Origin: Patescibacteria group bacterium
GTDB taxonomy: Bacteria; Patescibacteriota; JABMPQ01; JAQVVF01
Length of the DNA stretch: 64,000 bases
Assembly: GCA_041662665.1 (NCBI GenBank)
Contig: JBAZSC010000001.1
Location: forward strand, 513,511-577,510
Reading direction: 5' to 3'
Shown: positions 1 through 64,000 of the stretch, one piece after another
How positions within the stretch are numbered: position 1 is the stretch's first letter
Layout: each line of letters starts with the position of its first letter
Notes under the pieces: model-generated
What the model was told of the DNA's origin: nothing
What the model saw: the letters and a program-made list of their open reading frames with translations, nothing else
Databases searched by the model: none
Program-made: the position numbers and the translations under genes

Positions 1-264
1 CTTTTACTTCATTTTCTTTTACTATTTTTCGTAATGTAAAAAAGTAATCAACAGAGCTCAAGCCAAACATTCTAAGAGAGCTATTATAGCTTTTTCGGAT
101 AATTTTAAAGCCTTGTTTTTTATCAAAATCGGACGCATTAGAATTAATTGGTGCCCAAACTACGACCTTATCAGAAGGCAATCTTTTGCAAATGTTATAA
201 AGATAATTTTGAATTCCACCTCTTTCTGGAGGAAAGAAATAGGTGAGAAATAATGATTTTTTCA
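1..264 (-). CDS. Glycosyltransferase family 4, N-terminal part (partial, runs off the window start)
   Basis: Reverse-strand ORF with start codon at 262-264. N-terminus MKKSLFLTYFFPPERGGIQNY... is the typical GT4 N-domain motif (FPPxxGG). Missing from the ORF track because there is no stop inside the window. Confidence 0.5.
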
Positions 265-423
265 TGAAATTTATGAATTGAATATTGAATATTTAATATT
301 GGCGTCGAGAGTCGGATAATATTCAATATTTAATATTCAGTAACTTTATTCTACCAAATAATCAAAAATCACACAAATATTGCTATTATATTGGCTTAAA
401 CAAGGGAAAGTGATAAAATCCCA

Positions 424-452
424 TTGACAAGATTTTTAGATTGTGCTAATCT
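424..452 (+). promoter_or_regulatory. sigma70-like promoter: TTGACA, 17-nt spacer, TAATCT
   Basis: TTGACA at 424-429, 17-nt spacer, TAATCT at 447-452. AT-rich host-like promoter reading into the GC-rich CDS; RBS GAGGAGG precedes the ATG at 531. Confidence 0.5.
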
Positions 453-530
453 ACTAAGTTACAATCCTCAGGTTCTGGAGAGAAAGGCAAGAACACTCAC
501 AACGAGAGAGAAAACGAGGAGGCAAGGGAA

Positions 531-1598
531 ATGAAGCGCACCAACAACATGCTCAAGATCGTGGCGGCGGGTTTCGTGATGTTCATGATGATGTTCAACT
601 TCAACCCCTTCTACAACTACTTCTACGACGAGGACGAGGGTGTCGCGTACGCGCAGGGCGAGCAGAGCGAGAAGGTGGAGTGGAAGATGTTGGACGCTGG
701 GTTCCAGGGTCAGAACGTGGCCTGGAAGAGCGAGTGGTCCTCCATGGTCATGGATGCGAAGTCGATGGTTGATATGAATCCGCTGAGTTGTGTAGAGGTG
801 AAGGGTTTCGAGGACGTGATTGGCTACGGCCAGTCCAAGCAGGAGCGCCTGGAGATCCGGGTCGCGGGTGGCGAAGAGCCCCTGCGGCAGGATCGGGCGC
901 GCAAGCGGATGATCTACGTGATGAGCAAGATTCGTGAGACTGGGCTGGAAGGTGCACAGGTCAAGGAAGGAATCCCCGTCATCAACGCCCCCAAGGGGCA
1001 GCGTGGCGCGGTGATCACCCTGATCAAGGATTGCATTCCCAAGCCGCCTGTTGCCTGCTGGGATACGAACCAGAACAGCCAGTGTGACTACGAGGAAGAC
1101 GTCAACAAGGACAACAAGTGTGATGTCATCGACTGCAGGGGCGACGATGGATCGAACGGTCGGAACGGCAAGATGGACATCGACTACGACTTCATCGGCC
1201 AGTACATGGTGAGCTTCGAGCGACCTGACTTCTACGGCTTCGAGCTTCGCGTCAACTTCCCGGTCAGCGACATGCTGATGCTGGGACTGGGCGCGGAAGC
1301 AGGGAAGTCGGACGGTGTGGCGGCGGCGGGATTCGAGCTGGCTGGAGAGTACGATCTGAACCGCTACTTCAAGCCTCGTCTCTCCCTGGTCGGTCGGGCG
1401 TTCGAGCTCGACAATCATCTCTACTTCGGTAGGGGTGAGATCGGCGGAGGGCTGGGGTTCGTCGGCGAATTCGCGGAGTTCGACCACCTCTCCCTGATCT
1501 ACGAGCTCCGAGGAGAATGGAAGGGAGAACTGGCGACGGGCAGGCGGGAATGGAAGGACGTGAAGTCCGGGGTCTTCGACCTCGGCCTCCGGTTCTAG
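531..1598 (+). CDS. Secreted beta-rich protein encoded in GC-rich DNA; homolog of CDS 3410..4663
   Basis: N-terminal hydrophobic signal/TM segment. Strong GC3 codon bias. C-terminal alternating hydrophobic strands ending in ...GLRF (aromatic C-terminus, OMP-like). Blocks align with 3410..4663 (EKVEWKMLDAGF/EKIVQKWDLVDAAL; PLSCVEVKGFEDV/PTSCLDIAGIDDV; KGQRGAVITLIKDC/KGIRGVRITLVKGC; YDLNRYFKPRL/YDLVYLKPRI). Confidence 0.6.
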   Translation: MKRTNNMLKIVAAGFVMFMMMFNFNPFYNYFYDEDEGVAYAQGEQSEKVEWKMLDAGFQGQNVAWKSEWSSMVMDAKSMVDMNPLSCVEVKGFEDVIGYGQSKQERLEIRVAGGEEPLRQDRARKRMIYVMSKIRETGLEGAQVKEGIPVINAPKGQRGAVITLIKDCIPKPPVACWDTNQNSQCDYEEDVNKDNKCDVIDCRGDDGSNGRNGKMDIDYDFIGQYMVSFERPDFYGFELRVNFPVSDMLMLGLGAEAGKSDGVAAAGFELAGEYDLNRYFKPRLSLVGRAFELDNHLYFGRGEIGGGLGFVGEFAEFDHLSLIYELRGEWKGELATGRREWKDVKSGVFDLGLRF

Positions 1599-1692
1599 TT
1601 CGAGAAGCTCCGGGCGCCCGACAAGACAACCGGCTGACAAGAAGTCGGGCGCCCGGTTCCGGTGGCAAGAACGGTTCGAGAGGAGGTGTGCG

Positions 1693-2331
1693 ATGAACGC
1701 GTTCGCGAAGTTCCTGTTCTGCCTGCTGATCGGTCTGTGCCTGTCCATCAACTGGAGCTGCGCGCTCCGCGAGGACGCCCAGCCGCCGGAAGACGGTGGC
1801 GAGGGCGAGGGAGAAGGCGAGGGCGAGGGTGAGGGCGAAGGTGAAGGGGAAGGTGAGGGTGAAGGCGAAGGAGAAGGCTGCGAGGGCGAAGGTGAGGGCG
1901 AGGGCGTGGAGTGCCAGGACGGTGAGCTCCGCCCGTGCAACTGCGACAGCGGCGACGTCGGCTACCAGACCTGCAAGGGAAGCTGGGGCGAGTGCGTCTG
2001 CGACTGTGGCGGCGACTGCGAAGGTGAGGGCGAGGGCGGCGAGGGGGAGGGTGAAGGTGAGAGCTGCTCGGTGTGGATCCAGGATGGGATGCTGTGTGGT
2101 GACATCGCTGGTCTGACTTCGTGGACGTTCGGCTGCATGCCTCCGGGTGTGGAGTCGGTCTGCGAGCTGAAGACCTTCGGTGGAACCTGCACGATGATCC
2201 CGACTGGTGTCGACTCCGCGTGGCCCCGTTCGATCAACGGTGTCTGGCTGACAGTCGTGGGCTGCATGGCTCGCGACGGTCTCCAGATCACCAGCGATCC
2301 GAGCGGCGGCCACTACCTGACCCTGCCGTAA
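1693..2331 (+). CDS. Secreted acidic Cys-rich protein with (GE)n low-complexity repeat
   Basis: RBS GAGGAGG upstream and an N-terminal signal peptide. GGCGAG-type hexanucleotide repeat at about 1797-1875 encodes (GE)n. The Cys motif TCKGSWGECVC resembles the C..G..TC...GSWG.C modules of CDS 25243..28200. Confidence 0.5.
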   Translation: MNAFAKFLFCLLIGLCLSINWSCALREDAQPPEDGGEGEGEGEGEGEGEGEGEGEGEGEGEGCEGEGEGEGVECQDGELRPCNCDSGDVGYQTCKGSWGECVCDCGGDCEGEGEGGEGEGEGESCSVWIQDGMLCGDIAGLTSWTFGCMPPGVESVCELKTFGGTCTMIPTGVDSAWPRSINGVWLTVVGCMARDGLQITSDPSGGHYLTLP

Positions 2332-2423
2332 GATCTTCAATCCCGCCCGACAAACGCAAGTGCGTCGGGTGCGGCCTCTCTCAACACAACAACAAGCAAT
2401 TCCTGTACATTCTGTTCCTTTAA

Positions 2424-2451
2424 GAGTTCACTTCAGTGAGCTCTTTTTTTA
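2424..2451 (+). terminator. Intrinsic terminator
   Basis: GAGTTCAC-TTCA-GTGAGCTC hairpin followed by T7. Confidence 0.6.
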
Positions 2452-2452
2452 T

Positions 2453-2479
2453 CCGCCGAAGCCTGAAAGGCGAAGGCGG
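2453..2479. repeat. GC-rich REP-like hairpin element, copy A (CCGCCGAAGCC-loop-GGCGAAGGCGG)
   Basis: Same motif family recurs at 8243-8275, 20527-20562 (inside ugd) and 21570-21624. Confidence 0.5.
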
Positions 2480-2496
2480 ATTTTGTTCAAATTTTA

Positions 2497-2649
2497 GAAA
2501 CTCGGTTTTATGGGTAAAGAAAAATTAACGTATTTCTGGGATAGTTAATTTAAGTTAAGTAAAATGTTGCTTTGCACAAAAACCGAGTTTCGTAACGTCG
2601 TAATCAACACGCGAAACTCGGTTTTTTCGAAAACCGAGTTTCAAATCAG
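2497..2649. repeat. Left arm of 153-bp imperfect inverted repeat flanking the tRNA operon
   Basis: Reverse complement of 3079-3231. The ends match perfectly (GAAACTCGGTTTTATGGGTAAAGAAA and AAACTCGGTTTTTTCGAAAACCGAGTTTCAAATCAG) around a diverged middle. Holds four copies of the palindromic 12-mer GAAACTCGGTTT/AAACCGAGTTTC. Confidence 0.8.
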
Positions 2650-2760
2650 CTGTGATTTTACGTATTTATAAAATCACATAGAATTGCCCCAAAAGGCATA
2701 TTTTACTATAAAAGCAATATCATACCAGCTCTATATCAATCTCACGCTAGGCCAAAAACC

Positions 2761-2788
2761 TTGACAAATTTAGCCATTGTAGTATACT
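2761..2788 (+). promoter_or_regulatory. sigma70-like promoter of the tRNA operon: TTGACA, 16-nt spacer, TATACT
   Basis: Near-consensus boxes about 38 nt upstream of tRNA-Lys. Confidence 0.6.
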
Positions 2789-2825
2789 TATAAGTTAAAA
2801 ATCCAGCCACCTGTACTTTCGGTAA

Positions 2826-2901
2826 GCGCCCATAGCTCAGCTGGTAGAGCTGCGGACTTTTAATCCGTCGGTCGAGGGTTCGAATCCCTCTGGGCGTACC
2901 A
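2826..2901 (+). tRNA. tRNA-Lys (anticodon UUU), CCA encoded
   Basis: Manual cloverleaf: acceptor GCGCCCA/TGGGCGT, D-stem GCTC/GAGC, anticodon stem GCGGA/TCCGT with loop CTTTTAA, T-arm GAGGG-TTCGAAT-CCCTC, 3' ACCA. Confidence 0.9.
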
Positions 2902-2918
2902 CGTCAGTCGTTCCTTCA

Positions 2919-3007
2919 GCCCGGATGGCGAAAAGGCAGCCGCGCTGGGCTTAAAACCCGGTGGTCCTGAACCAACCGTGCGGGTTCGAATCCCGCTCCG
3001 GGCACCA
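2919..3007 (+). tRNA. tRNA-Leu (anticodon UAA), type II long variable arm, CCA encoded
   Basis: Acceptor GCCCGGA/TCCGGGC, anticodon stem CTGGG/CCCGG with loop CTTAAAA, long variable arm, T-arm GCGGG-TTCGAAT-CCCGC, discriminator A, CCA. Confidence 0.85.
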
Positions 3008-3010
3008 TCA

Positions 3011-3037
3011 ACAGCATCTAATCGTGCTGTTTTTTTC
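3011..3037 (+). terminator. Intrinsic terminator of the tRNA operon
   Basis: ACAGCA-N8-TGCTGT hairpin followed by T7. Confidence 0.7.
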
Positions 3038-3078
3038 TTGTCCAAATTTTTTGTTCAGTTGCTAATCGAATATCAATA

Positions 3079-3231
3079 CTGATTTGAAACTCGGTTTTCG
3101 AAAAAACCGAGTTTCGCGTGTTGACTGTAACACTACGAAACTCGGTTTTTGTGCAAAGCAATATTTTATTTTATCTAAATAAACTATTTAAAAAATACAC
3201 TAATCTTTCTTTACCCATAAAACCGAGTTTC
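3079..3231. repeat. Right arm of 153-bp inverted repeat flanking the tRNA operon
   Basis: Reverse complement of 2497-2649; contains the same palindromic 12-mers. Confidence 0.8.
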
Positions 3232-3287
3232 TATTCGAGCGATTTGTGGCCTTAAGGCATTCGTGAGATTAGTAATGTAAAAAGAGT

Positions 3288-3316
3288 TTGACATAAATAC
3301 AAAATAGTAGTATTCT
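3288..3316 (+). promoter_or_regulatory. sigma70-like promoter: TTGACA, 17-nt spacer, TATTCT
   Basis: Upstream of CDS 3410; RBS AGGGAGGAAAAAGGG precedes the ATG. Confidence 0.5.
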
Positions 3317-3409
3317 CTAATATCCTGTTTAAAGCAAGCAACTTTTATTTATCAATGGAAAAAACTTCGAAGACAGAAACCAGGAGAGCAAAAAGGGAGG
3401 AAAAAGGGA

Positions 3410-4663
3410 ATGAGCAAGTTCAGACGTGCTTTTATTATTGCAGGCATTCTTTTGTTTTCGCAAACAACATATGCTGCAAATACTTGTCCAAATTCTCAAG
3501 TTTCAGCTTGGACTGAAAAAGGATCAGTTTGTGTTACCGCAAATTTGACTGGATCCGTTCAGATTTTTGCGCCAGAGAATTTCTTGATCTATATCAACAA
3601 AGTCAAGGTTTCTGGAATTCAGTACAATCGTGGAAAAGCATATTTCAAGGTTTATTTGATGCCAGGCAAATACGATATTTATGTTGGCACCAACTCAAAC
3701 AATTACAGGCACGAGACAATTCAGATTCATGCCTCAAAGACTGAATCAGTAACTTTCGCATCGCCAAAGTTGATGTACAATGCTCCGAATGTTTCATATC
3801 CAGAAATCAATCCAGAGAAGATTGTGCAGAAATGGGATTTGGTTGATGCTGCTTTGAAGGGAATGGATTGTGTTTATAAGGAATCATGGAAAAAAACTCT
3901 GCAAGAGGCAGCAATTGCTTTGTCAAAGGAAGAGCCAACATCCTGTTTGGATATTGCTGGAATCGATGATGTCAACGATTTTGTCGACTTGGCAACGCCA
4001 GAAGTCAGAGCAGCAGGTAGTCAAGATGCATTTCATACCATCAGAGCGCAAGGTAGAGCAAGCTTGATCATGTATCGTTTTGAAATGGATTTCAATGTTC
4101 CGCCAAAGCGTTTGCGCGAAGGCAAGATTGTGATTAGAGGTGAAAAGGGAATTCGAGGAGTCAGGATTACGCTCGTCAAAGGATGTTTGTCTCAAGCTGT
4201 CAATTCAAATCCTGTTGTAAATGTTCCTGATTCAGTAATGGATGTTTGGAGAGCAGGAGATGATGTTGCTAGGAAAAGGAAGCATTGGGAAGCAATCTAT
4301 GGCGCAAGACTTGTTTTTGGCGCTGGATATAGCACTTACCTTGATAATGTCTTGCAGACTCATCAGATTGAATTCCCAACTGACTTTAATTCAATTCTAG
4401 TAATTCCAGGAATGCGTCTTGGAACATCAGACTATGACAATTTCTATCCTTCTGCGATGTTTTCACTTGGCTATGACCTTGTATATCTCAAGCCAAGGAT
4501 TGGTGGAATTGTTACTGGTCATATCTCAGAAAGAGAAATTGAACGAAGCCTGTTTGCTGGAATTGTGTTTCCTCTGCCTGTCGAAAATTTGACCTTGGGT
4601 TCGCAATATGAGTATGGCAATTTTGGCCAAAACGGTTTTCTTTCCATTGGATTCGATCTTTAA
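3410..4663 (+). CDS. Secreted protein, AT-rich homolog of the GC-rich CDS 531..1598
   Basis: Signal peptide MSKFRRAFIIAGILLFSQTTYA. Strong SD. Several collinear conserved blocks shared with 531..1598. Confidence 0.6.
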   Translation: MSKFRRAFIIAGILLFSQTTYAANTCPNSQVSAWTEKGSVCVTANLTGSVQIFAPENFLIYINKVKVSGIQYNRGKAYFKVYLMPGKYDIYVGTNSNNYRHETIQIHASKTESVTFASPKLMYNAPNVSYPEINPEKIVQKWDLVDAALKGMDCVYKESWKKTLQEAAIALSKEEPTSCLDIAGIDDVNDFVDLATPEVRAAGSQDAFHTIRAQGRASLIMYRFEMDFNVPPKRLREGKIVIRGEKGIRGVRITLVKGCLSQAVNSNPVVNVPDSVMDVWRAGDDVARKRKHWEAIYGARLVFGAGYSTYLDNVLQTHQIEFPTDFNSILVIPGMRLGTSDYDNFYPSAMFSLGYDLVYLKPRIGGIVTGHISEREIERSLFAGIVFPLPVENLTLGSQYEYGNFGQNGFLSIGFDL

Positions 4664-4664
4664 T

Positions 4665-4690
4665 AGCTCACATTAGTTGAGCTTTTTTTA
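4665..4690 (+). terminator. Intrinsic terminator
   Basis: AGCTCA-N7-TGAGCT hairpin followed by T7. Confidence 0.6.
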
Positions 4691-4832
4691 TGCTTACAAA
4701 TCTCACAAATGCCTTCTGGCCACAAATTAACACCAATAATTTAGAGAAACTTTTTTTTATTCAAAAAATATGTTACACTAAAAAAAAGTCAATTTCTTAA
4801 TTTCCGAATTTCTTAATTTCTAAAATTATTAA

Positions 4833-6281
4833 ATGGAAACCATTAAAAACCAAATAAAAAATCTATCAAAACCGGCAATCTATACAGCATTATGTTTTCT
4901 TTATGTCAGTATTTTTATTTTGCCAACATTTTTTATTCCTTTTAATATTTTTCTATACCTTTTCGGCATTGGTTTTGCTTCATTATTTATCCTCAAAATT
5001 CCAGAAGTTGGCTTATATACCATAATATTATGCACAATGGTTTACGAAAGATTTTTTACTTTGCAGCCAATTGTTTTTGATATTAATATCTACAAAATTT
5101 ATCCAATTGATGCAATATTATTAGTTACTTTTATCAGTTTTTTAATTCATCATTTTGGCAATCTAAAAAGCAAAGAAATAAAATATACCAGATTAGAAAT
5201 TGCCACTTTTATTTTCTTTTTAACATTAGTCGTTGCAGTAGTTTACAGTATTATCAAAAATCCAGACAAAGAATTGGCAATTGCAACATTCAAGAATTAT
5301 AGCTATTTATTAATTTTATTTTTAACGATTTTTATAATAAGGACAAAGATTCAGTTCAAGAGAATTATAAATGTCATTTTAGCTGGTGGCATTATATTAA
5401 TTGGCTTTATTATTTATGGACTTGCCTCAGGAAATGGGCTTTGGAGTGAATTTACTCCAGGAACAAGATATTTAGCGCAGACACACACGTATTATCTATT
5501 ATTGCCAGTTTTTATTGCAATTGTTTTTCTAACATATGGCAAGGAAATTTATGGGCATATCAGAACTCAAGCTATAATTTTAATTCAATCAACAGGCATT
5601 ATCGCAGGTTTGCACCGACATTTATGGCTTGGATTTGGAGCTGGACTTGCTACAATTTTATTACTATCAGACAAAGAAAAAAGAAAAATCGCTCTAAAAA
5701 ATATTTTAAGCGTTCTTCTTGCAGGTTTGATAATTTTTTCTTTAGTAATTTGGATTGCTGCTTTATCAAATGCCAATCTTAATATTAAGGCTTCATCTTA
5801 TGTCCAAAGATTTACAGAAAGAGTTCAATCATTGTTTACCTTAAAATCAAGTAATATTGAAGATGCTGCTGGTTGGAGATTAAAAGCATGGCAAGAAGGC
5901 TTAATTTTGTATGCCAAAAATCCAGTTCTGGGCATCGGTTTTGGAAAGATGATCAATGTCGAATTCAAAGGTTTCGTTTCTACAGTTGAAATGAGAGCTT
6001 TGCATAATGAGCCATTAGGACTATTGATTCAAGCTGGTTTATTAGCTCTTATTCCATTTATAATAATAAATATTTATTTAATAAAATATTTTATTAAGCT
6101 TTACAAGACAAAAATAGAAGAACAGCCAGAATTAATTGCCTTATTTGCTTTTTATATCGCTACAATGGTCAGCATGTTTTTTTCCTTGTATTTAGTTACG
6201 AATATGCTTAATATATTCTATTGGATTGCAATGGGATTAATTGTCAGTTTGTATAAGATGTACAAGCCTGAGATTAAATAA
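4833..6281 (+). CDS. Polytopic membrane protein, O-antigen ligase/polymerase (Wzy_C)-like
   Basis: About 12 TM helices with a large loop; sits in a polysaccharide cluster. Family call is tentative. Confidence 0.4.
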   Translation: METIKNQIKNLSKPAIYTALCFLYVSIFILPTFFIPFNIFLYLFGIGFASLFILKIPEVGLYTIILCTMVYERFFTLQPIVFDINIYKIYPIDAILLVTFISFLIHHFGNLKSKEIKYTRLEIATFIFFLTLVVAVVYSIIKNPDKELAIATFKNYSYLLILFLTIFIIRTKIQFKRIINVILAGGIILIGFIIYGLASGNGLWSEFTPGTRYLAQTHTYYLLLPVFIAIVFLTYGKEIYGHIRTQAIILIQSTGIIAGLHRHLWLGFGAGLATILLLSDKEKRKIALKNILSVLLAGLIIFSLVIWIAALSNANLNIKASSYVQRFTERVQSLFTLKSSNIEDAAGWRLKAWQEGLILYAKNPVLGIGFGKMINVEFKGFVSTVEMRALHNEPLGLLIQAGLLALIPFIIINIYLIKYFIKLYKTKIEEQPELIALFAFYIATMVSMFFSLYLVTNMLNIFYWIAMGLIVSLYKMYKPEIK

Positions 6282-6282
6282 T

Positions 6283-6400
6283 TATCAATTTTACAATTTA
6301 CAATAAATTACCAATTTACAATTTTCAAATTATGGTTTTCTGCTTGAAAATTGGTTATTGAAAATTTATTGTAAATTGATAATTGGAAATTGAAAATTTT
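6283..6400. repeat. Long imperfect AT-rich intergenic palindrome built from TTGTAAATTG/CAATTTACAA motifs
   Basis: Arms at 6286-6335 and 6350-6400 are mutual reverse complements with mismatches. The same motif family forms the palindrome at 14105-14225. Confidence 0.5.
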
Positions 6401-7624
6401 ATGAGAATAGTTCAAGCCAACAAATTTTATTATCTAAAAGGCGGTGCAGAGCGCTATTATTTTAATTTGATAAAATTGCTTGAATCAAAGGGTCATGAGA
6501 TTATTCCTTTTTCAATGCAGGATGAAAAGAATGAACCAAGCGAATATTCTAAATATTTTGTTAGCAATGTTGATTTTGATAAAAAAGGGCAGAGTTTTAA
6601 AAAGGCAAGAAGAGTATTATATTCACTTGAAGCCAAAAAGAAGTTTGAACAACTAATTTGTTCAACCAAGCCAGATCTAATTCATATTCATAATATTTAT
6701 CACCAGATCTCACCATCAATTCTTACAATTGCTAAAAAATATAAAATTCCAGTTGTTGAAACTTTGCATGATTTTAAGCTTATCTGCCCTAATTATACTT
6801 TGTATTCAAAAAACGAACTTTGTGAACAATGCAAAAAATATCGCTATTACAAATGCGCATTAAGAAAATGTATTAAGAATAAATTCTGGCAAAGTTTGTT
6901 AGCATCTAAAGAAATGTATTTTCATAAGTTCATCAGAATCTATGAAAACAATGTTAATCAATTTTTAGCGCCAAGCAAATTTGTTTACGATAAAATTTTG
7001 AAATTTGGCATTATAAAACCAGATCAAATTACAATTTTACCTGAATTTATTTTTGATTCGACTGGTGAAGGAGTCCTCTCCTTCGCCAAATCGTCGCAAT
7101 CATATATTTTATATTTTGGTAGGCTTATCAAAGAAAAGGGAATCAAGACTTTAATCAACGCAATGAAACAAGTTAAAGGCTTAGAATTACATCTTGCAGG
7201 AACAGGACCAGATGAACAGGAATTTAAAGATTTAGTAAAAAAAGAAAACTTAAATAATATTAAATTTTTTGGCTTTTTAGATCAAGAAAAATTACAGCAA
7301 GAAATAAGCAATTCATTATTCGTTATTCATCCTTCCGAAGTCTATGAAACTTTTGGCTTATCGATTTTAGAAAATTATGTTTTAAATAAACCTGTCATCG
7401 CATCTAATTTAGGCGCTTTGCCAGAGATAGTAAAAGACAAACAAACTGGTCTTCTGTTCAAAGCAGGCGATAGCCAGGATCTTGCAGATAAAATAAATTA
7501 TTTAGCTAATAACCAAGATTTAGCTAAGCAAATGGGAGATAACGCCAAAATTTTAACCGAACAAAAATATAGTTCAGATGACCATTATCAAAAGATAATC
7601 AAGATCTATGAAGGATTATTATAA
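6401..7624 (+). CDS. Glycosyltransferase family 4
   Basis: N-terminal MRIVQANKFYYLKGGAERYYF (GT4 N-domain). C-terminal E-x7-E-type motif (EVYETFGLSILEN). The ORF-track start at 6383 uses a TTG; the ATG at 6401 is preferred. Confidence 0.8.
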   Translation: MRIVQANKFYYLKGGAERYYFNLIKLLESKGHEIIPFSMQDEKNEPSEYSKYFVSNVDFDKKGQSFKKARRVLYSLEAKKKFEQLICSTKPDLIHIHNIYHQISPSILTIAKKYKIPVVETLHDFKLICPNYTLYSKNELCEQCKKYRYYKCALRKCIKNKFWQSLLASKEMYFHKFIRIYENNVNQFLAPSKFVYDKILKFGIIKPDQITILPEFIFDSTGEGVLSFAKSSQSYILYFGRLIKEKGIKTLINAMKQVKGLELHLAGTGPDEQEFKDLVKKENLNNIKFFGFLDQEKLQQEISNSLFVIHPSEVYETFGLSILENYVLNKPVIASNLGALPEIVKDKQTGLLFKAGDSQDLADKINYLANNQDLAKQMGDNAKILTEQKYSSDDHYQKIIKIYEGLL

Positions 7625-7645
7625 ATTTTACTAATTCTTACAGTA

Positions 7646-7667
7646 GGCGAGAAAACGTTTTCTCGCC
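7646..7667. terminator. Perfect 22-bp palindrome GGCGAGAAAACG/CGTTTTCTCGCC between convergent genes (bidirectional terminator candidate)
   Basis: GC-rich perfect hairpin between the 3' ends of 6401..7624 (+) and 7730..8227 (-). Confidence 0.5.
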
Positions 7668-7729
7668 TTCGTGTTAATTTAGGCAAAGAAAAAATCAGCT
7701 CAAGGCTGATTATTTTTAGTGTACAATTA

Positions 7730-8227
7730 TTAGCGTAATCTCAACTGTATCAAGTTTCTGCAAGGTTCATCCGCAATTGAAAAAAGTGCGACAGGACCGT
7801 TACTATTATAGAAAATCATTCCTTCTTTGCTCAGAGATGTTATTTCTACGAGCTTATAATCTTGCTTGAAGGATTCAAGACTAGCAGTAGAATCTAAGCC
7901 CTTAGCTAGACATTCCCAAGCAGTAACTTCACAAAAAGCTAAAATTCCATAGATATAATGTCGAGGCATTTCAAACACTTCTCCAGGTTTTGGCATGTCA
8001 GTTCCAGTACTTTTTCTAAACCAATAGATATGAAGTTCTTTCTGGCCAAGGCAGATAAATTCGCACTGCATTGACTCAAAGATTCTACCTGCGTAGATTC
8101 CCTTTGATGCAACTTTAAAAGACAAAGGATACAGATTATAGACATATGCATCAAGTAAGTGTTTTTCTTCGCCATGTTCAGAAATTCGAATAATGACACC
8201 CTGACCAACTTGCCATTCATTTTTCAT
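7730..8227 (-). CDS. Hypothetical protein (165 aa)
   Basis: ORF with SD GGAGGG 5 nt before the second ATG (MKNEWQ...). Own promoter. GC somewhat above neighbours. No recognisable family. Confidence 0.5.
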   Translation of the reverse strand: MKNEWQVGQGVIIRISEHGEEKHLLDAYVYNLYPLSFKVASKGIYAGRIFESMQCEFICLGQKELHIYWFRKSTGTDMPKPGEVFEMPRHYIYGILAFCEVTAWECLAKGLDSTASLESFKQDYKLVEITSLSKEGMIFYNSNGPVALFSIADEPCRNLIQLRLR

Positions 8228-8242
8228 TTGTCCCTCCATTGT

Positions 8243-8275
8243 CCGCCGTAGCCATTTGAATTGTGGCGAAGGCGG
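8243..8275. repeat. GC-rich REP-like hairpin element, copy B (CCGCCGTAGCC-loop-GGCGAAGGCGG)
   Basis: Lies in the 5'-UTR of the minus-strand gene 7730..8227. Same family as 2453-2479. Confidence 0.5.
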
Positions 8276-8301
8276 GCTTTTTCTAGGGTGCGACTGTCAT
8301 A

Positions 8302-8330
8302 ATATTATGCTAAAAATAATCAATTTGCAA
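8302..8330 (-). promoter_or_regulatory. sigma70-like promoter for 7730..8227 (minus strand): TTGCAA, 17-nt spacer, TAATAT
   Basis: Boxes read on the reverse strand. Confidence 0.45.
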
Positions 8331-8423
8331 GAGTCTAGATGTAATGAATAAATAACTTGTTCACGAGCGTACAACTTTCGTACGTTTTTTTATACCCAAA
8401 ACCACATTATCCACAAGAAAAGC

Positions 8424-8452
8424 TTGACTATTAAGCCAAAAACTGCTACACT
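8424..8452 (+). promoter_or_regulatory. Promoter module 1: TTGACT, 17-nt spacer, TACACT
   Basis: First of two tandemly duplicated modules of about 89 bp. Confidence 0.45.
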
Positions 8453-8512
8453 GCTTAGTCAAATTGAAAATGTCTTAAATAAGCCAAAAAAACAAAGATT
8501 TACAAAAAAGCC

Positions 8513-8541
8513 TTGACAGCAAAGGCTAAAAGTGCTATATT
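8513..8541 (+). promoter_or_regulatory. Promoter module 2: TTGACA, 17-nt spacer, TATATT
   Basis: Homologous to module 1, including the downstream ...TAAATAAGCCAAAAAAAC / ...TAAAATAACCAAAAAAC tails. Confidence 0.45.
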
Positions 8542-8619
8542 TATACGTCGATAAATAGACATCTAAAATAACCAAAAAACTGAATTATATGCATTTCATG
8601 AGGGAGATTTATCCGTTAA

Positions 8620-8647
8620 TTCGCATATTCGTAGATTAGCATAAATT
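8620..8647 (+). promoter_or_regulatory. Conserved promoter/operator element, copy 1: TTCGCA, 16-nt spacer, TAAATT; spacer contains GTAGATTAGC
   Basis: Shared with 11157-11225 and 20104-20201; immediately upstream of the ATG at 8669. Confidence 0.5.
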
Positions 8648-8668
8648 CGTATATTTGTATTATATATT

Positions 8669-9820
8669 ATGAAAATAGCTTTTATAGGACAAAAAGGAAT
8701 ACCAGCTAAATCTGGCGGTGTCGAAAGACACGTTGAGGATTTAGCCACTAGATTGGCAAAACAAGGCCATGAAGTTTTTGTATACACAAGACCAAATTAT
8801 ACTGATCCAAATATTAAGTTTTACAAAAACGTCAAATTGGTATCTTTGCCTTCAATAAACTCAAAAAACTTTGATGCTATTTCTCATACCTTAATTTCAA
8901 CATTTCACGCTATATTTCAAAAATACGATATTATTCATTATCAAGGTGTTGGACCATCAACTTTAGCATTTATTGCTAGATTATTTACAAAATCAAAAAT
9001 TATCTCAACTTTTCACTGCCAAGATCAATACCATCAAAAATGGGGTTGGTTTGCAAAATTATATTTAAAATTTGGTGAATTCGCTGCATGTAAATTTCCT
9101 CACCAAACTATTGTTGTCTCAAAAATTATTAGACAAATTGCTAAAGAAAGATTTAATACCGAAGCTATCTATATTCCAAATGGTATTAACTTTTTAGATC
9201 TTAAAAATCAAAATAGCAATATTTTACAAAAATTCAATTTGGAACAAAATAAATATATTTTGACTGTTGGCCGTTTAGTAAAGCACAAAGGCATTCATTA
9301 TTTAATTGATGCTTTCAATAAAATCCAAACTGACAAAAAATTAGTAATTGTCGGTGATTCAGCATGTTCTGATGATTATGTTGAATTTATTAAAGAAAAA
9401 GCAAAAAGCAACCCAAACATTATTTTAACTGGTGCTGTTTTTGGTAAAGATTTACATACATTATATAAAAATGCTTATTTATATGTTCAGCCATCAGAAG
9501 CTGAAGGTTTGCCAACTACAGTATTGGAAGCAATGAGTCATGGAAGATGTGTTCTTGTTTCAAACATTCCAGAAAATATTGAAGCTTTCGCTGGATTTGG
9601 ATATTTATTCATGAACAAAAATGTTGATGACTTAGCTTCAAAATTAGAAATCTTAAATCAAAGAACTGATTTGATTATGGAAAAAGGTGAAAAAGCAAAA
9701 ACTTACGCTTTAGAAAATTACAATTGGGACATTTTAAGTCTTCAAACAGAAATTTTGTATGAAAAAACTCTTCAAAATAGAGAAGAGTTATCTTTCAGTT
9801 TGCGTAAAATCGAAATCTAG
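8669..9820 (+). CDS. Glycosyltransferase family 4
   Basis: MKIAFIGQKGIPAKSGGVERHVEDLATRLAKQGHEV... (GT4 N-domain); C-terminal Glycos_transf_1 region (SEAEGLPTTVLEAMSHG). Confidence 0.8.
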   Translation: MKIAFIGQKGIPAKSGGVERHVEDLATRLAKQGHEVFVYTRPNYTDPNIKFYKNVKLVSLPSINSKNFDAISHTLISTFHAIFQKYDIIHYQGVGPSTLAFIARLFTKSKIISTFHCQDQYHQKWGWFAKLYLKFGEFAACKFPHQTIVVSKIIRQIAKERFNTEAIYIPNGINFLDLKNQNSNILQKFNLEQNKYILTVGRLVKHKGIHYLIDAFNKIQTDKKLVIVGDSACSDDYVEFIKEKAKSNPNIILTGAVFGKDLHTLYKNAYLYVQPSEAEGLPTTVLEAMSHGRCVLVSNIPENIEAFAGFGYLFMNKNVDDLASKLEILNQRTDLIMEKGEKAKTYALENYNWDILSLQTEILYEKTLQNREELSFSLRKIEI

Positions 9821-9918
9821 ATTATTTCCTGAAAAATAATTTTAAGCTAATTTTCAGCAATTAGTATTAAAGTTATGTTTCAGGAGATAAACTCCAAAAT
9901 CGAGTTAATCTCCTTAAA

Positions 9919-9952
9919 GCAGGTGTGGCGCTACTATGTCACCCTGCTTTTA
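9919..9952 (+). terminator. Intrinsic terminator (imperfect)
   Basis: GCAGGTG...CACCCTGC hairpin followed by a TTTTATATT run. Confidence 0.4.
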
Positions 9953-10067
9953 TATTACACTAAATTTTAAAAATAAGAATAATGAAAAATAATCTAGCCC
10001 TGTTGATAAATATGTTTTATACTTTAATAAAGCGAAAATTGCTTCATTGCTAAATTATTAAATTGCT

Positions 10068-10096
10068 GTAGCGACAGGGCAGTGCCCTGTCGCTAC
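10068..10096. promoter_or_regulatory. 29-bp perfect palindrome GTAGCGACAGGGCA-G-TGCCCTGTCGCTAC, 18 nt upstream of the rmlC-like start
   Basis: Identical element (central base complemented) at 17818-17846. Confidence 0.6.
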
Positions 10097-10113
10097 GAAA
10101 TAAATAAAATTTT

Positions 10114-10593
10114 ATGATTCAAGGTGTCAAAATCAAACAGTTAATAATTCGTAAAGACAAACCAGATCTAGATCAGAAAAAAGTTAAACCAGGACATTTG
10201 CTAGAAATTTTAAGATCTGATGACAAATTATTAACAAAATTCGGACAAACAATTTTTACTGTTGCTTATCCTGGTACAATCAAAGCTTTTCATTGGCACA
10301 AAAAACAAGACGATCTTTGGTTTTTCGCGACTGGCAAGGCAACTATTGTATTGTATGATACTCGCAAAAAATCAAAAACTTTTGGCGAGACTCAAGTAAT
10401 TGAATGCAACACTGAAACAGATCCAAAATTAGTATTAATTCCAATCGGTGTTGCTCATGGCTACAAAGCTCAAGGTAAAAAACCAGTTATGCTTTTTTAT
10501 CATACAACAAAACCATATAATGCTAAAAATCCAGATGAGCAAAGACTTCCATACAATGATCCAAAAATCGGATTCAATTGGAATAAAATATAA
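10114..10593 (+). CDS. rmlC: dTDP-4-dehydrorhamnose 3,5-epimerase-like cupin
   Basis: Cupin with KAFHWHK (compare RGLHFQ) and C-terminal NDPKIGFNW (compare NDPxLxIxW). Located with rmlB, rmlD and rmlA. Confidence 0.6.
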   Translation: MIQGVKIKQLIIRKDKPDLDQKKVKPGHLLEILRSDDKLLTKFGQTIFTVAYPGTIKAFHWHKKQDDLWFFATGKATIVLYDTRKKSKTFGETQVIECNTETDPKLVLIPIGVAHGYKAQGKKPVMLFYHTTKPYNAKNPDEQRLPYNDPKIGFNWNKI

Positions 10594-10599
10594 GTAGCT

Positions 10600-10623
10600 G
10601 GTTGCAGAGTCCTCTCTGCAACC
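10600..10623. repeat. Perfect hairpin GGTTGCAGAG-TCCT-CTCTGCAACC sharing the 10-mer GAGTCCTCTC with a hairpin inside CDS 6401..7624
   Basis: 10-bp stem, no T-run; just downstream of the rmlC-like stop. Confidence 0.45.
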
Positions 10624-10690
10624 ACATCAACGTATTAAAATAATTTCAGAAAAGATTCTGAAATCAGCAAATTAGTTTTAAATTTTAAAG

Positions 10691-11155
10691 ATGATATCGA
10701 TAGATCAAAATCTAATTTCACAAACCTTAGAACAGGCAAAGGATAATCCTCGTCATCGACAAATTTTTCGTTTTCACAAATTAAAAGAACCAGTTCAGAG
10801 AATGCTCAATGCTTTATTGCCAGACAGCTATGCTAGACCGCATTACCATTCTGACAAGCCAGAAGTATTTATAATTTTAAAAGGCAAATTAGCAATTATA
10901 AAATTTAATAAGCAAGGAAAAATAATTCAGCAAGAAATAATTAAAAGTTCAGGTCCAAATTTTGGCGTTGAAATAAAACCTAAAGAATGGCATAGTATTG
11001 TTGCTTTAATTCCATCTGTTGTATACGAAATTAAAAAAGGACCATATATTAAAAAGACTGACAAAGTTTTTGCCAAATGGGCGCCTGAAGAAAACACTGA
11101 TGAAGGACAAAAATATTTAAAAAAACTTAAAAATATAATACGAATATACAAATAA
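10691..11155 (+). CDS. WbuC-family cupin fold metalloprotein
   Basis: About 150 aa cupin with the YARPHYH motif; typical of WbuC proteins in O-antigen clusters. Confidence 0.55.
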   Translation: MISIDQNLISQTLEQAKDNPRHRQIFRFHKLKEPVQRMLNALLPDSYARPHYHSDKPEVFIILKGKLAIIKFNKQGKIIQQEIIKSSGPNFGVEIKPKEWHSIVALIPSVVYEIKKGPYIKKTDKVFAKWAPEENTDEGQKYLKKLKNIIRIYK

Positions 11156-11156
11156 T

Positions 11157-11225
11157 GCTAATCTACAAAAATACGAATTCGCATATTCGTTGATTAGCAT
11201 AAATTTATAGATTCGTATCACACTA
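11157..11225 (+). promoter_or_regulatory. Conserved promoter/operator element, copy 2 (GCTAATCTAC...ACGAAT/ATTCGT...GATTAGC nested inverted repeats; TTCGCA, 16-nt spacer, TAAATT; ...ATTCGTATCACACTA-ATG)
   Basis: Aligns with copies at 8620-8668 and 20104-20201. Confidence 0.55.
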
Positions 11226-11636
11226 ATGAAGAAATGCATTTTCTGTCAAATTGCAAAAAAAGAATTGCCGTCAGATATAATTTTTGAAAATAAAAATGTG
11301 ATGGCAATTTTAGATATTATGCCAGTAAATCTAGGCCATGTTTTAGTTATTCCAAAAAAACATTTTGCTACAATGGTCGATGTTCCAGATAAATTATTAC
11401 AGGAAATGATTGTGGTTTCCAAAAAAGTTGGCAAAGCAATTATGAAAGGTCTGAAAGTAAAAGGTTTTAATTTAAGTACAAGCAATGGTAGAGTTGCTGG
11501 ACAAAAAATTGATCACGTCCATTTTCATCTTATTCCAAGATTTGCAAATGATGGTTTAAAATTATGGCCACAAAGACAAGGATATAGAGCAACTGAAGCT
11601 GAAAAAATTGTTAAAAAAATTAAGAGCAAACTTTAG
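11226..11636 (+). CDS. HIT-family (histidine triad) nucleotide hydrolase/transferase
   Basis: HVHFHLIPR histidine-triad motif. Confidence 0.8.
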   Translation: MKKCIFCQIAKKELPSDIIFENKNVMAILDIMPVNLGHVLVIPKKHFATMVDVPDKLLQEMIVVSKKVGKAIMKGLKVKGFNLSTSNGRVAGQKIDHVHFHLIPRFANDGLKLWPQRQGYRATEAEKIVKKIKSKL

Positions 11637-11719
11637 AAAACAGGAAATAGAAAACAGAAAACAGGTGTGGTCGTTAACTTTTTTCTCTTTTCTATTTTCT
11701 ATTAACTATTTCTAATCAT

Positions 11720-12736
11720 ATGAAAATTTTAGTCACAGGAGGTCTAGGTTTTATAGGCGCAAACTTTATTCGCTACATGTTATCAAAATATCCAGACTAT
11801 CAAATTGTCAATTTAGACAAAGTTACTTATGCTGGAAATTTTGAAAATTTAAAAGGCATTGATAAAGATCCTCGCTACCAATTTTTAAAAGGCGACATTG
11901 CTGATTCTAAATTAGTTAATAGTTTAATTTCAGTTCAAAAGCCGGATGCTATCATTAATTTTGCAGCTGAAACACATGTTGATCGATCAATCATGAATCC
12001 AGGCGATTTTATCAATACTGATGTTTTTGGCACACATATTTTACTTAATGCAGTTAAAGATCATAATATAAAACGCTATATCCAAATTTCAACTGATGAA
12101 GTTTATGGTGATTTTGATAATGGCGGATTTGCAAAAGAAAATTCACCACTTAGACCTTCATCTCCATATTCTGCATCAAAAGCAGGAGGAGATCTTCAAG
12201 TTTTAGCATTCAGACGAACTTACAATTTACCAGTTATGATTACAAGATGCACAAATAATTATGGACCATATCAATATCCAGAAAAAATTATTCCACTTTT
12301 TATTACAAATTTATTAGAAGGTAAAAAAGTTCCAGTCTATGGTGATGGCCAACAAATTCGTGATTGGTTGCATGTTGATGATCATTGTTCTGCAATTGAT
12401 TTGGTTTTACATAAAGGCAGAGATGGCGAGATTTATAATATCGGCGCTAACCAAAATCCAGAAATTCCAAATTTAGATTTAACAAAAAGAATTGTTTTGG
12501 TATGCAACAAAGATGAAAAATCAATTGAATATGTCAAAGATCGTGCTGGCCATGATCGTCGTTATGCTGTTGATGTTACAAAAATCAAAACAGAATTAGG
12601 CTGGCAACCAAAATATGATTTTGATTCTGGAATTGCACAAACTATTTCTTGGTACCAAAATAATTTAGACTGGTGGAAAAAAATCAAGACAGGAGAGTAT
12701 TTAAATTATTACAAACAGCAATATGTTCAAAGATAA
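11720..12736 (+). CDS. rmlB: dTDP-glucose 4,6-dehydratase
   Basis: GGLGFIGANF Rossmann motif, TDEVYG and YSASKAGGD motifs; 338 aa. Confidence 0.85.
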   Translation: MKILVTGGLGFIGANFIRYMLSKYPDYQIVNLDKVTYAGNFENLKGIDKDPRYQFLKGDIADSKLVNSLISVQKPDAIINFAAETHVDRSIMNPGDFINTDVFGTHILLNAVKDHNIKRYIQISTDEVYGDFDNGGFAKENSPLRPSSPYSASKAGGDLQVLAFRRTYNLPVMITRCTNNYGPYQYPEKIIPLFITNLLEGKKVPVYGDGQQIRDWLHVDDHCSAIDLVLHKGRDGEIYNIGANQNPEIPNLDLTKRIVLVCNKDEKSIEYVKDRAGHDRRYAVDVTKIKTELGWQPKYDFDSGIAQTISWYQNNLDWWKKIKTGEYLNYYKQQYVQR

Positions 12737-13271
12737 TCTGGCAAACAAGATAATTAAAAAAATTTCATCAAAAGAAATATTTTCTTGCAAATGGTATAAA
12801 TTAAAACATGATAAATTAATTCTTCCTAATGGTAAAAAAGGCGATTATTTTTATATTCATAAAAAAGGTTGTGTAATGATTATTGCAATTGAGAATAATA
12901 ATATTATATTAACTGAACAATATCGATATCTATCAAAGAAAAATAGTATAGAGCTACCAGCTGGCGGTTTTGATAATGGAAATCCTAAATTCCATGCTCA
13001 AAGGGAATTTGAGGAAGAAACAGGTTACAGAGCAAAATATTGGAAAAAAATAGGAATTTTTTATCCGTATAATGGAATTTCAAATGAGATTTGTCATGTT
13101 TTCTTAGCAAAGAATTTAATAAAAACTAAAGTAAATCCAGACGAAACTGAATTTATTAAGATAATAAAAAAACCAGTTAAAGAAGTTTACAAAATGGCAG
13201 AACAAAATAAAATTACTGATGGCATGACAATTTCTGCATTATTTTTAGCTAAAAAGTATTTAAAAATATAA
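12723..13271 (+). CDS. Nudix hydrolase (ADP-ribose/NDP-sugar pyrophosphatase-like)
   Basis: Nudix box ...GGFDNGNPKFHAQREFEEETGY. Confidence 0.75.
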   Translation: MFKDNLANKIIKKISSKEIFSCKWYKLKHDKLILPNGKKGDYFYIHKKGCVMIIAIENNNIILTEQYRYLSKKNSIELPAGGFDNGNPKFHAQREFEEETGYRAKYWKKIGIFYPYNGISNEICHVFLAKNLIKTKVNPDETEFIKIIKKPVKEVYKMAEQNKITDGMTISALFLAKKYLKI

Positions 13272-13273
13272 AT

Positions 13274-14104
13274 ATGAAAATATTAATAACCGGCGCTCGT
13301 GGCATGTTAGGCCAAGATTTATGTTCTCTTTTAGAAAAAGAACATGAAATAATAAAATATGATCGCGAAGAATTAGATATTACAAATGCAGAAATGGTTG
13401 ACGAAGTTCTGCCAAAATTAAATCCAAATGCAGTTATAAATTGTGCTGCTTTTACTGATGTTGATGGTTGTGAAGAACAAACAAAAAAAGAAATTGCCAT
13501 GAAAGTTAATGGCTATGGACCAGGAAATCTAGCCAAAGCTTGTGCAAAATTAGACATCCCATTTTTTCATTACAGCACAGATTATATTTTTAATGGCCAA
13601 GAAAAAAATGGCTATAAAGAAGATTATGACAAAATAGATCCAATCAATGCTTATGGCGAAACAAAAGCATTGGGTGAAAAATTAATTAAAGAAAATTGTA
13701 CAAAATATTATATTTTAAGAACAGCCTGGCTTTATGGAAAATTAGGCAAAAATTTTGTTGACACAATGTTGCAATTAGCTCAAAAAAATGATAATTTAAG
13801 GGTAGTCAACGATCAGCACGGCAAGCCAACTTTTACTTTAGATTTAGCCAAAAGAACAAAAGAAATTCTGGATCAAAAAGTGAAGCCAGGAATATATCAT
13901 GTAACCAATGAAGGAGAAGCGAGTTGGTACGATTTTGCTAACGAAATTTTCAAAATTAAAGGCGTAAAAATAAAAGTTACGCCATGCAAAACTTCTGAAT
14001 TTCCAAGGAAAGCTATAAGACCAGAATATTCCGCATTAATAAATACTAAATTACCGGCAATGAGAAAATGGCAAGAGGCGTTAGCCGAGTATTTAGCAAA
14101 CTAA
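13274..14104 (+). CDS. rmlD: dTDP-4-dehydrorhamnose reductase
   Basis: MKILITGARGMLG...; YSTDYIFNG motif; 276 aa. Confidence 0.8.
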   Translation: MKILITGARGMLGQDLCSLLEKEHEIIKYDREELDITNAEMVDEVLPKLNPNAVINCAAFTDVDGCEEQTKKEIAMKVNGYGPGNLAKACAKLDIPFFHYSTDYIFNGQEKNGYKEDYDKIDPINAYGETKALGEKLIKENCTKYYILRTAWLYGKLGKNFVDTMLQLAQKNDNLRVVNDQHGKPTFTLDLAKRTKEILDQKVKPGIYHVTNEGEASWYDFANEIFKIKGVKIKVTPCKTSEFPRKAIRPEYSALINTKLPAMRKWQEALAEYLAN

Positions 14105-14225
14105 TTTTCAATTATCAATAATCAATTTACAATAAATTTTCAATTCACAATTCTCAATGAGCTGTTTGTAAATTAGTTCATTGGAAATTGATTGAAAATT
14201 GGAAATTGTAAATTGAAAATTAAAT
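14105..14225. repeat. Long imperfect AT-rich intergenic palindrome of the TTGTAAATTG/CAATTTACAA family
   Basis: Arms at about 14108-14160 and 14170-14222; shares motifs with 6283-6400. Confidence 0.45.
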
Positions 14226-14226
14226 C

Positions 14227-15105
14227 ATGAAAGGCATTATTTTAGCTGGAGGGTCGGGAACACGTCTATATCCGTTAACTCAAAGCATCTCAAAACAGAT
14301 CATGCCAATTTATGACAAGCCGATGATTTATTATCCATTGTCGATTTTGATGCTTTCAGGAATTAGAGAAATTTTAATTATTTCAACTCCAAGAGATATA
14401 ACAACTTATCAAGATTTACTTGGCAACGGCAAAAAATTCGGCCTAAAAATTTCTTATGCAGTTCAACCTTCTCCAGATGGATTAGCACAAGCATTTATAA
14501 TTGGTGAAAAATTTATCGGCAAAGATAGCGTCAGTTTAATTTTAGGCGATAATGTTTTTTACGGTCATGGATTTAAAGGCATGTTAAAAAAAGCATCCAG
14601 AATAAAAAAAGGCGCTGTAATTTTTGGCTATTATGTTAATGATCCAGAAAGATATGGCATCGCTGAATTTGATAAAAAATTTCGAGTTTTAAGTATTGAA
14701 GAAAAGCCAGAGCATCCAAAATCAAATTACGCAATTACTGGTTTATATTTTTATGATAATTCAGTTGTCAAAAAAGCAAAATCTTTAAAACCATCAGCAA
14801 GAGGCGAGTTAGAAATTACAGATTTAAACAGATTATATTTAAATGAAAAGAAATTAAAATTAGAAATGCTCGGCCGAGGATTTGCTTGGCTAGACACTGG
14901 CACTCATGAAAGTCTTTTAGATGCCTCAAATTTTATTCAAACAATTGAAAAAAGACAAGGCTTGAAAGTTTCTTGTCTTGAAGAGATTGCTTATACAAAT
15001 GGTTATATTAACAAAAAGCAATTATTAAAATTAGCAGAACCGCTGAGCAAGAATCAGTACGGTCAATATTTGCTAAAGATTGCTAATGAAAAAAACTTAT
15101 TCTAA
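14227..15105 (+). CDS. rmlA: Glucose-1-phosphate thymidylyltransferase
   Basis: [18 protein letters not shown]...; 292 aa; canonical RmlA N-terminus. Confidence 0.9.
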
Positions 15106-15108
15106 TTT

Positions 15109-15345
15109 ATGAAAGTGATAAAATTAGATGGTGCAAATATGGATATCGATCTAGTATCTGAAGACAAAACATCTTGGAAACAAATGAAATGCCCATGGAA
15201 CGAAAAAGATAAAAATAATATTCATAAGTGTGCAATTAAAAATATATCAATCTGTAAATATTTTTGCGGTGTTGAATACTTAGATAATGTTTTATGCTGT
15301 TATCCAGAAAAAAATATTGTGAAAGATAATAAACAGAAAAAGTAA
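15109..15345 (+). CDS. Small Cys-rich hypothetical protein (78 aa, 7 Cys)
   Basis: ORF starting 4 nt after the rmlA stop. Cys pattern CPW...HKC...CKYFC...CC. Unknown family. Confidence 0.3.
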   Translation: MKVIKLDGANMDIDLVSEDKTSWKQMKCPWNEKDKNNIHKCAIKNISICKYFCGVEYLDNVLCCYPEKNIVKDNKQKK

Positions 15346-15378
15346 TTTATATATATTAGCTTTGCTATAGCCAATTTT

Positions 15379-16752
15379 ATGTACAAAATCAAAATCAAAA
15401 CAAAAATTTTAATAACCTTAGCGTTATTATTCATACCGATCTTCTCAATTAAAGCAGCGTACTTCAACCCTGACAATATTTTAACAGACGAAGAATATAC
15501 AAATTCCAAATCATTAACAACATCAGCGATTCAAAGATTTTTAATAAAAAAGGGAAGTGAATTGGCAGTTTTACAATACAATGGTAAAAGCGTTGCTAAA
15601 ATTTTTCATGATTCAGCTGTAAAATACGGTATTAATCCAAAATTATTAATTGCAACTGCACAAAAAGAACAAAGCACTATCACTGATTCGAGTCTTTCAG
15701 ATTATCAAAAAAAATATTTAATGGGTTATGCTGTTTTTGATCGATTCAACCCTATTCAATACAAATACCAAGGAATTCCAAAACAAATTGATAGCGCAGC
15801 TTGGCAATTTCGCCAATATATAGACAATCCAAGTTATTATGGCTATCAAAAAGGTTTAACAAAAACAACTTCTGATGGTTATACAGTGACTCCAAAAAAT
15901 AATGCAACAGCAGGATTATATAATTACACTCCACATGCAGGTTTAGGAAAAGGTGCAACAGTTGATGATTCAGGAAATGGAAATTTTTTGTTCTGGCAAA
16001 TCTGGACAAACTGGTTTGCAAATTATTATCCAAATGGAACTTTATTAAAAATAGAAGGAGATGATACTCTTTATGTTTTGCAAGGAGAAAAAAAGAAACC
16101 TTTTCTTTCAGACAGAATAATCACAACCTCAAAATATAAAGATACTCAAGCAGTTGTACTGTCAGCAGATCAAGATAAATATTTGACTGGCAAGCCAACA
16201 ATTTTTCCAGATGGCACATTACTTTATGATCAAAATAATAATTATTTCATAATTAGTCATAAAAAAATCAGGCGTTTTCAATCACTAGATGTCATGAAAA
16301 AATTAGGTTATCACAAAACTAATGCCCAATTTATCGATCAAAAAGGAAAAGATTATTATGAAAAAGATTTACGAATTAAAGAAGACGTTGTTTTTCCAAT
16401 CGATGGTACAGTAATTTATGAAAAGACATCAAATATAAAATATTTACTGGAAAATAGTCAGAAGCGTCCAATTATTAGTGACAAAATTTATAATAATCAA
16501 TTTGATTCAAGAAATTTAGTTGCAGTTTCAAAAGCAACATTAAACAAATTAGAAACTGGCAGTCCAATTTTATTTCGAGATGGCACATTAATCAAAGATG
16601 GCGCTTCTAATTTATATGTCATTGAATATGGCAAAAAGCGACCAATTTCCAAAACAACTTTTGAAAAAATGGGTTATAAATATGAGAATGTAATTTTGAC
16701 TCAATATAAACTCAGAAAACTTCATGAAACAGGAAAAAAAGTTAAAATCTAG
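15379..16752 (+). CDS. Secreted protein with three or four internal repeats of about 60 aa (DGTL..., ...KKRPI.S...GY...)
   Basis: Signal/TM N-terminus. Repeated modules PDGTLLYD.../RDGTLIKD.../IDGTVIYE... each followed by KKRPI/QKRPI. Confidence 0.5.
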   Translation: MYKIKIKTKILITLALLFIPIFSIKAAYFNPDNILTDEEYTNSKSLTTSAIQRFLIKKGSELAVLQYNGKSVAKIFHDSAVKYGINPKLLIATAQKEQSTITDSSLSDYQKKYLMGYAVFDRFNPIQYKYQGIPKQIDSAAWQFRQYIDNPSYYGYQKGLTKTTSDGYTVTPKNNATAGLYNYTPHAGLGKGATVDDSGNGNFLFWQIWTNWFANYYPNGTLLKIEGDDTLYVLQGEKKKPFLSDRIITTSKYKDTQAVVLSADQDKYLTGKPTIFPDGTLLYDQNNNYFIISHKKIRRFQSLDVMKKLGYHKTNAQFIDQKGKDYYEKDLRIKEDVVFPIDGTVIYEKTSNIKYLLENSQKRPIISDKIYNNQFDSRNLVAVSKATLNKLETGSPILFRDGTLIKDGASNLYVIEYGKKRPISKTTFEKMGYKYENVILTQYKLRKLHETGKKVKI

Positions 16753-17221
16753 TTTAGTTAAATGTACGTCATTGTACGGAAAAAAGTGTTTAATTGATAA
16801 GAAAAAAATAAGGAATAGGGTCTCTGTTTATGCTGTCATAATTGATAATGGAAAAATATTATTAACAAATTCAAGAAACACGAATAAGCTCTTTTTACCT
16901 GGCGGAGAAGTTGAGAATGATGAAACAATAGATCAGGCATTAAAAAGAGAGCTCAGAGAAGAAACAGGAATTAAAATAAAAATAAAACATTTTTTAAATT
17001 TTAAAGAAGTGTTTTTTTATTATGATCCATGGGATGAGGGATACCACAATTTTTCTTTTTTCTATCTTTGCAAACCGATCACCAAAAAGCTAACAGAAAA
17101 ATATCAAGTTGAATTTGATGAATCAGAAAAACCAGTCTGGAAAAAATTGTCAGAACTAAAAAAGAAAGATTTTCAATTTCCAACCTACGACATTATTAAA
17201 AAATTCTTGATTGTAAAATAA
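16724..17221 (+). CDS. Nudix hydrolase
   Basis: Nudix box GGEVENDETIDQALKRELREETGI. The true start may lie a few codons downstream of 16724. Confidence 0.7.
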   Translation: MKQEKKLKSSLVKCTSLYGKKCLIDKKKIRNRVSVYAVIIDNGKILLTNSRNTNKLFLPGGEVENDETIDQALKRELREETGIKIKIKHFLNFKEVFFYYDPWDEGYHNFSFFYLCKPITKKLTEKYQVEFDESEKPVWKKLSELKKKDFQFPTYDIIKKFLIVK

Positions 17222-17224
17222 TTT

Positions 17225-17812
17225 ATGATTAAAGAAAAAGACTTTAAAATTACAATGAATCAGATTTGGATATTAGCAAAGCCTTATTTAGAAATGGGGA
17301 CAATGAAAAATTTTATTATCCATTCAAAAGGAGTTTTGTTAGCTATGACAATGTTGTTGAAAAAAGAAAAAGGTGACAAAGAAATTTTATTGCCTGCAGC
17401 TATTTTACATGATGTTGGTTTCTCTAAAGTTTCAAAAGAATTGCAAAAAAGTAATGATAAGGCTGTAAAGACAAAAGTGTTAAGACAGCATTTAGAATTT
17501 GCGCCAGAAATTATAAAGGAAATTTTAAATAAAGTCGGTTATAATAAAAATGATATTGATGAAGTTATTCAAATTGTTATAGCTCATAAATTTCAAGATC
17601 CAAAAGAATTAGATAAACAATTATTAATTGACGCAGATACATTATCCGATGTTTTTAAAGAACAATTTTATTCTGATGCAAAAGCCTACAATAAAACTCC
17701 TCAGGAATTTTATAACGTTAGAAAAGATAACAAATTTTATACAAAAACAGCAAAAAACATTTTTTATCAAGAATTAAAAAATAGAAAAGAAGAAATTTTT
17801 ATAAAAAAATAA
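17225..17812 (+). CDS. HD-domain phosphohydrolase
   Basis: H...HD motif (AAILHDVGF) and a downstream H...D. Confidence 0.55.
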   Translation: MIKEKDFKITMNQIWILAKPYLEMGTMKNFIIHSKGVLLAMTMLLKKEKGDKEILLPAAILHDVGFSKVSKELQKSNDKAVKTKVLRQHLEFAPEIIKEILNKVGYNKNDIDEVIQIVIAHKFQDPKELDKQLLIDADTLSDVFKEQFYSDAKAYNKTPQEFYNVRKDNKFYTKTAKNIFYQELKNRKEEIFIKK

Positions 17813-17817
17813 TTCAC

Positions 17818-17846
17818 GTAGCGACAGGGCACTGCCCTGTCGCTAC
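17818..17846. promoter_or_regulatory. Second copy of the 29-bp perfect palindrome (central base C), 9 nt upstream of the epimerase start
   Basis: GTAGCGACAGGGCA-C-TGCCCTGTCGCTAC; the reverse complement of the copy at 10068-10096. Confidence 0.6.
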
Positions 17847-17855
17847 CAAAACATT

Positions 17856-18785
17856 ATGAAAATATTAGTCACAGGCGGTGCAGGCTTCATTGGCTCGCAC
17901 ATTGTCGATAAATTAATAGCAGAAAATAATGAAGTTGTTGTTATTGATAATTTATCAACTGGCAAAAAAGAAAATTTAAACAACAAAGCAAAATTTTATC
18001 AAGCTGATATCAAAAATTTTGAAGATGTAGAAAAAGTATTTGAGCAAGAAAAACCAGAATATATTTGTCACCAAGCAGCTCATGCCTCAGTTTCAGAATC
18101 AGTCAAAGATCCAATTTATGATGCTGAAAATAATATTTTAGGATCAATAAATATTATAAAATTAGCAATCAAATATAATATTAAAAAAATAGTTTTCGCT
18201 TCAACAGGTGGCGCAATGTATGGCGATGCTGAAATTATTCCAACGCCTGAAAAATCAGAAACAAAGCCGGTTTCTCCATATGCTGTTACAAAGCTTGCAG
18301 TTGAAAAATATTTATATTGCTTCAATTTTTTAAATAAGTTAAACTATACTATTCTACGCTATGCAAATGTTTATGGCCCAAAACAAGATCCATTTGGTGA
18401 GGCTGGAGTAGTTGCAATTTTTAGCCAAAAAATAGTTAATAATGAACAGCCAATAATCAACGGCGATGGCAAATACACTAGAGATTATGTTTATGTTACA
18501 GACATCGCAAATGCAAATTTATTGGCATTGAAAAGTGAAAAATCGCAAAATATTTACAATGTAGGAACTGGAATAGAGACAGATGTTAATACAATTTTCC
18601 AGAATTTATCTAAAATTTCTGGAAAAAATATTCCTGAAAAACATGGTGAAGCAAGAAAGGGTGATCATAGAAAAGGTGCAATCGATTCAACAAAAATTAA
18701 GCAAGAATTAAATTGGCAACCAACAGTTAAATTAGAAGATGGTTTGAAAGAAACATATAAATGGTTTTCGAACTTAAAATCCTAA
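17856..18785 (+). CDS. NAD-dependent sugar-nucleotide epimerase (UDP-glucose 4-epimerase-like)
   Basis: [20 protein letters not shown]...; YAVTKLAVEKY (YxxxK). Confidence 0.7.
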   Translation: MKILVTGGAGFIGSHIVDKLIAENNEVVVIDNLSTGKKENLNNKAKFYQADIKNFEDVEKVFEQEKPEYICHQAAHASVSESVKDPIYDAENNILGSINIIKLAIKYNIKKIVFASTGGAMYGDAEIIPTPEKSETKPVSPYAVTKLAVEKYLYCFNFLNKLNYTILRYANVYGPKQDPFGEAGVVAIFSQKIVNNEQPIINGDGKYTRDYVYVTDIANANLLALKSEKSQNIYNVGTGIETDVNTIFQNLSKISGKNIPEKHGEARKGDHRKGAIDSTKIKQELNWQPTVKLEDGLKETYKWFSNLKS

Positions 18786-18917
18786 GCACTAAATCCTAAA
18801 TACTAAACAAATCCAAATTACTAAAACTCAAATTTTCAAAGGTCGCAACATTGTTTTATATTTTGTAAATTAGAATTTTGAATTTGTTTTGAGTTTAGTA
18901 TTTAGGATTTAGTGCTT
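18784..18917. repeat. About 134-bp imperfect palindrome with perfect 25-bp terminal arms (AAGCACTAAATCCTAAATACTAAAC / GTTTAGTATTTAGGATTTAGTGCTT)
   Basis: Between the epimerase stop and metK; candidate terminator or structured element. Confidence 0.55.
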
Positions 18918-18955
18918 TCTAATCTAAATTAATTTTAACAAGTCAAAAATAAAAC

Positions 18956-20104
18956 ATGAATAAGTACATCTTTACATCAGAGTCAGTAACAGAGGGACAT
19001 CCTGACAAAGTAGCAGATCAAATTTCAGACTCAATTCTGGATGAATTATTAAAACAAGATCCAGATTCAAGAGTCGGCTGTGAAACACTAGTCACAACTG
19101 GATTAGTTGTTGTTGCAGGCGAAATTACAACCAAGGCATATGTTGATATTGCAAAGATAGCAAGAAAAACAGTTAAAGAAATCGGTTACAACAAGCATGA
19201 ATATGGTTTTCATCATGAAGATTGTGGTGTTGTCGTAAGTATAGATGAACAAAGTCCAGACATTGCCATGGGTGTTGATAAAACTAAAAAGAAAAAACAA
19301 GGAGCAGGCGATCAAGGCTTGATGTTTGGTTATGCGACAAATGAAACAGAAGAATTAATGCCATTGCCAATTATTTTGGCTCACAAGCTTTGCCAAAAAT
19401 TAGCAGAAGTAAGAAAAAATGGGACTTTAAATTATTTAAGACCAGATGGAAAATCAGAAGTTGCTGTAGAATATGAAGACAATAAACCAAAAAGAGTTAA
19501 TACAATTGTTATTGCAGCTCAACATGATGAAGATATAAAATTAAGCCAAATAAAAAAAGATATTATTGAAAAAGTTATTAAACCAGTTTGCGGTAATTGG
19601 TTAACTAGAAAAACAAAATTCTTTGTTAATGCTACTGGTAAATTTGTTAAGGGCGGACCTCCAGCTGATTGCGGTTTAACTGGCCGAAAAATAATTGTTG
19701 ATACTTATGGTGGTCATGGAAGTCATGGTGGAGGCTGTTTTTCAGGTAAAGATCCATCAAAAGTTGATCGTTCAGGTAGCTACATGGCAAGATATATTGC
19801 CAAAAATATTGTTGCATCTGGAATAGCAGAAAGATGTGAAATTCAAATCGCTTATGTCATTGGTGTTGCTGAGCCAATTAGTATTTTAGTTAATACTCAC
19901 AACACTTCAAAAATCAGCAATGAACAGATTGAAAAAATAATTCGACAAGTTTTCGATCTAACTCCAGAAGGAATTATTGAAACATTGAAATTGAAACGTC
20001 CAATCTACAAAAAAACAGCAGCTTATGGACATTTTGGTCGCAAAGACAAAGATTTCACTTGGGAAAAAACGGATAAGGTAAAAGAAATCAAGAAATTAAT
20101 TTAA
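18956..20104 (+). CDS. metK: S-adenosylmethionine synthetase (bacterial MetK type)
   Basis: ...[15 protein letters not shown]..., GGGAFSGKDP-type region ([19 protein letters not shown]); 382 aa. Confidence 0.95.
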
Positions 20105-20201
20105 TACAAATCTACGAATTTTATGCTAATCTACGAAAATACGAATGCGCCGATTCGCATATTTGTAGATTAGCATATATTCGTAAATTCGTATCACACT
20201 T
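20104..20201 (+). promoter_or_regulatory. Conserved promoter/operator element, copy 3 (GCTAATCTAC-N...-GTAGATTAGC inverted repeat; TTCGCA, 16-nt spacer, TATATT; ...ATTCGTATCACACTT-ATG)
   Basis: Longest copy. Contains a GCGCCG insertion and a duplicated ATTCGTA segment relative to copy 2. Confidence 0.55.
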
Positions 20202-21518
20202 ATGAAAATCGCAGTTGTCGGCACTGGTTACGTTGGCTTAGTCACTGGTGCATGTTTGGCAAAAGTAGGTCACACAATTACTTGTGTAGATATAGATAAA
20301 AATAAAATTGCCAGATTAAAAAAAGGCATTATTCCAATCTATGAGCCAGGCTTGGACAAAGTTGTCAAAGAAGTAATAAAAAAGAACAAGCTTAGTTTTG
20401 ATATTTCATTAAAAAATGTTTTAAGCGAAGTGCAAGCTGTATTTATTGCAGTCGGCACTCCAGCCAGAAAAGATGGCAAAGCTGATCTAAAATATGTTTT
20501 TGACGTTGCAAAAGAAGTAGGTGAAACCTTGGCCGCCGAAGCCAGCAGGCGAAGGCGGCAGGATTATAAAGTCATTATTAATAAAAGCACAGTACCAGTT
20601 GGAACAGCAAAAGAAGTCACAAATATTATTGCAAAATATTATAAAGGCGAATTTGCTGTTGTCTCAAATCCAGAATTTTTGAAAGAAGGCTATGCAGTTG
20701 ATGATTTTATGAAGCCAGACCGAATTGTCGTTGGCACTTCTTCCAAAAAAGCTAAGAAAATAATGCAAGAAATTTATAAACCTGTAAAAGGTAAAAAAGT
20801 TTTTACGGAAGTGCAAAGTTCAGAGATGATTAAGTATGCATCAAATGCTTTTCTAACAACCAAAATTTCTTTTATCAATGAAATAGCAAATCTTTGCGAA
20901 TTAGTCGGTGCTGATGTAAAAGAAGTTTCCTTTGGAATGGGATTAGACAAAAGAATTGGCAAGAGTTTTTTGAACGCTGGAATTGGTTATGGTGGTTCCT
21001 GTTTTCCAAAGGACACTACAGCCTTAAATCAAATTGCTGGTACAAAAGGTTATGATTTTAAATTGCTAAAGGCAGTTATTGAAGTTAATTCAAAGCAAAG
21101 AAAATACGTCATTGATAAATTAGAACAAGTTTTCGGCAATTTAAAAAATAAAAGAATCGCAGTTTTGGGCTTAGCTTTCAAAAATAATACCGATGATGTT
21201 AGAGAATCAGCTTCGATAGATATTATCAGAATGTTGACCGGAGTTGGCGCAAGAGTAAAAGCCTATGATCCAAAAGCAAATGATAACGCAAAAGAAATTT
21301 TAAATTCTGGAGTTAAAATTACTAATGATCCATACGAAGCAATAAAAAATTCAGACGCATTAGTAATTGCAACAGAATGGCCAGAATTTGCTAATTTAGA
21401 TTTTGATAAAATCAAAACATTATTAAAAAAGCCAATCATAATTGATGGCCGAAATTTGTTAAATTCTGTTATAATAAAAAAACTCGGCTTTCAGTATTAT
21501 GGAATTGGCCGAGCTTAA
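20202..21518 (+). CDS. ugd: UDP-glucose 6-dehydrogenase
   Basis: MKIAVVGTGYVGLVTGACLA...; catalytic GGSCFPKD; 438 aa. Confidence 0.9.
   Translation: MKIAVVGTGYVGLVTGACLAKVGHTITCVDIDKNKIARLKKGIIPIYEPGLDKVVKEVIKKNKLSFDISLKNVLSEVQAVFIAVGTPARKDGKADLKYVFDVAKEVGETLAAEASRRRRQDYKVIINKSTVPVGTAKEVTNIIAKYYKGEFAVVSNPEFLKEGYAVDDFMKPDRIVVGTSSKKAKKIMQEIYKPVKGKKVFTEVQSSEMIKYASNAFLTTKISFINEIANLCELVGADVKEVSFGMGLDKRIGKSFLNAGIGYGGSCFPKDTTALNQIAGTKGYDFKLLKAVIEVNSKQRKYVIDKLEQVFGNLKNKRIAVLGLAFKNNTDDVRESASIDIIRMLTGVGARVKAYDPKANDNAKEILNSGVKITNDPYEAIKNSDALVIATEWPEFANLDFDKIKTLLKKPIIIDGRNLLNSVIIKKLGFQYYGIGRA
20527..20562. repeat. GC-rich REP-like element inserted in frame within ugd (encodes LAAEASRRRRQD)
   Basis: GGCCGCCGAAGCC-AGCA-GGCGAAGGCGGC matches the intergenic motif at 2453-2479. 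A GC-rich patch in an otherwise AT-rich CDS; reading frame preserved. Confidence 0.6.
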
Positions 21519-21554
21519 AATCAAAAATATAAAAACTTAAAAATATTTTTCTAC

Positions 21555-21633
21555 CCTGGCCATGTTTATCCGCCGATTTATCTGCCGTAGTTTTTAACGA
21601 AGGCAGAAGTAACGACGGAGGCGGACCAGGGGT
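21555..21633. terminator. Compound GC-rich hairpin (REP-like copy C) followed by a T-run; bidirectional terminator candidate
   Basis: Outer stem CCCTGG/CCAGGG, inner TCTGCC/GGCAGA, with CCGCCG...GGAGGCGG motifs, then TTTTTATTTT. Confidence 0.5.
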
Positions 21634-21635
21634 TT

Positions 21636-22058
21636 TTATTTTAAATCATTTTGACTATTATCTAACAACAAATAAGATATTAGCCATATTAAAACACCAG
21701 AAAGTATTGAAATTATAATACTTAAAACAATTCCCAAAGACATAATTTTTACAAAAATTAAAATTGCAGCAATTAATCCTAAGAAAAAAGCAAGTATCGA
21801 AAATTTCCAAGAATTTTTTTCTTGATTTTCTGTAACTAATTTATCATCATTGTCTTTAATAAGAATTAACAATATTCCAGAGATAATAACAATTGCAAGT
21901 ATATAATTCAAATTGATAAAATTACTAACAAAATTATCAAATATCTGATCAATCAAAAAGAAAAATAAATAGCCAATCAAAAAAATTCCAAATATTTGTT
22001 GAAAAATAATATTTAATATATCTTTATAATTTTTTTGCCCAGACAAATTTTTTTCCAT
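21636..22058 (-). CDS. Small integral membrane protein (about 4 TM)
   Basis: Hydrophobic segments only; no recognisable family. Confidence 0.45.
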   Translation of the reverse strand: MEKNLSGQKNYKDILNIIFQQIFGIFLIGYLFFFLIDQIFDNFVSNFINLNYILAIVIISGILLILIKDNDDKLVTENQEKNSWKFSILAFFLGLIAAILIFVKIMSLGIVLSIIISILSGVLIWLISYLLLDNSQNDLK

Positions 22059-22095
22059 AATAAACTAAGTAAAACAATTAAATTTTGTAAGTAGT

Positions 22096-22135
22096 GTCCG
22101 CATATTCCGCGTAAGTTCCGCGTATTTCCGCGCAA
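22096..22135. repeat. Four tandem 10-bp direct repeats (..TTCCGCGTA..) in the promoter region of the minus-strand gene 21636..22058
   Basis: GTCCGCATAT TCCGCGTAAG TTCCGCGTAT TTCCGCGCAA; helical-turn periodicity. Confidence 0.6.
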
Positions 22136-22198
22136 AAAATTAATTTAACAAACATATCTTATTATCAGTTTAAAATAAAACATACAAAAAATGTATTT

Positions 22199-23830
22199 TT
22201 ATCGGCTATATTTTAGATCAATTCTATTTATTTTGACATCTCCAGCATCATTACGGTTGTATTGAGGAAATATCAATAATAAATTAAAATTATTTTTTTC
22301 ATCTAAATATAAATTATTAACATCAAAATCAGCACTTGCATTTGTAGTACCATTTTTTTCCTCAGGCTTTTCAAAATAATCAGAAATAATATAATTGCAA
22401 CTCTCTTTATTGAATTTTGCAAAATCAGAAAAATTAATCAAATTATTTACATTTAATGCTTGTAAAGATTCCATATTAGTAGCAATCAAATTATTAAAAT
22501 CAATGTTCAAGTCAGCCTTTGGCATAAATATTTTTGAATATATATTGCGATTAAAAATATATGGCTTATCAATTTTTATGATATCTAGTTCTTTCTTTTG
22601 AAATTCTGGACCAAATTCAGTAACCATTCCTTTTTCTTTAGTGATTGTAACAGTTTGCAAAGCAGAATCGCGAAGAGCTGTAAAAGACATATTTCCGCTA
22701 TTTGAATATAAATCAACGCTTTTTTCTGGATCTAAAAGTTTAATATTGTTGACAAAAGCCCAATATTTTTGTTTTGTTATTAAAGAATCAAATACAATAT
22801 CATCACTAGCATCAAGATAAATATTATAAAAACCTTCTTTTAAATTTGGTATCGTAACACTTAAATTTTTGATAGCTGAAGCAACTTCATCGCCTTTTTC
22901 ATTTCCATCATCAGATATATTTTTTTCTAAGATCTTTTCATCTCCTCTAAAAATAAAAATATTAAAATCACTTTTTTCTTGTAAAGTATTCAAGTCTTGA
23001 TAATCAAAATTAAAATCTAAATCTTCATTTGCTAAATATGTTTTGATTATCGTAAATCCATTTAATTGATAATCAAAACTATTAGTGGAAGATGCAGGAG
23101 AATAATCAGGCACTTTAGCAAGATCATTAAGTCCATCTATATTAAAAGTGCAGATTTTCTCTTTTTGTATTAGATTTGGAATATCATTCATAAAACTGCC
23201 AACATCTTCATAATCATAATTTACCCAATTTTTTTTAGGATTTTTTTCTTTCAAATATTCACTATCTTTGTCATACATCAATGCGCAATTTTCATATTCA
23301 GCAACTGGATCAATATCACTTTCTGATTGAAGTTCCTTAACTTTTTTTTCGCAAATATCATCGCCTTTCTGGTATAAAATTTTGCTTTGATTTTTATCAG
23401 CTATTCTATACCAATCCAAATTATCAAAAAGCTTATTCTCTAAAATTTTCGTTGCATTTTTGTATGTTGGTTTATATTTAAATGGACTCTTTAAAGCAAT
23501 TGATGCCATGACAAAATTTGTATTTTGATTTTCGTATTTTACTTTTACATTCAAGTTATTAAAAGTCTTAAAAACTTTAATTTTTAATTGTGCTAAAAAT
23601 CCAGTAACTCTGCGGTAAGTCTGGCCAGTTTTTAAATTTTTTTCAGCATTATCCAATCCAATAGTTTCAGTTACATAAGCAGGTAACTTACTCGAATTAA
23701 AAACTATTGCTAACTTTGTAGATCCAAATGGCCCAAAATAAGAAAACAGAGCATAAATCAAAATAATAGCAATTACTACAATTGAAAAAATTCGCGCTAT
23801 TTTTGCGTAAGTTTTTGTATTTAGTTTCAT
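22199..23830 (-). CDS. N-terminally anchored extracytoplasmic protein (543 aa), hypothetical
   Basis: Single N-terminal TM then a large Asn/Asp/Lys-rich domain resembling the C-terminal domains of the giant membrane proteins at 54-63 kb. Confidence 0.5.
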   Translation of the reverse strand: MKLNTKTYAKIARIFSIVVIAIILIYALFSYFGPFGSTKLAIVFNSSKLPAYVTETIGLDNAEKNLKTGQTYRRVTGFLAQLKIKVFKTFNNLNVKVKYENQNTNFVMASIALKSPFKYKPTYKNATKILENKLFDNLDWYRIADKNQSKILYQKGDDICEKKVKELQSESDIDPVAEYENCALMYDKDSEYLKEKNPKKNWVNYDYEDVGSFMNDIPNLIQKEKICTFNIDGLNDLAKVPDYSPASSTNSFDYQLNGFTIIKTYLANEDLDFNFDYQDLNTLQEKSDFNIFIFRGDEKILEKNISDDGNEKGDEVASAIKNLSVTIPNLKEGFYNIYLDASDDIVFDSLITKQKYWAFVNNIKLLDPEKSVDLYSNSGNMSFTALRDSALQTVTITKEKGMVTEFGPEFQKKELDIIKIDKPYIFNRNIYSKIFMPKADLNIDFNNLIATNMESLQALNVNNLINFSDFAKFNKESCNYIISDYFEKPEEKNGTTNASADFDVNNLYLDEKNNFNLLLIFPQYNRNDAGDVKINRIDLKYSR

Positions 23831-23978
23831 ATATTAAAAGTATACCATATATTTTACATCAATAATATAAAATTGAAAACTTGACAAGTGGATAATCTTT
23901 TGTTACGCTATTTTGAAGCAAATCTGTGCCGAAGTACCGAAAAACAACCCGTTTCCGAGAGAAGAGGAGGAGAAAAAG

Positions 23979-25004
23979 ATGAGAATCCTGAACTTTCTAG
24001 TATTTTGTGGAGTTGCTTGTTTTTCATCGACTGCTTATACTCAAGAAGAATCCGAAAGCAAGTCGGATATTGCTATTGTTTTGATGTCTGAAGAAACTCA
24101 TGATCAGAGAATGGTAGATGATGCTGTTGAAATGATTATTGCCAAATTTTCAAATGAAAAGATCCAGTCTTCTGGCAAAGAAATGTTTGGCAGTGATTCT
24201 GATGAACAGATCAAAACTTGTCTGAAAGACAATTCTTGTGTACAAAAAAAAGCTGTGGAAAAACATGTTTCCCGAGTATTTTATGGAACTTTGGCTAGTG
24301 ACAGAAGAGTTGAAAATGTTGTAGTTATCACTCCTGGCAAGAGATACAATAAGATCAAGGATGTTGTTCCAGTAGAGAAGAAAACTCTGACTATTAGACT
24401 GACTATGTTTGATGCAGTCAACAACAAGGTTGAAATGTCATGGGTGAGCAAAAAGATTGAACCAAGCAAACTCGCTTCTGAAGTTCTGACTGACATTGCT
24501 TCCGAAGCTGTTCGTATCTACAAGGCAAGTCCACTGACCTGGCCAGAAACAAAAAAGCCAAATACTGAAGTCAAGGTTGAAATTGTAAATGTCGATCCTG
24601 TTTCAGAACCAGCCAAGCCAGTTGTCGAAGAAGTGCAGGAAAAGCCAATCGTTCTGCTGGATCCTGAAGTGAGCAATTTGGATTGGCATTTCTGGACGAG
24701 CGTTGGCGGTGCAAGTGTCGGTGTAATCTTGATTTCTGCAGGCAGTTACTACGGTCTCAAGTCAAGCAATGCTAGCGACAATTATGATGCAACCAACATT
24801 CAGACCCAGGCAGAAAGCTTTAAAGATGAAGCAGAATCTGCTGGATCAACTGCTAACATTATGTTTGCTTCTGGTGGAGTTCTGATTGCAGGCAGTGCAG
24901 CTCTTTATGTTCTTGATCAATTCGGTATTCTCGATGCCAATGAATCACCTCAGGCAGTTTTCGTGCCAAAAGACGGCATGTTCTGTTTGAACCTTTCGTT
25001 CTAA
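23979..25004 (+). CDS. Secreted/membrane-anchored hypothetical protein
   Basis: Strong SD (GAGGAGGAG), signal peptide MRILNFLVFCGVACFSS, C-terminal hydrophobic segments. The ATG at 23979 is preferred over the ORF-track start at 23913. Confidence 0.55.
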   Translation: MRILNFLVFCGVACFSSTAYTQEESESKSDIAIVLMSEETHDQRMVDDAVEMIIAKFSNEKIQSSGKEMFGSDSDEQIKTCLKDNSCVQKKAVEKHVSRVFYGTLASDRRVENVVVITPGKRYNKIKDVVPVEKKTLTIRLTMFDAVNNKVEMSWVSKKIEPSKLASEVLTDIASEAVRIYKASPLTWPETKKPNTEVKVEIVNVDPVSEPAKPVVEEVQEKPIVLLDPEVSNLDWHFWTSVGGASVGVILISAGSYYGLKSSNASDNYDATNIQTQAESFKDEAESAGSTANIMFASGGVLIAGSAALYVLDQFGILDANESPQAVFVPKDGMFCLNLSF

Positions 25005-25030
25005 ACGCTATTTTTGGCGTTTTTTTATTG
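25003..25030 (+). terminator. Intrinsic terminator
   Basis: AAACGC-N8-GCGTTT hairpin followed by a T-run. Confidence 0.45.
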
Positions 25031-25242
25031 CCTGAAATCCTATATTTTACGTTCAGCTTAAATATTATATTTGAAAATAATAATGCTTCTAGGCTCAAAA
25101 ATTGACAAAATTATACAAAATATCCATAATAAGCCATTTTCTCTTGCCAAAATTTTATGATTATGCTATTATAATATGAACAGAAAACCAGGAAAGGTCG
25201 GTTACAGGACCGAACCTTCACATCAAGAGAGGAGGAAGAGAG

Positions 25243-28200
25243 ATGAGACAAACAGCATTAATGTTTTTGTTGTCCTTGTATTTTGTTGGTTGTATTGCAG
25301 AGTTGGCACCTGCTGATGAAAAGAATGGAAAGAATCTTTGTGATGAAAATGCACGTTGCTCTGATGGCTATACTTGTGTTTGCAACATGAATAATCATTC
25401 CAAGATTTGCGTGAAGAATCCGAATGCTGAAATGATTTTGGCAAACAAGTCTACTGTCTGTGAAGAGACTATGTCTGACACCGGACCCGATGCTGAAGCT
25501 GACGCCGAAGTTGGAACAAGCGCTGATATCGACGCTGATTCTAACGCTGAAGCGGACGCTGAAGTCGGAACGCCTGATGAAGATTCGACGACTGATACAG
25601 ATGCCAACGCTTCTACCGATGTCGAGCCTGATGAAGGCAACGATGTTGGTAATGACGCTCAGCCTGATGTCTCGCCTGACAATGGAACCGATCTCGGTTC
25701 TGATGTCGGTGAAGATGTTCCTTGTATTCCCGCAACCGAAATCTGTGATGGCGTTGACAATGACTGCGATAGCTATACTGACGAAGATTTCAACAATCTG
25801 AATCAGTCCTGTTCTGTCGGACTCGGTTTGTGTGAGAACGAAGGCGTTTACGTTTGTAGTACCGATAGAAGCACAACTGTTTGTAATGTTGCAGCTTTTC
25901 AAGCTTATCCTGAAGAATGTGATGACATGGACAACGACTGCGATGGCCAAACTGACGAAGATTTGGTTGGCTGTTGCGACGTTGACGCTGTTCAGGAATG
26001 CGGATCTGATGTTGGGGAATGTGTGAAGGGCGAGATGACTTGTCAGGAAGATGGCAGTTGGGGCGACTGTGAAAACGCTGTTGGTCCGACTGTTGATCTT
26101 TGCGACAGTCTTGACAATGACTGTGATGGCGCAACTGACGAGGATTTTCTGAATCGAGGGATGGAATGCCAGATTGGTCAAGGCAACTGTCTTTCTAATG
26201 GCAATTATGCTTGTACTGAAGATATGTTTGGAACTTTCTGTGCAGCTCTGATCATCCAGCCGTCCAATGAGGCTTGCGATCAGCAGGATAATGACTGCGA
26301 TGGCGCAACTGATGAGGACTTGGTTGGATGTTGCGAGCCTAACGATCAGGTCGAATGCGGATCCGCTGTCGGCGAATGCCGTAAGGGTCACAAGACTTGT
26401 TCGATTGATGGTGTGTGGAGCGAATGTCTTGAAGAAGTGAAGCCAATGGCTGAACTTTGTGATGGCAAGGATAACAACTGCGACGGTCAGACAGATGAAA
26501 CCTTTGCTAATCTGAACAGCGAATGTCAGATTGGGCGTGGTGAATGTCTGTCGATTGGTCGCATGACTTGCGGTGTTGATCAGCAGTCAACGTCTTGTAA
26601 TGCAGATATCCTCACCGGCAACGATGAGATCTGTGATAACAAAGATAATGACTGCGATGGCGATGTTGACGAAAATCTGCTGCGTGAATGTGGCAGTGAC
26701 GTCGGTGAATGTGAGATCGGTATCCAATCTTGTTTTGCTGGTGGCTGGCTTGCCTGCGAAGGTGAGATTCAGTCGAGCGACGAGATTTGTGATAACCTTG
26801 ATAACAATTGCGACGGTAATACAGATGAAGGTTTCAACATCAACGATCAATGCTTTGAAGGTCTTGGCGAATGCCAGGCTGAAGGCGTGATCGTTTGTGT
26901 TGATGAGAATATGAGTGCTTGCAATGCAGTTGTCGGTCAGCAGTCGGAAGAGACATGCGATGGCTTGGACAACGATTGCGATGGCAATACAGATGAAGAG
27001 TTGGAAAATTGTTGTATTCCTGATACCATTTCCGAATGCGGTATTGACACTGGCGAATGTGTGAAGGGAACTTCCACTTGCCAGGCAGACCGTACTTGGG
27101 GTTGGTGTTTGGATGCAACTGGACCATCGGATGAAATCTGCGATGGATTGGATAACAACTGCGATGGCGAAACAGACGAAGGTTTGACTGGTTGTTGCTC
27201 ACCTTCCGTTTCTCGCAACTGCGGATCTGATGTGGGCGAATGCTCTCATGGGACGCAGATTTGCTGGGAAAGCCGTGAGTGGGGCGAATGCCAGAATCAG
27301 ACTTTGCCTGCAAATGAAATCTGCGATGGACTTGACAATGACTGCGATGGCCAGACAGACAATGGATTCGACCTCATGGCTGAAGCCAATAACTGCGGCC
27401 AATGCAATTATGTTTGTGGCAGTCAGGGGACAGTGAGTACTACTTGCGAAGCAGGTGAGTGCGTTCTGACGTGCAGCCGCTTCCGAGTTGATTTGAACAC
27501 TGATCCGACTGACGGCTGTGAATGTGAAGTCACCAATTGCGGTGTGGAAATCTGCGATCAGGTGGACAACGATTGTGATGGTGCAATTGACGAAGACTGT
27601 GATTCTCTCGTCATGTACCTGAGCTTCGATGGACACATGAATGATGGATCTACCAATGCCAACAACGCTCTCAACCATGGCGCCACTTACACTGCTGATG
27701 CAGTTTGTGGCCAGGCAGCATCGTTCGACGGAGTCGACGATTATGCCGAAGTGGCTGATAGCGTGAGCATGGATTCGATTGTGAATGAGTTTACGATTTG
27801 CGTTTCAGCAAATGTGACTGATTACGAAAGAGGTGATGTTGTATTCTCAAAGTTTAGGCTGCAACCAGCACTTGGAATCGAATGGAACGATGTAACTATG
27901 GAAAACAACTGGACATTCTTTTTAAACCGAGTAAAGCTTGCTCAGGGAAGAACTGTTAATGTGAATCAGTGGATTACTTTCTGTGGGAAATTCAAGCAAG
28001 GAGTTTTTACTGCATACATTGATGGCGAACAAATTTGGCAAGGTAATGCTCAAAACCCAGTTGGCGGTATTACCTATATTGGGTCTAACGATATGCCACC
28101 AGCCAAGAACAGCCACACAAAGATTGATGAGACTACATTTTATAACGTTGCACTTTCCGATGAGGAAATCCAGCACTACTTTGAAATCATGAAACGCTAG
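25243..28200 (+). CDS. Large secreted (lipo)protein with 11 MopE-like/TSP3-like Cys-rich Ca-binding repeats (CDGxDNDCDGxTDE) and a C-terminal LamG/concanavalin-A-like domain
   Basis: Strong SD, signal peptide with ...YFVGC. N-terminal acidic DAEADAEVGT repeats. Eleven copies of C-D-x-x-D-N-D-C-D-G-x-x-D-E alternate with two types of Cys-knot-like spacers. C-terminal LSFDG...DGSTNANNALNHGAT...ASFDGVDDYAEV is the LamG_3 signature. GC about 45-50%. Confidence 0.7.
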   Translation: MRQTALMFLLSLYFVGCIAELAPADEKNGKNLCDENARCSDGYTCVCNMNNHSKICVKNPNAEMILANKSTVCEETMSDTGPDAEADAEVGTSADIDADSNAEADAEVGTPDEDSTTDTDANASTDVEPDEGNDVGNDAQPDVSPDNGTDLGSDVGEDVPCIPATEICDGVDNDCDSYTDEDFNNLNQSCSVGLGLCENEGVYVCSTDRSTTVCNVAAFQAYPEECDDMDNDCDGQTDEDLVGCCDVDAVQECGSDVGECVKGEMTCQEDGSWGDCENAVGPTVDLCDSLDNDCDGATDEDFLNRGMECQIGQGNCLSNGNYACTEDMFGTFCAALIIQPSNEACDQQDNDCDGATDEDLVGCCEPNDQVECGSAVGECRKGHKTCSIDGVWSECLEEVKPMAELCDGKDNNCDGQTDETFANLNSECQIGRGECLSIGRMTCGVDQQSTSCNADILTGNDEICDNKDNDCDGDVDENLLRECGSDVGECEIGIQSCFAGGWLACEGEIQSSDEICDNLDNNCDGNTDEGFNINDQCFEGLGECQAEGVIVCVDENMSACNAVVGQQSEETCDGLDNDCDGNTDEELENCCIPDTISECGIDTGECVKGTSTCQADRTWGWCLDATGPSDEICDGLDNNCDGETDEGLTGCCSPSVSRNCGSDVGECSHGTQICWESREWGECQNQTLPANEICDGLDNDCDGQTDNGFDLMAEANNCGQCNYVCGSQGTVSTTCEAGECVLTCSRFRVDLNTDPTDGCECEVTNCGVEICDQVDNDCDGAIDEDCDSLVMYLSFDGHMNDGSTNANNALNHGATYTADAVCGQAASFDGVDDYAEVADSVSMDSIVNEFTICVSANVTDYERGDVVFSKFRLQPALGIEWNDVTMENNWTFFLNRVKLAQGRTVNVNQWITFCGKFKQGVFTAYIDGEQIWQGNAQNPVGGITYIGSNDMPPAKNSHTKIDETTFYNVALSDEEIQHYFEIMKR

Positions 28201-28210
28201 CACTTTTTTT

Positions 28211-28237
28211 ACCACAGATTTTTCTGTGGTTTTTTTG
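28211..28237 (+). terminator. Intrinsic terminator
   Basis: ACCACAGA-TTTT-TCTGTGGT hairpin followed by T6. Confidence 0.7.
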
Positions 28238-28240
28238 TAC

Positions 28241-28275
28241 AAAATAAAAACTTCCTTGCATATTTAGCAAGGAAG
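28241..28275 (-). terminator. Intrinsic terminator for the minus-strand gene 28295..29029
   Basis: CTTCCTTGC-N7-GCAAGGAAG hairpin, T-run on the minus strand. Confidence 0.65.
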
Positions 28276-28294
28276 TAAAACAAATAATATTAAA

Positions 28295-29029
28295 TTAATA
28301 AACAGTTAGATAAAATCCTGTAGGATCTGAACCTGCACCAGTATCATCATAAAAATCAATCGTAACCGATGTTGTACCAACAGACCTAATAACAGCAAAT
28401 AAACTTGTACCAGAAATAAGAGGAGTAACATTAAAATAATTAGAAGAAATATTTGTTGTTGCTCCAAAATCAACTGTATATCTTCCAGCTGTTGAATTAT
28501 AGCTAGGCGTTATTGTTGTTCCATTAGCTAGTTTGTTAAATTGGGTGGCTGCTGTTGGAGTAGAGGGAGTCGAAGTGTTAATATACGCTGCCGCCTTTAC
28601 AACTCCATCCATAGAAAAATCCATTTTATCACCAGTTACAGAAGCACTTTGCAAATTACCAGAAGTTATAGTTTCGCTAGCAATTTTATTTCCAGTTACA
28701 GCGCCTTCGCCAATTTTTCCATTTGTAACAACACCAGTTCCAAGATTATCAGCACCAACAATATTGCTACCTTGCAAAATTCCGCCAACTTTGACATTTC
28801 CTTGAACTTTCAAATGATCCTTGATATAAACTTTTTTGCCTTTGACAGGATTTCTGATAAAACCTTTTACTAACAATTGTCCTTTATTGCTGTTTGTTCC
28901 AACAGTCAATGTTTTTTTTACTAGACCAGTATCAATGGTCCAGACAGATGCTGCGCTTGCAAAAGCAGTTGTAAACAACAACGCGCTTCCTAAAACAAGC
29001 GACAACCCTAAAAATCTTTTTTGTTTCAT
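28295..29029 (-). CDS. Secreted Gly/Thr/Val-rich repeat protein (beta-helix or fiber-like)
   Basis: Signal peptide, repeated G.V.TG.KI..G motifs, 244 aa. Confidence 0.5.
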   Translation of the reverse strand: MKQKRFLGLSLVLGSALLFTTAFASAASVWTIDTGLVKKTLTVGTNSNKGQLLVKGFIRNPVKGKKVYIKDHLKVQGNVKVGGILQGSNIVGADNLGTGVVTNGKIGEGAVTGNKIASETITSGNLQSASVTGDKMDFSMDGVVKAAAYINTSTPSTPTAATQFNKLANGTTITPSYNSTAGRYTVDFGATTNISSNYFNVTPLISGTSLFAVIRSVGTTSVTIDFYDDTGAGSDPTGFYLTVY

Positions 29030-29080
29030 TTGTTTGTATTAATTATTTTTTAAATTTATAAGTAATTTTAATTAATTTTT

Positions 29081-29131
29081 ATGCGTAAATTCTGCGTTTT
29101 CTGCGTTCGATTCTGCGTTAGTCTGCGTTAT
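29081..29131. repeat. Five tandem direct repeats of about 10 bp (..TCTGCGTT..) in the promoter region of the minus-strand gene 28295..29029
   Basis: ATGCGTAAAT TCTGCGTTTT CTGCGTTCGAT TCTGCGTTAG TCTGCGTTAT. Confidence 0.6.
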
Positions 29132-29200
29132 AACAAATTAAATATTACGAATTGTGCTTAATTTTTCAGCCTTTGTAATTAATTAGCACTTCTTATCAAT

Positions 29201-29785
29201 TTATGATTTAAGCTCAATAGTTGGAAAAGCTTTTATTTTACTAATCTTTTCATACTCGATATCACTTAGAATTCGATGACCTTTTAAAGTATCAACTAAA
29301 ACAATTATTTTTTCATCTAACTTTCTAATAATCAAAATAACATCACCCTTTGCAGAATCAATTTTATTGATCAAAGATTCTTCAACATGATCAATTTTAT
29401 TTGTTAATTCTTTTTTAATACCATCAACTTTAATATTTAATATTTCTAAATCTTCTTTTGTTGCGGTCTCTTCAAAACCTTTTGCAACCATTAATGCAAG
29501 TTCTGAAATTTTTTTATCGAATTTTTTATCAAGTCTTTTTTCTTGTTGATTAAAACCAATATCCATTTTTTTATCAAGTCTTTTTTCTTGTTGATTAAAA
29601 CCAATATCCATTTTTTTATCAAGTCTTTTTTCTTGTTCTTTAAAACCACTATCCATTTTTACGGATAATTTTTCAAACTTTGTAGATATCTTTTCAACCT
29701 TTGTAGATATCTTTTCAACTTTTGTGCCAAGCTTTTCAATCAATTTGGCCAAATCATTAATTGTAATTTCTTTTTTTATTTTCAT
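29201..29785 (-). CDS. Coiled-coil protein with perfect in-frame tandem DNA repeats (45 bp in 3 copies; 21 bp in 3 copies)
   Basis: Two perfect copies plus one variant of a 45-bp unit at about 29522-29655 encode FNQQEKRLDKKMDIG. A 21-bp unit at about 29668-29740 encodes KVEKIST. The internal Met (MKIKKE) is preferred as start. Confidence 0.5.
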   Translation of the reverse strand: MKIKKEITINDLAKLIEKLGTKVEKISTKVEKISTKFEKLSVKMDSGFKEQEKRLDKKMDIGFNQQEKRLDKKMDIGFNQQEKRLDKKFDKKISELALMVAKGFEETATKEDLEILNIKVDGIKKELTNKIDHVEESLINKIDSAKGDVILIIRKLDEKIIVLVDTLKGHRILSDIEYEKISKIKAFPTIELKS

Positions 29786-29863
29786 GAATTCAAAAATTTT
29801 ATCACCAAAATTATAACACATTTTTTCTAAGTCAACAAATATACTGTTGATAATAAATCAAAG

Positions 29864-29892
29864 TTGACAAATATCAATTTTAAAAGTATTAT
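29864..29892 (+). promoter_or_regulatory. sigma70-like promoter: TTGACA, 17-nt spacer, TATTAT
   Basis: Upstream of the lipoprotein gene 29935; SD ACAGGAGGGAAG. Confidence 0.55.
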
Positions 29893-29934
29893 ATATAAAT
29901 CGTACCTTGCCAAAAAGAGAACAGGAGGGAAGAG

Positions 29935-30864
29935 ATGAAAAGGGAAATGACATTAGTTATTTTATTGTCAATTTTGCTTGCATCTTGTATGAGCTATCCA
30001 GAAAGAATCAAGGCTTACACAACCGGCAATCCTGGAAAGCCATTTAGAGTCTTAGGCAGTGCTGAAGCAACATATATTCCCCAAGGATATTCCAAAAAAG
30101 TTGCGCCTGGTCTGAAAAGCTATGAAAGAAATTATGAAAAATATGGCGACACAAAAACTCATGTCAGCAGCTATAATTTGGAAGCTCCGCCTGATTTGAA
30201 GCCTGATTATCAAGAAGCAAATCGACTGATGCTCATCATGGCCTATCGTCAATATGGATCAATTCTTGCTGCAGTTGTTAATGTTCGTTATTCAACTTCC
30301 AAAGAATATTATGCAGAAGGTGGTAAGGTTGATACCAATTTACAACGAATGCGCGTGAAAGCTTCTGGCACAGCTGTCTGTTTTATTGATCGGCAAAACA
30401 AATGCATTGCCTATGATGATGATTCTGTAATTGAAGAAGAGTCTACAGCAGTTGCTTCAATTCCAAAAGAAAAGCCAGTTGCAATGAATGATTCACCAGG
30501 AGAAAAGTTGCTTGTTTCTCGAAATATTTTAGGAAGTGATTTGCTATCAACCAAAACTGATACTGATACAAAGAGACATTCAAAAGGATTCAAGAAAGGA
30601 TATTTTTACGATTATGATTTATTTTCGATTAGAATTATGGAATTCAAAACTCCCAAAATTGCAAAAAGTTATCTTGAATCTCTGGGTAAAAAGCCAAATG
30701 CCAAAAGAGTCAACGAAGGATTCTATTGGCTTAGTCAACAAGATTCTGAACAAACTTCGTACCTAGTATATCTGCTTGATCCGACAAAAGTTGTTGCTAT
30801 TTATCCTGCTGATAAGAGCTTAAGTACAGCTGCAAAAATTTCAGCTGAGTTGGAAAAGAAATAA
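29935..30864 (+). CDS. Lipoprotein, hypothetical
   Basis: Signal peptide with lipobox LLASC; strong SD. Confidence 0.55.
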   Translation: MKREMTLVILLSILLASCMSYPERIKAYTTGNPGKPFRVLGSAEATYIPQGYSKKVAPGLKSYERNYEKYGDTKTHVSSYNLEAPPDLKPDYQEANRLMLIMAYRQYGSILAAVVNVRYSTSKEYYAEGGKVDTNLQRMRVKASGTAVCFIDRQNKCIAYDDDSVIEEESTAVASIPKEKPVAMNDSPGEKLLVSRNILGSDLLSTKTDTDTKRHSKGFKKGYFYDYDLFSIRIMEFKTPKIAKSYLESLGKKPNAKRVNEGFYWLSQQDSEQTSYLVYLLDPTKVVAIYPADKSLSTAAKISAELEKK

Positions 30865-30883
30865 TGTTCTATTTTTAGTCTCA

Positions 30884-30909
30884 ATCGAAGAAAGTCTTCG
30901 ATTTTTTAT
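30884..30909 (+). terminator. Intrinsic terminator
   Basis: ATCGAAGA-AAG-TCTTCGAT hairpin followed by T6. Confidence 0.7.
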
Positions 30910-30913
30910 TTTA

Positions 30914-30943
30914 AAATAAAAAAAACCGAAGAAAATCTTCGGT
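30914..30943 (-). terminator. Intrinsic terminator (minus strand)
   Basis: ACCGAAGA-AAA-TCTTCGGT hairpin with a T8 run on the minus strand. Confidence 0.7.
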
Positions 30944-30949
30944 AGAATC

Positions 30950-32053
30950 TTACTCCTTTTCGAGCTCTTGATTGATATATCCAGAGCCATCTGAAGCTTC
31001 AAAAACACGAGGAAGACTATTCCAATCCCAATCATAAGTAAATGTCTTAAAGCCAGGCTTTTTGATTTCAATTTTAAATGGATAACTAGGCAAATTATCA
31101 AGAGTTAATTCAGCAGAATCACCAGGTTTCACAGATTTCAAAACGCCACGTCTTTCACCACTTATAAATACTTCTGAATCTTCTTGCCCGATAAAATCAA
31201 TCCTTCGCACTTTCTCAACTTTCTTACTTCTTGTAACATACTTTTTCTGATCACTATCATAATAATTAAAATATTTCGTTACAGAACCACCACCTGAACT
31301 ATCCGTTGTGACGAGCATTGGAAAATTGCCATCCGTATTTGGCTGAACGTCCTTGATTGATGGCGCGCTTTCGAAAATCATTTTCGGTGATTCATCGACA
31401 ATTGACCACAGATTAGAATAACAATTGCCAGATCTTGCATGGCAAGTATCTGAAACTAGCACTTCATCAATTCCATCACTATTCAAATCTTTCACTTCAG
31501 AGATTCCGCAATTATCCATGCTGTTTTCTTCATCACAATTATGATGTTTGCAATAGCAAGAAGCTAATGCAGTTTCCTTCAGTGCAGTTTCTAGATTCGT
31601 CTTTCTAATTGCTTTGAAATCTTCTGATTCTGGACAATTGGCATCAACTTCAACTGAAATGTTCCGCAGTTTGAAGCCTTCATCGAAAATTTCATAAGAC
31701 AATGTCAAACATTGCTGATAAATGAAAACACCAGGTCTGCGACCAGCAACGCCATCTTCAAAATTACCTGCAAAAGTAAGGAGAGAATTTCTAGACTCTT
31801 TGGGCGTGCATGTATTATTCACAGAAATTCTCACTTTGATTTCAGCTTTTTCATCACGCGTCAACTTTTCAATCTGTTCGGGATTTGTCAAAGTAAAAGT
31901 GCAATTCAAGTTTCCAGATGAAAATCTTCTAGCCAAATTAATATAATACAAATTCACATCCTGCTCAATTTGTTTTTCTTCAACTTCTTTTTTGCATGAC
32001 ACTAGAGAAGAAATCGCAAGAATCGCCAGCAAAAGTGCTAGTGTTTTTCTCAT
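30950..32053 (-). CDS. Lipoprotein, hypothetical (Cys-containing extracytoplasmic protein)
   Basis: SD GAGGAGGAGG, then MRKTLALLLAILAISSLVSC lipobox. Start at 32053 is preferred over the track's 32116. Confidence 0.55.
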   Translation of the reverse strand: MRKTLALLLAILAISSLVSCKKEVEEKQIEQDVNLYYINLARRFSSGNLNCTFTLTNPEQIEKLTRDEKAEIKVRISVNNTCTPKESRNSLLTFAGNFEDGVAGRRPGVFIYQQCLTLSYEIFDEGFKLRNISVEVDANCPESEDFKAIRKTNLETALKETALASCYCKHHNCDEENSMDNCGISEVKDLNSDGIDEVLVSDTCHARSGNCYSNLWSIVDESPKMIFESAPSIKDVQPNTDGNFPMLVTTDSSGGGSVTKYFNYYDSDQKKYVTRSKKVEKVRRIDFIGQEDSEVFISGERRGVLKSVKPGDSAELTLDNLPSYPFKIEIKKPGFKTFTYDWDWNSLPRVFEASDGSGYINQELEKE

Positions 32054-32142
32054 GACTTTTTCCTCCTCCTCTCTCGTTTTTGGGAGTAAAATTTTAAAAG
32101 AACAATACCATAACATACGCTAAACTTTAAATTTTGTCAAAT

Positions 32143-32167
32143 AAAAAAAACCGAAATAAATTCGGTT
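32143..32167 (-). terminator. Intrinsic terminator (minus strand)
   Basis: AACCGAA-ATAAA-TTCGGTT hairpin with a T8 run on the minus strand. Confidence 0.7.
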
Positions 32168-32181
32168 AAAAGAGCAAAAAA

Positions 32182-33777
32182 TTACAAACAAAGTCTTAGA
32201 GGCATTCTCCCATAAGGTTGATCAAAGCTTTTGCAAGTTGTGCCAACAGGACATTCACTAAACAAATTGCAATTATCACAAGTTACTCCCAGATCTTGAC
32301 CACGATCTTTTTCCTCAAAACAAGCTTCGGTGCAAGTTCCTACAAGACATGGCAAATCAAAATCACAATCACTGTTTTGCGAACAAGGTTTGCCAATTCC
32401 ATGATTTGGCAAATCCATTTCATGAGTTGCTTTTTTCACAGCTTCCAAGACATTGATTCTTCTCCAATAATGAAAAACACCGTCAGGATAAGTAACTAGA
32501 ATTTCTGTTGCTGATTCATACATAATTCTTCTAACTTCATCAGGATTCAATTCTGGTCTTATCTCTTTCAGTAAACCAGCAAGTCCAGCAACCATTGGCG
32601 AGGCAAAAGAAGTACCTTCTCCAATTGAATAAGAATTATCAAGACCCAACAATCTTAAATCCTTTCCAGGTGCAGCCAATGTCAAAATATTAGGATCATC
32701 ATTTTGAGAAAAATTTGAAAAAGTAGTTCTATTCTCAAGACCATATTGGTCATAATAAGTTGCACCGACAGAGATAACTTCAGGATAAGCAGAAGGATAA
32801 TGGTTTGTCGCATCAATGAAAGTATTGCCTGCTGAACAAACAATGACAACGCCATGTTTGTTTGCATACACTACTGCCAAGTTCAGCATGCCCAAAGAAA
32901 AATTATTTGCTGATAAAGTATTTCCGCTATAATTTATTACCGATGCGCCTCTTTTTGTTGCCATTACAATTGCCGAAACCAGCGTTCTTATTAAACTATG
33001 GTTTTCGCCAGTATCAGGAAAAATCTTGTATGCCAGAAAATCAGCATTATATGCAATTCCATTAATTCCTGTGCCATTATTTTGAGCAAAGATAATTCCA
33101 GCAGTTGCAGTTCCATGCCCATCAGAATAATAGACATTGTTATCAGTATCAGCAAAATCATATTTTTCAACATCTAAGCCAGCAAATTCTTGATGATTCA
33201 AGTCAAAGCCATTATCCAAATCCGCAATTTTGATAGGATGAAGAGTAATACCATTTTGTTCAATGAAGTCATAAGCTTGTGCTAATTTGATTTTCTCAAA
33301 TCCCCACAGTCCAGCGTCATCTTTGCCTTCAATATCCAAACTTTCAAGCTGTACAGCATAATTCTTTTCTGCCAATTCGACATTATAATTAGCGAGCAAT
33401 GTATCAATCTTTTGTTCAATTTCTTCAATGGAATTGCAATCAAACTTTAATTCATAAATATTTAAATCAGGAATGAATGCCGATATTTTTGCATCAACAA
33501 TTCCAAGAACAATTTCAATGCCAGAAATGCTCACATCATCCTTGAATTTGACAAGCAACGTGTTAGTTGAAGCAATATTTCCATCAGAATCAACAACATT
33601 TAAATTTATATCAATTGGTGTCAGATAAAAATCTTCAACTTGCCAAATTACACTTTCGCAATAACTATCATCACAAAGCTTCTTTGCTGTTTCAGTGCCA
33701 GTGAATTTACTTTCTTCATCTGAATCAGTACAAGCAATCATTAAAAAGGCTAGGCAGAGCAAACTGGTGTTTCGCAT
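32182..33777 (-). CDS. Subtilisin-like serine peptidase (S8 family) lipoprotein with Cys-rich C-terminal extension
   Basis: Lipobox FLMIAC. Catalytic HGTATAGII (His) and GTSFASPMVAG (Ser) motifs. C-terminal region with 14 Cys. Confidence 0.8.
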   Translation of the reverse strand: MRNTSLLCLAFLMIACTDSDEESKFTGTETAKKLCDDSYCESVIWQVEDFYLTPIDINLNVVDSDGNIASTNTLLVKFKDDVSISGIEIVLGIVDAKISAFIPDLNIYELKFDCNSIEEIEQKIDTLLANYNVELAEKNYAVQLESLDIEGKDDAGLWGFEKIKLAQAYDFIEQNGITLHPIKIADLDNGFDLNHQEFAGLDVEKYDFADTDNNVYYSDGHGTATAGIIFAQNNGTGINGIAYNADFLAYKIFPDTGENHSLIRTLVSAIVMATKRGASVINYSGNTLSANNFSLGMLNLAVVYANKHGVVIVCSAGNTFIDATNHYPSAYPEVISVGATYYDQYGLENRTTFSNFSQNDDPNILTLAAPGKDLRLLGLDNSYSIGEGTSFASPMVAGLAGLLKEIRPELNPDEVRRIMYESATEILVTYPDGVFHYWRRINVLEAVKKATHEMDLPNHGIGKPCSQNSDCDFDLPCLVGTCTEACFEEKDRGQDLGVTCDNCNLFSECPVGTTCKSFDQPYGRMPLRLCL

Positions 33778-33865
33778 CTTTTTCCTCCTTCTTGGTCATT
33801 AACCTAGAATTTGTAATGAGCTAACCAAAAATATAATTAAATAATATAACATAAAAATATAAATT

Positions 33866-33896
33866 TGTAAAACAAAAACGGGATTTTAGCCCGTTT
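33866..33896 (-). terminator. Intrinsic terminator (minus strand)
   Basis: AAACGGG-N7-CCCGTTT hairpin with a T-rich tract on the minus strand. Confidence 0.55.
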
Positions 33897-33913
33897 CTTA
33901 GATTTAAATTAAT

Positions 33914-34855
33914 TTAAGAGCTGCGTAATGCCTTTTTAAAATAAGGTATAGTTTTTTTAAGTCCAGAAGTTAAATTAATCGTTGGTTCCCAATCTAAAAC
34001 TTTTTTAGCCAAAGAAATATCAGGTTTTCTTTGCTTTGGGTCATTGATTGGCAAAGGCTCATAAATAAGTTTACTTTTTGATTTTGTCAGTTTTATCACA
34101 AGATTTGCCAATTCAAGCATTGTAAATTCTCCAGGATTGCCAAGATTTATTGGACCAGTAATTTTATCATCAGTTTCCATCATTTCATAAAGTCCATTTA
34201 CTAAATCATCTACATAACAAAATGATCTTGTTTGCTTTCCTTTGCCATAAATAGTTATTGGTTTATTTTGCAAAGCTTGAATAAGAAAATTTGAAACAAC
34301 TCTGCCGTCATTCATAGCTAATCTCGGACCATAAGTATTAAAAATTCTAACAATCTTTATTTTCACTTTATTTTGTCGCCAGTAATCCATAAATAATGTT
34401 TCAGCACATCGTTTTGCTTCATCGTAGCAAGATCTAGGACCGATTGGATTAACATTGCCCCAATAGCTTTCTTTTTGCGGATGGACTTTTGGATCGCCGT
34501 AGACTTCTGAAGTTGAAGTTAACAAAATTTTAATCTTTAACCTTTTTGCTAAACCAAGCATTTGGATCGCACCTAAAACATTTGTTTTAGTTGTCTGAAT
34601 TGGATCCTTTTGATAATGAATCGGTGCTGCAGGCGAGGCAAGATGGTAAATCTGATCAACTTCAATATATAACGGCCAAGTAACATCATGTCTAATGACT
34701 TCAAAATAAGGATTTTTTAACAAATGAATAATATTTTGTTTTTGGCCAGTAAAAAAATTATCAACACATATAACCTCGTTGTCTTTTTTTAACAAGTATT
34801 CACATAAATGTGAACCTATAAACCCCGCACCTCCAGTAACTAAAATTCGTTTCAT
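33914..34855 (-). CDS. UDP-glucuronate decarboxylase (UDP-xylose synthase)-like
   Basis: [18 protein letters not shown]...[15 protein letters not shown] (the NFFTG motif typical of UXS); 313 aa. Fits with Ugd upstream. Confidence 0.7.
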
Positions 34856-34913
34856 AAAATTTAATTCTAGTTCTCAATTATTAATTCATAGTATATAATA
34901 CTTTCATAACATT

Positions 34914-36230
34914 ATGTCATCATTTTTATATAAAATCAAACAAAATTTAATCGCAAGCTTATTTTTAAAAAATACTGTAATTTTATTTTCAGGAACAATA
35001 ATTGCCAGTGTCTTAAATTATCTTTTTAATTTAATTATTGGTCGCGTATTAACAGTTGATGAATATGGCCAATTAGTCTCTCTCGAAAGTATATTCTTAA
35101 TCGTAACAATGATTGGCGGCGCGATTATTTTAGCAGGAACTAGAAAAGTTGCGGAATATAAAGCTAACAAAAATTTTGCAAAACTTGCTCAATTCAAATC
35201 ATATTTTGAAAAAAAATTCTTGTATTTTGGAATTATTGTTTTCATAATTTTAACGGCATTTTCAGATTTAATTGCTCAATATTTAAAAATTCAAAAAGCC
35301 CCAATTATTATTATGGCTTCATGTCTTATTCTTGCGTATGTGGGTAGTTTTTATATATCTATATTGCAAGGTTTACAAAGATTTAAAGCACTTTCTATTG
35401 TAAATGTTATAGGTACAATTCTTAAGATTATATTGGGCGTTGGATTAGTTTTGCTTGGATTTTCAGTTTCCGGCGCTGTAGTTGGTTATGTTTTTCCTTC
35501 AGTTATTTGTGCAGTGATTATTTATTTGTTATTAAGGGATATAAAACTGAACAAGGCAGATTTTATAAATCTTCAGTCGATAAAAATTAGCACTAAACAA
35601 ATTCAAAGCATTAGCTATTTTTTTATTACATCTCTTTGCTTAACCCTTTTATATAATATTGATTTGATTTTAGTCAAACATTATTTTTCTAATAATGACG
35701 CGGGACTCTATAGCTCTTTAGCAATGCTAGCTAGAATAATTTTTTTCGGAACAGGTATCATTGCATCTGTTCTCTTGCCAATGGCAACTGAAAAATTTGA
35801 ACGCCAAGAAAAACATCAACATTTATTTATTTATGCCTTGTTACTAGTCACAGTTTTGGGAATATTATTAAACATCTTATATTTTATTTTTCCTGAGCAA
35901 ATTATAAAAATGCTATTCGGCGCAAAATACCTACAAAGCAGTAATCTTTTAGGAATAATGAGCGTTGTAATGACTGCATATTCCATTTTAAATCTGATTA
36001 TTACATATTTAATTTCTATTAAAAAATTTATATTTTTACCAATTCTTGCAGCTGGCTCAATTTTGCAAATTATATTTATAATAATTTTTCATGCTTCACT
36101 TTTTCAAGTTATTATGATATGTTTAATTATAAATAGCTTGATCTCGCTTATAAGTTTTATGTTTGTTTATTTTCCTAAAGAAAAGAATAAAAATTATGCC
36201 GAACATCTCAATAGTAGTGCCGGTTTATAA
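34914..36230 (+). CDS. Polysaccharide biosynthesis protein / Wzx-like oligosaccharide flippase (MOP superfamily)
   Basis: About 12-14 TM helices; in a glycan cluster. Confidence 0.5.
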   Translation: MSSFLYKIKQNLIASLFLKNTVILFSGTIIASVLNYLFNLIIGRVLTVDEYGQLVSLESIFLIVTMIGGAIILAGTRKVAEYKANKNFAKLAQFKSYFEKKFLYFGIIVFIILTAFSDLIAQYLKIQKAPIIIMASCLILAYVGSFYISILQGLQRFKALSIVNVIGTILKIILGVGLVLLGFSVSGAVVGYVFPSVICAVIIYLLLRDIKLNKADFINLQSIKISTKQIQSISYFFITSLCLTLLYNIDLILVKHYFSNNDAGLYSSLAMLARIIFFGTGIIASVLLPMATEKFERQEKHQHLFIYALLLVTVLGILLNILYFIFPEQIIKMLFGAKYLQSSNLLGIMSVVMTAYSILNLIITYLISIKKFIFLPILAAGSILQIIFIIIFHASLFQVIMICLIINSLISLISFMFVYFPKEKNKNYAEHLNSSAGL

Positions 36231-37125
36231 CGAATCAAAAAATTTAGATTTTTTTTGCAGAGAGATCAATTCAGTTTTGAATAAAATACCAAATTTGACT
36301 TATGAAATAATTTTTGTCAACGATGGGAGCAAAGATAACAGTCGAAACGTTCTTAAAAATTTAGCGAATCAAAATAACAAAATTAAATATCTTGATTTTA
36401 CAAAAAACTTCGGCAAAGAAATTGCAACAACGGCGGGCTTGAATTTTTGCCAAGGCGAAGCAGCAATTACGATTGATGCCGACTTGCAACATCCACTTTA
36501 TTTAATTCCAAAATTTATAAAGTATTGGCAGAAAGGGCATAAAGTCGTTATCGGTGTCAGAAATAAAAGCAAAAGTGATAAGACTACCAAAAAAATTGGT
36601 TCCTGGATGTTCTATAAAATAATAAATAATATTTCTGAAACAAAAATGGTTCAAGGATCAACAGATTATCGGCTTTTGGATCGCCAAGTTATTGATGAAT
36701 TTAATAAACTTAAAGAAAAAAATAGAATAACACGTGGTCTAATCGATTGGCTCGGTTTTGATAAGAAATATATATATTTTGATGCACAAGACAGAAAAGA
36801 AGGAAAACCAGGTTACAGTTTTTTAAAATTAGTTAGGCTCGCTTTTTCTTCTTTTGTATCAATGAGCCTTTTTCCTTTAAAACTTGCTGGCTACTTAGGA
36901 ATATTTATTATGATTGGTTCAGGAATTTTCGGAATTTATATGTTTTTCACAAACTATATTTTAGGGATGAAAAATTTTTCAGGGCCAGCAATTTTAGCAA
37001 TTATAAATTTATTTTTAATTGGCATTGTTCTAAGTTGCTTAGGCTTAATTGCCTTGTATATCGCTAACATCAATTTTCAGGTTATTAATCGGCCATTATA
37101 CATTATAAATAGTAAAAAGTTATAA
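36196..37125 (+). CDS. GT2 polyprenyl-phosphate sugar transferase (GtrB/ArnC/DPM1-like)
   Basis: ISIVVPVYNESKNL...DADLQHP; two C-terminal TM helices. Confidence 0.75.
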   Translation: MPNISIVVPVYNESKNLDFFCREINSVLNKIPNLTYEIIFVNDGSKDNSRNVLKNLANQNNKIKYLDFTKNFGKEIATTAGLNFCQGEAAITIDADLQHPLYLIPKFIKYWQKGHKVVIGVRNKSKSDKTTKKIGSWMFYKIINNISETKMVQGSTDYRLLDRQVIDEFNKLKEKNRITRGLIDWLGFDKKYIYFDAQDRKEGKPGYSFLKLVRLAFSSFVSMSLFPLKLAGYLGIFIMIGSGIFGIYMFFTNYILGMKNFSGPAILAIINLFLIGIVLSCLGLIALYIANINFQVINRPLYIINSKKL

Positions 37126-37181
37126 AGTTTTAAAGTCCATAAAGTACTTTATAACTTTTTATTTTATAACTTTATAACTGT

Positions 37182-38156
37182 TTGAAATACACGTTTGTCA
37201 TTCCAGTCAAGGAAATTAATGATTATATAAGAGAAACCATTCCCAATATTTTAGAAATTAAGCGAGATGATTTTGAAATAATTATTTATCCAAACGAAAT
37301 TAATTCAGAACATTGGCCAAAAACAAAGCAAATTTCTACAGGTCCAGGCGGACCAGCAATGAAAAGAAATCTAGCAATCAGAGATGCAAAAGGTGAAATA
37401 TTGATTTTCGTTGACGATGATGCTTTTCCTAAAAATAATTTGTTGGAAATCCTTGATCAAGATTTTAACGATAAAAATATTATTGCTGTTGGCGGTCCAG
37501 CTTTAACACCTAAAGAAGACAATTTTTGGCAAAAGGTTTCGGGTGCAGTTTTTTTAAGTAATTTTTCTGGCGGTTTTCCAGAACGTTATGTTCAAGTTGG
37601 CCAAAAAAGATTTATCAATGATTGGCCAAGTGTCAATTTATCAATCAGAAAAAACAATTTTCAAAAAGTCAAAGGTTTCAATTCGGAATATTGGCCAGGT
37701 GAAGATACTAAGTTATGTATTGACCTATTAAAAGAAAATAAAGGCAAAATAATTTACGATCCAGAATTAATTGTTTATCATCATCGCCGTCAAGGTTTGT
37801 TAGAGCACTTAAAACAAGTTGGCAATTATGGAATTCATCGCGGTTTTTTCGCCAAGAAATATCCAGAGACTTCTTTAAAATTAAAGTACTTTGTTCCAAG
37901 CTTCTTTTTATTATTTATTATTTTGGGAGCTATATCTAGTATCTTTTCAAGCATAATCCTTCGTCTCTACATTTTAGGCTGGATAATTTATGCGCTTTCT
38001 TATATCAAGATTTTCTTCGACATTCACAAATACGAAAAGAATATCCTAATAATTTTTAATACTTTTTACTACATTTTTTTAACACACATCTGGTATGGAA
38101 CAAGATTTTTACAAGGATTTATTTTTACTAAAAATTTAAAAAGCAAATACCGATGA
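37182..38156 (+). CDS. Glycosyltransferase family 2 with C-terminal membrane segment
   Basis: FVIPVKE...; DDDAFP motif; C-terminal TM helices. Confidence 0.55.
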   Translation: MKYTFVIPVKEINDYIRETIPNILEIKRDDFEIIIYPNEINSEHWPKTKQISTGPGGPAMKRNLAIRDAKGEILIFVDDDAFPKNNLLEILDQDFNDKNIIAVGGPALTPKEDNFWQKVSGAVFLSNFSGGFPERYVQVGQKRFINDWPSVNLSIRKNNFQKVKGFNSEYWPGEDTKLCIDLLKENKGKIIYDPELIVYHHRRQGLLEHLKQVGNYGIHRGFFAKKYPETSLKLKYFVPSFFLLFIILGAISSIFSSIILRLYILGWIIYALSYIKIFFDIHKYEKNILIIFNTFYYIFLTHIWYGTRFLQGFIFTKNLKSKYR

Positions 38157-39607
38157 AAATATCAATTTCGTATCCGCCAATGCAATCAAAAAAAGGCACG
38201 CCTTTATTATCACAAAATCGTCAATTCCAATGGTTTAATTCGCCAACCTATATTTTTCCAGTTATTCCAGCTTATGCTGCAACTTTATTATCAAAAAATG
38301 GTTATCAAGTTTTTTGGCATGATGGCATTGCCAAAGAGCAGACCTATCAAGAATGGCTTGCCGATATTATTAACACAAAGCCAGATATTCTAGTTATTGA
38401 ATCAAAAACCCCAGTCATAAAAAAGCATTGGAAAATTATTGATGAATTAAAGGCAAAAAACAAAGAATTAAAAATTGTTCTAATGGGTGATCATGTGACA
38501 GCAATGCCAGAAGAATCATTGAAAAATTCAAAAGCTGATTATATTTTAACAGGCGGAGATTTTGATTTTCTTTTGCTCAATCTAGCAAATCATTTAAGCA
38601 AAGGCGAAAAACTTGAGGGTGGAATTTGGTTTAGAGAAAATGGAGCATTGAAAAATTCAGGTCCAATTGATTTATTAAAACATGATTTAAATTCCTTGCC
38701 AATGGTTGATAGAGAATTAGTTAATTGGCAATTATATGCCTACAAAAATGGCAATTTTAAACATACTCCAGGCACATACATGATGTCAGGACGTGATTGT
38801 TGGTGGGGAAGATGTTCATTTTGTTCTTGGACAACATTATTCCCAGGCCAGCATTTCCGTACTCGATCTGCAAAACAAGCTTTGGATGAAATAGGTCATT
38901 TGATCGATTTAGGTGTTAAAGAAATAATGGAAGATTCAGGTAGTTTACCAATAGGAGATTGGCTACTAGAATTTTGTAATGGCATGATTGAAAGAGGTTA
39001 CAACAAAAAAGTTACCATGAGTTGCAATATGAGGATTAGCGGCATCAAGGATCCAAAAATTTGGCAATTAATGAAGCAAGCTGGTTTTCGTTTTGTATTA
39101 TTTGGTCTAGAATCAGCAAACCAAAAAACACTAGATAAAATTAATAAAAATCTTAAAGTTGAAGAAATTGAATATGGTTTAAAAATTTGTAAAGAAGCAG
39201 GCTTAGAACCGCATATCACTGCAATGATTGGTTATCCTTGGGAAACAAAAGAAGATGCTCAAAGAACTGTTTGTCTTGCCAAAGATTTATTTAAAAAAGG
39301 TTATGTTGATACTTTGCAGGCAACTGTTTTAATTCCTTATCCAGGTACACCATTATATAAGTATTGCTTAGAAAATAATTTATTGAATTTTACAGATTAT
39401 GATCGTTTTGATCAACGAGAACAAGTAATGAAGAGTGTTTTAACTACAGAAGATGTTAAAGAGTTGACTTCAGGATTATATAAAGCTTTTATGACGCCAA
39501 AATTTATCTTGAAAAAAATCAGCCAGACTAGAAATATGAATGATCTTAAATTTTTGTGGAAAGCAGGAACAAAAGTTTTAGGACATCTAATGGATTTTAA
39601 AAGCTAA
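38153..39607 (+). CDS. B12-binding-domain radical SAM protein
   Basis: N-terminal cobalamin-binding-like Rossmann segment and a Cys cluster CWWGRCSFC (Cx4Cx2C). Confidence 0.55.
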   Translation: MKISISYPPMQSKKGTPLLSQNRQFQWFNSPTYIFPVIPAYAATLLSKNGYQVFWHDGIAKEQTYQEWLADIINTKPDILVIESKTPVIKKHWKIIDELKAKNKELKIVLMGDHVTAMPEESLKNSKADYILTGGDFDFLLLNLANHLSKGEKLEGGIWFRENGALKNSGPIDLLKHDLNSLPMVDRELVNWQLYAYKNGNFKHTPGTYMMSGRDCWWGRCSFCSWTTLFPGQHFRTRSAKQALDEIGHLIDLGVKEIMEDSGSLPIGDWLLEFCNGMIERGYNKKVTMSCNMRISGIKDPKIWQLMKQAGFRFVLFGLESANQKTLDKINKNLKVEEIEYGLKICKEAGLEPHITAMIGYPWETKEDAQRTVCLAKDLFKKGYVDTLQATVLIPYPGTPLYKYCLENNLLNFTDYDRFDQREQVMKSVLTTEDVKELTSGLYKAFMTPKFILKKISQTRNMNDLKFLWKAGTKVLGHLMDFKS

Positions 39608-39622
39608 TTTTACTGACTATCC

Positions 39623-40495
39623 ATGACAATCCCTTTAATATCAGTAATTATAACGACAAAAAATGAAGAAGATAATATTAGATATTGCCTAAAATCAATA
39701 AAACAGCAAACATATCCGAAAGAATTTATTGAAATGATTGTTATAGATAATAATTCTACGGATAAGACAAAAGAAATTGCCAAGCAATATACAAAGCTAG
39801 TTTTCAATTTTGGTCCAGAAAGATCGGCTCAAAGAAATTATGGAATTAATAAATGTCATGGAGAATATTTTTTACAACTCGATGCTGATCAATCACTAGA
39901 CAAAAACGTAATTGAAGAATGTGTAAAAAAAATTGTCAATTTCAAAGATAATGATAAGTCAAACAATTATTTCGCAGATATCGCTTTACAGGTACCAGAA
40001 AATATTGTCGGAAGTAAAAATTACTTTAATAGAATAAGAAATTATGAAAAAGTATTTTATACAAATTCAGTAATCGATTGTGTAAGATTTATTCCGACAA
40101 AAATAATAAAAGATATTGGAGGATATGATTGTTCTCTTAACGGACCAGAAGATTGGGATTTGGATCAGCGCATTAGGGAAAAATGTTACATTGATATTAT
40201 TGATAGCCATATGGATCATAATGAAGGGAATGTAACTTTTTTAAAATTCTTGGAAAAAAAATGGTACTATTCAAAATCCTTCGGAAAATATATAAGTAAA
40301 TGGGGAAAAAATAATAGATATGTTAAACTAAGGCTTGGTTTTTTTTACAGATACATAGGAGTTTTTGTAGAGAATAAAAAATACAAAAATGTCTTAATTC
40401 ACCCAATGTTATTCGCAAGCCTGATTGGCACTAAATTAATACTAGGCGGAGTATTTCTTGGCCGAACATTCGCTGATAAATTCAAAACAAGATGA
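39623..40495 (+). CDS. Glycosyltransferase family 2
   Basis: LISVIITTKNEEDNIRYCLKSI...; DADQ and EDWD motifs. Paralog of 43474..44337. Confidence 0.75.
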   Translation: MTIPLISVIITTKNEEDNIRYCLKSIKQQTYPKEFIEMIVIDNNSTDKTKEIAKQYTKLVFNFGPERSAQRNYGINKCHGEYFLQLDADQSLDKNVIEECVKKIVNFKDNDKSNNYFADIALQVPENIVGSKNYFNRIRNYEKVFYTNSVIDCVRFIPTKIIKDIGGYDCSLNGPEDWDLDQRIREKCYIDIIDSHMDHNEGNVTFLKFLEKKWYYSKSFGKYISKWGKNNRYVKLRLGFFYRYIGVFVENKKYKNVLIHPMLFASLIGTKLILGGVFLGRTFADKFKTR

Positions 40496-41355
40496 ACAAA
40501 ATTTTTTTGACAGGCTCAACAGGTTTTATAGGCAAAAAATTATTAGATAAAATTTCTAAAAACAAAGATAACTATATTATTTGTTTAATCAGAAATGAGA
40601 ATAAAGCAAAGAAAAAGCTATCAAATATCAAATATATAGAAGGCGATTTAAATCCTAGCAAATACTTCAGTCTTTTATCAAATTGTAATTATATAATTCA
40701 CTTAGCAGCTGAACTAGATTCCAAAAATGAAGACATTTTCAGAGTTAACGTTGATTTTACCGAAGCTTTAATAAGTGCTTGTAATAAAAATATTAAAAAG
40801 TTTATTTTTTTTAGTTCTATTACTGCGAAACGGAATGATACGGTTGCATACTCTGAATCAAAGAAAAGAGCCGAAGAAAAAATAAAAAAATATAATAAGC
40901 CTTATCTAATTATTCGTCCTGCCTGGGTCTTGGGAAAAGATTCGCGAAGTACAAAAAAATTTATCAGCTATCTCAAAAAATTTCCAATTCTACCAATAAT
41001 AGGAAACGGAAAAACTTTACTGCAACCTATATATATTGACGATTTAATAGAAATTACAAACACTCTCAGCTTCAATAATTTTGAAACCAACAAAAGTATA
41101 GAAATTGCTGGAAAATATCCAGTTGCTTATGAAGAATTTATTAATTATTTTCTTAAGAGAATGGCAATAAATAAAAGTAAAATTCATTTACCAATATCTA
41201 TTTGCAAACAAATCGCAAAACATTCGAATCTTCTTTCTCTGGATGCAGTCAGCGATTTTGCAAATAATACCATCGCTGATATCTCTTATCTTAAAAAAGC
41301 ATATAATTTTACTCCTTTAGACTATAAAGAAATTATCAATAAAATAGTAGAATAA
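40492..41355 (+). CDS. NAD-dependent epimerase/dehydratase family protein
   Basis: IFLTGSTGFIGKKLL; SxnYxxxK-like region. Confidence 0.55.
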   Translation: MNKIFLTGSTGFIGKKLLDKISKNKDNYIICLIRNENKAKKKLSNIKYIEGDLNPSKYFSLLSNCNYIIHLAAELDSKNEDIFRVNVDFTEALISACNKNIKKFIFFSSITAKRNDTVAYSESKKRAEEKIKKYNKPYLIIRPAWVLGKDSRSTKKFISYLKKFPILPIIGNGKTLLQPIYIDDLIEITNTLSFNNFETNKSIEIAGKYPVAYEEFINYFLKRMAINKSKIHLPISICKQIAKHSNLLSLDAVSDFANNTIADISYLKKAYNFTPLDYKEIINKIVE

Positions 41356-41360
41356 TCTTA

Positions 41361-42368
41361 ATGAAAAAATTAAATATTTCAATAATCGGAACAGGTGCAA
41401 TTGCAGAAAGTGCTCACTTGCCAAGTCTATTAAGTATTCCCCAAACGAATATCGTTAGTATTTGCGATTTAAAAAAAGATAAATTAGAAAAAATCGGACA
41501 TCAGTTTAATATTAGCAAAAAAGAAACTGATTACCACAGAGTACTCAACGATCCATCAGTTGAAGCTGTAATTGTTTCCACAAATGCACCAATGCATGAA
41601 AAAATCGTTTTAGATAGCCTAAAATCAGGAAAACATGTTTTTGTCGAGAAGCCGATTACAACTTCAATTGAAGCAGCAGAAAAAATTTTAAAACTACAGA
41701 ATGAGACAAATCTTTCCATTATGGTTGGCTATCAACTTCGTTTTATGCCGAACCATATTAAAGTGCGTGAATATCTAAAACAAGATATAGTGGGAAAAAT
41801 TTATCTTGGACACATTAGATCTGAAACATTAGTAATAAAACCAGAAGAAACATTATTAATAGATTATGGAACGCATTTTTTTGATTTAATAAGATGGTAT
41901 TTTGAAGGAAAGAAAATAGAATCAGTATCTGGCACAGTTATTTACGATAATGAAATTCAAGTAGGTGCAACTACCACTATTGTATTTGAAGATAATATAC
42001 AGACAATAGTTGAAATCTATTGGGTGCCAAAATGGAATTGGAGTAATGTTAATCGGACAGCTGAATTTATAGGTGAAAAGGGAAAAATATCTACACAAAT
42101 GAGCATACCTGCTATAAAACTGTGGAGATGTGATTCATTCAGAGATAAAATATTAGGTGAAAAAAACTTTACTCCTAAAGAGGTTTCTAATGTGTACATG
42201 TCAGCAGGAGATATCGCTTATAGAAAACAACTTGAAGTATTTGTTGATTGCATCTTGAATAATAAACCTGTACCGACGAATGCTTATGACGGTCTTATTG
42301 CTCTGAAAATTGCTCAGGCCTCTTTGCAATCACATCAAGAAAAAAAAGTAATAACAAATATTGAATGA
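41361..42368 (+). CDS. Gfo/Idh/MocA-family oxidoreductase
   Basis: ISIIGTGAIAESAHLPSL... N-terminal Rossmann fold; EKP motif. Confidence 0.7.
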   Translation: MKKLNISIIGTGAIAESAHLPSLLSIPQTNIVSICDLKKDKLEKIGHQFNISKKETDYHRVLNDPSVEAVIVSTNAPMHEKIVLDSLKSGKHVFVEKPITTSIEAAEKILKLQNETNLSIMVGYQLRFMPNHIKVREYLKQDIVGKIYLGHIRSETLVIKPEETLLIDYGTHFFDLIRWYFEGKKIESVSGTVIYDNEIQVGATTTIVFEDNIQTIVEIYWVPKWNWSNVNRTAEFIGEKGKISTQMSIPAIKLWRCDSFRDKILGEKNFTPKEVSNVYMSAGDIAYRKQLEVFVDCILNNKPVPTNAYDGLIALKIAQASLQSHQEKKVITNIE

Positions 42369-43447
42369 AAAATCAGGTTTCAATAATTGACGGTAAAATA
42401 GATTTTGGAAGAATTATTCCAAAATATTTTGATTCAACTAAAATCAAAGATTCAACAATATTAATCAAAATTGATACGTACTCTGGATTAAAATCACAAC
42501 AATCAGGAACTACAACAAATATCAAATTAGTTGAAAGTTTGATTCAATCACTTAATGTCTTTAGCCCCAAAAAAATATTAATTGCGGATTCCGAAAATAA
42601 AGATGATCTGAACTTAATTTTTGATACAATCGGTTATTCAGAATTAACTTTAAAATATCAAAATGTTGAATTGCTAAATCTAAGTCATGGCAGAACAGTT
42701 AGTTATATCGGAGAAAAAGATTATAAAATTCGTAATCAAGAATTTTCTGAAAAACTAAATTTTATTGATTTTTTCATAATTTTCTCAAATCTAAAAAGTC
42801 ATGTTGCAGAAAAAATTTCTGGATGTTGGCTTAGCCAATTAAATTATCTAGCAAATAATGAACAAAAAATTGTTTTACAGCCTTTCTCATTTTATATCGC
42901 TTATGATTTGTACAGATTTTTTAAGCCAAGTCTTTGTATTCTAGATGCTACGACTATTCTAGGTACTATGGGTCCTGTTGAAGGTCAGCCAAGAAAAATG
43001 AACAAGATCATAATTGGCAATAATCCTTGTCTTACTGACATTTGCGCTGCTAGATTATTAAAATTAGACTATAAAACTATTCCAACACTAAAATATGCAG
43101 TTAAAAAGCTAAAACTCAAGAAAATAGTTGAAAAGATCACTGGTCAAATTCAGCCAATAAATATTGATTTTCAGAAACTCTCAAGTTTACATTTTTTCAT
43201 TTTTAAATTTTCTTATTTTATTAATCGTTTATCAATTTATCTAAATAATTTCGCTTATCTAATTTTTTTAGGAGGAATGGCGCTAATTTCTATTGGTGGA
43301 AAAGATCTTGTCACGGGCAGATGGATGTCAATAAATAATTATTTTAAAATCGCAAAAGAAGTAATTACAAAAATTAATAAAGCTGATAACCTATTGAATT
43401 TAAAAATAACAATTAATAATCACGTTAAAGAACAAAGTATTTCATAG
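42365..43447 (+). CDS. Hypothetical protein (possibly DUF362-like)
   Basis: ORF with translational coupling to its neighbours. Family assignment is uncertain. Confidence 0.35.
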   Translation: MKNQVSIIDGKIDFGRIIPKYFDSTKIKDSTILIKIDTYSGLKSQQSGTTTNIKLVESLIQSLNVFSPKKILIADSENKDDLNLIFDTIGYSELTLKYQNVELLNLSHGRTVSYIGEKDYKIRNQEFSEKLNFIDFFIIFSNLKSHVAEKISGCWLSQLNYLANNEQKIVLQPFSFYIAYDLYRFFKPSLCILDATTILGTMGPVEGQPRKMNKIIIGNNPCLTDICAARLLKLDYKTIPTLKYAVKKLKLKKIVEKITGQIQPINIDFQKLSSLHFFIFKFSYFINRLSIYLNNFAYLIFLGGMALISIGGKDLVTGRWMSINNYFKIAKEVITKINKADNLLNLKITINNHVKEQSIS

Positions 43448-43473
43448 CTATTTTATTTACTGAAAAAGTTAAA

Positions 43474-44337
43474 ATGTCTGAATTAAATATTCCATTGGTT
43501 TCAATAATTATTGCAACCAAGAATGAGGAAAAAAATATTAAAAATTGCTTAAGATCTATCAAAAAACAAACTCTATCAAAAAATAAAATAGAGATTATTG
43601 TTGTTGACAATAATTCAATTGATAAAACGAAAAAAATAGCCAAACAATTTACCAATATTGTTCTAAATTATGGTCCTGAAAGATCAGCACAAAGAAATTT
43701 TGGCGTTTTACATGCTAAGGCAAACTGGATTCTATATCTCGATGCTGATATGATTTTATCAAATCACGTTTTAGACGAATGCTTAACAATGGTTCGAAGA
43801 AATAAAAAGCTCATTGGATTATATATTCCTGAAATTATTATAGGTAAAAGTTTTTTAAGTAAAATAAGGCAATTTGAAAGAAGTTTTTATAATGCAACTG
43901 CCATAGATGCTGTTCGTTTTATAAAAAAAGATATTTTTCTAAGCGTAAAAGGTTTTGACGAATCGTTAAATAGTGCTGAAGACTGGGATCTTGATAAGAG
44001 GTTGAAAGAACATGGAACTGTCGGAATAATTGACAATCCTCTTTTTCACAACGAAAAAGAGCTATCTTTAAGTAGATATTTATCAAAAAAGGTTTATTAC
44101 ACTAAAAGTTTTGAAAAATACATATCTAAATGGGGCTCTAGTGACAAAGATATCAGAAAACAACTCGGTTTTTATTATCGGTTTTTAGGCGTTCATTTTG
44201 AAAATAGTAAATGGAAAAAAGTTATTTCACATCCAATCCTTAGTTTAGGCGTATATTATTTACATTTTAGAAAAGGATTGATTTATCTATCTCAAAAAAA
44301 TCAATGGAAAAAGAATCCTTCAAAAATAAAGAATTAA
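43474..44337 (+). CDS. Glycosyltransferase family 2 (paralog of 39623..40495)
   Basis: LVSIIIATKNEEKNIKNCLRSI...DADM...EDWD. Confidence 0.75.
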   Translation: MSELNIPLVSIIIATKNEEKNIKNCLRSIKKQTLSKNKIEIIVVDNNSIDKTKKIAKQFTNIVLNYGPERSAQRNFGVLHAKANWILYLDADMILSNHVLDECLTMVRRNKKLIGLYIPEIIIGKSFLSKIRQFERSFYNATAIDAVRFIKKDIFLSVKGFDESLNSAEDWDLDKRLKEHGTVGIIDNPLFHNEKELSLSRYLSKKVYYTKSFEKYISKWGSSDKDIRKQLGFYYRFLGVHFENSKWKKVISHPILSLGVYYLHFRKGLIYLSQKNQWKKNPSKIKN

Positions 44338-45512
44338 TTTTTTGTTCTTTTGCGCCTGTTGGGTTAGATGATTACGAGTCTTATTTTAAAGAAAATTTCT
44401 CTGATTTTATCTATCTAAAATGGAAATTTCCACATGGAGACAAAAATACTAGTTCTTTCTTAAGACATTATAGGGAACAAGAAAAAATTATAGACAAAAA
44501 AATATTATCTCCAATAGTCTTTAGGAATAGGTTATTATATTTTATTTTTCTGCCTTTTAATTACATGCTATATTTCTGTCAAGCTTTATTTTATCTTTCT
44601 AGAAAAAAAGAAAGAAAGAAAAGGATATTCTTTGGCATAAATTATATATGTACATTTTACGGGATATTCTTGAAAAAAATTGGTTACATTGATTTTATTA
44701 TTTATAGAGTGATGGACTTTTTCCCATTGCCAAAAAAAGGTATCTATCGTTTTTTGACCAGAATATTTTATATAATGGATGCATTTTGTTTAAAAAATGC
44801 AGATTCTATTTGGTTTACAACTAATCGACACATAATCGGGCGTCAAAAATATGGCTATTTTAAAGATTATGCTAAAAAGTCACAACTTATTCCACTTGGC
44901 ATTAATATTGATAATTGCCAATTAAAATTAATTAAAAAAAATTCAACCCCCACATTAGTTTATTGCGGCATAATAAGCAAATACCAACTTCTGGATTTAT
45001 TATTTGAAAGCGTAAAGGAATTAAAAAATGAATTTCCAAATTTAAAACTTGAAGTAATCGGTAGCGGACCTGATGAAATCTATTTCAAAAAAATAGCTAA
45101 AGAAATGGGAATTGATAAAAATATATTTTTTCATGGTTTTATAGAAAACATGGACGAAGTAAAAAAAATAATTTCTAGAAGTCATCTTGGAATAGCATTG
45201 TACAAAGATGAAGAAAACTATATGAAATACACTGAGCCAGCCAAGGTTAAATATTACTTAAATTTTGGTGTCCCAGTTGTAATTTCAAAAGTTCCAGAAA
45301 TTGCGCATGAACTTGACGAAAAGAAAATTAGCTTTTCAGTCAACAATAATAAAATAGAACTCGTTCAGGTTATTAGAAATTATTTATTAAATCAAAACCA
45401 GCAGAAAATATATCAAGAAAACATTAAAAATTTTTTGCCAACTATAGATATTAATAAATTATTATCTAAAAATTTCAAGCAAACTTTTACTAGTGAATAT
45501 ATTTATGATTAA
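44304..45512 (+). CDS. Glycosyltransferase family 4-like (C-terminal Glycos_transf_1 domain)
   Basis: C-terminal ...EPAKVKYYLNFGVPVV...; paralog of 51725..52858. Confidence 0.55.
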   Translation: MEKESFKNKELIFCSFAPVGLDDYESYFKENFSDFIYLKWKFPHGDKNTSSFLRHYREQEKIIDKKILSPIVFRNRLLYFIFLPFNYMLYFCQALFYLSRKKERKKRIFFGINYICTFYGIFLKKIGYIDFIIYRVMDFFPLPKKGIYRFLTRIFYIMDAFCLKNADSIWFTTNRHIIGRQKYGYFKDYAKKSQLIPLGINIDNCQLKLIKKNSTPTLVYCGIISKYQLLDLLFESVKELKNEFPNLKLEVIGSGPDEIYFKKIAKEMGIDKNIFFHGFIENMDEVKKIISRSHLGIALYKDEENYMKYTEPAKVKYYLNFGVPVVISKVPEIAHELDEKKISFSVNNNKIELVQVIRNYLLNQNQQKIYQENIKNFLPTIDINKLLSKNFKQTFTSEYIYD

Positions 45513-46389
45513 ACGATATTATTATTATATAAAAATTAACTTTTTAAGCATTTTAGATTATATATTTGGTGAATGGCGACGACTTGGAATAAAACCTAAA
45601 GAAATTGTTGTAGATTTAGGCTGTGGAGGCCGTCCATTGCCCAGAGCTGATATAATAGTCGATAAATTTTTAACAGGATTTACAGAAAGACCAACTGATT
45701 TCATTGATAACAAGGCTTTCATCATTCAATGTGATATTGATCATCTGCCTTTCAAAAATAAATCCATAGATTTTGTTTATAGTAGTCATGTTATTGAACA
45801 TTTAAATAATCCCGCAATTTGCTTGAATGAAATGGAGAGAATTGGGAAGAGAGGATATATTACTTGTCCTTCAGCTTTACGTGAACAAATCATGGCTCTT
45901 AAAATGCATTTATGGTTTGCAGAAATAAAAGATAATAAGATTATCTTATTCAGAAAAAAACAACCGTATCCCGAATTTATTAATAATTATTTTGATAAAT
46001 TTTTAGCATCTGAGCAAAGCTACATCTGGCATAGTTTTGAAAGAAGTTTTAGAAAAGAATTTTTTATCAATTATTTTTGGAAAAATAAAATTAATTACGT
46101 AATTCATGATCTGCAAAATATTCAAACCTGGAAAATAGCAGGCGAAACTGAATTTCAACCAGAGAAGAATTTCCTTTTAAGTATTAGAAAGAGCATAATT
46201 ATTTTCACCTCACAAACGATTAAAAAGATCTTTAGTAAGCAAATTGATATAGAAAAAATTTTATGTTGTCCAAATTGTCATGGAAATATAAAAATTAATG
46301 ATGAATTTGTTTTTTGCGAAAAATGTAATGAAAAATACCAGCATCAAGACAAAAGAATCTTTTATTTTGTTCAGAAATATGATGCATAA
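45493..46389 (+). CDS. Class I SAM-dependent methyltransferase with C-terminal zinc-ribbon (CxxC...CxxC)
   Basis: VVDLGCGGRPL motif I; CCPNCHG...CEKCN. Confidence 0.6.
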   Translation: MNIFMIKRYYYYIKINFLSILDYIFGEWRRLGIKPKEIVVDLGCGGRPLPRADIIVDKFLTGFTERPTDFIDNKAFIIQCDIDHLPFKNKSIDFVYSSHVIEHLNNPAICLNEMERIGKRGYITCPSALREQIMALKMHLWFAEIKDNKIILFRKKQPYPEFINNYFDKFLASEQSYIWHSFERSFRKEFFINYFWKNKINYVIHDLQNIQTWKIAGETEFQPEKNFLLSIRKSIIIFTSQTIKKIFSKQIDIEKILCCPNCHGNIKINDEFVFCEKCNEKYQHQDKRIFYFVQKYDA

Positions 46390-46425
46390 ATTCCAAGTTC
46401 GTTTAATAATTTAAAAAGATATATT

Positions 46426-47226
46426 ATGGAAATTAATTTTAAAAAAAATTTTAATTTGATAGTTTTTTATCATTTAAGAAATCTTTTTGAACAAATTAAA
46501 ATAATTAAATTAATCAGAAATGTTCGGTATAATAAAGAAAAAATTAAAAAGCTTCAATTTTTTTCATCCTTTATGAAAGAAAAAGATTTAGTTTTTGATG
46601 TTGGAGCTAATGTCGGCATCTATTCAGAATTTTTTCTTGGATTAAAAACAAAGGTTGTGGCAATCGAACCTCAAGTTAAATGCGTAAAGTATTTGGAATA
46701 TTTATTTAAAAATAATAAAAATGTGGCAATCGAAAACGTAGCTCTAGGCAAGAATGAAGAAACGGGCGAAATTTTAATAAGTAGAACAAATGACGGACAT
46801 TCATCAATGTCAAATGATTTTATTTCGTCTATTAAAAAAAGCAATAGATTTTCTAATGACACATATTATTTTTTTGACAGAAAACAAGAAGTTAAAATCG
46901 CAACACTTGATTCGCTAATCAAGAAATATGGAATTCCAAAATTTATTAAAATTGATGTTGAAGGATTTGAATACAACGTTTTACAAGGATTGACTCAACC
47001 TATAAAAGCGTTATCTTTTGAGTTTTTCCCTGATTTTTTCGATCCAACCAAGAAATGTATTCAACACTTAGAAAAATTAAATAATTACCGTTTTAATTAT
47101 TCATTGAGAGATTTTTATCAATTAGAATTGCCAAAGTATGTGACAGGTACTGAATTAATCAAAATTATTTCAAACTTTTCTGAAAAAAACATATATGGCG
47201 AAATATATTGCAGAATCGAGAAATAA
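46426..47226 (+). CDS. FkbM-family methyltransferase
   Basis: FDVGANVGIYSEFF motif. Confidence 0.6.
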   Translation: MEINFKKNFNLIVFYHLRNLFEQIKIIKLIRNVRYNKEKIKKLQFFSSFMKEKDLVFDVGANVGIYSEFFLGLKTKVVAIEPQVKCVKYLEYLFKNNKNVAIENVALGKNEETGEILISRTNDGHSSMSNDFISSIKKSNRFSNDTYYFFDRKQEVKIATLDSLIKKYGIPKFIKIDVEGFEYNVLQGLTQPIKALSFEFFPDFFDPTKKCIQHLEKLNNYRFNYSLRDFYQLELPKYVTGTELIKIISNFSEKNIYGEIYCRIEK

Positions 47227-48067
47227 TTATTTATCTTTAACAAAAATTATGATTGAGCAAAAAACAAATAGTAAAAAAACATTATCACTTTTGCATAAAT
47301 ATTATATCTTAATTAGAAATATTAGATATAAAGAGTATATTGATGAAATTGAAAAAATTAAAAACGCCGAGTACGCTGATTTTTCCAGTTTTAGCGGTAT
47401 TAGGAAAGAAAATTTTGCCAAATGTATCGATCAATGGAATAATTATATTTCTAAAAATAAAATAGATTATAATAATTTAGATAAATATTATTCAAATTGT
47501 AACACAATAACAAATATTGAGGATCAATACAGTAGAGTGAATCTATATAAAGTATTAAAAGAATCAATTAAAAGTTTAAACAAAAAAATAAATTATCTTG
47601 ATTTTGGTTGTGGAAGCGGTTCTTTAAGCTTTAATTTCATTAAGTTTTTTCAGGAGGGCTATTTTTTAGACTTTCATAGCATGTCTCAAGAATTTTTAAA
47701 ATATAGAATAAACTTGAATAAAGATTGCAGAAATAATTTACATATTTTAGAACCACAAGAAATTGATAAAATAAAAAACAACTCACTAGATATTGTATTA
47801 ATATATGATGTTTTAGAACATTTACCAAATCCATCAGCAACCTTGAAAAAAATATCCTCTAAAATCAAAATCGGTGGTTTTATAGTATTTAGAGCGCCAT
47901 GGGGAGACACATTTTTTGGTAAGCATCCTGACCATAATATATTTTCTAGAAAAGAAATGATCAAAAACGGAGGCATGAAATTGCTTAAAGAAAAGTACGC
48001 TAAGATTAAATCAGTTTGTATTCTTGATTATTATTATAAACAAGGCGTTTTTCAAAAAATAATATAG
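47195..48067 (+). CDS. Class I SAM-dependent methyltransferase
   Basis: LDFGCGSGSLS motif I; start possibly at the internal Met at 47249. Confidence 0.6.
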   Translation: MAKYIAESRNNYLSLTKIMIEQKTNSKKTLSLLHKYYILIRNIRYKEYIDEIEKIKNAEYADFSSFSGIRKENFAKCIDQWNNYISKNKIDYNNLDKYYSNCNTITNIEDQYSRVNLYKVLKESIKSLNKKINYLDFGCGSGSLSFNFIKFFQEGYFLDFHSMSQEFLKYRINLNKDCRNNLHILEPQEIDKIKNNSLDIVLIYDVLEHLPNPSATLKKISSKIKIGGFIVFRAPWGDTFFGKHPDHNIFSRKEMIKNGGMKLLKEKYAKIKSVCILDYYYKQGVFQKII

Positions 48068-48079
48068 TTTTTAAAAAAA

Positions 48080-49489
48080 ATGTATAAGATTTTAGTTTTG
48101 AATTTACCAGGTAATGTAATGAAAGCTGGTTCAAGATGGTATAATGTTATTCAAAATTCAGCAACATCGCTAAGATACTCTCCATATCCTTGGTTTATGG
48201 GTTATTTAACATCATTATTAAAAAAAAATAATTTTGAAGCTAAACTTATTGACGCTATTGCGATGGAATGGAATTTTGAAAGAACGCTAGCTTTTATTAA
48301 AAAATTTAAACCAAAATACATAATTTGCGAACCTACATGGGTAAGTGAAGAAAGCGATAAAGATTTTTTAAGTAAAATTGACAAAAAAATAATCAAAATT
48401 GCGGTTGGAAACTATGCTACAAATTATCCATTTAATTGCTTAAAAAAAATACCAATAGATTATGTAGTTATCGGAGAATATGAATTTTCGATACTAGATT
48501 TTGTTAAGTCAGGTAACAAAATAATACCCAAAAATTTTGTAAGTAAAAATAAGAATAGTTTTGACAGATCAGAATTAGTAGATTTGAATCTCCTGCCTTT
48601 TCCAGAACGCAATGATACTCCGATTGAGTATTACAATGAACCATCTTGTTTTGGACGCAATATCGTAATGGTATCTTCACGCGGCTGTCGTTTAAAATGT
48701 AGTTTTTGTAATGTAGAATGCATATATGGCAAACATATCTACCGGACCAGAAATGTTAATAATGTAGTAGATGAAATGGAATATTTGAAAAAAAATTTTA
48801 AATTCGATGAAATATACTTTGATGATGACAATATGGTTGCCAAAAAAGAACATATAGATGGAATTTGTAAAGAAATTATTAGGAGAAGATTAAAAATAAA
48901 ATGGCTATGCATGGGTGATGGTTTAATCGATGATCAGACTCTGGAATTACTTGCGCTAGCTGGCTGTGTAACATATAAATATGGGCTTGAACATCTTGAC
49001 GAACAAGTTCTTAAAGCCATCCCGAAACCATTAAAAAGAGAACGTTTATTAGAAATAATTAAAAAATGCAAAGAGCTAAGAATGAGATCATACGTCAATC
49101 TGATTTTTGGACTTCCGCAATCAACTTTTAAAAAAGACTATAAAATGTTTCAGGATGTTCTTAAAGCTAATCCAGACTTATTACAAATTTCAATTGCTAC
49201 TCCATATCCAGGCACATTATTCTTTCAAAAAGCGAAAGCTAATGGTTGGCTTATCTCAGAAGATCCTAGTTATTTCGATGCTACTGGAAAAAGTGCTGTT
49301 TCATATCCAAATTATTCCGCAGAAGAGATTCAAAAAATGTTTAACTTAGGCTGGAAGATGTGGTATAAGCATGTTTTATTTAAGAAACCAAAAACACTTT
49401 TATTTTTCGTTAACAGTGAAATAAAAAGAAACGGATTATTAAGTACTCTTAATAAAATGACTTCTTATTCTAAAAAAATTATCAACTAA
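48080..49489 (+). CDS. B12-binding-domain radical SAM protein
   Basis: CRLKCSFC (CxxxCxxC) radical-SAM cluster after an N-terminal cobalamin-binding-like domain. Confidence 0.65.
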   Translation: MYKILVLNLPGNVMKAGSRWYNVIQNSATSLRYSPYPWFMGYLTSLLKKNNFEAKLIDAIAMEWNFERTLAFIKKFKPKYIICEPTWVSEESDKDFLSKIDKKIIKIAVGNYATNYPFNCLKKIPIDYVVIGEYEFSILDFVKSGNKIIPKNFVSKNKNSFDRSELVDLNLLPFPERNDTPIEYYNEPSCFGRNIVMVSSRGCRLKCSFCNVECIYGKHIYRTRNVNNVVDEMEYLKKNFKFDEIYFDDDNMVAKKEHIDGICKEIIRRRLKIKWLCMGDGLIDDQTLELLALAGCVTYKYGLEHLDEQVLKAIPKPLKRERLLEIIKKCKELRMRSYVNLIFGLPQSTFKKDYKMFQDVLKANPDLLQISIATPYPGTLFFQKAKANGWLISEDPSYFDATGKSAVSYPNYSAEEIQKMFNLGWKMWYKHVLFKKPKTLLFFVNSEIKRNGLLSTLNKMTSYSKKIIN

Positions 49490-49502
49490 ATTAATCAAAC
49501 AA

Positions 49503-50714
49503 TTGCAAAAAAATAAGATTCTTATTACTGGTGGAGCAGGCTATGTAGGCTCTAATCTTGAAAAATTTCTCAAAAAGAAAAATTTTATGATTTACTGTCT
49601 CGATATTCTCCCCAAAATAAAAAAAAATTATTTTCAAATTAATATTGTCAATAAAAAGCAAGTTTTAAATTTTCTTAAAAAAATTAAACCCGATATCATA
49701 ATTCATACTGCAGGTTTAAGCAATCTAAAAATTTGCGAAGAAAATAAAAAATTAGCATATCAAATCAATATTCAGGGAACAAAAAATCTAATTTCAGCAA
49801 TTAAGAATATTGACCAAAAAATTAAATTAGTATTTTTTTCTTCCGACTATGTATTTGATGGAATAAATGGAAATTATAAAGAGAATTCTATACAAAAACC
49901 AAGGACTGAATATGGAAAAAATAAACTTCAATCCGAAAAAGATATTAAAGATAACTTAAATAACTATATAATTTTGAGAACTGCCAACATATTCGGACAT
50001 AATGGCGGCAACTTTTTTAATTTCGTTGTAAAAAACTTGTTAGAAAATAAAAAGATCGAAGTTTTTAACGACGTATTTTACACTCCGACTTACATTGATT
50101 ATTTATTAGACTCAATCTATTATTTATTACAAAATGATTTTAACGGAACTATTCACATCGCAGGTGCTGAAACTATATCTCGTTATCAATTTGCTAAAAA
50201 AATAGCTTGTTCACTAAAAATAAATCCAAGGCTTATTAAACCTATTAAACAAGGAAACGGACTTATTTCAAAAAATGTTTCGCTTAATTCAAGCTATTCA
50301 AGAAAAATAATTAAAAATTATTATCCCAGTATAGATAAATCTCTTCATCATAATTTTTTGAATTTGCAGTATCCGTATTTTTATTTTGAAGATCAACGAG
50401 GTAAAATATTAGGATTGCTCCAGACAGGAAATTGGAAAGAAATTAACTACATAGAATCACAAAAAAAATGCATACGAGGTAATCATTATCATAAAAGAAC
50501 AAAAGAAGCCTTTTTCATTATTGATGGTAAAATCAAAGTCATTCTTAAAGATTTAAAAAACAACAAAACTAAAATATTTTATGTCCAAAAGGGTGACATT
50601 TTTATCGTAAACAAGTATGTTCTTCATACTTTTGAAATTATTAAAAATGCATCTTGGATTAATATGCTTTCAAAGCCAATGAACGAAAATGATAAGGACA
50701 TTCATCGAATATAA
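49503..50714 (+). CDS. Fusion protein: NAD(P)-dependent sugar-nucleotide reductase/epimerase (RmlD-like) plus C-terminal cupin (WxcM/FdtA-like sugar ketoisomerase)
   Basis: N-terminal ILITGGAGYVGSNL; C-terminal IRGNHYHKRTKEAFFIIDGKIKV cupin motif. Confidence 0.5.
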   Translation: MQKNKILITGGAGYVGSNLEKFLKKKNFMIYCLDILPKIKKNYFQINIVNKKQVLNFLKKIKPDIIIHTAGLSNLKICEENKKLAYQINIQGTKNLISAIKNIDQKIKLVFFSSDYVFDGINGNYKENSIQKPRTEYGKNKLQSEKDIKDNLNNYIILRTANIFGHNGGNFFNFVVKNLLENKKIEVFNDVFYTPTYIDYLLDSIYYLLQNDFNGTIHIAGAETISRYQFAKKIACSLKINPRLIKPIKQGNGLISKNVSLNSSYSRKIIKNYYPSIDKSLHHNFLNLQYPYFYFEDQRGKILGLLQTGNWKEINYIESQKKCIRGNHYHKRTKEAFFIIDGKIKVILKDLKNNKTKIFYVQKGDIFIVNKYVLHTFEIIKNASWINMLSKPMNENDKDIHRI

Positions 50715-50786
50715 TTTTTTCTGGTAATAATATTTATAAAAATATATACTACTAGATAGACACAAATAATTTTAAATAATATTTTT

Positions 50787-51722
50787 ATGAGCACTCATTC
50801 AGTAAGGAGAGAAAAAGTCTTAATAACAGGGGGGACAGGTTTGTTGGGATTATCACTAATACAAAATGCACCTAGAAATTATGATATTTTTGCCACTTAT
50901 CATAGATTTCCTACAAAGATTCTTCCAGATTTCAGTAATTGTAAATATATTTCATTAGATGTTACTGACAAAAAGAATGTAATGAAACTGTTCAAAAAAA
51001 ATAAACCTAAATATTTAATTCACACTGCATCAATAGGAAGTGTTGATTTTTGCGAACAACATAAAAAAGAAGCTTTCAAGATTAACGTTTTGGGTGGAAG
51101 AAACATGATTGAGGCGTGTAAAAAGTACGATACTAAAATTATTTACACATCATCAAATGCTGTGTTCGATGGAAAAAATCCTCCATACAAAGAAAGCGAC
51201 CAAACAAAACCTCTGGATTATTATGGCAAAACAAAACTGCAGACCGAAAAAGATATTTTGAAAAATAATATTAAATATTGTATTGTGCGTCTTATGACTA
51301 TGTACGGATGGAATCATTGTAACGAAAGGCCAAATCCAGTCACTTGGCTTCTGGATGAATTAAAAAACAATCGTCAAGTCAAAGTGGTAGATGATATATA
51401 CAATAATCATTTATACGTTAAAGATGCTGCTAAAGCTATATGGCAAATAATCAAAAAAAATAAATCAAAAATCTATCATCTAGCCGGACCAAAAACAATT
51501 TCTCGTTTTGATCTTTCATTAAATGTAGCCAAAACCTTTAAACTTAACCAAAATTTGATTCAACCCGTTGATTCTTCATTTTTTCCGTCATTAGCACCTC
51601 GACCAAAAGATACAACCTACCAGATCAATAAAATGATCAAAGAATTAGGCGTTAAACCAATGAGTCCTCTAAAAGGTTTACTTGATATGAAAAAAAATCA
51701 GCCTTCCTGGAAAAAAAGTTAA
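50787..51722 (+). CDS. dTDP-4-dehydrorhamnose reductase-like (RmlD family)
   Basis: VLITGGTGLLG; SSNAVFDG motif. Confidence 0.6.
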   Translation: MSTHSVRREKVLITGGTGLLGLSLIQNAPRNYDIFATYHRFPTKILPDFSNCKYISLDVTDKKNVMKLFKKNKPKYLIHTASIGSVDFCEQHKKEAFKINVLGGRNMIEACKKYDTKIIYTSSNAVFDGKNPPYKESDQTKPLDYYGKTKLQTEKDILKNNIKYCIVRLMTMYGWNHCNERPNPVTWLLDELKNNRQVKVVDDIYNNHLYVKDAAKAIWQIIKKNKSKIYHLAGPKTISRFDLSLNVAKTFKLNQNLIQPVDSSFFPSLAPRPKDTTYQINKMIKELGVKPMSPLKGLLDMKKNQPSWKKS

Positions 51723-51724
51723 AT

Positions 51725-52858
51725 ATGAACAAACCTAAAAAAATATTATTAATTTCACATATTGCTAATTCGATCGGACCAGTCCAAAAAATGGAAGAAT
51801 TTTTAATTCAAAAAAAATCATGCTTTGCTGTTATTGGACATCCTTACGAGTTTACGTCAAACGAAAGTTTTTTAAAAATATATAGTAATGGTAAAATTAT
51901 AAGCGAAAAGAAGATTATCCGTAAAAAAAAGTTAAGTGCAATTGCCTATATCGAAGATATTTTTTTATCAATTAGGATCTATAAAAAATATCTAGATAGC
52001 AATTTTGAATTATGCTTTGGATTTGATCCACTTAACGCCATTTCAGCCATTATCATCAAAAAAATATATAGGATAAATAAAGTGATCTATTATTCTGTAG
52101 ACTATGCTGAAAAAAGATTTGAAAACTTTTTTCTTAATTATATCTATCATCTTTTAGATAAATTTGCTAGTAGGCACGCTGATTATTGCTGGTCAGTTTC
52201 AAATTCTATTCGTAATATTAGAAAGCATTTAAGAATACCAGATAAAAAAAACATTTTAGCGCCGAATGGGCTAAATATTAATGAAATTTGCACAACTCCA
52301 GAATTTCCTAAAAACAATATTTTTTATATCGGGGTGCTTTCAAAAACGAAAGGCGTGCATAGTCTAATCGACATAATGCCACAAATTCTTAAACAAAATC
52401 CGCTAGTTAAATTACACATAATTGGCGGAGGTCCAGATGAAGAATTTCTTCAAACTCTTGCGCAGAAGAAAGGAATAAGCGATAGAATTAATTTTTATGG
52501 ATATACGAAGCAAGAGCGAACAAACAAAATTCTTTCTCTTGGTGGAATCGGTGTTGCCCCTTATGAAGATACCGAGGATTATGTAAGATTCTGCGATCCT
52601 CTCAAAGTAAAAAATTATTTAGCAATGGGAATTCCTGTCGTTATGACAAAGATTCCAGCACTTGCAGAGGAGATTGAAGAAAATAGTTTAGGTTTTGCAG
52701 TCGAAAACAAAAAAGAAATGGCTGATAGAATCAATGAAATTCTGTCAGATTCAAACAAATATATGTTATTTAGAAATAATGCATTAAAAGCAAAAAAGAT
52801 GTATGATATTAATATGATTTATGACCAAGCTTTTCAAAAAATATCTTACAATATTTAA
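51725..52858 (+). CDS. Glycosyltransferase family 4-like
   Basis: C-terminal Glycos_transf_1-like region; paralog of 44304..45512. Confidence 0.6.
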   Translation: MNKPKKILLISHIANSIGPVQKMEEFLIQKKSCFAVIGHPYEFTSNESFLKIYSNGKIISEKKIIRKKKLSAIAYIEDIFLSIRIYKKYLDSNFELCFGFDPLNAISAIIIKKIYRINKVIYYSVDYAEKRFENFFLNYIYHLLDKFASRHADYCWSVSNSIRNIRKHLRIPDKKNILAPNGLNINEICTTPEFPKNNIFYIGVLSKTKGVHSLIDIMPQILKQNPLVKLHIIGGGPDEEFLQTLAQKKGISDRINFYGYTKQERTNKILSLGGIGVAPYEDTEDYVRFCDPLKVKNYLAMGIPVVMTKIPALAEEIEENSLGFAVENKKEMADRINEILSDSNKYMLFRNNALKAKKMYDINMIYDQAFQKISYNI

Positions 52859-52870
52859 ATCATTTGAAAT

Positions 52871-53698
52871 ATGCAAAATACGAATGTGATTCAAGATCAA
52901 AAATATTTTTTCGATTTAAATGCCCAAAAAGAAGAAAAAAAAGTAAACAAAAACAACTTTTTCTATATTTATAATACAGAAATCATCTATTCTGGTTTTA
53001 ATTGGTTATCTGATAGAAAGAAGATAATTGATTATGGATGCGGGACTGGTAAAAACATTGAAATGTTTTTGGACAATACGAACGACAAAAGCAAGAGTTT
53101 TATTGGTGTTGATATTTCTGATGAAGCAATTAAAAAGGCAAAAGAAAAATTTACAGAAAAACAATATAATTTCATCAAAATTTCAAACAATAAAATACCG
53201 CAAATTGCTGATATGGGAACCGATGGAGCTTATATGATTTGTGTTTTACATCATAGTCATGAACATCAGGCAATTTTTAACGAAATTTATAAAAAATTGA
53301 AGAAAAATGGGAAATTTTACATTGTAGATTTAACAGCAGATAACATAATTGTGAATTTTGCAAGAAATGCTTTTACAATATTGCCAAAAAAATTTAGGAA
53401 TAGCTTTAGCGATGACCTAGTTGTTGATGGAAAAATTCCAGAAAAATATGTAGTTAATATCAATAGTGTTGTCCAACAACTTAAACAAACTGGCTTTGAA
53501 ATTCAGGGGATAGATAAAAGTGAACTTTTTTTATTTATTGCAAGCTGGGTAGAAAAATTTGTCCCTATAAGTTGCAATGATTCTAACCTTTACTGTAAAT
53601 TACTAAGAAAATGCCATCAACTTGAAAAGAAAATGCTTAAAATTAATTATTTTAATAAAAGGGCTCATGTTTTTTCAATAAAATGCATCAAAAAATAG
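52871..53698 (+). CDS. Class I SAM-dependent methyltransferase
   Basis: IDYGCGTGKN motif I. Confidence 0.6.
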   Translation: MQNTNVIQDQKYFFDLNAQKEEKKVNKNNFFYIYNTEIIYSGFNWLSDRKKIIDYGCGTGKNIEMFLDNTNDKSKSFIGVDISDEAIKKAKEKFTEKQYNFIKISNNKIPQIADMGTDGAYMICVLHHSHEHQAIFNEIYKKLKKNGKFYIVDLTADNIIVNFARNAFTILPKKFRNSFSDDLVVDGKIPEKYVVNINSVVQQLKQTGFEIQGIDKSELFLFIASWVEKFVPISCNDSNLYCKLLRKCHQLEKKMLKINYFNKRAHVFSIKCIKK

Positions 53699-54429
53699 AC
53701 AATTCAAACAATTGTATGCCGTCACAGCATGGAGGCTATTCACCAGGAAAAGAAAAGCCAATGCTGAATATAATAAATGACATATTGAAAGAGAATAAAC
53801 GTGGTTTTAAATTAATTGACATAGGATGTGGCGACGGATTTTTTTTAAACATGTTTTATCAAATTTTAGAAGAAAAAAAAATTGATTTAGATAATGTTAA
53901 ACTGGTTGGAATTGATAAGCATGAATACCATAATTCTTCAAGAAATAATAAAATTTTTTTTCTCAAAGAAGATATTTTTGAAATTGAAAAGCATTTCCCA
54001 CATAATTATTTTGATTTTGTAGTTTGTTCAGAGGTCATTGAACATGTTGTCGAAACAGATAAATTGATTAAGAAAATTAAAAAGATATTAAAACCAAATG
54101 GTTTTTTATTTTTGACTACACCAAATTTAGCTTCATATCACGGCAGATTTTCGTTATTAATGGGTCTTTTACCACTCGCGAGTGAAATAAGCAATGAAAA
54201 TGCAAAATTTGGAAAAGGCTTTTTATCGAAATATTATTTTACTTCGTCAAAACCGATTTTTCATGTTCGCGTCTTCACATTAAAAGCCCTAAAAGAATTT
54301 ATTATTTTTCACAAATTAGAAATAAAGAACATTTCTGGTTTTGATTACAAGATGCCTTGGTTTTGGAAAAAAATTCCTTCATTTGCACCTGGAATTTATA
54401 TGATTTGCCAAAATACAAAAGATTTTTAA
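53683..54429 (+). CDS. Class I SAM-dependent methyltransferase
   Basis: IDIGCGDGFF motif I; CSEVIEHV motif. Confidence 0.6.
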   Translation: MHQKIDNSNNCMPSQHGGYSPGKEKPMLNIINDILKENKRGFKLIDIGCGDGFFLNMFYQILEEKKIDLDNVKLVGIDKHEYHNSSRNNKIFFLKEDIFEIEKHFPHNYFDFVVCSEVIEHVVETDKLIKKIKKILKPNGFLFLTTPNLASYHGRFSLLMGLLPLASEISNENAKFGKGFLSKYYFTSSKPIFHVRVFTLKALKEFIIFHKLEIKNISGFDYKMPWFWKKIPSFAPGIYMICQNTKDF

Positions 54430-54446
54430 AAAAATAAATATAGGCA

Positions 54447-56993
54447 ATGTTTGATAAAATAAAAAACAACAAATTAATATCTATTTTCAAACGAGAAAGT
54501 GTTTTGGTTGTTGTATTCGCATTTATCGCAATTTTTTTATTTTTAAGTAGGGTATTGTTTAAAGAGGGTTTTCTGTCATTTTCGGATTATCTGCATTTTT
54601 TTAATCTTGAAAAATTAAACTTATTTTTTTCCGTCTGGAAAGAAGATAATAGCGGCTTTTTAGCAATTACGGAAAATATTTTATTATTACCGTTATTAAT
54701 TCCGATGTACTGCCTCAGTTTTTTTGTTCAGCCGATAGTTATAGATAAATTTATATCATTTATATCATTTTTTATCGTTATTTTATCAAGTTATTACTTC
54801 TGCAAAAGTTACATTAAAAAATATAGTATACTAGGAACCCTATTGATTGTGTTTTCTTTTTTCTTCATAGCCTCATTATCATTTGGTTGGACTCTTATTG
54901 GCTTCATACCATTCTCAGGCAGTATTCTGATGGTTGCTTTTTTTCATCGTTTTAACGAAACTAATCAAAAGAAATATTTGGTTTTTTCGATTATTAGTGC
55001 TTTGTATTCATTTGTTTTAATTCAATATTTTGCTTTGAGCTTGTTTTTTATCTTTACTGAATTACTATTTTACCAAAACAAGAAAAAAGTTATTAAAAAT
55101 ATTATCATTTTTTTAATTGCATCCATATTGATGAATGCTTATTTTATTATACCTTTTTTTATTAGTTCAAAACTTTATAAATTTAATCATTATAAATATG
55201 TTGACCCATTCGCATCAATAGAAATTGTAAAAAGGTCGAATTCTTTTTCCAAAACCCTAGCTTTCCAAAACAGCGGACCTGGAGGCAAAGATCTTTCCGC
55301 ATTTTTTTCATCTAACTATGTAAAAATTCCTTCTCTTATTCTATTAATAATGGTCTTATTGCTATTAATCAAAAAAAACAGACCAGACAAAACCAGTGCA
55401 TACAGTCTATTAATGGTGATATTTTTAACGCTTGGATTAGGAGGATATAGTATTATCTACGTCTTGCTTTTTAAATATTTTCCGATGTTCTTCATTTTTA
55501 GGGATGTTTTTAAATTTACTCCATTTGCACTATTGGCTTTTGTTGTTCTATTTTTGTTGCTTTTAAAAGATAATAAAAAAATTCCGATATATGTTATTGC
55601 AGGAGTTATGCTGTATCTGATCGTTGCATGTCCGTTGTTGACCGGAAATTTGATGGGCAATATTAAACCTTATGTTTTGCCAAATGAATATTACGATATT
55701 TCAGAAGATTTAAATTCAAAAAAAATAGAATCAAATGTTTTAATTTTTCCTTTCGCATACCTTTTTTCCGAATTTAGTTGGAATAAAGGATCATACCAAA
55801 TGGCAAATCCATTAAAAATGCTAATCATGAAGCCTGTCATTTTTGATGAATTTTTTAATAATAATTTGAATATTTTACAAAAGAAATATATTGAAAATTT
55901 TACTTTTGATAATAATTTTGATAATAAGTTTGCATCTTTAAATAGTGTAAAATATATCGTATTTCAAAAAGATCAGCTCAACACTTTTTCAAGAAATTAC
56001 AGTCTAACGCAAAAAAATATCAACAATTATTCCAACCCAAATTTTATCGAAGGTCAAAACACAAAATATCTCGAACTTTATACTCTAAAACAAACTCTGC
56101 CTATAATTTTTACGCCTCAAAAAATTTCTATCGAGCAAGGCGATTTTAAGCTTGCAAGCATAGATATTTTAAATACTGTTTACTATAAATCGCAAGAAGA
56201 TAATTCTATTCTAGAAAAAGTACAGAACTCTCTTTTGCAAAATTCGCAAAAACCGATTATAGAATTTAAGAAAATTAATACAACTAAATATAGAATCTTT
56301 CTTCATAATGTAAAAAATACAACACCTCTTGTTTATAATTCAACCTTTCATAATGGCTGGAAAATATATTTAACTAAAAACAATTCAAAAATTTTGCCAG
56401 AGAAGGAAAAAATAAATGAACTCTATAAAATTATTGAAAATAATGAACAGGAACAAGCAACAAAAGAAGAAGTAACTTCATATGTCAATAGCGGTTTGAT
56501 TACAGCAATAGGTGATCTTAAAGAAAAAGAGATTAAGCACAAAAAATGGTTCAAAGGCAGGACTAGTATAGATCATATTGAAAAATATAATATTGATTTT
56601 ATTTCAAAAAATAATAACGGAACAATTCAAAACAACAACTTAGATGATGGAAAATTATATGAAACGTGGTTCGCACTCAAAAAAAATGGAAATAACTTGT
56701 TTGGACTAAATAAAAATGTTGTTGAATTAGCAGACGTAAAACATTTGATCGCAAACGAATATGCAAACAGCTGGATTGTTGATCCTCAAGAGATTTGTAA
56801 AAATAATAATTTCTGTCGTAAAAATAGCGATGGAAGCTATGATCTCGAACTAGTAATTGAACTTTGGCCACAAAGATTATTTTATATTGGATTAATAATT
56901 ACAGTTGCAACCATTTTTGTACTATTTTGCTATTTAATTTTTATTTTATTCAAAAATAAATCAACCCAAAAAATTGCTCAAGGAACCAAATAA
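54447..56993 (+). CDS. Large polytopic membrane protein with extracytoplasmic C-terminal domain (YfhO/GT-C-like glycosyltransferase candidate)
   Basis: About 14 N-terminal TM helices, then a roughly 450-aa soluble domain and a terminal TM helix; 848 aa. Confidence 0.4.
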   Translation: MFDKIKNNKLISIFKRESVLVVVFAFIAIFLFLSRVLFKEGFLSFSDYLHFFNLEKLNLFFSVWKEDNSGFLAITENILLLPLLIPMYCLSFFVQPIVIDKFISFISFFIVILSSYYFCKSYIKKYSILGTLLIVFSFFFIASLSFGWTLIGFIPFSGSILMVAFFHRFNETNQKKYLVFSIISALYSFVLIQYFALSLFFIFTELLFYQNKKKVIKNIIIFLIASILMNAYFIIPFFISSKLYKFNHYKYVDPFASIEIVKRSNSFSKTLAFQNSGPGGKDLSAFFSSNYVKIPSLILLIMVLLLLIKKNRPDKTSAYSLLMVIFLTLGLGGYSIIYVLLFKYFPMFFIFRDVFKFTPFALLAFVVLFLLLLKDNKKIPIYVIAGVMLYLIVACPLLTGNLMGNIKPYVLPNEYYDISEDLNSKKIESNVLIFPFAYLFSEFSWNKGSYQMANPLKMLIMKPVIFDEFFNNNLNILQKKYIENFTFDNNFDNKFASLNSVKYIVFQKDQLNTFSRNYSLTQKNINNYSNPNFIEGQNTKYLELYTLKQTLPIIFTPQKISIEQGDFKLASIDILNTVYYKSQEDNSILEKVQNSLLQNSQKPIIEFKKINTTKYRIFLHNVKNTTPLVYNSTFHNGWKIYLTKNNSKILPEKEKINELYKIIENNEQEQATKEEVTSYVNSGLITAIGDLKEKEIKHKKWFKGRTSIDHIEKYNIDFISKNNNGTIQNNNLDDGKLYETWFALKKNGNNLFGLNKNVVELADVKHLIANEYANSWIVDPQEICKNNNFCRKNSDGSYDLELVIELWPQRLFYIGLIITVATIFVLFCYLIFILFKNKSTQKIAQGTK

Positions 56994-58704
56994 TAACGTA
57001 AAAAAAATAGGTATAATAGAAATCTGTATATTCTTTCTCTTTATAATTATAAGTATCTTTTTTTATCCTGCAATCTTACATCCTAATACCCAAATTTCAG
57101 GTCAAGGCGGGGGAGATGATTATGGGACAATATATAATTTTTGGTGGAATAAATATTCAAAAGATAATAATCTAAATCTTTATAATAATCAGCTTTTGAA
57201 TTATCCATATGGAAATAATTTTTATCAAAATCTTCAACCTTTTTGGAATTTTATAATTAATAATATTCTACTAAATTTTTGTTCTGATATTTGTAGCTAT
57301 AACATTATAAATTGGATAAGTTTTCCATTGTCAGCAATCGCTATGTACTTTCTTGCTTTTTATTTAACTAAAAACAGATTTATCAGTCTATTAGCTGGTT
57401 TAATGTACGCTTTTACACCATATCATTTTATACGAACAACAGGGCACATTTTTTTAGCTCAAATTGAATGGATTCCATTATATGTATTATATCTTTTGAA
57501 AACATTTAATAATCCAAACTATAAAAATTCAATCTTAGCTGGATCTTTTTTGGCGTTAGTATTTTTATCAGATCCTTATTATGCTTTATTTGTAGTTTTT
57601 TTTACAATCATGTTTTGGATTATAAAACTATTTTTTGGTTATAAACAAGCAGTGCTTAAATATTTTTTTATAATAACTGTTCTTGCATTTTCTTTATCTG
57701 CAATCTTTTATTTACCAGCATATTTTCAATCAAAGAAAACTTCAAATCTCGTTGCACCTCGCGCTACAGAAGAATTATATAGATGGGGATTGAATCAAGT
57801 AAAATATTATTTTATTCCATCTCAGTATAACTATTTGCTTGGTAATTTTTGGAATAAAATTTTTTATAAAAACCAAGGCATGCCAGATTTTGAGTGGCTA
57901 GTTTATCTGGGTATACCAGCGATAATTTTTGCAATTTATTGTCTATACCAATGCTTTAAAGGTAAATTTGAAAAAGATAAAAAATCGATTATTGTAATTT
58001 TTTTAGCTTTAGCTATTTTTAGTATTATATTCTCTCTAAGACCACCACTTTCGCCAACTCTTTGGATTCACAAGATCTTGCCAGTCTTTCGAGTTTATTC
58101 TAGAATGTTTGTCTTCGTTGATCTTTCTATTATCATACTTGCAATTTATGGATTACAGTATTTCCTAAATGTTCTAGCAAATAACAAGTTTCTAGCCAAG
58201 CATTTTTCAAGTTCTCAAATAAAAATATTTATTCTCGCTTTTATATTTTTGATTATATCAGTCGATTTTTTACCTTCTTTTGAAACAAAAAATATTGGTA
58301 ATGTTCCAGAAGAATATTTATGGTTAAAAAACCAGCCCCAAAATACTGTTATTGCAGAATATCCATATACGAATCGCAACTTCACACCAACGCAAACATA
58401 TATGTTTTGGCAAAGAATTCACCAACACCCAATTATAAATGGACAACCAGAACCGGATCCAACAGGAAAAGAAAGAATTCGATTACAAATATTTGATATT
58501 ACGAATAATTCAACTCCAATCGCTCTAAAGAAAATGGGTGCAAAATACATTTTTCTGCATAAAGACTATTATAATAAACCTGATCTTAAAGATAATCCTG
58601 TTTTGCCAGAAAAAATACTTAATATTACTGATTTTGAAAATATTAATCCAAATCTAAAATTAGTTAACGTTATCAATCAAACATACATTTATGAAATAAA
58701 ATAG
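56974..58704 (+). CDS. Polytopic membrane protein (GT-C-like candidate)
   Basis: About 12 TM helices plus a C-terminal soluble region; 576 aa. Confidence 0.4.
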   Translation: MLKEPNNNVKKIGIIEICIFFLFIIISIFFYPAILHPNTQISGQGGGDDYGTIYNFWWNKYSKDNNLNLYNNQLLNYPYGNNFYQNLQPFWNFIINNILLNFCSDICSYNIINWISFPLSAIAMYFLAFYLTKNRFISLLAGLMYAFTPYHFIRTTGHIFLAQIEWIPLYVLYLLKTFNNPNYKNSILAGSFLALVFLSDPYYALFVVFFTIMFWIIKLFFGYKQAVLKYFFIITVLAFSLSAIFYLPAYFQSKKTSNLVAPRATEELYRWGLNQVKYYFIPSQYNYLLGNFWNKIFYKNQGMPDFEWLVYLGIPAIIFAIYCLYQCFKGKFEKDKKSIIVIFLALAIFSIIFSLRPPLSPTLWIHKILPVFRVYSRMFVFVDLSIIILAIYGLQYFLNVLANNKFLAKHFSSSQIKIFILAFIFLIISVDFLPSFETKNIGNVPEEYLWLKNQPQNTVIAEYPYTNRNFTPTQTYMFWQRIHQHPIINGQPEPDPTGKERIRLQIFDITNNSTPIALKKMGAKYIFLHKDYYNKPDLKDNPVLPEKILNITDFENINPNLKLVNVINQTYIYEIK

Positions 58705-58741
58705 CTTTGTATTTTTAATTACTTTTTGATAAAATGTCAAT

Positions 58742-59350
58742 ATGATAGCAGTTCGTAAAATTATCTTTGTTTTCACATTAATTTTAATACCCATTTTTTT
58801 CACCCTAATTATTTTGAGGTTGCTTTTTAATACCCAGTTTAATTATTACTCATACTTAGATTATTCAATTCTTTTGGCAATTATATTAGATGTTATAATT
58901 TTGAATCGCGTATCCAGCAAAAATGGATTTAAAAGAGAAAAATCTATGCTGATTTTTTTAATTAGTTTCTTAAGCATTGATTTAATTTGGCTGATAGAAA
59001 AAAGAATTACTATCCCAATAAGTGTTTATCAAGAATCTATGCTATTTCCATTTAGAATTATCGCCTTTTTGATTCTTATTGGTGTATTTTTTTTAGCACT
59101 CAACAAACAGCCACTTGGAATTAAGTTAAAAATACTACTTCTCAAATTAATAGATCCGCGTTCGATCATTTTTCTTGCAATTATCTTTTTATCAATATGT
59201 TGTTTTTTTCTTTTTTTCAAAGCTGATCCAATTGCAGAAAAAGCTGCAAACGTCGCTTATTTATTGCTTGTCATTGGAGCAATTGGTTTATTCATACAGT
59301 ATTTAATCAATTTGAGAAGAGAAAGAAAAAATAAGTTGCCAAAAATATGA
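58742..59350 (+). CDS. Small integral membrane protein (about 6 TM)
   Basis: Hydrophobicity only. Confidence 0.4.
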   Translation: MIAVRKIIFVFTLILIPIFFTLIILRLLFNTQFNYYSYLDYSILLAIILDVIILNRVSSKNGFKREKSMLIFLISFLSIDLIWLIEKRITIPISVYQESMLFPFRIIAFLILIGVFFLALNKQPLGIKLKILLLKLIDPRSIIFLAIIFLSICCFFLFFKADPIAEKAANVAYLLLVIGAIGLFIQYLINLRRERKNKLPKI

Positions 59351-62300
59351 ATAATATCCTAACATTTTTTAAAACAAAGCAAAAACTAAAAATTTTTGTT
59401 ATCTATTTTATTTTTGGAATAATAGTTACGCTTCCGGCAATTTTTTTAATACCAAGTCATCTTGCGATTGACCCTAGCTTATCAGCTGAAAATGCACGAT
59501 ATTTTGATCTAATTAATAATTTTGACAATAAATTCACTAATCGATCAGTCATGACTGTTATATTTGAAATTTTTAATCCTTTATTTTTAGGATATCTTTT
59601 ACATTTAGTGCTTTTCGAACCATTGGCATTTAATATTTTTTGGCTATTATTCTTTCCATTTGGAGCTTTTGGCGGTTTTTTACTTCTCGAAAAAATATTT
59701 AAAAAAGAAATTAATATCTTAAGTATCATTTTTGGTGGAATAATATTTGGGTTGCTCTCCTTGATTTTTTTTCCAGTAGTCTTAGTCCTTTATTTCATTT
59801 TCTTTCTCTTAAAATTTCTTGATAACCCAAGTCCAATCTCTGCATTACTTACTTTACTCTCTTATATTTTTATTGTTGGTTTTAATCTATTTTTTGCGAT
59901 TTGTACGCTTCTATTAACGATTATAATTATTACTTTTAGACTTGTGCCAGTTTTCAAAGATCTTCTTAAGAAGGAAAATATCTATAACCTATACAAAATT
60001 GCAATTTTATTTTTAATGCTCATATTTATTTTTGGATTAAAATATTATTTCTTATTTCATAAAATCGAACCGTTCGGACTAGAAAATCAGTATTTCCTAT
60101 ATAATTCTTTTTCTTTAACTGATGCTTTTAAAAACGTTATTCCTTTTTTTCAAAGCTTTGCTATTATATCAATCGTCGGAATAGCCGTATTGTTATTAAT
60201 AATTTTGTTATTAGTATCATCTTCTTTTACCTTCAAAAAAAATAGGTGGGTAGCCCTTTCATTTTTCCTTTCAATTCTTTTCTTTGTTTTTTCATTAGGA
60301 CCATATCTAAAAACCAGCGGTCAGATTTTCGATACACAAATTCCATTACCTTATATATTTCTGTATCGCTTTTTTCCATATTTCAATCAAACAGTTGATT
60401 TGCGAGAATTTCTTATTTTTGCACTTATATTTTTTATAATCGTTTTGACAGCAGGGTTAAACTATTTTTTCCTAAAATTTAAACTTAATCCAAATAGAAG
60501 CATATTAATTACGAGCATTTTAGTTGCACTTATTTTTACACTTAGTTGGATTGCTTGGAAACCAAGTGAGAAAATTCCAGAATTTTACAAAAAGTTATCA
60601 CCGAATGAAGTTATGGTTTATCTAACTTTTTTATCGAAACAACCATCTTCATTTCTCTACAATAAATCAGATACTAAAAATAATGTAATTCTAAATCAAA
60701 GTTTGTTTTTTGAAAATAGAAAAAATATTGACCTCGATCCAATAGTAAACAATTTAACCGGCAAAAGCGATCAAATTTATTTTATAAAAGAAGATTCTGA
60801 TCAAATTATTAATTATTTTAGAGATAAAAATGTCAAATATCTAGTAATAGATTCACAATTACTAGAAAAACAGAGAGAAAATTCCGATGGTATCATCAAT
60901 TTCAGAAAAATAGTTAATTTTGTAAAAAATAATGCAGTCGGAACAGGACAATTAGTAGGCGATAAACTAATCTACAGAATAAGTAATAAAAATACACCAA
61001 ATAATTTAATCGTTTACCAAGGAAAGAATTGGTCGTTACCAGATTTTGATCCAACTATTTTCGCAACAAATGGTATAAAAACATTTAATAAAGAGAGGTG
61101 GATGTTAAACGATTCTACTTTTATTATTCAAAATATTTCTACTCAAACAACAGACGCTGAGTTATACTTTGAAGCGAAAACAGAAGCTGAACTAAGAAAT
61201 ATTTATGTAACGTTAAACAATGAAAATGTAGATAAGCTAATTATTAGCCCAAACAAAAAAGCATTCGTTATCATTTTGCACAATTTAAAACAAGGAAAAA
61301 ACATAATTCAATTCCACGTTAAAAAATATTCAGGTGATGAGATTGAAAATATAGATGAATCGAATAAGATAAGAGAATCTGTTCAATTTAACAATGTAAG
61401 AATTAAACAATTCAATGAATCTTCTGTTCTTGATTTTTCAAAAGAACTTGAGCTTGGTGATAATTCAAAGATTATGATGTATCCTGAAATTAACGAATTG
61501 AATAATAAAAACGGTTTCGTTAATGAGTCTGATTTTATTAATGCAAAAGAAATTATTGAAAAACCATCAGTGATTAGCAATATATATTTTAATGATCTGT
61601 TTATACAACCCAATATAAATATTTTAGATAAAAATTATTATTATAAAACTGGACAAGATGCCATTAATAAGTATAATGTAAGATACATTGGAATCTACAA
61701 GAAATGGCTTTCAAAAACAGATTTTACAAATTTAGTGAAATTTATTATTAGTAATACTGGCATAGAAGATATTCAAATTAATAATGATGAACTTATTGTT
61801 TTCAAACTTAAAAATCCGGATAATGATCTGCAACCACTGATTGAATTTGTTAGCAATTGGGATTTAAATTATTGGAACCCGCAACTTAATAATTATTTTA
61901 ATCTAGCGTATAGCGATTCAAAAATAAGCATTATAAATTCTTACGACGCGCCCAGAGACATAAATTTTTCTTTTAAAATTAATGAGACTAATCAAAATCG
62001 GAAATTAAAGATTTATCTCAATGAAGATTGGACGAATGAACAGGAATTGTTTATTATTGATACAAAAAACGACAAAGATAACAATATAGTTTTAAAAAAT
62101 TTAAAACCTGGCAATAACGAAATTACCTTCAAGCTTTTTGATGAAAATAATAATGAAATTTTTAAGGAAAATAATAGTATAGGCACAGCAATATCAAAAT
62201 TTAAAGCTGAAATTGTTGAAATGCCAATTAACGAAGATTTATCGAATAATGAATATTGCGATGCGCTTTCTTCAAGTAAAATAATTAATTTAATTCAAGA

Positions 62301-62856
62301 TAACTTTGAAGATGAAAAACAATCACGAGAAAAATGGCAATTCAGCCCATCAACAATATTTTCACAAAAGGAAAAAATTGAAGGTAAGCAATCAATAAAA
62401 TTTAACAATGAGACAGGTGAATCTACAGGAGAAATAAAATTTGATAATTGCCCAGAAAAAATAACAACCACCTTTATGATTAATCCTAAAAAATTTATTC
62501 CTGGAGCAGATTTATCAATTACATTCACTGATAATAATCCTTATAGTATAACTAATTTTCAGCCATCTAGTCCAAATCGTCTTGTTTTTCTGTCTACAAC
62601 AAAAGCGCTATATCTCTCAAAGGATGGAAAAATATACGAATTCAAGCATAACCTACCTTTGAATGAATGGTCAGAAATTAAATTAGTTTGGACAAAAGAG
62701 GGTAAGCTAGAGTTCTATGAAAATAATGAATTAGTTTTATCCAAAGATGACTATGGCAATAAAACTCCAGTTGGCTTTAAAATTGCACCTGGAGGAGTAA
62801 AACCAAAAGAAAATCTCGATATCTATTTTGATGATTTTAAGCTAAATTTTGAATGA
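59347..62856 (+). CDS. Giant polytopic membrane protein (1169 aa) with large extracytoplasmic C-terminal domain (GT-C/YfhO-like candidate)
   Basis: About 15 TM helices followed by a roughly 750-aa soluble domain with a LamG/jelly-roll-like C-terminus. Confidence 0.4.
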   Translation: MNNILTFFKTKQKLKIFVIYFIFGIIVTLPAIFLIPSHLAIDPSLSAENARYFDLINNFDNKFTNRSVMTVIFEIFNPLFLGYLLHLVLFEPLAFNIFWLLFFPFGAFGGFLLLEKIFKKEINILSIIFGGIIFGLLSLIFFPVVLVLYFIFFLLKFLDNPSPISALLTLLSYIFIVGFNLFFAICTLLLTIIIITFRLVPVFKDLLKKENIYNLYKIAILFLMLIFIFGLKYYFLFHKIEPFGLENQYFLYNSFSLTDAFKNVIPFFQSFAIISIVGIAVLLLIILLLVSSSFTFKKNRWVALSFFLSILFFVFSLGPYLKTSGQIFDTQIPLPYIFLYRFFPYFNQTVDLREFLIFALIFFIIVLTAGLNYFFLKFKLNPNRSILITSILVALIFTLSWIAWKPSEKIPEFYKKLSPNEVMVYLTFLSKQPSSFLYNKSDTKNNVILNQSLFFENRKNIDLDPIVNNLTGKSDQIYFIKEDSDQIINYFRDKNVKYLVIDSQLLEKQRENSDGIINFRKIVNFVKNNAVGTGQLVGDKLIYRISNKNTPNNLIVYQGKNWSLPDFDPTIFATNGIKTFNKERWMLNDSTFIIQNISTQTTDAELYFEAKTEAELRNIYVTLNNENVDKLIISPNKKAFVIILHNLKQGKNIIQFHVKKYSGDEIENIDESNKIRESVQFNNVRIKQFNESSVLDFSKELELGDNSKIMMYPEINELNNKNGFVNESDFINAKEIIEKPSVISNIYFNDLFIQPNINILDKNYYYKTGQDAINKYNVRYIGIYKKWLSKTDFTNLVKFIISNTGIEDIQINNDELIVFKLKNPDNDLQPLIEFVSNWDLNYWNPQLNNYFNLAYSDSKISIINSYDAPRDINFSFKINETNQNRKLKIYLNEDWTNEQELFIIDTKNDKDNNIVLKNLKPGNNEITFKLFDENNNEIFKENNSIGTAISKFKAEIVEMPINEDLSNNEYCDALSSSKIINLIQDNFEDEKQSREKWQFSPSTIFSQKEKIEGKQSIKFNNETGESTGEIKFDNCPEKITTTFMINPKKFIPGADLSITFTDNNPYSITNFQPSSPNRLVFLSTTKALYLSKDGKIYEFKHNLPLNEWSEIKLVWTKEGKLEFYENNELVLSKDDYGNKTPVGFKIAPGGVKPKENLDIYFDDFKLNFE

Positions 62857-63785
62857 CACAGGCAAATAATATTACAACAAAAAAAATAACAATAGTTATA
62901 CCTTGCTATAATGAAGAAAAAACAATTAGCAAGGTTATTAATGATTTTAAAAAAGAATTGCCAAATGTGGAAATAATAGTTATAGACAATAATTCTAATG
63001 ACAATTCTGTTAAATTGGCAAAAGAGAGTAATGCAATCGTGATGACTGAAGAAAAACAAGGCAAGGGCTATGTTGTTCAAAAAATGTTTGATGAAATCGA
63101 CTCTGATATTTATATTATGGTTGATGGAGATGATACATATTTTGCTGACGATGTACACAAGCTGTTACAACCTGTATTTGATGGGAAAATTGATATGAGT
63201 GTTGGCACAAGGCTGGAACAAGCTACAAAAAAAACACTTCGGCCGTTGCACCAATTTGGCAATAGAGTTATCTTGGAAATTATAAATATTTTTTTTAGAT
63301 GTAATTTTAAAGACATACTTTCAGGTTATCGTGTAATGAATAAAAAATTTGTTAAGAATATCCCAATCCTCGCTAATGGATTTGAGGTCGAAACAGTATT
63401 AACATTACAAGCATTAGAAAAAAACTTAAGTATTAAAGAAATTCCAATAAAGTACAAGGAGAGACCAGAAGGAAGTCACTCTAAACTTAAATCTTTTAGA
63501 GACGGATCTAAAATTCTGTATACAATATTATCGATTTTGCGCGATTATCGACCAATGACTTTTTTTCCATTACTCGCAGGAATTATGATTTTTATAGGCT
63601 TTATAATTGGCGTTGTAATAATTATTGAATATTATCAAACTGGATTTGTTTCAAGACTGCCTTCAGCTGTTTTATCAGTTTCTCTGATAATTTTAGGAGC
63701 AATAACTTTTATTACTGGCTTGGTTGTTGATACTATCAATCGAAGATTCAAAGAGCTTCAGCAACTTAATCAAAGAAGCAAATGA
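62853..63785 (+). CDS. GT2 polyprenyl-phosphate sugar transferase (GtrB/ArnC-like)
   Basis: ITIVIPCYNEEKTI...DGDDTY; two C-terminal TM helices. Confidence 0.75.
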   Translation: MTQANNITTKKITIVIPCYNEEKTISKVINDFKKELPNVEIIVIDNNSNDNSVKLAKESNAIVMTEEKQGKGYVVQKMFDEIDSDIYIMVDGDDTYFADDVHKLLQPVFDGKIDMSVGTRLEQATKKTLRPLHQFGNRVILEIINIFFRCNFKDILSGYRVMNKKFVKNIPILANGFEVETVLTLQALEKNLSIKEIPIKYKERPEGSHSKLKSFRDGSKILYTILSILRDYRPMTFFPLLAGIMIFIGFIIGVVIIIEYYQTGFVSRLPSAVLSVSLIILGAITFITGLVVDTINRRFKELQQLNQRSK

Positions 63786-64000
63786 AAATAGTTTTTGTTT
63801 CAGATTCAATCTATCCATATTTTAAAGGTGGCAAGGAAAAAAGAATTTACGAAGTGACAACAAGATTAGTGACGCTTGGACACGAAGTCCATATTTTTAC
63901 GATGAAATGGTGGCAAGGGGATAGTGTAATAAAAAAAGATAACATTACCTTACATGGGATTTCAAAGCTTTATCAGCTGTATAATAAAAAGAATAAAAGA
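63782..64000 (+). CDS. Glycosyltransferase family 4, N-terminal part (partial, runs off the window end)
   Basis: MKIVFVSDSIYPYFKGGKEKRIYEV... GT4 N-domain motif. Confidence 0.55.
   Translation, partial: MKIVFVSDSIYPYFKGGKEKRIYEVTTRLVTLGHEVHIFTMKWWQGDSVIKKDNITLHGISKLYQLYNKKNKR

Follow-up and report, generated by a model that had tools for sequence, protein, structure and literature searches.

The element that precedes the HIT-family gene in the 64,000-nt stretch of Patescibacteria DNA analyzed here (the window), together with its counterparts upstream of a GT4 glycosyltransferase gene and ugd, probably represents gene-less copies of a REPIN/MITE-like portable promoter cassette family that has spread through the Patescibacteria (CPR). 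In the mechanism we propose, such cassettes would be gained, lost, and homogenized at gene junctions, with each arm offering an outward-facing sigma-70-like promoter to the gene downstream and the outer ends of the palindrome providing a stop codon for the gene upstream. A cassette of this kind could sit between genes without polarity; since its promoters would face outward, insertion inside an operon need not silence the downstream gene. A GxxExxY nuclease, encoded in the full-length form of the element, would recognize the arms and copy the element. Literature searches covering the arm sequences, Patescibacteria promoters and repeats, GxxExxY, and PF13366 found no description of this element, and with neither an Rfam family nor a paper found to describe it, the element appears to be new as far as searched. 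Shared upstream motifs in tiny and poorly understood genomes can mark a portable repeat, not a regulon.

A shared arm at three gene junctions

Direct reading of the sequences upstream of the GT4 glycosyltransferase, HIT-family, and UDP-glucose dehydrogenase (ugd) genes, whose identities as given in the initial annotation agree with Pfam, shows one shared arm of ~45 bp with its terminal base 4-5 nt before each ATG. The block common to all three sites has the consensus ATTCGCATATTCGTAGATTAGCATAAATTCGTAGATTCGTAT(T/C)A(T/C). The proposal that a single element is reused before these three start codons was confirmed: a 24-mer from the block, TTCGCATATTCGTAGATTAGCATA, finds four matches in the window (31.5% G+C) at up to three mismatches, versus none in 100 shuffles. 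An arm profile run on the window recovers five arms, one at the GT4 junction (site 1) and two in mirror image at each of the HIT and ugd junctions (sites 2 and 3), and no further copies at E<0.8.

Site 1 consists of a single right arm, ATTCGCATATTCGTAGATTAGCATAAATTCGTATATTTGTATTAT (8619..8663, + strand, profile score 50.8), which contains TTCGCA (8620-8625), a 16-nt spacer, and TAAATT (8642-8647) and is followed by atatt and the GT4 ATG at 8669. About 80 nt upstream of this arm lies a sigma-70-like promoter, TTGACA-17-TGcTATATT (8513..8541, + strand), which matches the consensus at 11/12 positions and includes the TG. At site 2, the left arm (11135..11177, - strand, profile score 39.7) is a mirror image of the right and contains the 3' end of the upstream DUF6016 gene, namely its final four codons (RIYK) and its TAA stop (11153-11155). 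The right arm (11178..11221, + strand, profile score 52.4) runs from TTCGCA (11178-11183) through a 16-nt spacer and TAAATT (11200-11205) to GTATCAC, followed by acta and the HIT ATG at 11226; the two arms meet at the palindrome center GAA/TTC without a loop. The left arm of site 3 (20102..20146, - strand, profile score 50.3) holds the TAA stop of metK (20102-20104) in its outer end, TAATAC. It is separated by a 6-nt loop, GCGCCG (20147..20152), the position of the GxxExxY gene in full-length relatives, from a right arm (20153..20197, + strand, profile score 53.9) that is identical in metagenome contig L068. This right arm carries TTCGCA (20154-20159), a 16-nt spacer, and TATATT (20176-20181), ends in GTATCAC, and is followed by actt and the ugd ATG at 20202.

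The hexamers TTCGCA and TA(A/T)ATT with a 16-nt spacer, named as a promoter in the initial annotation, are thus present at all three sites. Its description of the leader held in part, in that a Shine-Dalgarno sequence is absent at all three sites while the tail GTATCACACT(A/T)ATG is found only at sites 2 and 3. The inverted repeats reported there are likewise confined to sites 2 and 3; site 1 has just a right arm. Where they occur, they are not a pair of short half-sites; the mirror-image arms form a long imperfect palindrome of 87-96 bp, built from 8-bp sub-repeats, with predicted RNA folding energies of -21 kcal/mol (z -4.7) at site 2 and -36.8 kcal/mol (z -7.2) at site 3. The word GCTAATCTAC at 445-454 was considered as a further cassette and rejected, as it belongs to an ordinary promoter-like site (TTGACA-17), of which it is the extended -10. 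The window also holds several other palindrome families that have the same stop-to-start layout and different sequences.

Anatomy, distribution, and putative promoter content of the arms

Column statistics over all arms resolve the arm into five 8-bp units (ATTnGyAk) in the order ATTCGCAT, wTTyGTAG, ATTAGCAT, a 2-3-nt linker, ATTyGTAG, and ATTnGyAT, followed by TAT. The positions TT, G, and A are near-invariant in every unit, and conservation therefore tracks the period of the unit, not a pair of operator half-sites. Back-to-back pairs of arms form palindromes of 90-115 bp. The center is a perfect 12 bp (TGCGAA/TTCGCA) in eight palindromes, and loops vary among the rest. Arms within a palindrome resemble each other no more closely (identity 0.784) than arms from different genomes do (0.780; permutation p 0.33), indicating that pairing is not maintained by compensatory change and, therefore, that each arm is constrained as primary sequence. 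A hairpin under structural selection was rejected on this basis, as within-site arms are no more alike than between-site arms. A known structured RNA was rejected as well, since Rfam at the gathering score identified only two tRNAs in the window and, at a relaxed threshold, only generic miRNA-type hairpin models with at most 32 bits against cut-offs of at least 70.

Gene-free palindromes measure 87-113 bp, have the sharp ends ATAATAC...GTATTAT, and fill stop-to-start spacers; the flanking genes are co-directional at 23 of the 27 palindromes that could be classified. Facing a gene start, arms place their terminal hexamer YATNAY 3-7 nt ahead of the ATG, most often 4-5, and in a smaller class of arms the hexamer overlaps the start codon as TATT-ATG. 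At the opposite end of the palindrome, the incoming ORF stops within a few nucleotides of the arm, and for 15 arms its stop falls exactly within the terminal ATAAT(A/G). The stop codon of the upstream gene is often provided by the far arm, as seen in the window for metK at site 3 and for DUF6016, with its last four codons, at site 2. The terminal TATTAT was considered as the -10 of a leaderless mRNA and rejected, given its distance of 3-7 nt (mostly 4-5) from the ATG, which it sometimes overlaps.

A 23-nt pattern that matches all five window arms, TTCGYATWTTYGTWGATTAGCAT, was found at 16 loci in a one-genome-per-species collection. The genomes are labeled as Staskawicz-, Nealson-, Roizman-, Moran-, and Saccharibacteria, Microgenomates, and unclassified Patescibacteria. 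When narrowed slightly, the pattern was found at 77 metagenome loci, and arm loci overall are mostly from Patescibacteria. Carriage of the cassette by phages was rejected after a search of viral contigs with the narrower pattern, which gave no match. A match labeled Lachnospiraceae (L012) is probably due to chance, being a bare 23-mer within coding sequence that lacks flanking arm similarity. A locus labeled Gammaproteobacteria (L007) holds a full typical cassette, and its bin label is doubtful for this reason.

A profile search over all fetched DNA yielded 137 non-redundant arms at 95 sites, with back-to-back palindromes at 38 of the 95 and loops of 0 to ~32 nt. At 52 sites TTCGCA is followed at 40-60 nt by the start of an ORF of at least 60 codons, the distances peaking sharply at 50-51 nt; a start in this interval is seen for 38% of arms versus 7.2% of random positions. 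Translation, chaperones, secretion, glycolysis, and repair are all represented among the downstream genes. Those confirmed by Pfam encode Hsp70, Hsp20, L6, RpoA, triosephosphate isomerase, SecY, L13, Cpn10, and an M16 peptidase. Others assigned by eye encode translation proteins (L31, L35, S5, S14, S17, L7/L12, Frr, HisRS, SerRS, and GatC) or MutM, an HtrA-like protease, Pgk, SSB, RNase H, RecJ-like proteins, and GalU. GT4 and Ugd also recur, by eye, downstream of arms at other loci. The initial annotation had read the three sites in the window as a candidate sugar-metabolism regulon, but in many Patescibacteria the cassette stands before genes for ribosomal proteins, chaperones, secretion, tRNA synthetases, and glycolysis, and such a range of unrelated downstream genes is the outcome that the annotation itself had named as its refutation.

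The word TAnnnT occurs 16-18 nt after TTCGCA in 42/56 gene-facing arms (75%) versus 38/80 others (47.5%), an enrichment (odds ratio 3.3) for which the p value of 0.0015 is optimistic because related arm sequences are not independent. At locus L042, rpmE and rpsB diverge with essentially only one cassette between them, and at L005 one arm lies between the divergent genes for SpoU and GxxExxY. The promoter assigned to the cassette in the initial annotation is therefore plausible in view of the -10 kept in gene-facing arms and the divergence of rpmE and rpsB, although its hexamers match only 8/12 consensus positions and fall below the scan threshold. Such an arm promoter (TTCGCA, 16-17 nt, and a TAAAAT-like -10) would produce a leader of ~15-20 nt without a Shine-Dalgarno sequence. 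This would make the arm a candidate promoter and short Shine-Dalgarno-less leader for many housekeeping genes across the Patescibacteria, a group whose promoters are barely characterized. A generic promoter and terminator scan was set aside, since promoter-like sites are no more frequent than background: the consensus promoter scan of this AT-rich window gave 83 matches versus 67 expected.

Ordinary promoter-like sites precede, by eye, lone arms that have free space upstream. The canonical promoter upstream of site 1 is conserved in a relative (see below), and the arm therefore need not be the only promoter there; its promoter is probably not the sole one at this junction. If the TTGACA promoter at 8513-8541 is used, the site 1 arm would form the last part of the GT4 5' UTR. 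The reverse strand of 103 of the 137 arms reads TGnTAnnnT, an inward-facing extended -10-like word, and it is a matter of speculation that this word could drive the GxxExxY gene.

The GxxExxY gene and cassette turnover

In the full-length form of the element, a GxxExxY gene of 124-130 aa lies exactly between two arms, an arrangement seen in 12/12 distinct loci examined. Nine loci ascertained through their arms have these facing outward, 400-870 bp apart, and enclosing a 128-aa ORF. The ORF starts 1-15 nt from the inner end of one arm and its stop lies just before the other; some full-length copies carry extra cargo. As a check free of this ascertainment, three homologs were identified by protein search and their contigs fetched without reference to arms, and all three (3/3) have diverged arms in the same outward orientation. 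In two 20-kb loci, L096 and L097, the arms flanking GxxExxY are the only ones present. Both forms occur on contig MHPK01000006.1, where L014 is full-length and L018 an empty palindrome.

The encoded protein matches TIGR04256 with 82 bits (cut-off 35) and PF13366 (PDDEXK_3) with 83.8 bits (cut-off 22), and its catalytic residues E30, D69, E79, and K81 are invariant in 43 homologs. A confident structure model (pLDDT 88.7) has a lambda-exonuclease/Cas4/AddAB-like core, and a fold search matched it to this generic PD-(D/E)XK core only; a search of solved structures revealed no sequence relative. To our knowledge, this 128-aa PD-(D/E)XK protein has not been described as a transposase. The GxxExxY form has the same ends as the gene-less copies, and its protein is a candidate enzyme for arm recognition and element copying. 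We tentatively suggest that GxxExxY proteins, a large family, may be site-specific nucleases that recognize the 8-bp-unit arms and copy or home the cassettes, which would constitute a nuclease-driven, REPIN-like class of elements that plants promoters at Patescibacteria gene junctions. The position between arms of this repeat is a first genomic context for the family (TIGR04256/PF13366). Its listing as function "unknown" (PMC3424549) would give way to a hypothesis open to test: that the protein binds or cleaves a defined DNA. The TIGR-Tas systems, RNA-guided repressors of CPR bacteria, were also considered as a link to the arms, and no connecting evidence was found.

Turnover of the cassette is evident in four syntenic relatives, fetched via Ugd homologs of 86%, 84%, and 75% identity. 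Site 2, present in the window, is absent in L104, L105, and L106, including relatives with an 86% identical Ugd. The DUF6016-HIT junction in L104 and L105 measures 14 nt and has no arm, and in L106 DUF6016 is missing and HIT starts 3 nt after the preceding gene. Over residues 1-150 the DUF6016 proteins share 84% identity, and they diverge only in the last four; taken with the arm-free 14-nt junction, this indicates that the site 2 cassette replaced ~29 nt in the lineage of the window. A clean empty site was not found, the ~29 nt at site 2 having been replaced and not simply interrupted. The metK-ugd junction holds different repeat arrays in the four relatives; in L106 and L107, for example, the ATG is directly preceded by four TCAGCGTT units. 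Of the three sites, site 1 alone has an arm shared with the relatives: in L106, 41/45 of its positions are identical at the same place and the adjacent spacer is unconserved, and the TTGACA-17-TGcTATATT block (8513-8541) is conserved there too. In-situ conservation of the arm beside a canonical promoter suggests either a host function or gene conversion.

Six cassettes of 113 bp from one metagenome sample are 88-99% identical including the loop (about 93%), whereas arms of different genomes are ~78% identical. The six occupy six different junctions, in either orientation and with unrelated flanks. If they derive from a single genome, as we assume, their near-identity points to within-genome copying or homogenization. 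No direct repeat that would represent a target-site duplication was found around them.

Alternative explanations and comparison with known elements

The 23-nt stretch identical across class- and phylum-level lineages counts against a mobile cassette, as such identity is unusual for selfish DNA and could instead reflect a conserved host factor. In a rather doubtful but serious alternative, a conserved DNA-binding protein of the Patescibacteria would use the arms as promoter/operator arrays (or as alternative-sigma promoters), with highly expressed housekeeping genes as the regulated set. GxxExxY would then be a separate parasite, homing-endonuclease-like, that inserts at the center TGCGAA/TTCGCA and uses the arms as homology; the perfect 12-bp center of eight palindromes, next to the variable loops of others, is consistent with this. 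The deep conservation of primary sequence across lineages would also be expected of a host module, as would the periodic conservation, which suggests protein contacts, and the -10 kept in gene-facing arms. Ribosomal and chaperone genes are over-represented downstream, and gene families recur across genomes (GT4 three times, and Ugd, L6, L31, GroES, and Hsp20 twice each). The site 1 arm, kept in L106 while the neighboring spacer is not, argues in the same direction. However, close relatives lack the arm at the HIT and ugd junctions, and in L096 and L097 arms are found only around GxxExxY, which fits arms that travel with the gene. Arms without a facing gene show the same degree of conservation as gene-facing arms, and lone arms also occur in reverse orientation, adjoining stop codons. 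The other palindrome families of the window would call for too many separate regulators in a genome of ~0.65 Mb. Finally, a scan of 50 window ORFs against Pfam revealed no DNA-binding domain and no regulator gene, including the nearby transcription factor gene that the initial annotation proposed to look for.

An RNA-level element is improbable. Here the transcribed palindrome would form a hairpin that is cut by RNase III or stabilizes mRNA, much as in rRNA intervening sequences whose loop contains an ORF, or the gene-proximal arm would act as a 5'-UTR signal that replaces the Shine-Dalgarno sequence. The predicted hairpins are very stable, palindromes are found inside operons (e.g., at the rplJ-rplL, S14, L6, S5, and SecY junctions), the arm-ATG distance is tight, and a Shine-Dalgarno sequence is absent. 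The canonical promoter upstream of site 1 means that its arm is probably within a 5' UTR, and the 23S_rRNA_IVP ORF of L097 is likewise a small ORF in a long inverted-repeat loop. Against these points stand the identity values given above, by which complementarity is no higher within a palindrome than between arms of different genomes (0.784 vs 0.780, p 0.33), and the single arms of site 1, L004, L081, and L048, which are unable to form a hairpin and yet keep the same distance to the ATG. Lone arms are also found in both orientations relative to transcription, and Rfam offers no family match, its generic hairpin matches falling far below threshold.

The sugar regulon of the initial annotation, in which a dimeric transcription factor binds a palindromic operator over the promoter and co-regulates the three sugar-metabolism genes, is refuted and scarcely credible: all three downstream genes do act on nucleotide sugars or polysaccharide, and inverted repeats flank promoter-like hexamers at two sites, but three of three is close to the base rate because most window genes are sugar genes (~25 sugar or polysaccharide genes, of which the cassette precedes only three), the element is found elsewhere before genes for ribosomal proteins, chaperones, secretion, and tRNA synthetases and is missing from the orthologous HIT and ugd junctions of relatives, and no regulator gene is nearby among the 50 ORFs scanned. 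The dimeric-regulator geometry fails on its own terms as well, as site 1 lacks a second half-site, a palindrome's two arms show no covariation, conservation follows the 8-bp unit, and the center-to-center spacing of the 10-bp half-sites differs, being 32 bp at site 2 versus 40 bp at site 3.

A comparison of the portable cassette that we favor with described systems shows partial likeness to several. REP/REPIN sequences and their RAYT gene are known from Enterobacteria and Pseudomonas, where RAYT is an HUH/Y1 (IS200-like) transposase. Like REPINs, the present element comprises short intergenic repeats that occur as inverted doublets able to form hairpins (38/95 sites), with many copies per genome, often within operons (three sites in the 64 kb of the window), and within-genome copies closer than between-genome copies. 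The partner gene is in both cases flanked by inverted repeats, as found for GxxExxY in 12/12 loci. Unlike REPINs, its partner is a PD-(D/E)XK protein of 124-130 aa and not an HUH/Y1 transposase, its arm consists of tandem 8-bp units and not a small hairpin, its arms abut start and stop codons, and its sequence is common to a whole superphylum and not to one genus.

The Correia MITEs of Neisseria, of ~100-150 bp with terminal inverted repeats, resemble the non-coding copies of 87-113 bp described here in lying close to genes, in being, as proposed here, co-transcribed and able to supply promoters, and in their presence or absence at the same site between strains, as at site 2. In contrast, no TA or other target duplication was seen for the present element, no related IS with a recognized transposase is known for it, its arms are internally repetitive, its host range is far wider, and the two have no sequence similarity. 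The putative mobile promoters of Matus-Garcia, Nijveen, and van Passel (2012) are reportedly homologous promoter-bearing intergenic segments upstream of non-homologous genes. The reuse of one putative promoter segment before unrelated genes, within and between genomes, is a shared feature, whereas the palindromic architecture, the fixed junctions with start and stop codons, and the associated nuclease gene are particular to the present element.

Intervening sequences of 23S rRNA may contain an ORF of the four-helix-bundle 23S_rRNA_IVP family, and share with the full-length element a long inverted repeat around a small ORF of unknown function. The elements described here, however, lie between protein genes and not in rRNA helices, contain another ORF family, and have a stem known as a predicted fold only, with arms under no pairing constraint. 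If the nuclease-driven class proposed above is real, the four-helix-bundle "23S rRNA IVS" ORFs could by extension be the cargo of a sister class of elements. CIRCE, the HrcA operator, is also an inverted repeat beside chaperone promoters and shares the word TTAGCA, but it is a 9-N9-9 repeat limited to a few chaperone operons, whereas the 45-bp arms of 8-bp units precede many gene classes and are missing at orthologous junctions in relatives. The element departs from defining features of these systems, having no HUH transposase and no target duplication and not lying in rRNA, and its own features are arms of 8-bp units, codon-exact junctions, a PD-(D/E)XK partner, and sequence identity across a superphylum. 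A separate observation in L097 is a 23S_rRNA_IVP ORF with 58-nt flanking inverted repeats, which is located at an operon junction in the same layout.

Palindromes and hairpins in intergenic spacers

Besides the studied cassette of ~45-bp arms, five other long AT-rich palindromes (6285-6387, 11640-11715, 14102-14222, 18771-18930 and 37126-37181) were found in the window, and these occupy stop-to-start spacers in the same manner as the cassette does. They are composed of different short units (CAATTTAC-type, GAAAACAG-type and others). The palindrome at 6285-6387 is a relative of that at 14102-14222, with the rmlA ATG lying 4 nt past the end of the latter. Computed folding of these palindromes in the window gave energies of -10 to -45 kcal/mol, with z-scores of -3.4 to -12. 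Two near-identical 30-nt G+C-rich hairpins, GTAGCGACAGGGCAGTGCCCTGTCGCTAC, which differ by one loop base, are also positioned close to start codons: the hairpin at 10068-10097 is followed 16 nt downstream by ATG 10114, and that at 17817-17846 is followed 9 nt downstream by ATG 17856.

Inverted repeats enclosing genes and a conserved gene run

A 165-nt inverted repeat (2495-2659 and 3069-3233), the arms of which are 86% complementary and contain smaller GAAACTCGGTTTT...AAAACCGAGTTTC hairpins, encloses two tRNA genes (2826-2898 and 2919-3004). In L097, a 20-kb locus retrieved via homologues of the GxxExxY protein, 58-nt inverted repeats that are 76% complementary (8541-8598 and 8930-8987) surround an ORF for a 23S_rRNA_IVP four-helix-bundle protein, which is flanked by a Polysacc_synt gene on one side and a GT2 gene on the other; the downstream arm reaches the next ATG. 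The layout is identical to that of the GxxExxY element, the full-length cassette with a PD-(D/E)XK nuclease gene between two outward-facing arms, but the ORF and the arm family differ. A gene run encoding TraG-like, Pgk, DHH/RecJ-like, NYN and RNase H proteins is conserved among related Parcubacteria (10433-15564 in L096, and the fetched loci L053, L075, L014, L076 and L024), and the junction within this run that holds either a lone arm or the GxxExxY element differs from genome to genome.

Direct repeats

Direct-repeat arrays with a 10-12-nt period lie just 5' of genes at ~22093-22134 and ~29072-29129 in the window (ACGCGGAA x4 and ACGCAGAA x5), as well as in two syntenic relatives, L106 (9955-9998) and L107 (6555-6590). 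The ugd ATG in these relatives is adjoined by four copies of TCAGCGTT, at the place held by the studied cassette in the window. Three tandem 45-nt repeats, 91-100% identical (29504-29660), are contained within a minus-strand ORF at 29201-29821.

Promoter-like sites and ribosome-binding sites

A strong canonical promoter-like site, TTGACA-17-TGcTATATT, is present at 8513-8541, ~80 nt 5' of the lone arm preceding the GT4 gene, in a block conserved with L106. TTGACA-17-TGcTAATCT (425-453) lies 5' of gene 531; GCTAATCTAC at this position was considered as part of the cassette and rejected, as it belongs to a promoter-like site of the ordinary kind, where it forms the extended -10-like element. Two G+C-rich genes, 531-2331 and 25243-28200, possess strong GGAGG ribosome-binding sites, and their AT-rich neighbours are without a Shine-Dalgarno sequence. 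The product of the former contains Gly/Glu-rich repeats, and that of the latter (985 aa) carries ~10 MopE-like Cys-rich repeats and a Laminin_G_3 domain.

Follow-up and report, generated by a model that had tools for sequence, protein, structure and literature searches.

Hairpins of the window and their surroundings

The window, i.e., the whole 64,000-nucleotide stretch of a Patescibacteria genome that was analyzed, is AT-rich (~29% GC outside two GC-rich islands). Its gene content is that of a cell envelope polysaccharide region, with glycosyltransferases, an O-antigen-ligase-like gene, rhamnose pathway genes, and ugd, and it has two tRNAs and no rRNA. The features considered are as follows.

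20202..21518, + strand: ugd, the host gene, encoding a 438-amino-acid protein of the UDP-glucose/GDP-mannose dehydrogenase family (precomputed Pfam matches PF03721, PF00984, and PF03720); the translation around the insert reads ...GETLAAEASRRRRQDYKVIINKSTVPVGT
2448..2480, + strand: copy 1, TTTAT tail, hairpin CCGCCGAAGCC-TGAAA-GGCGAAGGCGG at 2453-2479, closing A
8238..8277, + strand: copy 2, ATTGT tail, hairpin CCGCCGTAGCC-ATTTGAATTGT-GGCGAAGGCGG at 8243-8275, then GC
20528..20559, + strand: copy 3, in ugd, CTTGG tail at 20528-20532, hairpin CCGCCGAAGCC-AGCA-GGCGAAGGCGG at 20533-20558, closing C at 20559
21565..21624, + strand: copy 4, outer unit, TTTAT-CCGCCGA at 21565-21576 and AGTAACGACGGAGGCGG at 21608-21624
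21577..21607, + strand: copy 4, inner unit, TTTAT-CTGCCGTAGTTTTTAACGAAGGCAG-A, nested at CCGCCGA|AG of the outer unit
21554..21637, + strand: terminator-like long hairpin of ugd, CCCTGG...CCAGGG followed by a T-run, enclosing copy 4
20147..20154, + strand: GCGCCGAT, 8 GC-rich nucleotides at the center of a palindromic upstream element (20122-20177)

The strict pattern CCGCCGWAGCC-N(2-25)-GGCGAAGGCGG has three matches in the window, all on the + strand (2453-2479, 8243-8275, and 20533-20558), and none of 100 shuffled windows contained any match. With the nested copy at 21570-21624, this gives the four places at which the original prediction had located the motif. The GAA.GAA mismatch that it had described within the stem is likewise borne out by folding: every copy in the window forms an outer stem of 5 to 6 bp, a 3x3 internal loop (GAA/GAA or GUA/GAA), and an inner stem of 3 to 5 bp, with z-scores of -2.7 to -3.6. 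The total is four copies in ~76 kb of the source genome, as there are none in the 10 kb to the right of the window or in the 2.4 kb to its left.

Copy 1 lies directly 3' of the T-run of a canonical terminator (2422-2445), with tRNA-Lys and tRNA-Leu downstream. Copy 2 is antisense to the minus-strand gene at 7730-8239, whose ribosome-binding site it directly precedes. Neither copy 2 nor copy 3 is located at the end of a gene. Copy 4 is a hairpin within a hairpin, its inner unit folding as CTGCCGTAG-TTTTTAA-CGAAGGCAG (21582-21606), and the long structure around it (21554..21637) folds at -32.3 kcal/mol (z = -3.0) and is not called by a simple terminator scan. Upstream of ugd, the GC-rich extra that had been reported as a hexamer in the promoter palindrome at 20147 is real, but it is 8 nucleotides long. 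This segment, GCGCCGAT, was recognized by comparison with the palindrome copy at 11154-11201 and is possibly a remnant of the 5' arm of the element.

The insertion in ugd and turnover between relatives

Alignment of Ugd with its closest homologs (86, 84, 82, 75, and 74% identity) leaves a single gap of exactly 9 residues, the protein having 438 amino acids here versus 429 in the homologs. The net in-frame gain, relative to the relatives L003, L004, and L007, is 27 nucleotides (20532-20558), i.e., the nine codons of A111-R119, AAEASRRRR. The spacing between GTP and KSTVP, measurable in 117 of the best 120 Ugd homologs, amounts to 43 residues in the Ugd of the window alone and to 34 in the other 116. 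Orthologs with the same peptide, which had been named in advance as the case that would contradict an insertion, were not found; the homologs without the insert include syntenic relatives at 84 to 86% protein identity. The original prediction was right in placing an insertion at this exact spot, and the alignment makes it unique to this lineage, but the insert comprises 9 amino acids rather than ~12, and the codons beside it have been remodeled. The syntenic relatives read GAA AAC ATT AAA GAY, and the window reads GAA ACC TTG (GCC GCC GAA GCC AGC AGG CGA AGG CGG) CAG GAT, the inserted codons being those in parentheses. Beside the insert, five of nine flanking positions have changed relative to the relatives, yielding the CTTGG tail and closing C of the element, so that the event was not a simple clean insertion or further change came later.

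That the segment is an assembly or chimera artifact, or an ancestral Ugd loop lost elsewhere, is refuted, and we give this reading practically no weight. The insertion is present in the 645-kb NCBI metagenome-assembled contig and in two more independent assemblies, L001 (Logan) and L002 (JGI), with an identical gene in all three, and therefore it is not an artifact of assembly. An ancestral loop would have to be reconciled with its absence from 116 of 117 measurable homologs, the nearest relatives included, and with the DNA of the segment, which is identical to that of the intergenic copies at all 22 specified positions. In an AlphaFold model of Ugd (built from 12 sequences), a predicted helix at residues 97 to 117 spans most of the insert A111-R119 and is followed by a strand at 123 to 127; the mean pLDDT of residues 111 to 120 is 76. 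In the NAD-binding domain, the insert would thus fit a longer surface helix directly ahead of the KVIINKSTVPVGT strand.

Other copies also differ between relatives. The site of copy 2 is empty in the relative L007, which reads TGTCCCTCC|TTCTTTAAGGTGC (the part after the junction beginning TTCTTT), and filled in the window, which reads TGTCCCTCC|ATTGTCCGCC...GGCGGGC|TTTTTCTAGGGTGC, an insert of ~40 nucleotides that includes the ATTGT tail. At the site of copy 4, relatives have a plain terminator, ACGAGCTATTCTAGCTCGTTTTTT, instead. The reverse case is found at 13524-13551 of L007, where a copy adjoins CCCTCC (antisense of a ribosome-binding site) and the corresponding region of the window (23913-23980) has none. 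In a Patescibacteria threonyl-tRNA synthetase (ThrRS), a 42-nucleotide insert consists of the hairpin plus a second small hairpin. It is absent from homologs at 63 to 78% identity (those named are from Patescibacteria and Minisyncoccia) and from Staphylococcus aureus ThrRS (1NYQ), and a 79% relative has lost part of it; the junction has no target duplication. A target-site duplication was also not found when filled and empty sites were compared for ugd, the 5' leader, and ThrRS.

The presence and absence of copies at matching sites of relatives indicate that the element moves. The ortholog alignment of Ugd and two other presence/absence copies support the earlier proposal of a selfish hairpin family resembling REP and Rickettsia palindromic elements (RPEs), with a copy in frame in ugd. 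"Active or recently active," as it had been described, is justified in part: judged from these comparisons, movement appears recent only on the scale of divergence between relatives with ~85% identical proteins, and there is no sign of present-day activity.

New copies might also form without a transposase. Another copy could serve as donor in ectopic gene conversion or patch repair, or template switching and slippage could build palindromes and lengthen them. Several observations are in keeping with such processes. In ugd, ~36 nucleotides seem to replace 9, with the flanks remodeled toward the tail of the element; the element holds the direct repeat CGAAG...CGAAG; and elsewhere there are tandem or half-unit duplications (L326, L388, and L435, and "SADKSADK" in L370) and a 12-nucleotide in-frame internal deletion (L437). 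Slippage, however, cannot put one 22-nucleotide sequence at sites, or in phyla, that are unrelated to each other. The inner unit of copy 4 is no local duplication, since its sequence is not that of the outer unit, and the empty sites lack the homology that would guide gene conversion. An origin of this kind is therefore considered improbable.

Distribution, conserved structure, and residence in coding sequences

The strict pattern was found in at least 120 stretches of one-genome-per-species bacterial and archaeal genomes from many phyla. Hosts among the matches listed are Acidobacteriota, Bradyrhizobium and other Alphaproteobacteria, Verrucomicrobiota, Bacteroidota, Planctomycetota, Omnitrophota, Burkholderiaceae, and Patescibacteria/Saccharibacteria. 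Viral contigs contribute a further 80 stretches with the hairpin, and it is also present in at least 120 metagenome contigs; the GC content of many of the latter is 32 to 45%. Elements of this kind had been linked with reduced genomes, but the present family crosses phyla and is also found in phage contigs. The exact 24-mer CCGCCG[A/T]AGCC-TT/TC-GGCGAAGGCGG accounts for half of the genome matches listed. Chance matches would be expected over all gap lengths, unlike this dominant 24-mer. A BLAST search of the consensus against plasmids gave five weak, uninformative matches.

Over 121 copies, the flank consensus reads C-T-T-G-Y on the 5' side of the stem and R on its 3' side, with the CTTG(Y) tail in 60 to 70%. 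Positions -1 and +1 pair (Y-R, with covariation) in 96 of the 121 copies, and the standard unit is therefore taken to be 30 nucleotides. The inner stem varies from 2 to 5 bp across the family, and the hairpin loops include CUUG (often CTTG in the DNA), UUCG, and UACG. When only the core CGWAGCCTTGGCGAAG was fixed and the outer stem was left free, the outer stems were found to vary and yet to pair (CCGCC/GGCGG, CCTCC/GGAGG, CCCCC/GGGGG, CCGAC/GTCGG, GTGCC/GGCAC, and others). The proportion of paired outer-stem cells was 83%, versus 70% in shuffles and at most 51% in slid controls, and double-change cells numbered 135 versus 55 in shuffles; none of 500 shuffles reached the observed covariation values.

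Rfam searches of the window (gathering threshold), of eight loci (E-value threshold), and of an 81-nucleotide slice matched no family, returning only a chance microRNA. Literature searches by element sequence returned mainly 16S rRNA sequences and unrelated primers, and those on the peptides of the element and on palindromic elements in the candidate phyla radiation (CPR) found nothing relevant. The 12-mer TGGCGAAGGCGG equals a segment that is universal in 16S rRNA, judging from the Escherichia coli sequence and the literature search matches. The identity of the 12-mer is real, but no structural match is derivable, and mimicry of 16S helix 22 or 23a was rejected.

The family recurrently nests and pairs. 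In an Omnitrophota locus (L080), self-nesting has produced (CTTGTCCGCCGA)x4, a full unit, and then (AGCCTTGGCAAAGGCGGA)x3 or more, and the nesting point, CCGCCGA|AG, is that of copy 4 in the window. In Bradyrhizobium, the hairpin lies in loops of other palindromic repeats. GTAG-14 REPs have been described with "large GCGG/CCGC loops" (PMC3733652), which hairpins nested in the Bradyrhizobium repeats probably explain. Inverted doublets are common in other genomes and contigs (e.g., L022, L035, L049, L127, and L346), and there are none in the window. In a lambda-like phage group, the hairpin has a fixed place between the stop codon of the upstream gene and the start of the portal gene.

Low-GC loci contributed 50 copies, of which 28 reside in frame within long open reading frames (ORFs), using all three frames; this sample was mostly chosen with an A/T-rich 3' flank, and the few low-GC copies from the genome scan without that condition have the same leaning. 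Relative to the gene, 22 of the ORF copies are antisense and 6 are sense. The typical ORF copy is 10 codons (30 nucleotides), encoding SAFAKASADK, PPSPRLRRxx, or IRLRQGFGGx, and host ORFs include genes for ThrRS and Mur-ligase-like and UvrA-like proteins. No stop codon occurs in the frame used. The copies keep the reading frame and are thus apparently translated.

Translation could be avoided if the ugd insert were cut from the mRNA or skipped by the ribosome. Mitochondrial byp elements and the ribosome bypass of phage T4 gene 60 are precedents, and a GC-rich stable hairpin in a coding region of an AT-rich genome does resemble byp. The measured net length changes, however, are multiples of three (27 nucleotides in ugd and 42 in ThrRS), as are the typical ORF copies of 30 nucleotides. 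Copies without stop codons occur in all three frames, which is expected only if ribosomes translate them in full. The peptides that they encode are benign and prone to form helices, and the structural model accommodates the one in Ugd by extending a helix. Bypass or excision is thus regarded as very unlikely.

More weight, albeit still little, is given to the possibility that the hairpin serves chiefly as a functional motif in RNA or DNA (a terminator, an mRNA end stabilizer, or a site bound by a conserved protein) and is kept by selection where it is of use, with spread being secondary. CUUG, UUCG, and UACG are classic stable RNA tetraloops, and a constraint at the RNA level may therefore exist; the GWA/GAA loop is a stable purine motif. 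The positions of copy 1 after a terminator and copy 4 inside a terminator-like hairpin, the fixed place before the phage portal gene, the identity of the core across phyla, and the match of TGGCGAAGGCGG to the universal 16S rRNA segment would all suit a functional motif. A local regulatory need, however, cannot explain copies in the ugd, ThrRS, Mur-ligase-like, and UvrA-like ORFs. Furthermore, the predominance of antisense copies in low-GC genes means that the mRNA mostly has the weaker UUC/UWC version, the motif has no Rfam match, and copies are gained and lost among close relatives. We consider this explanation unlikely.

Mobilization and relation to known elements

The feature in ugd probably represents one copy of a very small nonautonomous mobile DNA element that is REP/REPIN-like in kind and RPE-like in behavior. 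The unit of ~30 nucleotides comprises an unpaired 5' tail, a 6-bp GC-rich outer stem, a 3x3 purine internal loop (G-W-A/G-A-A), an inner stem, and a short loop. The asymmetry of the internal loop is kept on one strand, which suggests that the recognized form is single stranded. Insertion brings the 5' tail along and creates no target-site duplication, and landing places include hairpin loops, the neighborhood of terminators, 5' leaders, and ORFs, with self-insertion at CCGCCGA|AG. Judging from its architecture, the element may move in the form of a single-stranded DNA hairpin. An HUH/Y1-type enzyme, either RAYT-like or "class 3" TnpA-like, or else some other factor would cut and rejoin this hairpin in trans. 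The in-frame copies would be survivors of selection, and some intergenic copies may now act as terminator or stabilizer hairpins.

The HUH/Y1 motif was found neither in the window and ~12 kb of flanks nor in the first ~2.7 Mb of the loci. Three RAYT-like ORFs are present in metagenome loci, but their flanking repeats differ from the hairpin. All-against-all clustering of neighboring ORFs revealed no recurrent gene beside the hairpin; the clusters were only generic families (sigma-54 activators, ABC transporters, and kinases) and phage head genes. Hairpin orientation gave no signal with respect to local GC skew (53 to 69), and no correlation of tail and loop sequences, as in the guides of IS608, was apparent by eye. 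Two other systems were ruled out. An IS91-type CTTG target is incompatible with a tail that comes with the insert and is missing from empty sites, and an archaeal bulge-helix-bulge intron was rejected by reasoning because the two 3-nucleotide loops face each other without a 4-bp stagger.

The hairpin shares several features with the REP/REPIN-RAYT systems of E. coli, Pseudomonas, and Stenotrophomonas. Both are GC-rich imperfect palindromes of 20 to 40 nucleotides with an unpaired conserved 5' tail, both form inverted doublets, and both have dispersed copies after genes or near terminators and sometimes in frame in ORFs, without target duplication. REPs inside ORFs were already known (PMC3733652). 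There are also differences. The REP tail is GT[AG]G, whereas that of the present family is CTTG(Y), and the tails in the window are TTTAT, ATTGT, and CTTGG. REPs are normally lineage specific and coevolve with RAYT, whereas the 22 specified bases of the present hairpin recur in many phyla, its core being identical across more than 10 phyla and phage contigs. In REP/REPIN systems RAYT is flanked by the repeats, and no hairpin-flanked RAYT was found in the loci scanned. Unlike REPs, moreover, a large share of the copies in AT-rich genomes is intragenic.

A REP-like single-strand mechanism is proposed because the closest described relatives in design are the hairpins of class 3 TnpA-Y1 systems. 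"Atypical" REP-like hairpins flank class 3 TnpA-Y1 genes in Solibacter, Planctomyces, and Legionella (Quentin et al. 2018, PMC6006769), the Solibacter example being CCGAG-CCGC-GA-CC-GTAA-GG-GA-GCGG-A, with ~600 copies (PMC6006769). In both designs, a 4-nucleotide tail with one further base leads into a CCGC(C) stem, and there follow a symmetric internal loop of purines, a stem of 2 to 3 bp, a tetraloop, and a closing A. The hosts overlap (Acidobacteria, Planctomycetes, and Proteobacteria), and copy numbers can be high. Comparison with Table S1 of the same study (PMC6006769) nevertheless separates the two: class 3 hairpins have a CnGA tail, a 2x2 GA/GA loop, and a GNRA tetraloop, whereas the present hairpins have CTTG, a 3x3 GWA/GAA loop, and a CUUG-type tetraloop. 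In the present family, CCGA or GCGA precedes the hairpin tail only in nested or REP-loop cases.

In coding sequence, the element behaves like RPEs. These are selfish palindromes that reside in frame in the protein-coding genes of a small AT-rich genome, housekeeping genes among them, and that the host tolerates as added peptides at the protein surface. RPEs, whose sequence families in Rickettsia are RPE-1 to RPE-8, are nevertheless found only in Rickettsia and relatives and are ~100 to 150 bp long, whereas the present family crosses phyla and has a unit of ~30 nucleotides (inserts of 27 to 42 nucleotides). The GC clusters of yeast mitochondria are likewise short, mobile, GC-rich palindromes. 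The genome over which they are scattered is very AT-rich, and some of them lie within coding sequence. They belong to a eukaryotic organelle, their sequence and target differ from those of the present hairpin, and there is no sign of a common origin.

A broader and more tentative possibility, to which we give well under an even chance, is that all copies belong to a single pan-bacterial mobile element of ~30 nucleotides, with the core CGWAG-stem-loop-CGAAG, moved by a shared host enzyme or a phage-borne function rather than by a lineage-specific RAYT. If so, no smaller transposable element of wide distribution would have been described, and the element would form a new class next to REP/RAYT. 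The occurrence of the 30-nucleotide unit in soil Acidobacteriota, Bradyrhizobium, Verrucomicrobiota, Bacteroidota, Omnitrophota, and phage contigs goes against the expectation from REP biology, and such cross-phylum occurrence points to horizontal spread or a shared mobilizing factor.

Patescibacteria (CPR) have very small, streamlined genomes that are thought to be poor in mobile elements. A selfish hairpin still enters these genomes, including genes for the essential enzymes Ugd, ThrRS, and a Mur-ligase-like protein, and its tiny size, identity across phyla, and frequent in-frame residence in essential Patescibacteria genes set it apart. In metagenome-assembled genomes, inserts of this kind inflate and disturb both gene calls and the alignment of proteins. 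They also provide a simple presence/absence marker for strain tracking and mark natural "permissive sites" in enzymes.

Hairpin copies within genes

The GC-rich hairpin has a biased orientation within open reading frames of low-GC loci: the GAA-strand lies antisense to the gene in 22 copies and sense in 6. Intergenic copies in low-GC loci also lean toward an antisense GAA-strand. In the window, all four copies are on the plus strand, three of them in a sense context.

Reading frame is kept around a 42-nt insert in the ThrRS gene of a patescibacterial locus (L338, 6085-6126; related loci L437 and L436). The insert consists of two parts, the hairpin and a second hairpin, TCCCCCATAGGGGGA; in a 79% relative, 12 nt of the insert are deleted internally, again in frame, and the inserts resemble a decay series. 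Further in-frame copies occur within open reading frames of AT-rich metagenome contigs (L346/L424, L406, L414, L359, and L339), including an inverted doublet in L346. Judged by their flanking motifs, the host genes look like those for Mur ligases, UvrA, MnmA, and TatD.

Genomic settings and RAYT-like open reading frames

In a group of lambda-like phages (viral contigs L134, L162, L178, and L198), the hairpin always sits in one place, after the gene upstream has reached its stop codon and before the portal gene begins, and is antisense to both genes. In Saccharibacteria and Patescibacteria genomes, copies adjoin RNA genes. One lies immediately 5' of an RNase P RNA (L011, 1549-1965) and another 33 nt 3' of a tRNA (L029), both RNAs being confirmed by Rfam; adjoining T-arm sequence, read by eye, suggests a neighboring tRNA in L031, L039, L093, and L106. 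An extended inner stem with a UACG loop is frequent among these RNA-adjoining copies.

An Omnitrophota contig end (L080, 1-130) carries an array of the hairpin nested in the manner of a Russian doll, in which a single full unit is enclosed by four left halves on one side and three or more right halves on the other. Because the contig ends within this array, nested hairpin arrays may be a cause of broken assemblies.

RAYT-like open reading frames (HxH ... YxxxNP) were found in three metagenome loci that also bear the hairpin:

L324, 2509-3030: RAYT-like open reading frame
L409, 6198-6941: RAYT-like open reading frame
L414, 2892-3485: RAYT-like open reading frame

None of the three is flanked by the hairpin; other repeats, either CCGGGGCTTCAGCCCCGG or a long inverted repeat, border those of L324 and L409.

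The 3' arm and 16S rRNA

The 3' arm of the hairpin is represented in the window by the following feature:

20547-20558: hairpin 3' arm, TGGCGAAGGCGG

This string is identical to a universally conserved 16S rRNA segment, at about E. coli positions 721 to 732 by our own count, which is why literature searches for it returned 16S sequences. Structural mimicry of 16S rRNA by the 3' arm was sought, and none could be derived.

Upstream palindrome and GC-rich islands of the window

A palindromic element, ATGCTAATCTAC...GTAGATTAGCAT, recurs upstream of genes in the window:

20122-20177: full copy, 5' of ugd
11154-11201: full copy, 5' of a HIT-family gene
8628-8643, minus strand: single arm, 5' of a GT4 gene
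442-457: single arm, 5' of the first GC-rich gene

Both full copies are followed by the conserved leader ATTCGTATCACACT and, directly after it, ATG. The palindrome folds with a z score of -7.4, and the copy before ugd has 8 additional GC-rich bases at its center. It looks like an operator common to envelope-sugar genes.

Against a genome background of 29% GC, the window contains two GC-rich islands:

1-2400: island 1, 53% GC, open reading frames 531-1598 and 1693-2331
25243-28200: island 2, about 48% GC, one 985-aa protein

Both open reading frames of island 1 contain repeats rich in Gly/Glu and lack a Pfam match. The island 2 protein combines a Laminin_G_3 domain with five MopE metal-binding motifs and is also kept in relatives.

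Follow-up and report, generated by a model that had tools for sequence, protein, structure and literature searches.

A clade-conserved block of mostly Shine-Dalgarno-led genes for predicted surface proteins in an envelope-glycan locus of a Patescibacteria genome

The window analysed here, by which we mean the whole stretch of 64,000 nucleotides, comes from an AT-rich Patescibacteria (CPR) MAG of about 28% GC, and its envelope-glycan locus holds, at 23979-33777, seven genes that mostly encode secreted proteins and lipoproteins and in part deviate in composition from their surroundings. The question raised by this locus is whether such a block is a recent acquisition or a settled part of the genome, and why some of its genes are built differently from their neighbors. 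According to our analysis, the original prediction, which described the block as a GC-rich accessory island, was largely real in its observations, yet overstated.

In 1-kb windows, GC reaches 0.41-0.48 at 24-28 kb and 0.36 at 30-33 kb, with a dip to 0.25 at 29-30 kb inside the block and flanks of 0.25-0.35. The GC of about 40-50% attributed to the block genes is attained only by those for the anchored protein (0.41) and the MopE-LamG lipoprotein (0.47), the other five lying at 0.24-0.36. An abrupt step from 0.28 to 0.63 occurs at 500-2400; three further genes of interest lie at 531-4663. Genes without a Shine-Dalgarno (SD) sequence have a mean GC3 of 0.209 (sd 0.031; n=46, 64-kb window), from which the SD-led genes depart: their GC3 is 0.23-0.43 within the block and rises as high as 0.82 at 531-2331 (Mann-Whitney p = 2e-5, n=8 versus n=46). 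The 4-fold-site GC of lipoprotein-309 is already native-like (0.20-0.26), so that its raised GC stems mainly from amino-acid composition, a test applied to this gene and not to lipoprotein-367 or the S8 lipoprotein. Compared with native genes, the SD-led genes avoid TTA and ATA and prefer AAG and CAG; AAG, CAG and CTG stand at or near 100% among the preferred codons, against 4-19% in native genes, where they are the rarest.

An SD core of at least 5 nt precedes 8 of the 54 genes in the window, and the other 46 do not have even a 4-nt core. The class comprises five of the seven genes of 23979-33777 together with the three at 531-4663, and in its typical unit a TTGACA-N17-TAnnnT-type promoter and a leader of 42-112 nt come with a GGAGG SD, the product bears a signal peptide or lipobox, and the gene has a terminator and a raised GC. 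The promoters have a 17-nt spacer in 7/7 cases and an exact TTGACA in 6/7, while the leaders of native genes are short and contain no SD. The SDs are canonical, with a GGAGG core within 5-12 nt of the start (7-12 nt upstream of the ATG in this class) that is kept in orthologs, and all eight genes encode signal peptides. The extended GGAGG SD predicted before every block gene is thus absent from the G/T/V-rich and coiled-coil genes, and the signal peptide or lipobox predicted throughout is found in six of the seven products, the coiled-coil protein being the exception. Scoring with the regular expression [LVI][ASTVI][GAS]C, rather than with LipoP or SignalP, placed a lipobox Cys in four of them: C17 (FVGC) in MopE-LamG, C18 (LASC) in lipoprotein-309, C20 (LVSC) in lipoprotein-367, and C16 (MIAC) in the S8 lipoprotein. 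The leaders fold no better than shuffled sequences, save upstream of the MopE gene, where there is a small hairpin (z = -2.3), and Rfam matched nothing in the window other than two tRNAs, which argues against a riboswitch or structured leader there; rRNA genes were found neither in the window nor in the relatives' loci examined. Terminator-like sites are in excess (14 versus 7.4 +/- 2.4 in shuffles), but those described as strong bidirectional terminators are one-way terminators arranged in convergent pairs (28211-28230 with 28250-28276, and 30883-30903 with 30925-30943). Since promoter, leader, SD and codon use all set these genes apart as a discrete class, the suggestion of a distinct origin or expression level was reasonable. 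The same class, with GC3 of 0.79-0.83, SD and lipobox, occurs in an unrelated Patescibacteria contig (L014) whose native GC3 is 0.45-0.50, and a weaker form of SD-led, GC-rich secreted genes in a second contig (L015). Our literature searches found no prior account of such a class of extracytoplasmic, SD-led genes in CPR.

Table 1. Features of the 64-kb window considered in this work (positions and strands refer to the window).
Feature	Position	Strand	Description
Cassette	424..2445	+	One promoter (424-452), 78-nt leader, two SD-led genes; extreme form of the class
531 gene	531-1598	+	GC 0.59, GC3 0.82
Second cassette gene	1693-2331	+	GC 0.66, GC3 0.79; GE-repeat, Cys-rich, lipoprotein-like product
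Cassette 3' element	2422-2445		Conserved GC-rich hairpin and terminator
Two tRNAs	2826-3007
3410-4663 gene	3288..4683	+	Promoter 3288-3316, 93-nt leader, SD-led, GC 0.40, GC3 0.34; terminator 4665-4683
Anchored-protein promoter	23881..23909	+	TTGACA-N17-TACGCT; 69 nt upstream of ATG
Anchored protein	23979..25004	+	SD-led, 341 aa, GC 0.41, GC3 0.35
Anchored-protein terminator	25003-25022
MopE tandem promoters (two)	25102..25172	+	TTGACA-17-CATAAT; TTGCCA-17-TATTAT with TG
MopE-LamG lipoprotein	25243..28200	+	SD-led, 985 aa, GC 0.47, GC3 0.43
MopE-LamG terminator	28211-28230
G/T/V-rich gene terminator	28276-28250	-
G/T/V-rich repeat protein	28295..29029	-	Native style, no SD, 244 aa, secreted, GC 0.36, GC3 0.19
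Coiled-coil protein	29201..29785	-	Native style, no SD, no signal peptide, GC 0.24, GC3 0.14
Lipoprotein-309 promoter	29864..29892	+	TTGACA-17-TATTAT; 42 nt upstream of ATG; kept in L004, L005
Lipoprotein-309	29935..30864	+	SD-led, 309 aa, orphan, LASC C18, GC 0.36, GC3 0.25
Lipoprotein-309 terminator	30883-30903
Lipoprotein-367	30950..32053	-	SD-led, 367 aa, LVSC C20, GC 0.36, GC3 0.28
Lipoprotein-367 promoter	32140-32112	-	Terminator 30943-30925
S8 subtilase lipoprotein	32182..33777	-	SD-led, 531 aa, MIAC C16, GC 0.355, GC3 0.23
S8 promoter	33871-33843	-	Terminator 32167-32149

A recent horizontal insertion of accessory genes into the glycan cluster would account for the atypical GC, codon use and SDs, for the way in which the block splits the glycan locus, and for a gene content that varies, with two extra SD-led lipoprotein genes in the relative L005 and an extra fn3 gene in L004 and L011. 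However, the homology and synteny check advised by the original prediction found the block at one and the same site, with its gene order, GC bump and SDs kept, in four genomes (the window, L004, L005 and L011) that share 73-95% identity in the flanking genes and have diverged nearly to saturation at 4-fold sites, a pattern which that prediction had itself taken to mean core rather than accessory. Judged from these four loci, the block is therefore conserved and core to the clade, not a recent island. No integrase, transposase, edge direct repeat or tRNA was detected at the block with Pfam, NCBIfam and PHROG, and in L011 it is the neighboring glycan genes that differ while the block remains, so we regard a recent island as very improbable. 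A prophage or mobile element was also considered and rejected, the PHROG matches being a generic S8 protease family (1.7e-54) and weak families of unknown function, with no integrase in the block. The abrupt GC step at 500-2400 might further suggest that AT-rich CPR DNA was joined to that of another organism in assembly or binning, but native-style and SD-class genes interleave several times and the same junctions recur in an independent Logan assembly, in JGI contigs of other samples and in NCBI MAGs; since they are present in the independent assembly and in three other genomes, they are not assembly artefacts, and the probability of a chimera is negligible.

Conservation in place is accompanied by rapid divergence of the proteins. 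With dN of 0.22-0.66 for SD-class orthologs versus 0.03-0.13 for native ones, the block proteins are, on the orthologs compared, evolving at several times the rate of the flanking genes; since dS is saturated, dN/dS carries no weight here as a sign of positive selection. Promoters and UTRs retain 74-83% mean column identity despite the near-saturated 4-fold sites. The fastest-evolving block gene is that of the anchored protein, whose orthologs are 31-36% identical versus 80% for the neighboring native gene and in which a stretch of about 40 nt surrounding the promoter is invariant in the window, L004 and L005. Its product, with the start correctly predicted at 23979, combines a signal peptide and an acidic N-domain with a P/E/V linker and, towards the C-terminus, two hydrophobic segments; it has no match in Pfam, NCBIfam or PHROG.

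The MopE-LamG lipoprotein contains 11 CDxxDNDCD repeats, 87 Cys and a C-terminal LamG_3 (concanavalin-like) domain, matching PF11617 at 4.8e-41 in 8 stretches (139 bits versus a cut-off of 27) and PF13385 at 7.5e-10; the family name makes Cu or Ca a putative metal ligand. Its orthologs are 63-64% identical with GC3 of 0.48, the region upstream of the gene is 83% identical over three genomes, and its named homologs belong to Myxococcota, Bradymonadia, Polyangia and other Patescibacteria. The S8 lipoprotein combines a fervidolysin-like propeptide with a subtilase domain (PF00082 at 8.7e-42, residues 182-425) and a Cys-rich C-terminal tail, and its predicted triad is complete, with D188 (DLDNG), H221 (HGT) and S390 (GTSFASP). 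Orthologs of lipoprotein-309 are 53-54% identical and keep the SD, as does the 54% identical ortholog of lipoprotein-367, which has a weak XAC2610-like segment and whose real start lies at 32053, after the SD, within a longest ORF of 30950-32116. The G/T/V-rich orthologs (61% identity) are likewise without SD, and the protein has no meaningful sequence match in the PDB. In the coiled-coil protein, whose predicted tandem repeats were recovered (45 bp x 3.2 and 21 bp x 3.3), the true start is probably M13 (29785), which agrees with the N-termini 'MKTKKEITI...' of its orthologs. L015, a distant CPR contig, has small proteins beside a MopE/LamG gene which start with 'MKTKKPKITLEKL...' and 'MSKKKKITLEDL...' and resemble the coiled-coil protein N-terminally, a likeness seen by eye and unscored. 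CPR bacteria are widely held to be epibiotic, and the description of the block as a surface-interaction toolkit fits a content of MopE-repeat/LamG lipoprotein, S8 subtilase lipoprotein, two orphan lipoproteins and signal-anchored protein.

The cassette at 531-2331 was said to share the style of the block and a Cys motif with it; the style is indeed the same, while the motif is weak (one BLASTP match, E = 0.004). Its orthologs keep GC3 of 0.73-0.83 in contexts of about 30% GC, and its UTRs show 74-79% mean column identity versus 45-53% amino-acid identity of the coding part. The 531 product is predicted to join an OmpA-like domain to a beta-barrel. For residues 50-170, AlphaFold2 gave an OmpA_C fold with pLDDT of 91-97, which Foldseek aligned to the C-domains of OprF, OmpA and Pal with probability 1.0 and TM of 0.65-0.72; the sequence had no Pfam match (PF00691) at E <= 1, and the only PDB match of its profile was YiaD (E = 0.4). 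The barrel part comprises nine predicted strands (residues 219-354, pLDDT 61-88) and ends in GLRF, with weak Foldseek matches to the TMB10 design and to invasin/intimin barrels (E = 0.03-0.05; 0.03-0.2 over the matches of the barrel part as a whole). The product of 3410-4663 is a distant paralog (BLASTP 27% over 137 aa, E = 8e-15). Only five close relatives of the family were found, four of them in CPR-like contexts on contigs inspected in part, and a metagenome scan with the family profile returned the window's own sequence alone. Distant homologs have the same architecture and are GARP-rich (GARP/FYMINK of 2-7 versus about 0.37 from native-gene composition), and one of them matches PF13505 weakly (E = 0.023).

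As regards origin, the domain content suggests that the genes were imported long ago from diderm bacteria of high GC. Most of the MopE homologs with a name come from Myxococcota and relatives, the predicted 531 fold (OmpA-like plus transmembrane beta-barrel) is a diderm protein type, and the GARP-rich distant 531 homologs point the same way. No donor lineage with close homologs was found for S8 or the 531 family, and the MopE matches are repeat-driven; in the close-donor search, S8 fell from 51-65% identity, seen for clade orthologs only, to at most 37% elsewhere. Under a decay model, the MopE GC4 of 0.38-0.47 can be derived from an ancestral 0.53-0.72, and the GC of the block proper fits slow amelioration. 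The 531-family GC4 of 0.72-0.77, by contrast, exceeds the neutral maximum of 0.53 (upper bound 0.68; second pair 0.32 and 0.54), so import and amelioration cannot be the whole story. In this model, the GC of 531-2331 must be actively maintained, as neutral decay could not yield GC3 of about 0.8 across saturated synonymous divergence.

We consider it probable that the locus holds a clade-conserved, fast-evolving surface block whose SD class descends from old imports out of GC-rich diderm bacteria, fixed before the sampled genomes split. The products would form an extracytoplasmic adhesion and proteolysis set, as their domains indicate, with a Cys/Asp-repeat stalk bearing a lectin-like LamG head, a subtilase, and lipoproteins, and they may be located at the cell surface, with an arms race driving their evolution. 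Each gene would be a free-standing unit with a near-consensus sigma-70 promoter and an unstructured, purine-rich leader of 42-112 nt. We propose that the genes are transcribed in the CPR cell, because their promoters are native and under selection, and that SD and leader are retained because the AU-rich, SD-independent start of native genes is not open to mRNAs of higher GC. This need of an SD due to GC fails for S8 and the lipoproteins, whose GC3 (0.23-0.28) lies near the native mean of 0.21.

The signature might instead have been made and held by selection or local bias within the CPR lineage, an explanation which we deem rather unlikely. A strong promoter with leader and SD would let a few surface mRNAs win scarce ribosomes, and GC-rich coding could serve mRNA stability, block internal SD-independent starts, or reflect GC-biased gene conversion in a recombining hypervariable cassette with conserved flanks. 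It is favored by the 531-family GC4, stationary at about 0.75 through saturated divergence, with total GC kept while the 4-fold preference between G and C differs (C 0.46-0.56 in L007, G 0.38-0.45 in the window), by the conserved flanks around a hyperdivergent coding region, and by the recurrence of the class in L014 and, more weakly, L015. However, the preferred codons are the rarest in native genes, the GC-rich non-coding spacers inside the cassette speak against pure codon selection, and the main reservoir of the protein families is GC-rich bacteria. It is distinctly improbable, in our view, that the products act in or on the envelope of a diderm host, for instance as a barrel tether in its outer membrane, an idea which in its extreme form has the genes made for the host machinery and so explains the universal promoter and SD signals and the GC-rich codons. 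Patescibacteria have been proposed to lack an outer membrane (PMC12102498), which makes a predicted outer-membrane-type barrel with C-terminal Phe and an OmpA-like peptidoglycan-binding fold conspicuous in them; conserved SDs in a genome otherwise without them, the subgroup of Parcubacteria, reportedly about half, without the anti-SD motif (PMC9297842), and GC3 of about 0.8 whatever the native GC also agree with it. Yet the promoters, which are AT-rich, specific to the lineage and strongly conserved, look as native transcription would lead one to expect, the class GC spans 0.36-0.66 and so fits the codon usage of no one host, the genes have no linked transfer apparatus, and the barrel model is of moderate pLDDT with the weak Foldseek matches given above. 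A further reading, which we hold to be doubtful, is that SD-less and possibly anti-SD-less Patescibacteria maintain a second expression regime for host-interface proteins, with consensus promoter, long leader, perfect SD and GC-rich coding far from mutational equilibrium, and with a cargo that includes a diderm-type barrel tether; for a monoderm epibiont, the OmpA-like and barrel protein would be usable only in the host outer membrane, as a wall-to-host-membrane tether.

The locus shares traits with several known systems. Lawrence and Ochman in 1997 reportedly modeled horizontally acquired islands that undergo amelioration, and the block is like these in atypical GC and codon use, surface functions, graded foreignness and a foreign-phylum domain repertoire; it differs in being fixed and syntenic in four genomes without mobility genes, and 531-2331 shows no amelioration although its synonymous divergence is saturated, a combination that the model does not allow. 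To our knowledge, the SD-led minority of genes in Bacteroidota has not been described as secretome-specific, while here it is a coherent, conserved class (secreted, GC-richer, with its own promoter and long leader); the scarcity of SDs, with few strong ones, is shared with Bacteroidota and the Parcubacteria subgroup (PMC9297842). Hypervariable surface-antigen loci (O-antigen, capsule, pneumococcal surface-protein alleles) likewise have conserved flanks around a divergent coding part, products that are, here by inference, surface-exposed, and neighboring glycan genes swapped between relatives, but in our case the part that varies has a strongly raised GC within an AT-rich genome, and allele exchange is putative. 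The 531 family resembles the OmpM/SlpA tethers in having an N-terminal OmpA-like fold followed by a predicted barrel ending in Phe, an order that is inverted relative to OmpA; unlike all three, it has no Pfam match, reaches YiaD only weakly, carries a Cys/Asp-rich linker motif and occurs in a phylum for which the absence of an outer membrane has been proposed. MopE-related proteins of Myxococcota share the tandem CDxxDNDCDGxxDE repeats (PF11617, 8 stretches) and the lipoprotein or secreted nature, whereas the block protein is shorter (985 aa versus 1200-1700 aa for most non-clade matches) and has a LamG_3 cap that recurs mainly among the top matches, including two named Patescibacteria; true MopE binds copper, an activity that is putative for the block protein.

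These results caution that compositional islands are not to be called recent transfers without a synteny check. CPR account for much of bacterial diversity, and their host attachment and translation start are barely understood; the locus provides concrete, conserved and fast-evolving candidates for host-interface proteins, and two styles of translation initiation in one small genome that split cleanly between secreted and other genes. The GC3 of about 0.8 kept by 531-2331 through saturated divergence in genomes of about 30% GC is incompatible with simple amelioration and speaks for strong selection or GC-biased conversion.

According to our analysis, the genes led by a Shine-Dalgarno (SD) sequence are a real, sharply defined class. 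The window, with an overall GC content of about 28%, holds mostly envelope-glycan genes (Wzy, GT4, GT2, rml-type, ugd, a UXS-like epimerase, and a flippase). The 531-1598 and S8 products match NCBI entries of a Patescibacteria MAG with full identity. A GGAGG-type SD lies 7 to 12 nt before the ATG in eight genes, listed in the table, while an SD core of even 4 nt was detected at positions -21 to -4 in none of the remaining 46. Mean GC at third codon positions (GC3) is 0.436 in the eight versus 0.209 ± 0.031 in the others (Mann-Whitney p = 2e-5). N-terminal signal peptides are encoded by all eight, and four of these include a lipobox. Seven of the genes are each served by a separate promoter, located 42 to 112 nt upstream and having a spacer of 17 nt (exact TTGACA in six); gene 1693 lies downstream of 531 in the same transcription unit. 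Every unit of the class closes with a terminator (hairpin plus T-run), and the region contains 14 terminator-like sites versus 7.4 ± 2.4 in shuffles. The leaders, rich in purines, show no more structure than shuffled sequences do, and those of the native-style genes (SD-less and AT-rich) seem very short.

These per-gene statistics indicate a discrete gene class rather than the uniform island described in the original prediction. The genes of the block for the secreted G/T/V-rich protein and the coiled-coil protein are native in every respect (no SD; GC3 of 0.19 and 0.14). Likewise, the GC content of 40 to 50% ascribed to the block is true of only two of its genes, the rest being lower. Lipoprotein-309 resembles native genes at 4-fold sites, so that its GC content of 36% comes mostly from amino acid composition. 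The proposed function as a surface-interaction toolkit, judged from sequence, appears reasonable.

Coordinates of the features discussed (window positions unless a relative's locus is named)
Feature	Position	Strand	Remarks
SD-led gene 531	531-1598		
SD-led gene 1693	1693-2331		
Inverted repeat, 165 nt	2495-2659, 3069-3233		Arms 86% complementary, each with smaller 'GAAACTCGGTTTT' palindromes
tRNA-Lys(UUU)/tRNA-Leu(UAA) pair	2826-3007		Enclosed by the inverted repeat
SD-led gene 3410	3410-4663		
ORF of 169 aa	7730-8239	-	GC 0.375 (intermediate); promoter TTGCAA-N17-CATAAT; leader ~60 nt; GAAGGA before second Met
ATTCGCATATTYGTWGATTAGCATA, 25 nt	8619-8643, 11154-11201, 20122-20177		Five copies
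Palindrome GTAGCGACAGGGCAsTGCCCTGTCGCTAC	10050-10113, 17813-17855		GC-rich; immediately precedes genes 10114 and 17856
ACGCRGAA short direct repeats	22105-22123, 29090-29118		All five window copies
Native-style genes after ACGCRGAA	21636-22058, 28295-29029	-	Membrane or secreted products
Surface-protein block	23979-33777		
SD-led anchored protein	23979		
SD-led MopE/LamG gene	25243-28200		
SD-led lipoprotein-309	29935		
SD-led lipoprotein-367	32053	-	
SD-led S8 subtilase	33777	-	
Large membrane-anchored proteins	54447-56993, 59347-62856		848 and 1169 aa; end of glycan cluster; no Pfam match
rve_3 (IS-type) transposase, L009	3-902	-	
MopE-related gene, L014	7284-11282		In-frame TAG at ~7886
Genes with (A/T)AACCTCAAACTT, L015	6259-7946	-	String directly before ATG

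The copies of ATTCGCATATTYGTWGATTAGCATA, of which none would be expected, are all intergenic and lie just upstream of native-style genes, twice as divergent pairs; the motif probably acts as a promoter or operator element specific to the lineage. The palindrome preceding genes 10114 and 17856 is possibly a terminator or a REP-like element. The ORF at 7730, in which neither a signal peptide nor a Pfam match was found, may belong to the long-leader class as a weak member that is not secreted.

The reading of the block as an inserted accessory island is contradicted by three relatives (L004, L005, and L011), in which the same genes follow the native 543-aa gene in the same place and order and retain both the rise in GC (to 0.50 in the MopE gene) and the SDs. 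The closest genomes found, two Patescibacteria MAGs, share 79 to 80% identity in the 543-aa gene; native flanking orthologs are 73 to 95% identical, and their 4-fold sites keep only 0.20 to 0.28 of the shared G/C-versus-A/T state. Both block junctions are reproduced by independent assembly. Since the glycan genes found rightward of S8 in L011 are a different set, of ABC-transporter type, the secretome block is the stable part. The block has two additional SD-led lipoprotein genes in L005 and one additional native-style fn3 gene in L004 and L011. The block is thus a clade-conserved, fast-evolving surface-protein set and not an insertion. Divergence of its proteins far outpaces that of native ones: identity between SD-class orthologs is 31 to 64% (dN, 0.22 to 0.66), and dN is 0.11 to 0.29 for the two native-style block genes and 0.03 to 0.13 for native flanking genes. 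The block promoters and leaders have a mean column identity of 75 to 83% and include long invariant stretches, which argues that they are under selection and used in this lineage.

The same gene class was sought around two MopE-related genes of other Patescibacteria. In L014, an unrelated contig, the native genes (tig, rnhB, and proS) have GC3 of 0.45 to 0.50 without SD and are interleaved with four genes at 0.79 to 0.83, three of which combine a GGAGG SD with a signal peptide (and, in two of them, a lipobox-like Cys). The fourth is the MopE-related gene, seemingly split by its TAG; possible explanations are pseudogenization, an error in sequencing, and read-through. In L015, SD-led lipoproteins are slightly GC-richer than their SD-less neighbors (GC, 0.34 to 0.40 versus 0.29 to 0.41), and small proteins beside the MopE/LamG gene resemble, by eye, the coiled-coil protein. 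The string (A/T)AACCTCAAACTT, common to three adjacent native-style genes there, may act in SD-independent initiation in that lineage. In a published survey (PMC9297842), the anti-SD motif went undetected in roughly half of the 16S genes of Parcubacteria.

As for the origin of the proteins, the closest MopE-repeat matches outside the clade are mostly annotated as Myxococcota, Myxococcales, Polyangia, or Bradymonadia, and a few are other Patescibacteria. The S8 subtilase has clade orthologs at 51 to 65% identity, everything else being generic matches at ≤37%. For the 531 protein, five close homologs (45 to 53% identity) were found; the three of these contigs examined and the window copy have CPR-like contexts of about 30% GC, with a GT4 gene on one side in two cases and a Wzy gene on the other in one. 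An exhaustive profile search added about 60 distant relatives of 340 to 400 aa with the same layout, whose GARP/FYMINK ratios of 2 to 7 indicate GC-rich organisms. AlphaFold, with a 40-sequence alignment, predicted an N-terminal OmpA-like fold (pLDDT, 91 to 97; TM, 0.65 to 0.72 to OprF, OmpA, and Pal) and a C-terminal sheet of nine strands with Phe as the last residue (pLDDT, 61 to 88) with weak matches to transmembrane barrels (E = 0.03 to 0.2). The modeled protein would be of a diderm type, in a phylum that has been proposed to be without an outer membrane (PMC12102498). No donor lineage was found among the homologs of the MopE, S8, and 531 proteins. Taken together, the homolog patterns, the GARP-rich relatives, and the predicted fold lead us to favor an old import from GC-rich diderm bacteria.

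Whether such an import would have kept its composition passively was considered with a two-state decay model (G/C versus A/T) calibrated on native 4-fold sites. GC at 4-fold sites (GC4) of the MopE gene, 0.38 to 0.47, could descend neutrally from 0.53 to 0.72 at the split, which makes the block proper compatible with slow amelioration under the model. Neutral amelioration is rejected for the 531 family, whose orthologs have GC4 of 0.72 to 0.77, above the maxima reachable from a 100% GC ancestor (0.53, upper bound 0.68, between the window and L006; 0.32, upper bound 0.54, between L006 and L007). As their 4-fold sites are also nearly randomized (identity of 0.38 to 0.46 versus 0.29 to 0.34 expected), something keeps these genes GC-rich in AT-rich genomes; total GC is held while the preference for G versus C varies by lineage. 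Repeated import is unlikely because no close 531 homolog in a GC-rich context was found in a 5.8-billion-protein collection. The candidates for the maintaining force are selection on mRNA or DNA and GC-biased conversion at a recombining hypervariable cassette.

In L006, the cassette is separated from the Wzy gene by about 500 bp, so that the tRNA segment and gene 3410 appear to be missing. In one relative (L009 and L010), the conserved promoter of the GC-rich 531/1693-type cassette is immediately preceded by the rve_3 transposase in place of the GT4 gene. Across relatives, the cassette promoter, 5' untranslated region (UTR), and 3' hairpin plus terminator show 74 to 79% mean column identity, and UTR similarity tracks protein similarity between lineages by inspection. 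The block retains a foreign-looking expression architecture, and at 531-2331 such an architecture must be actively maintained.
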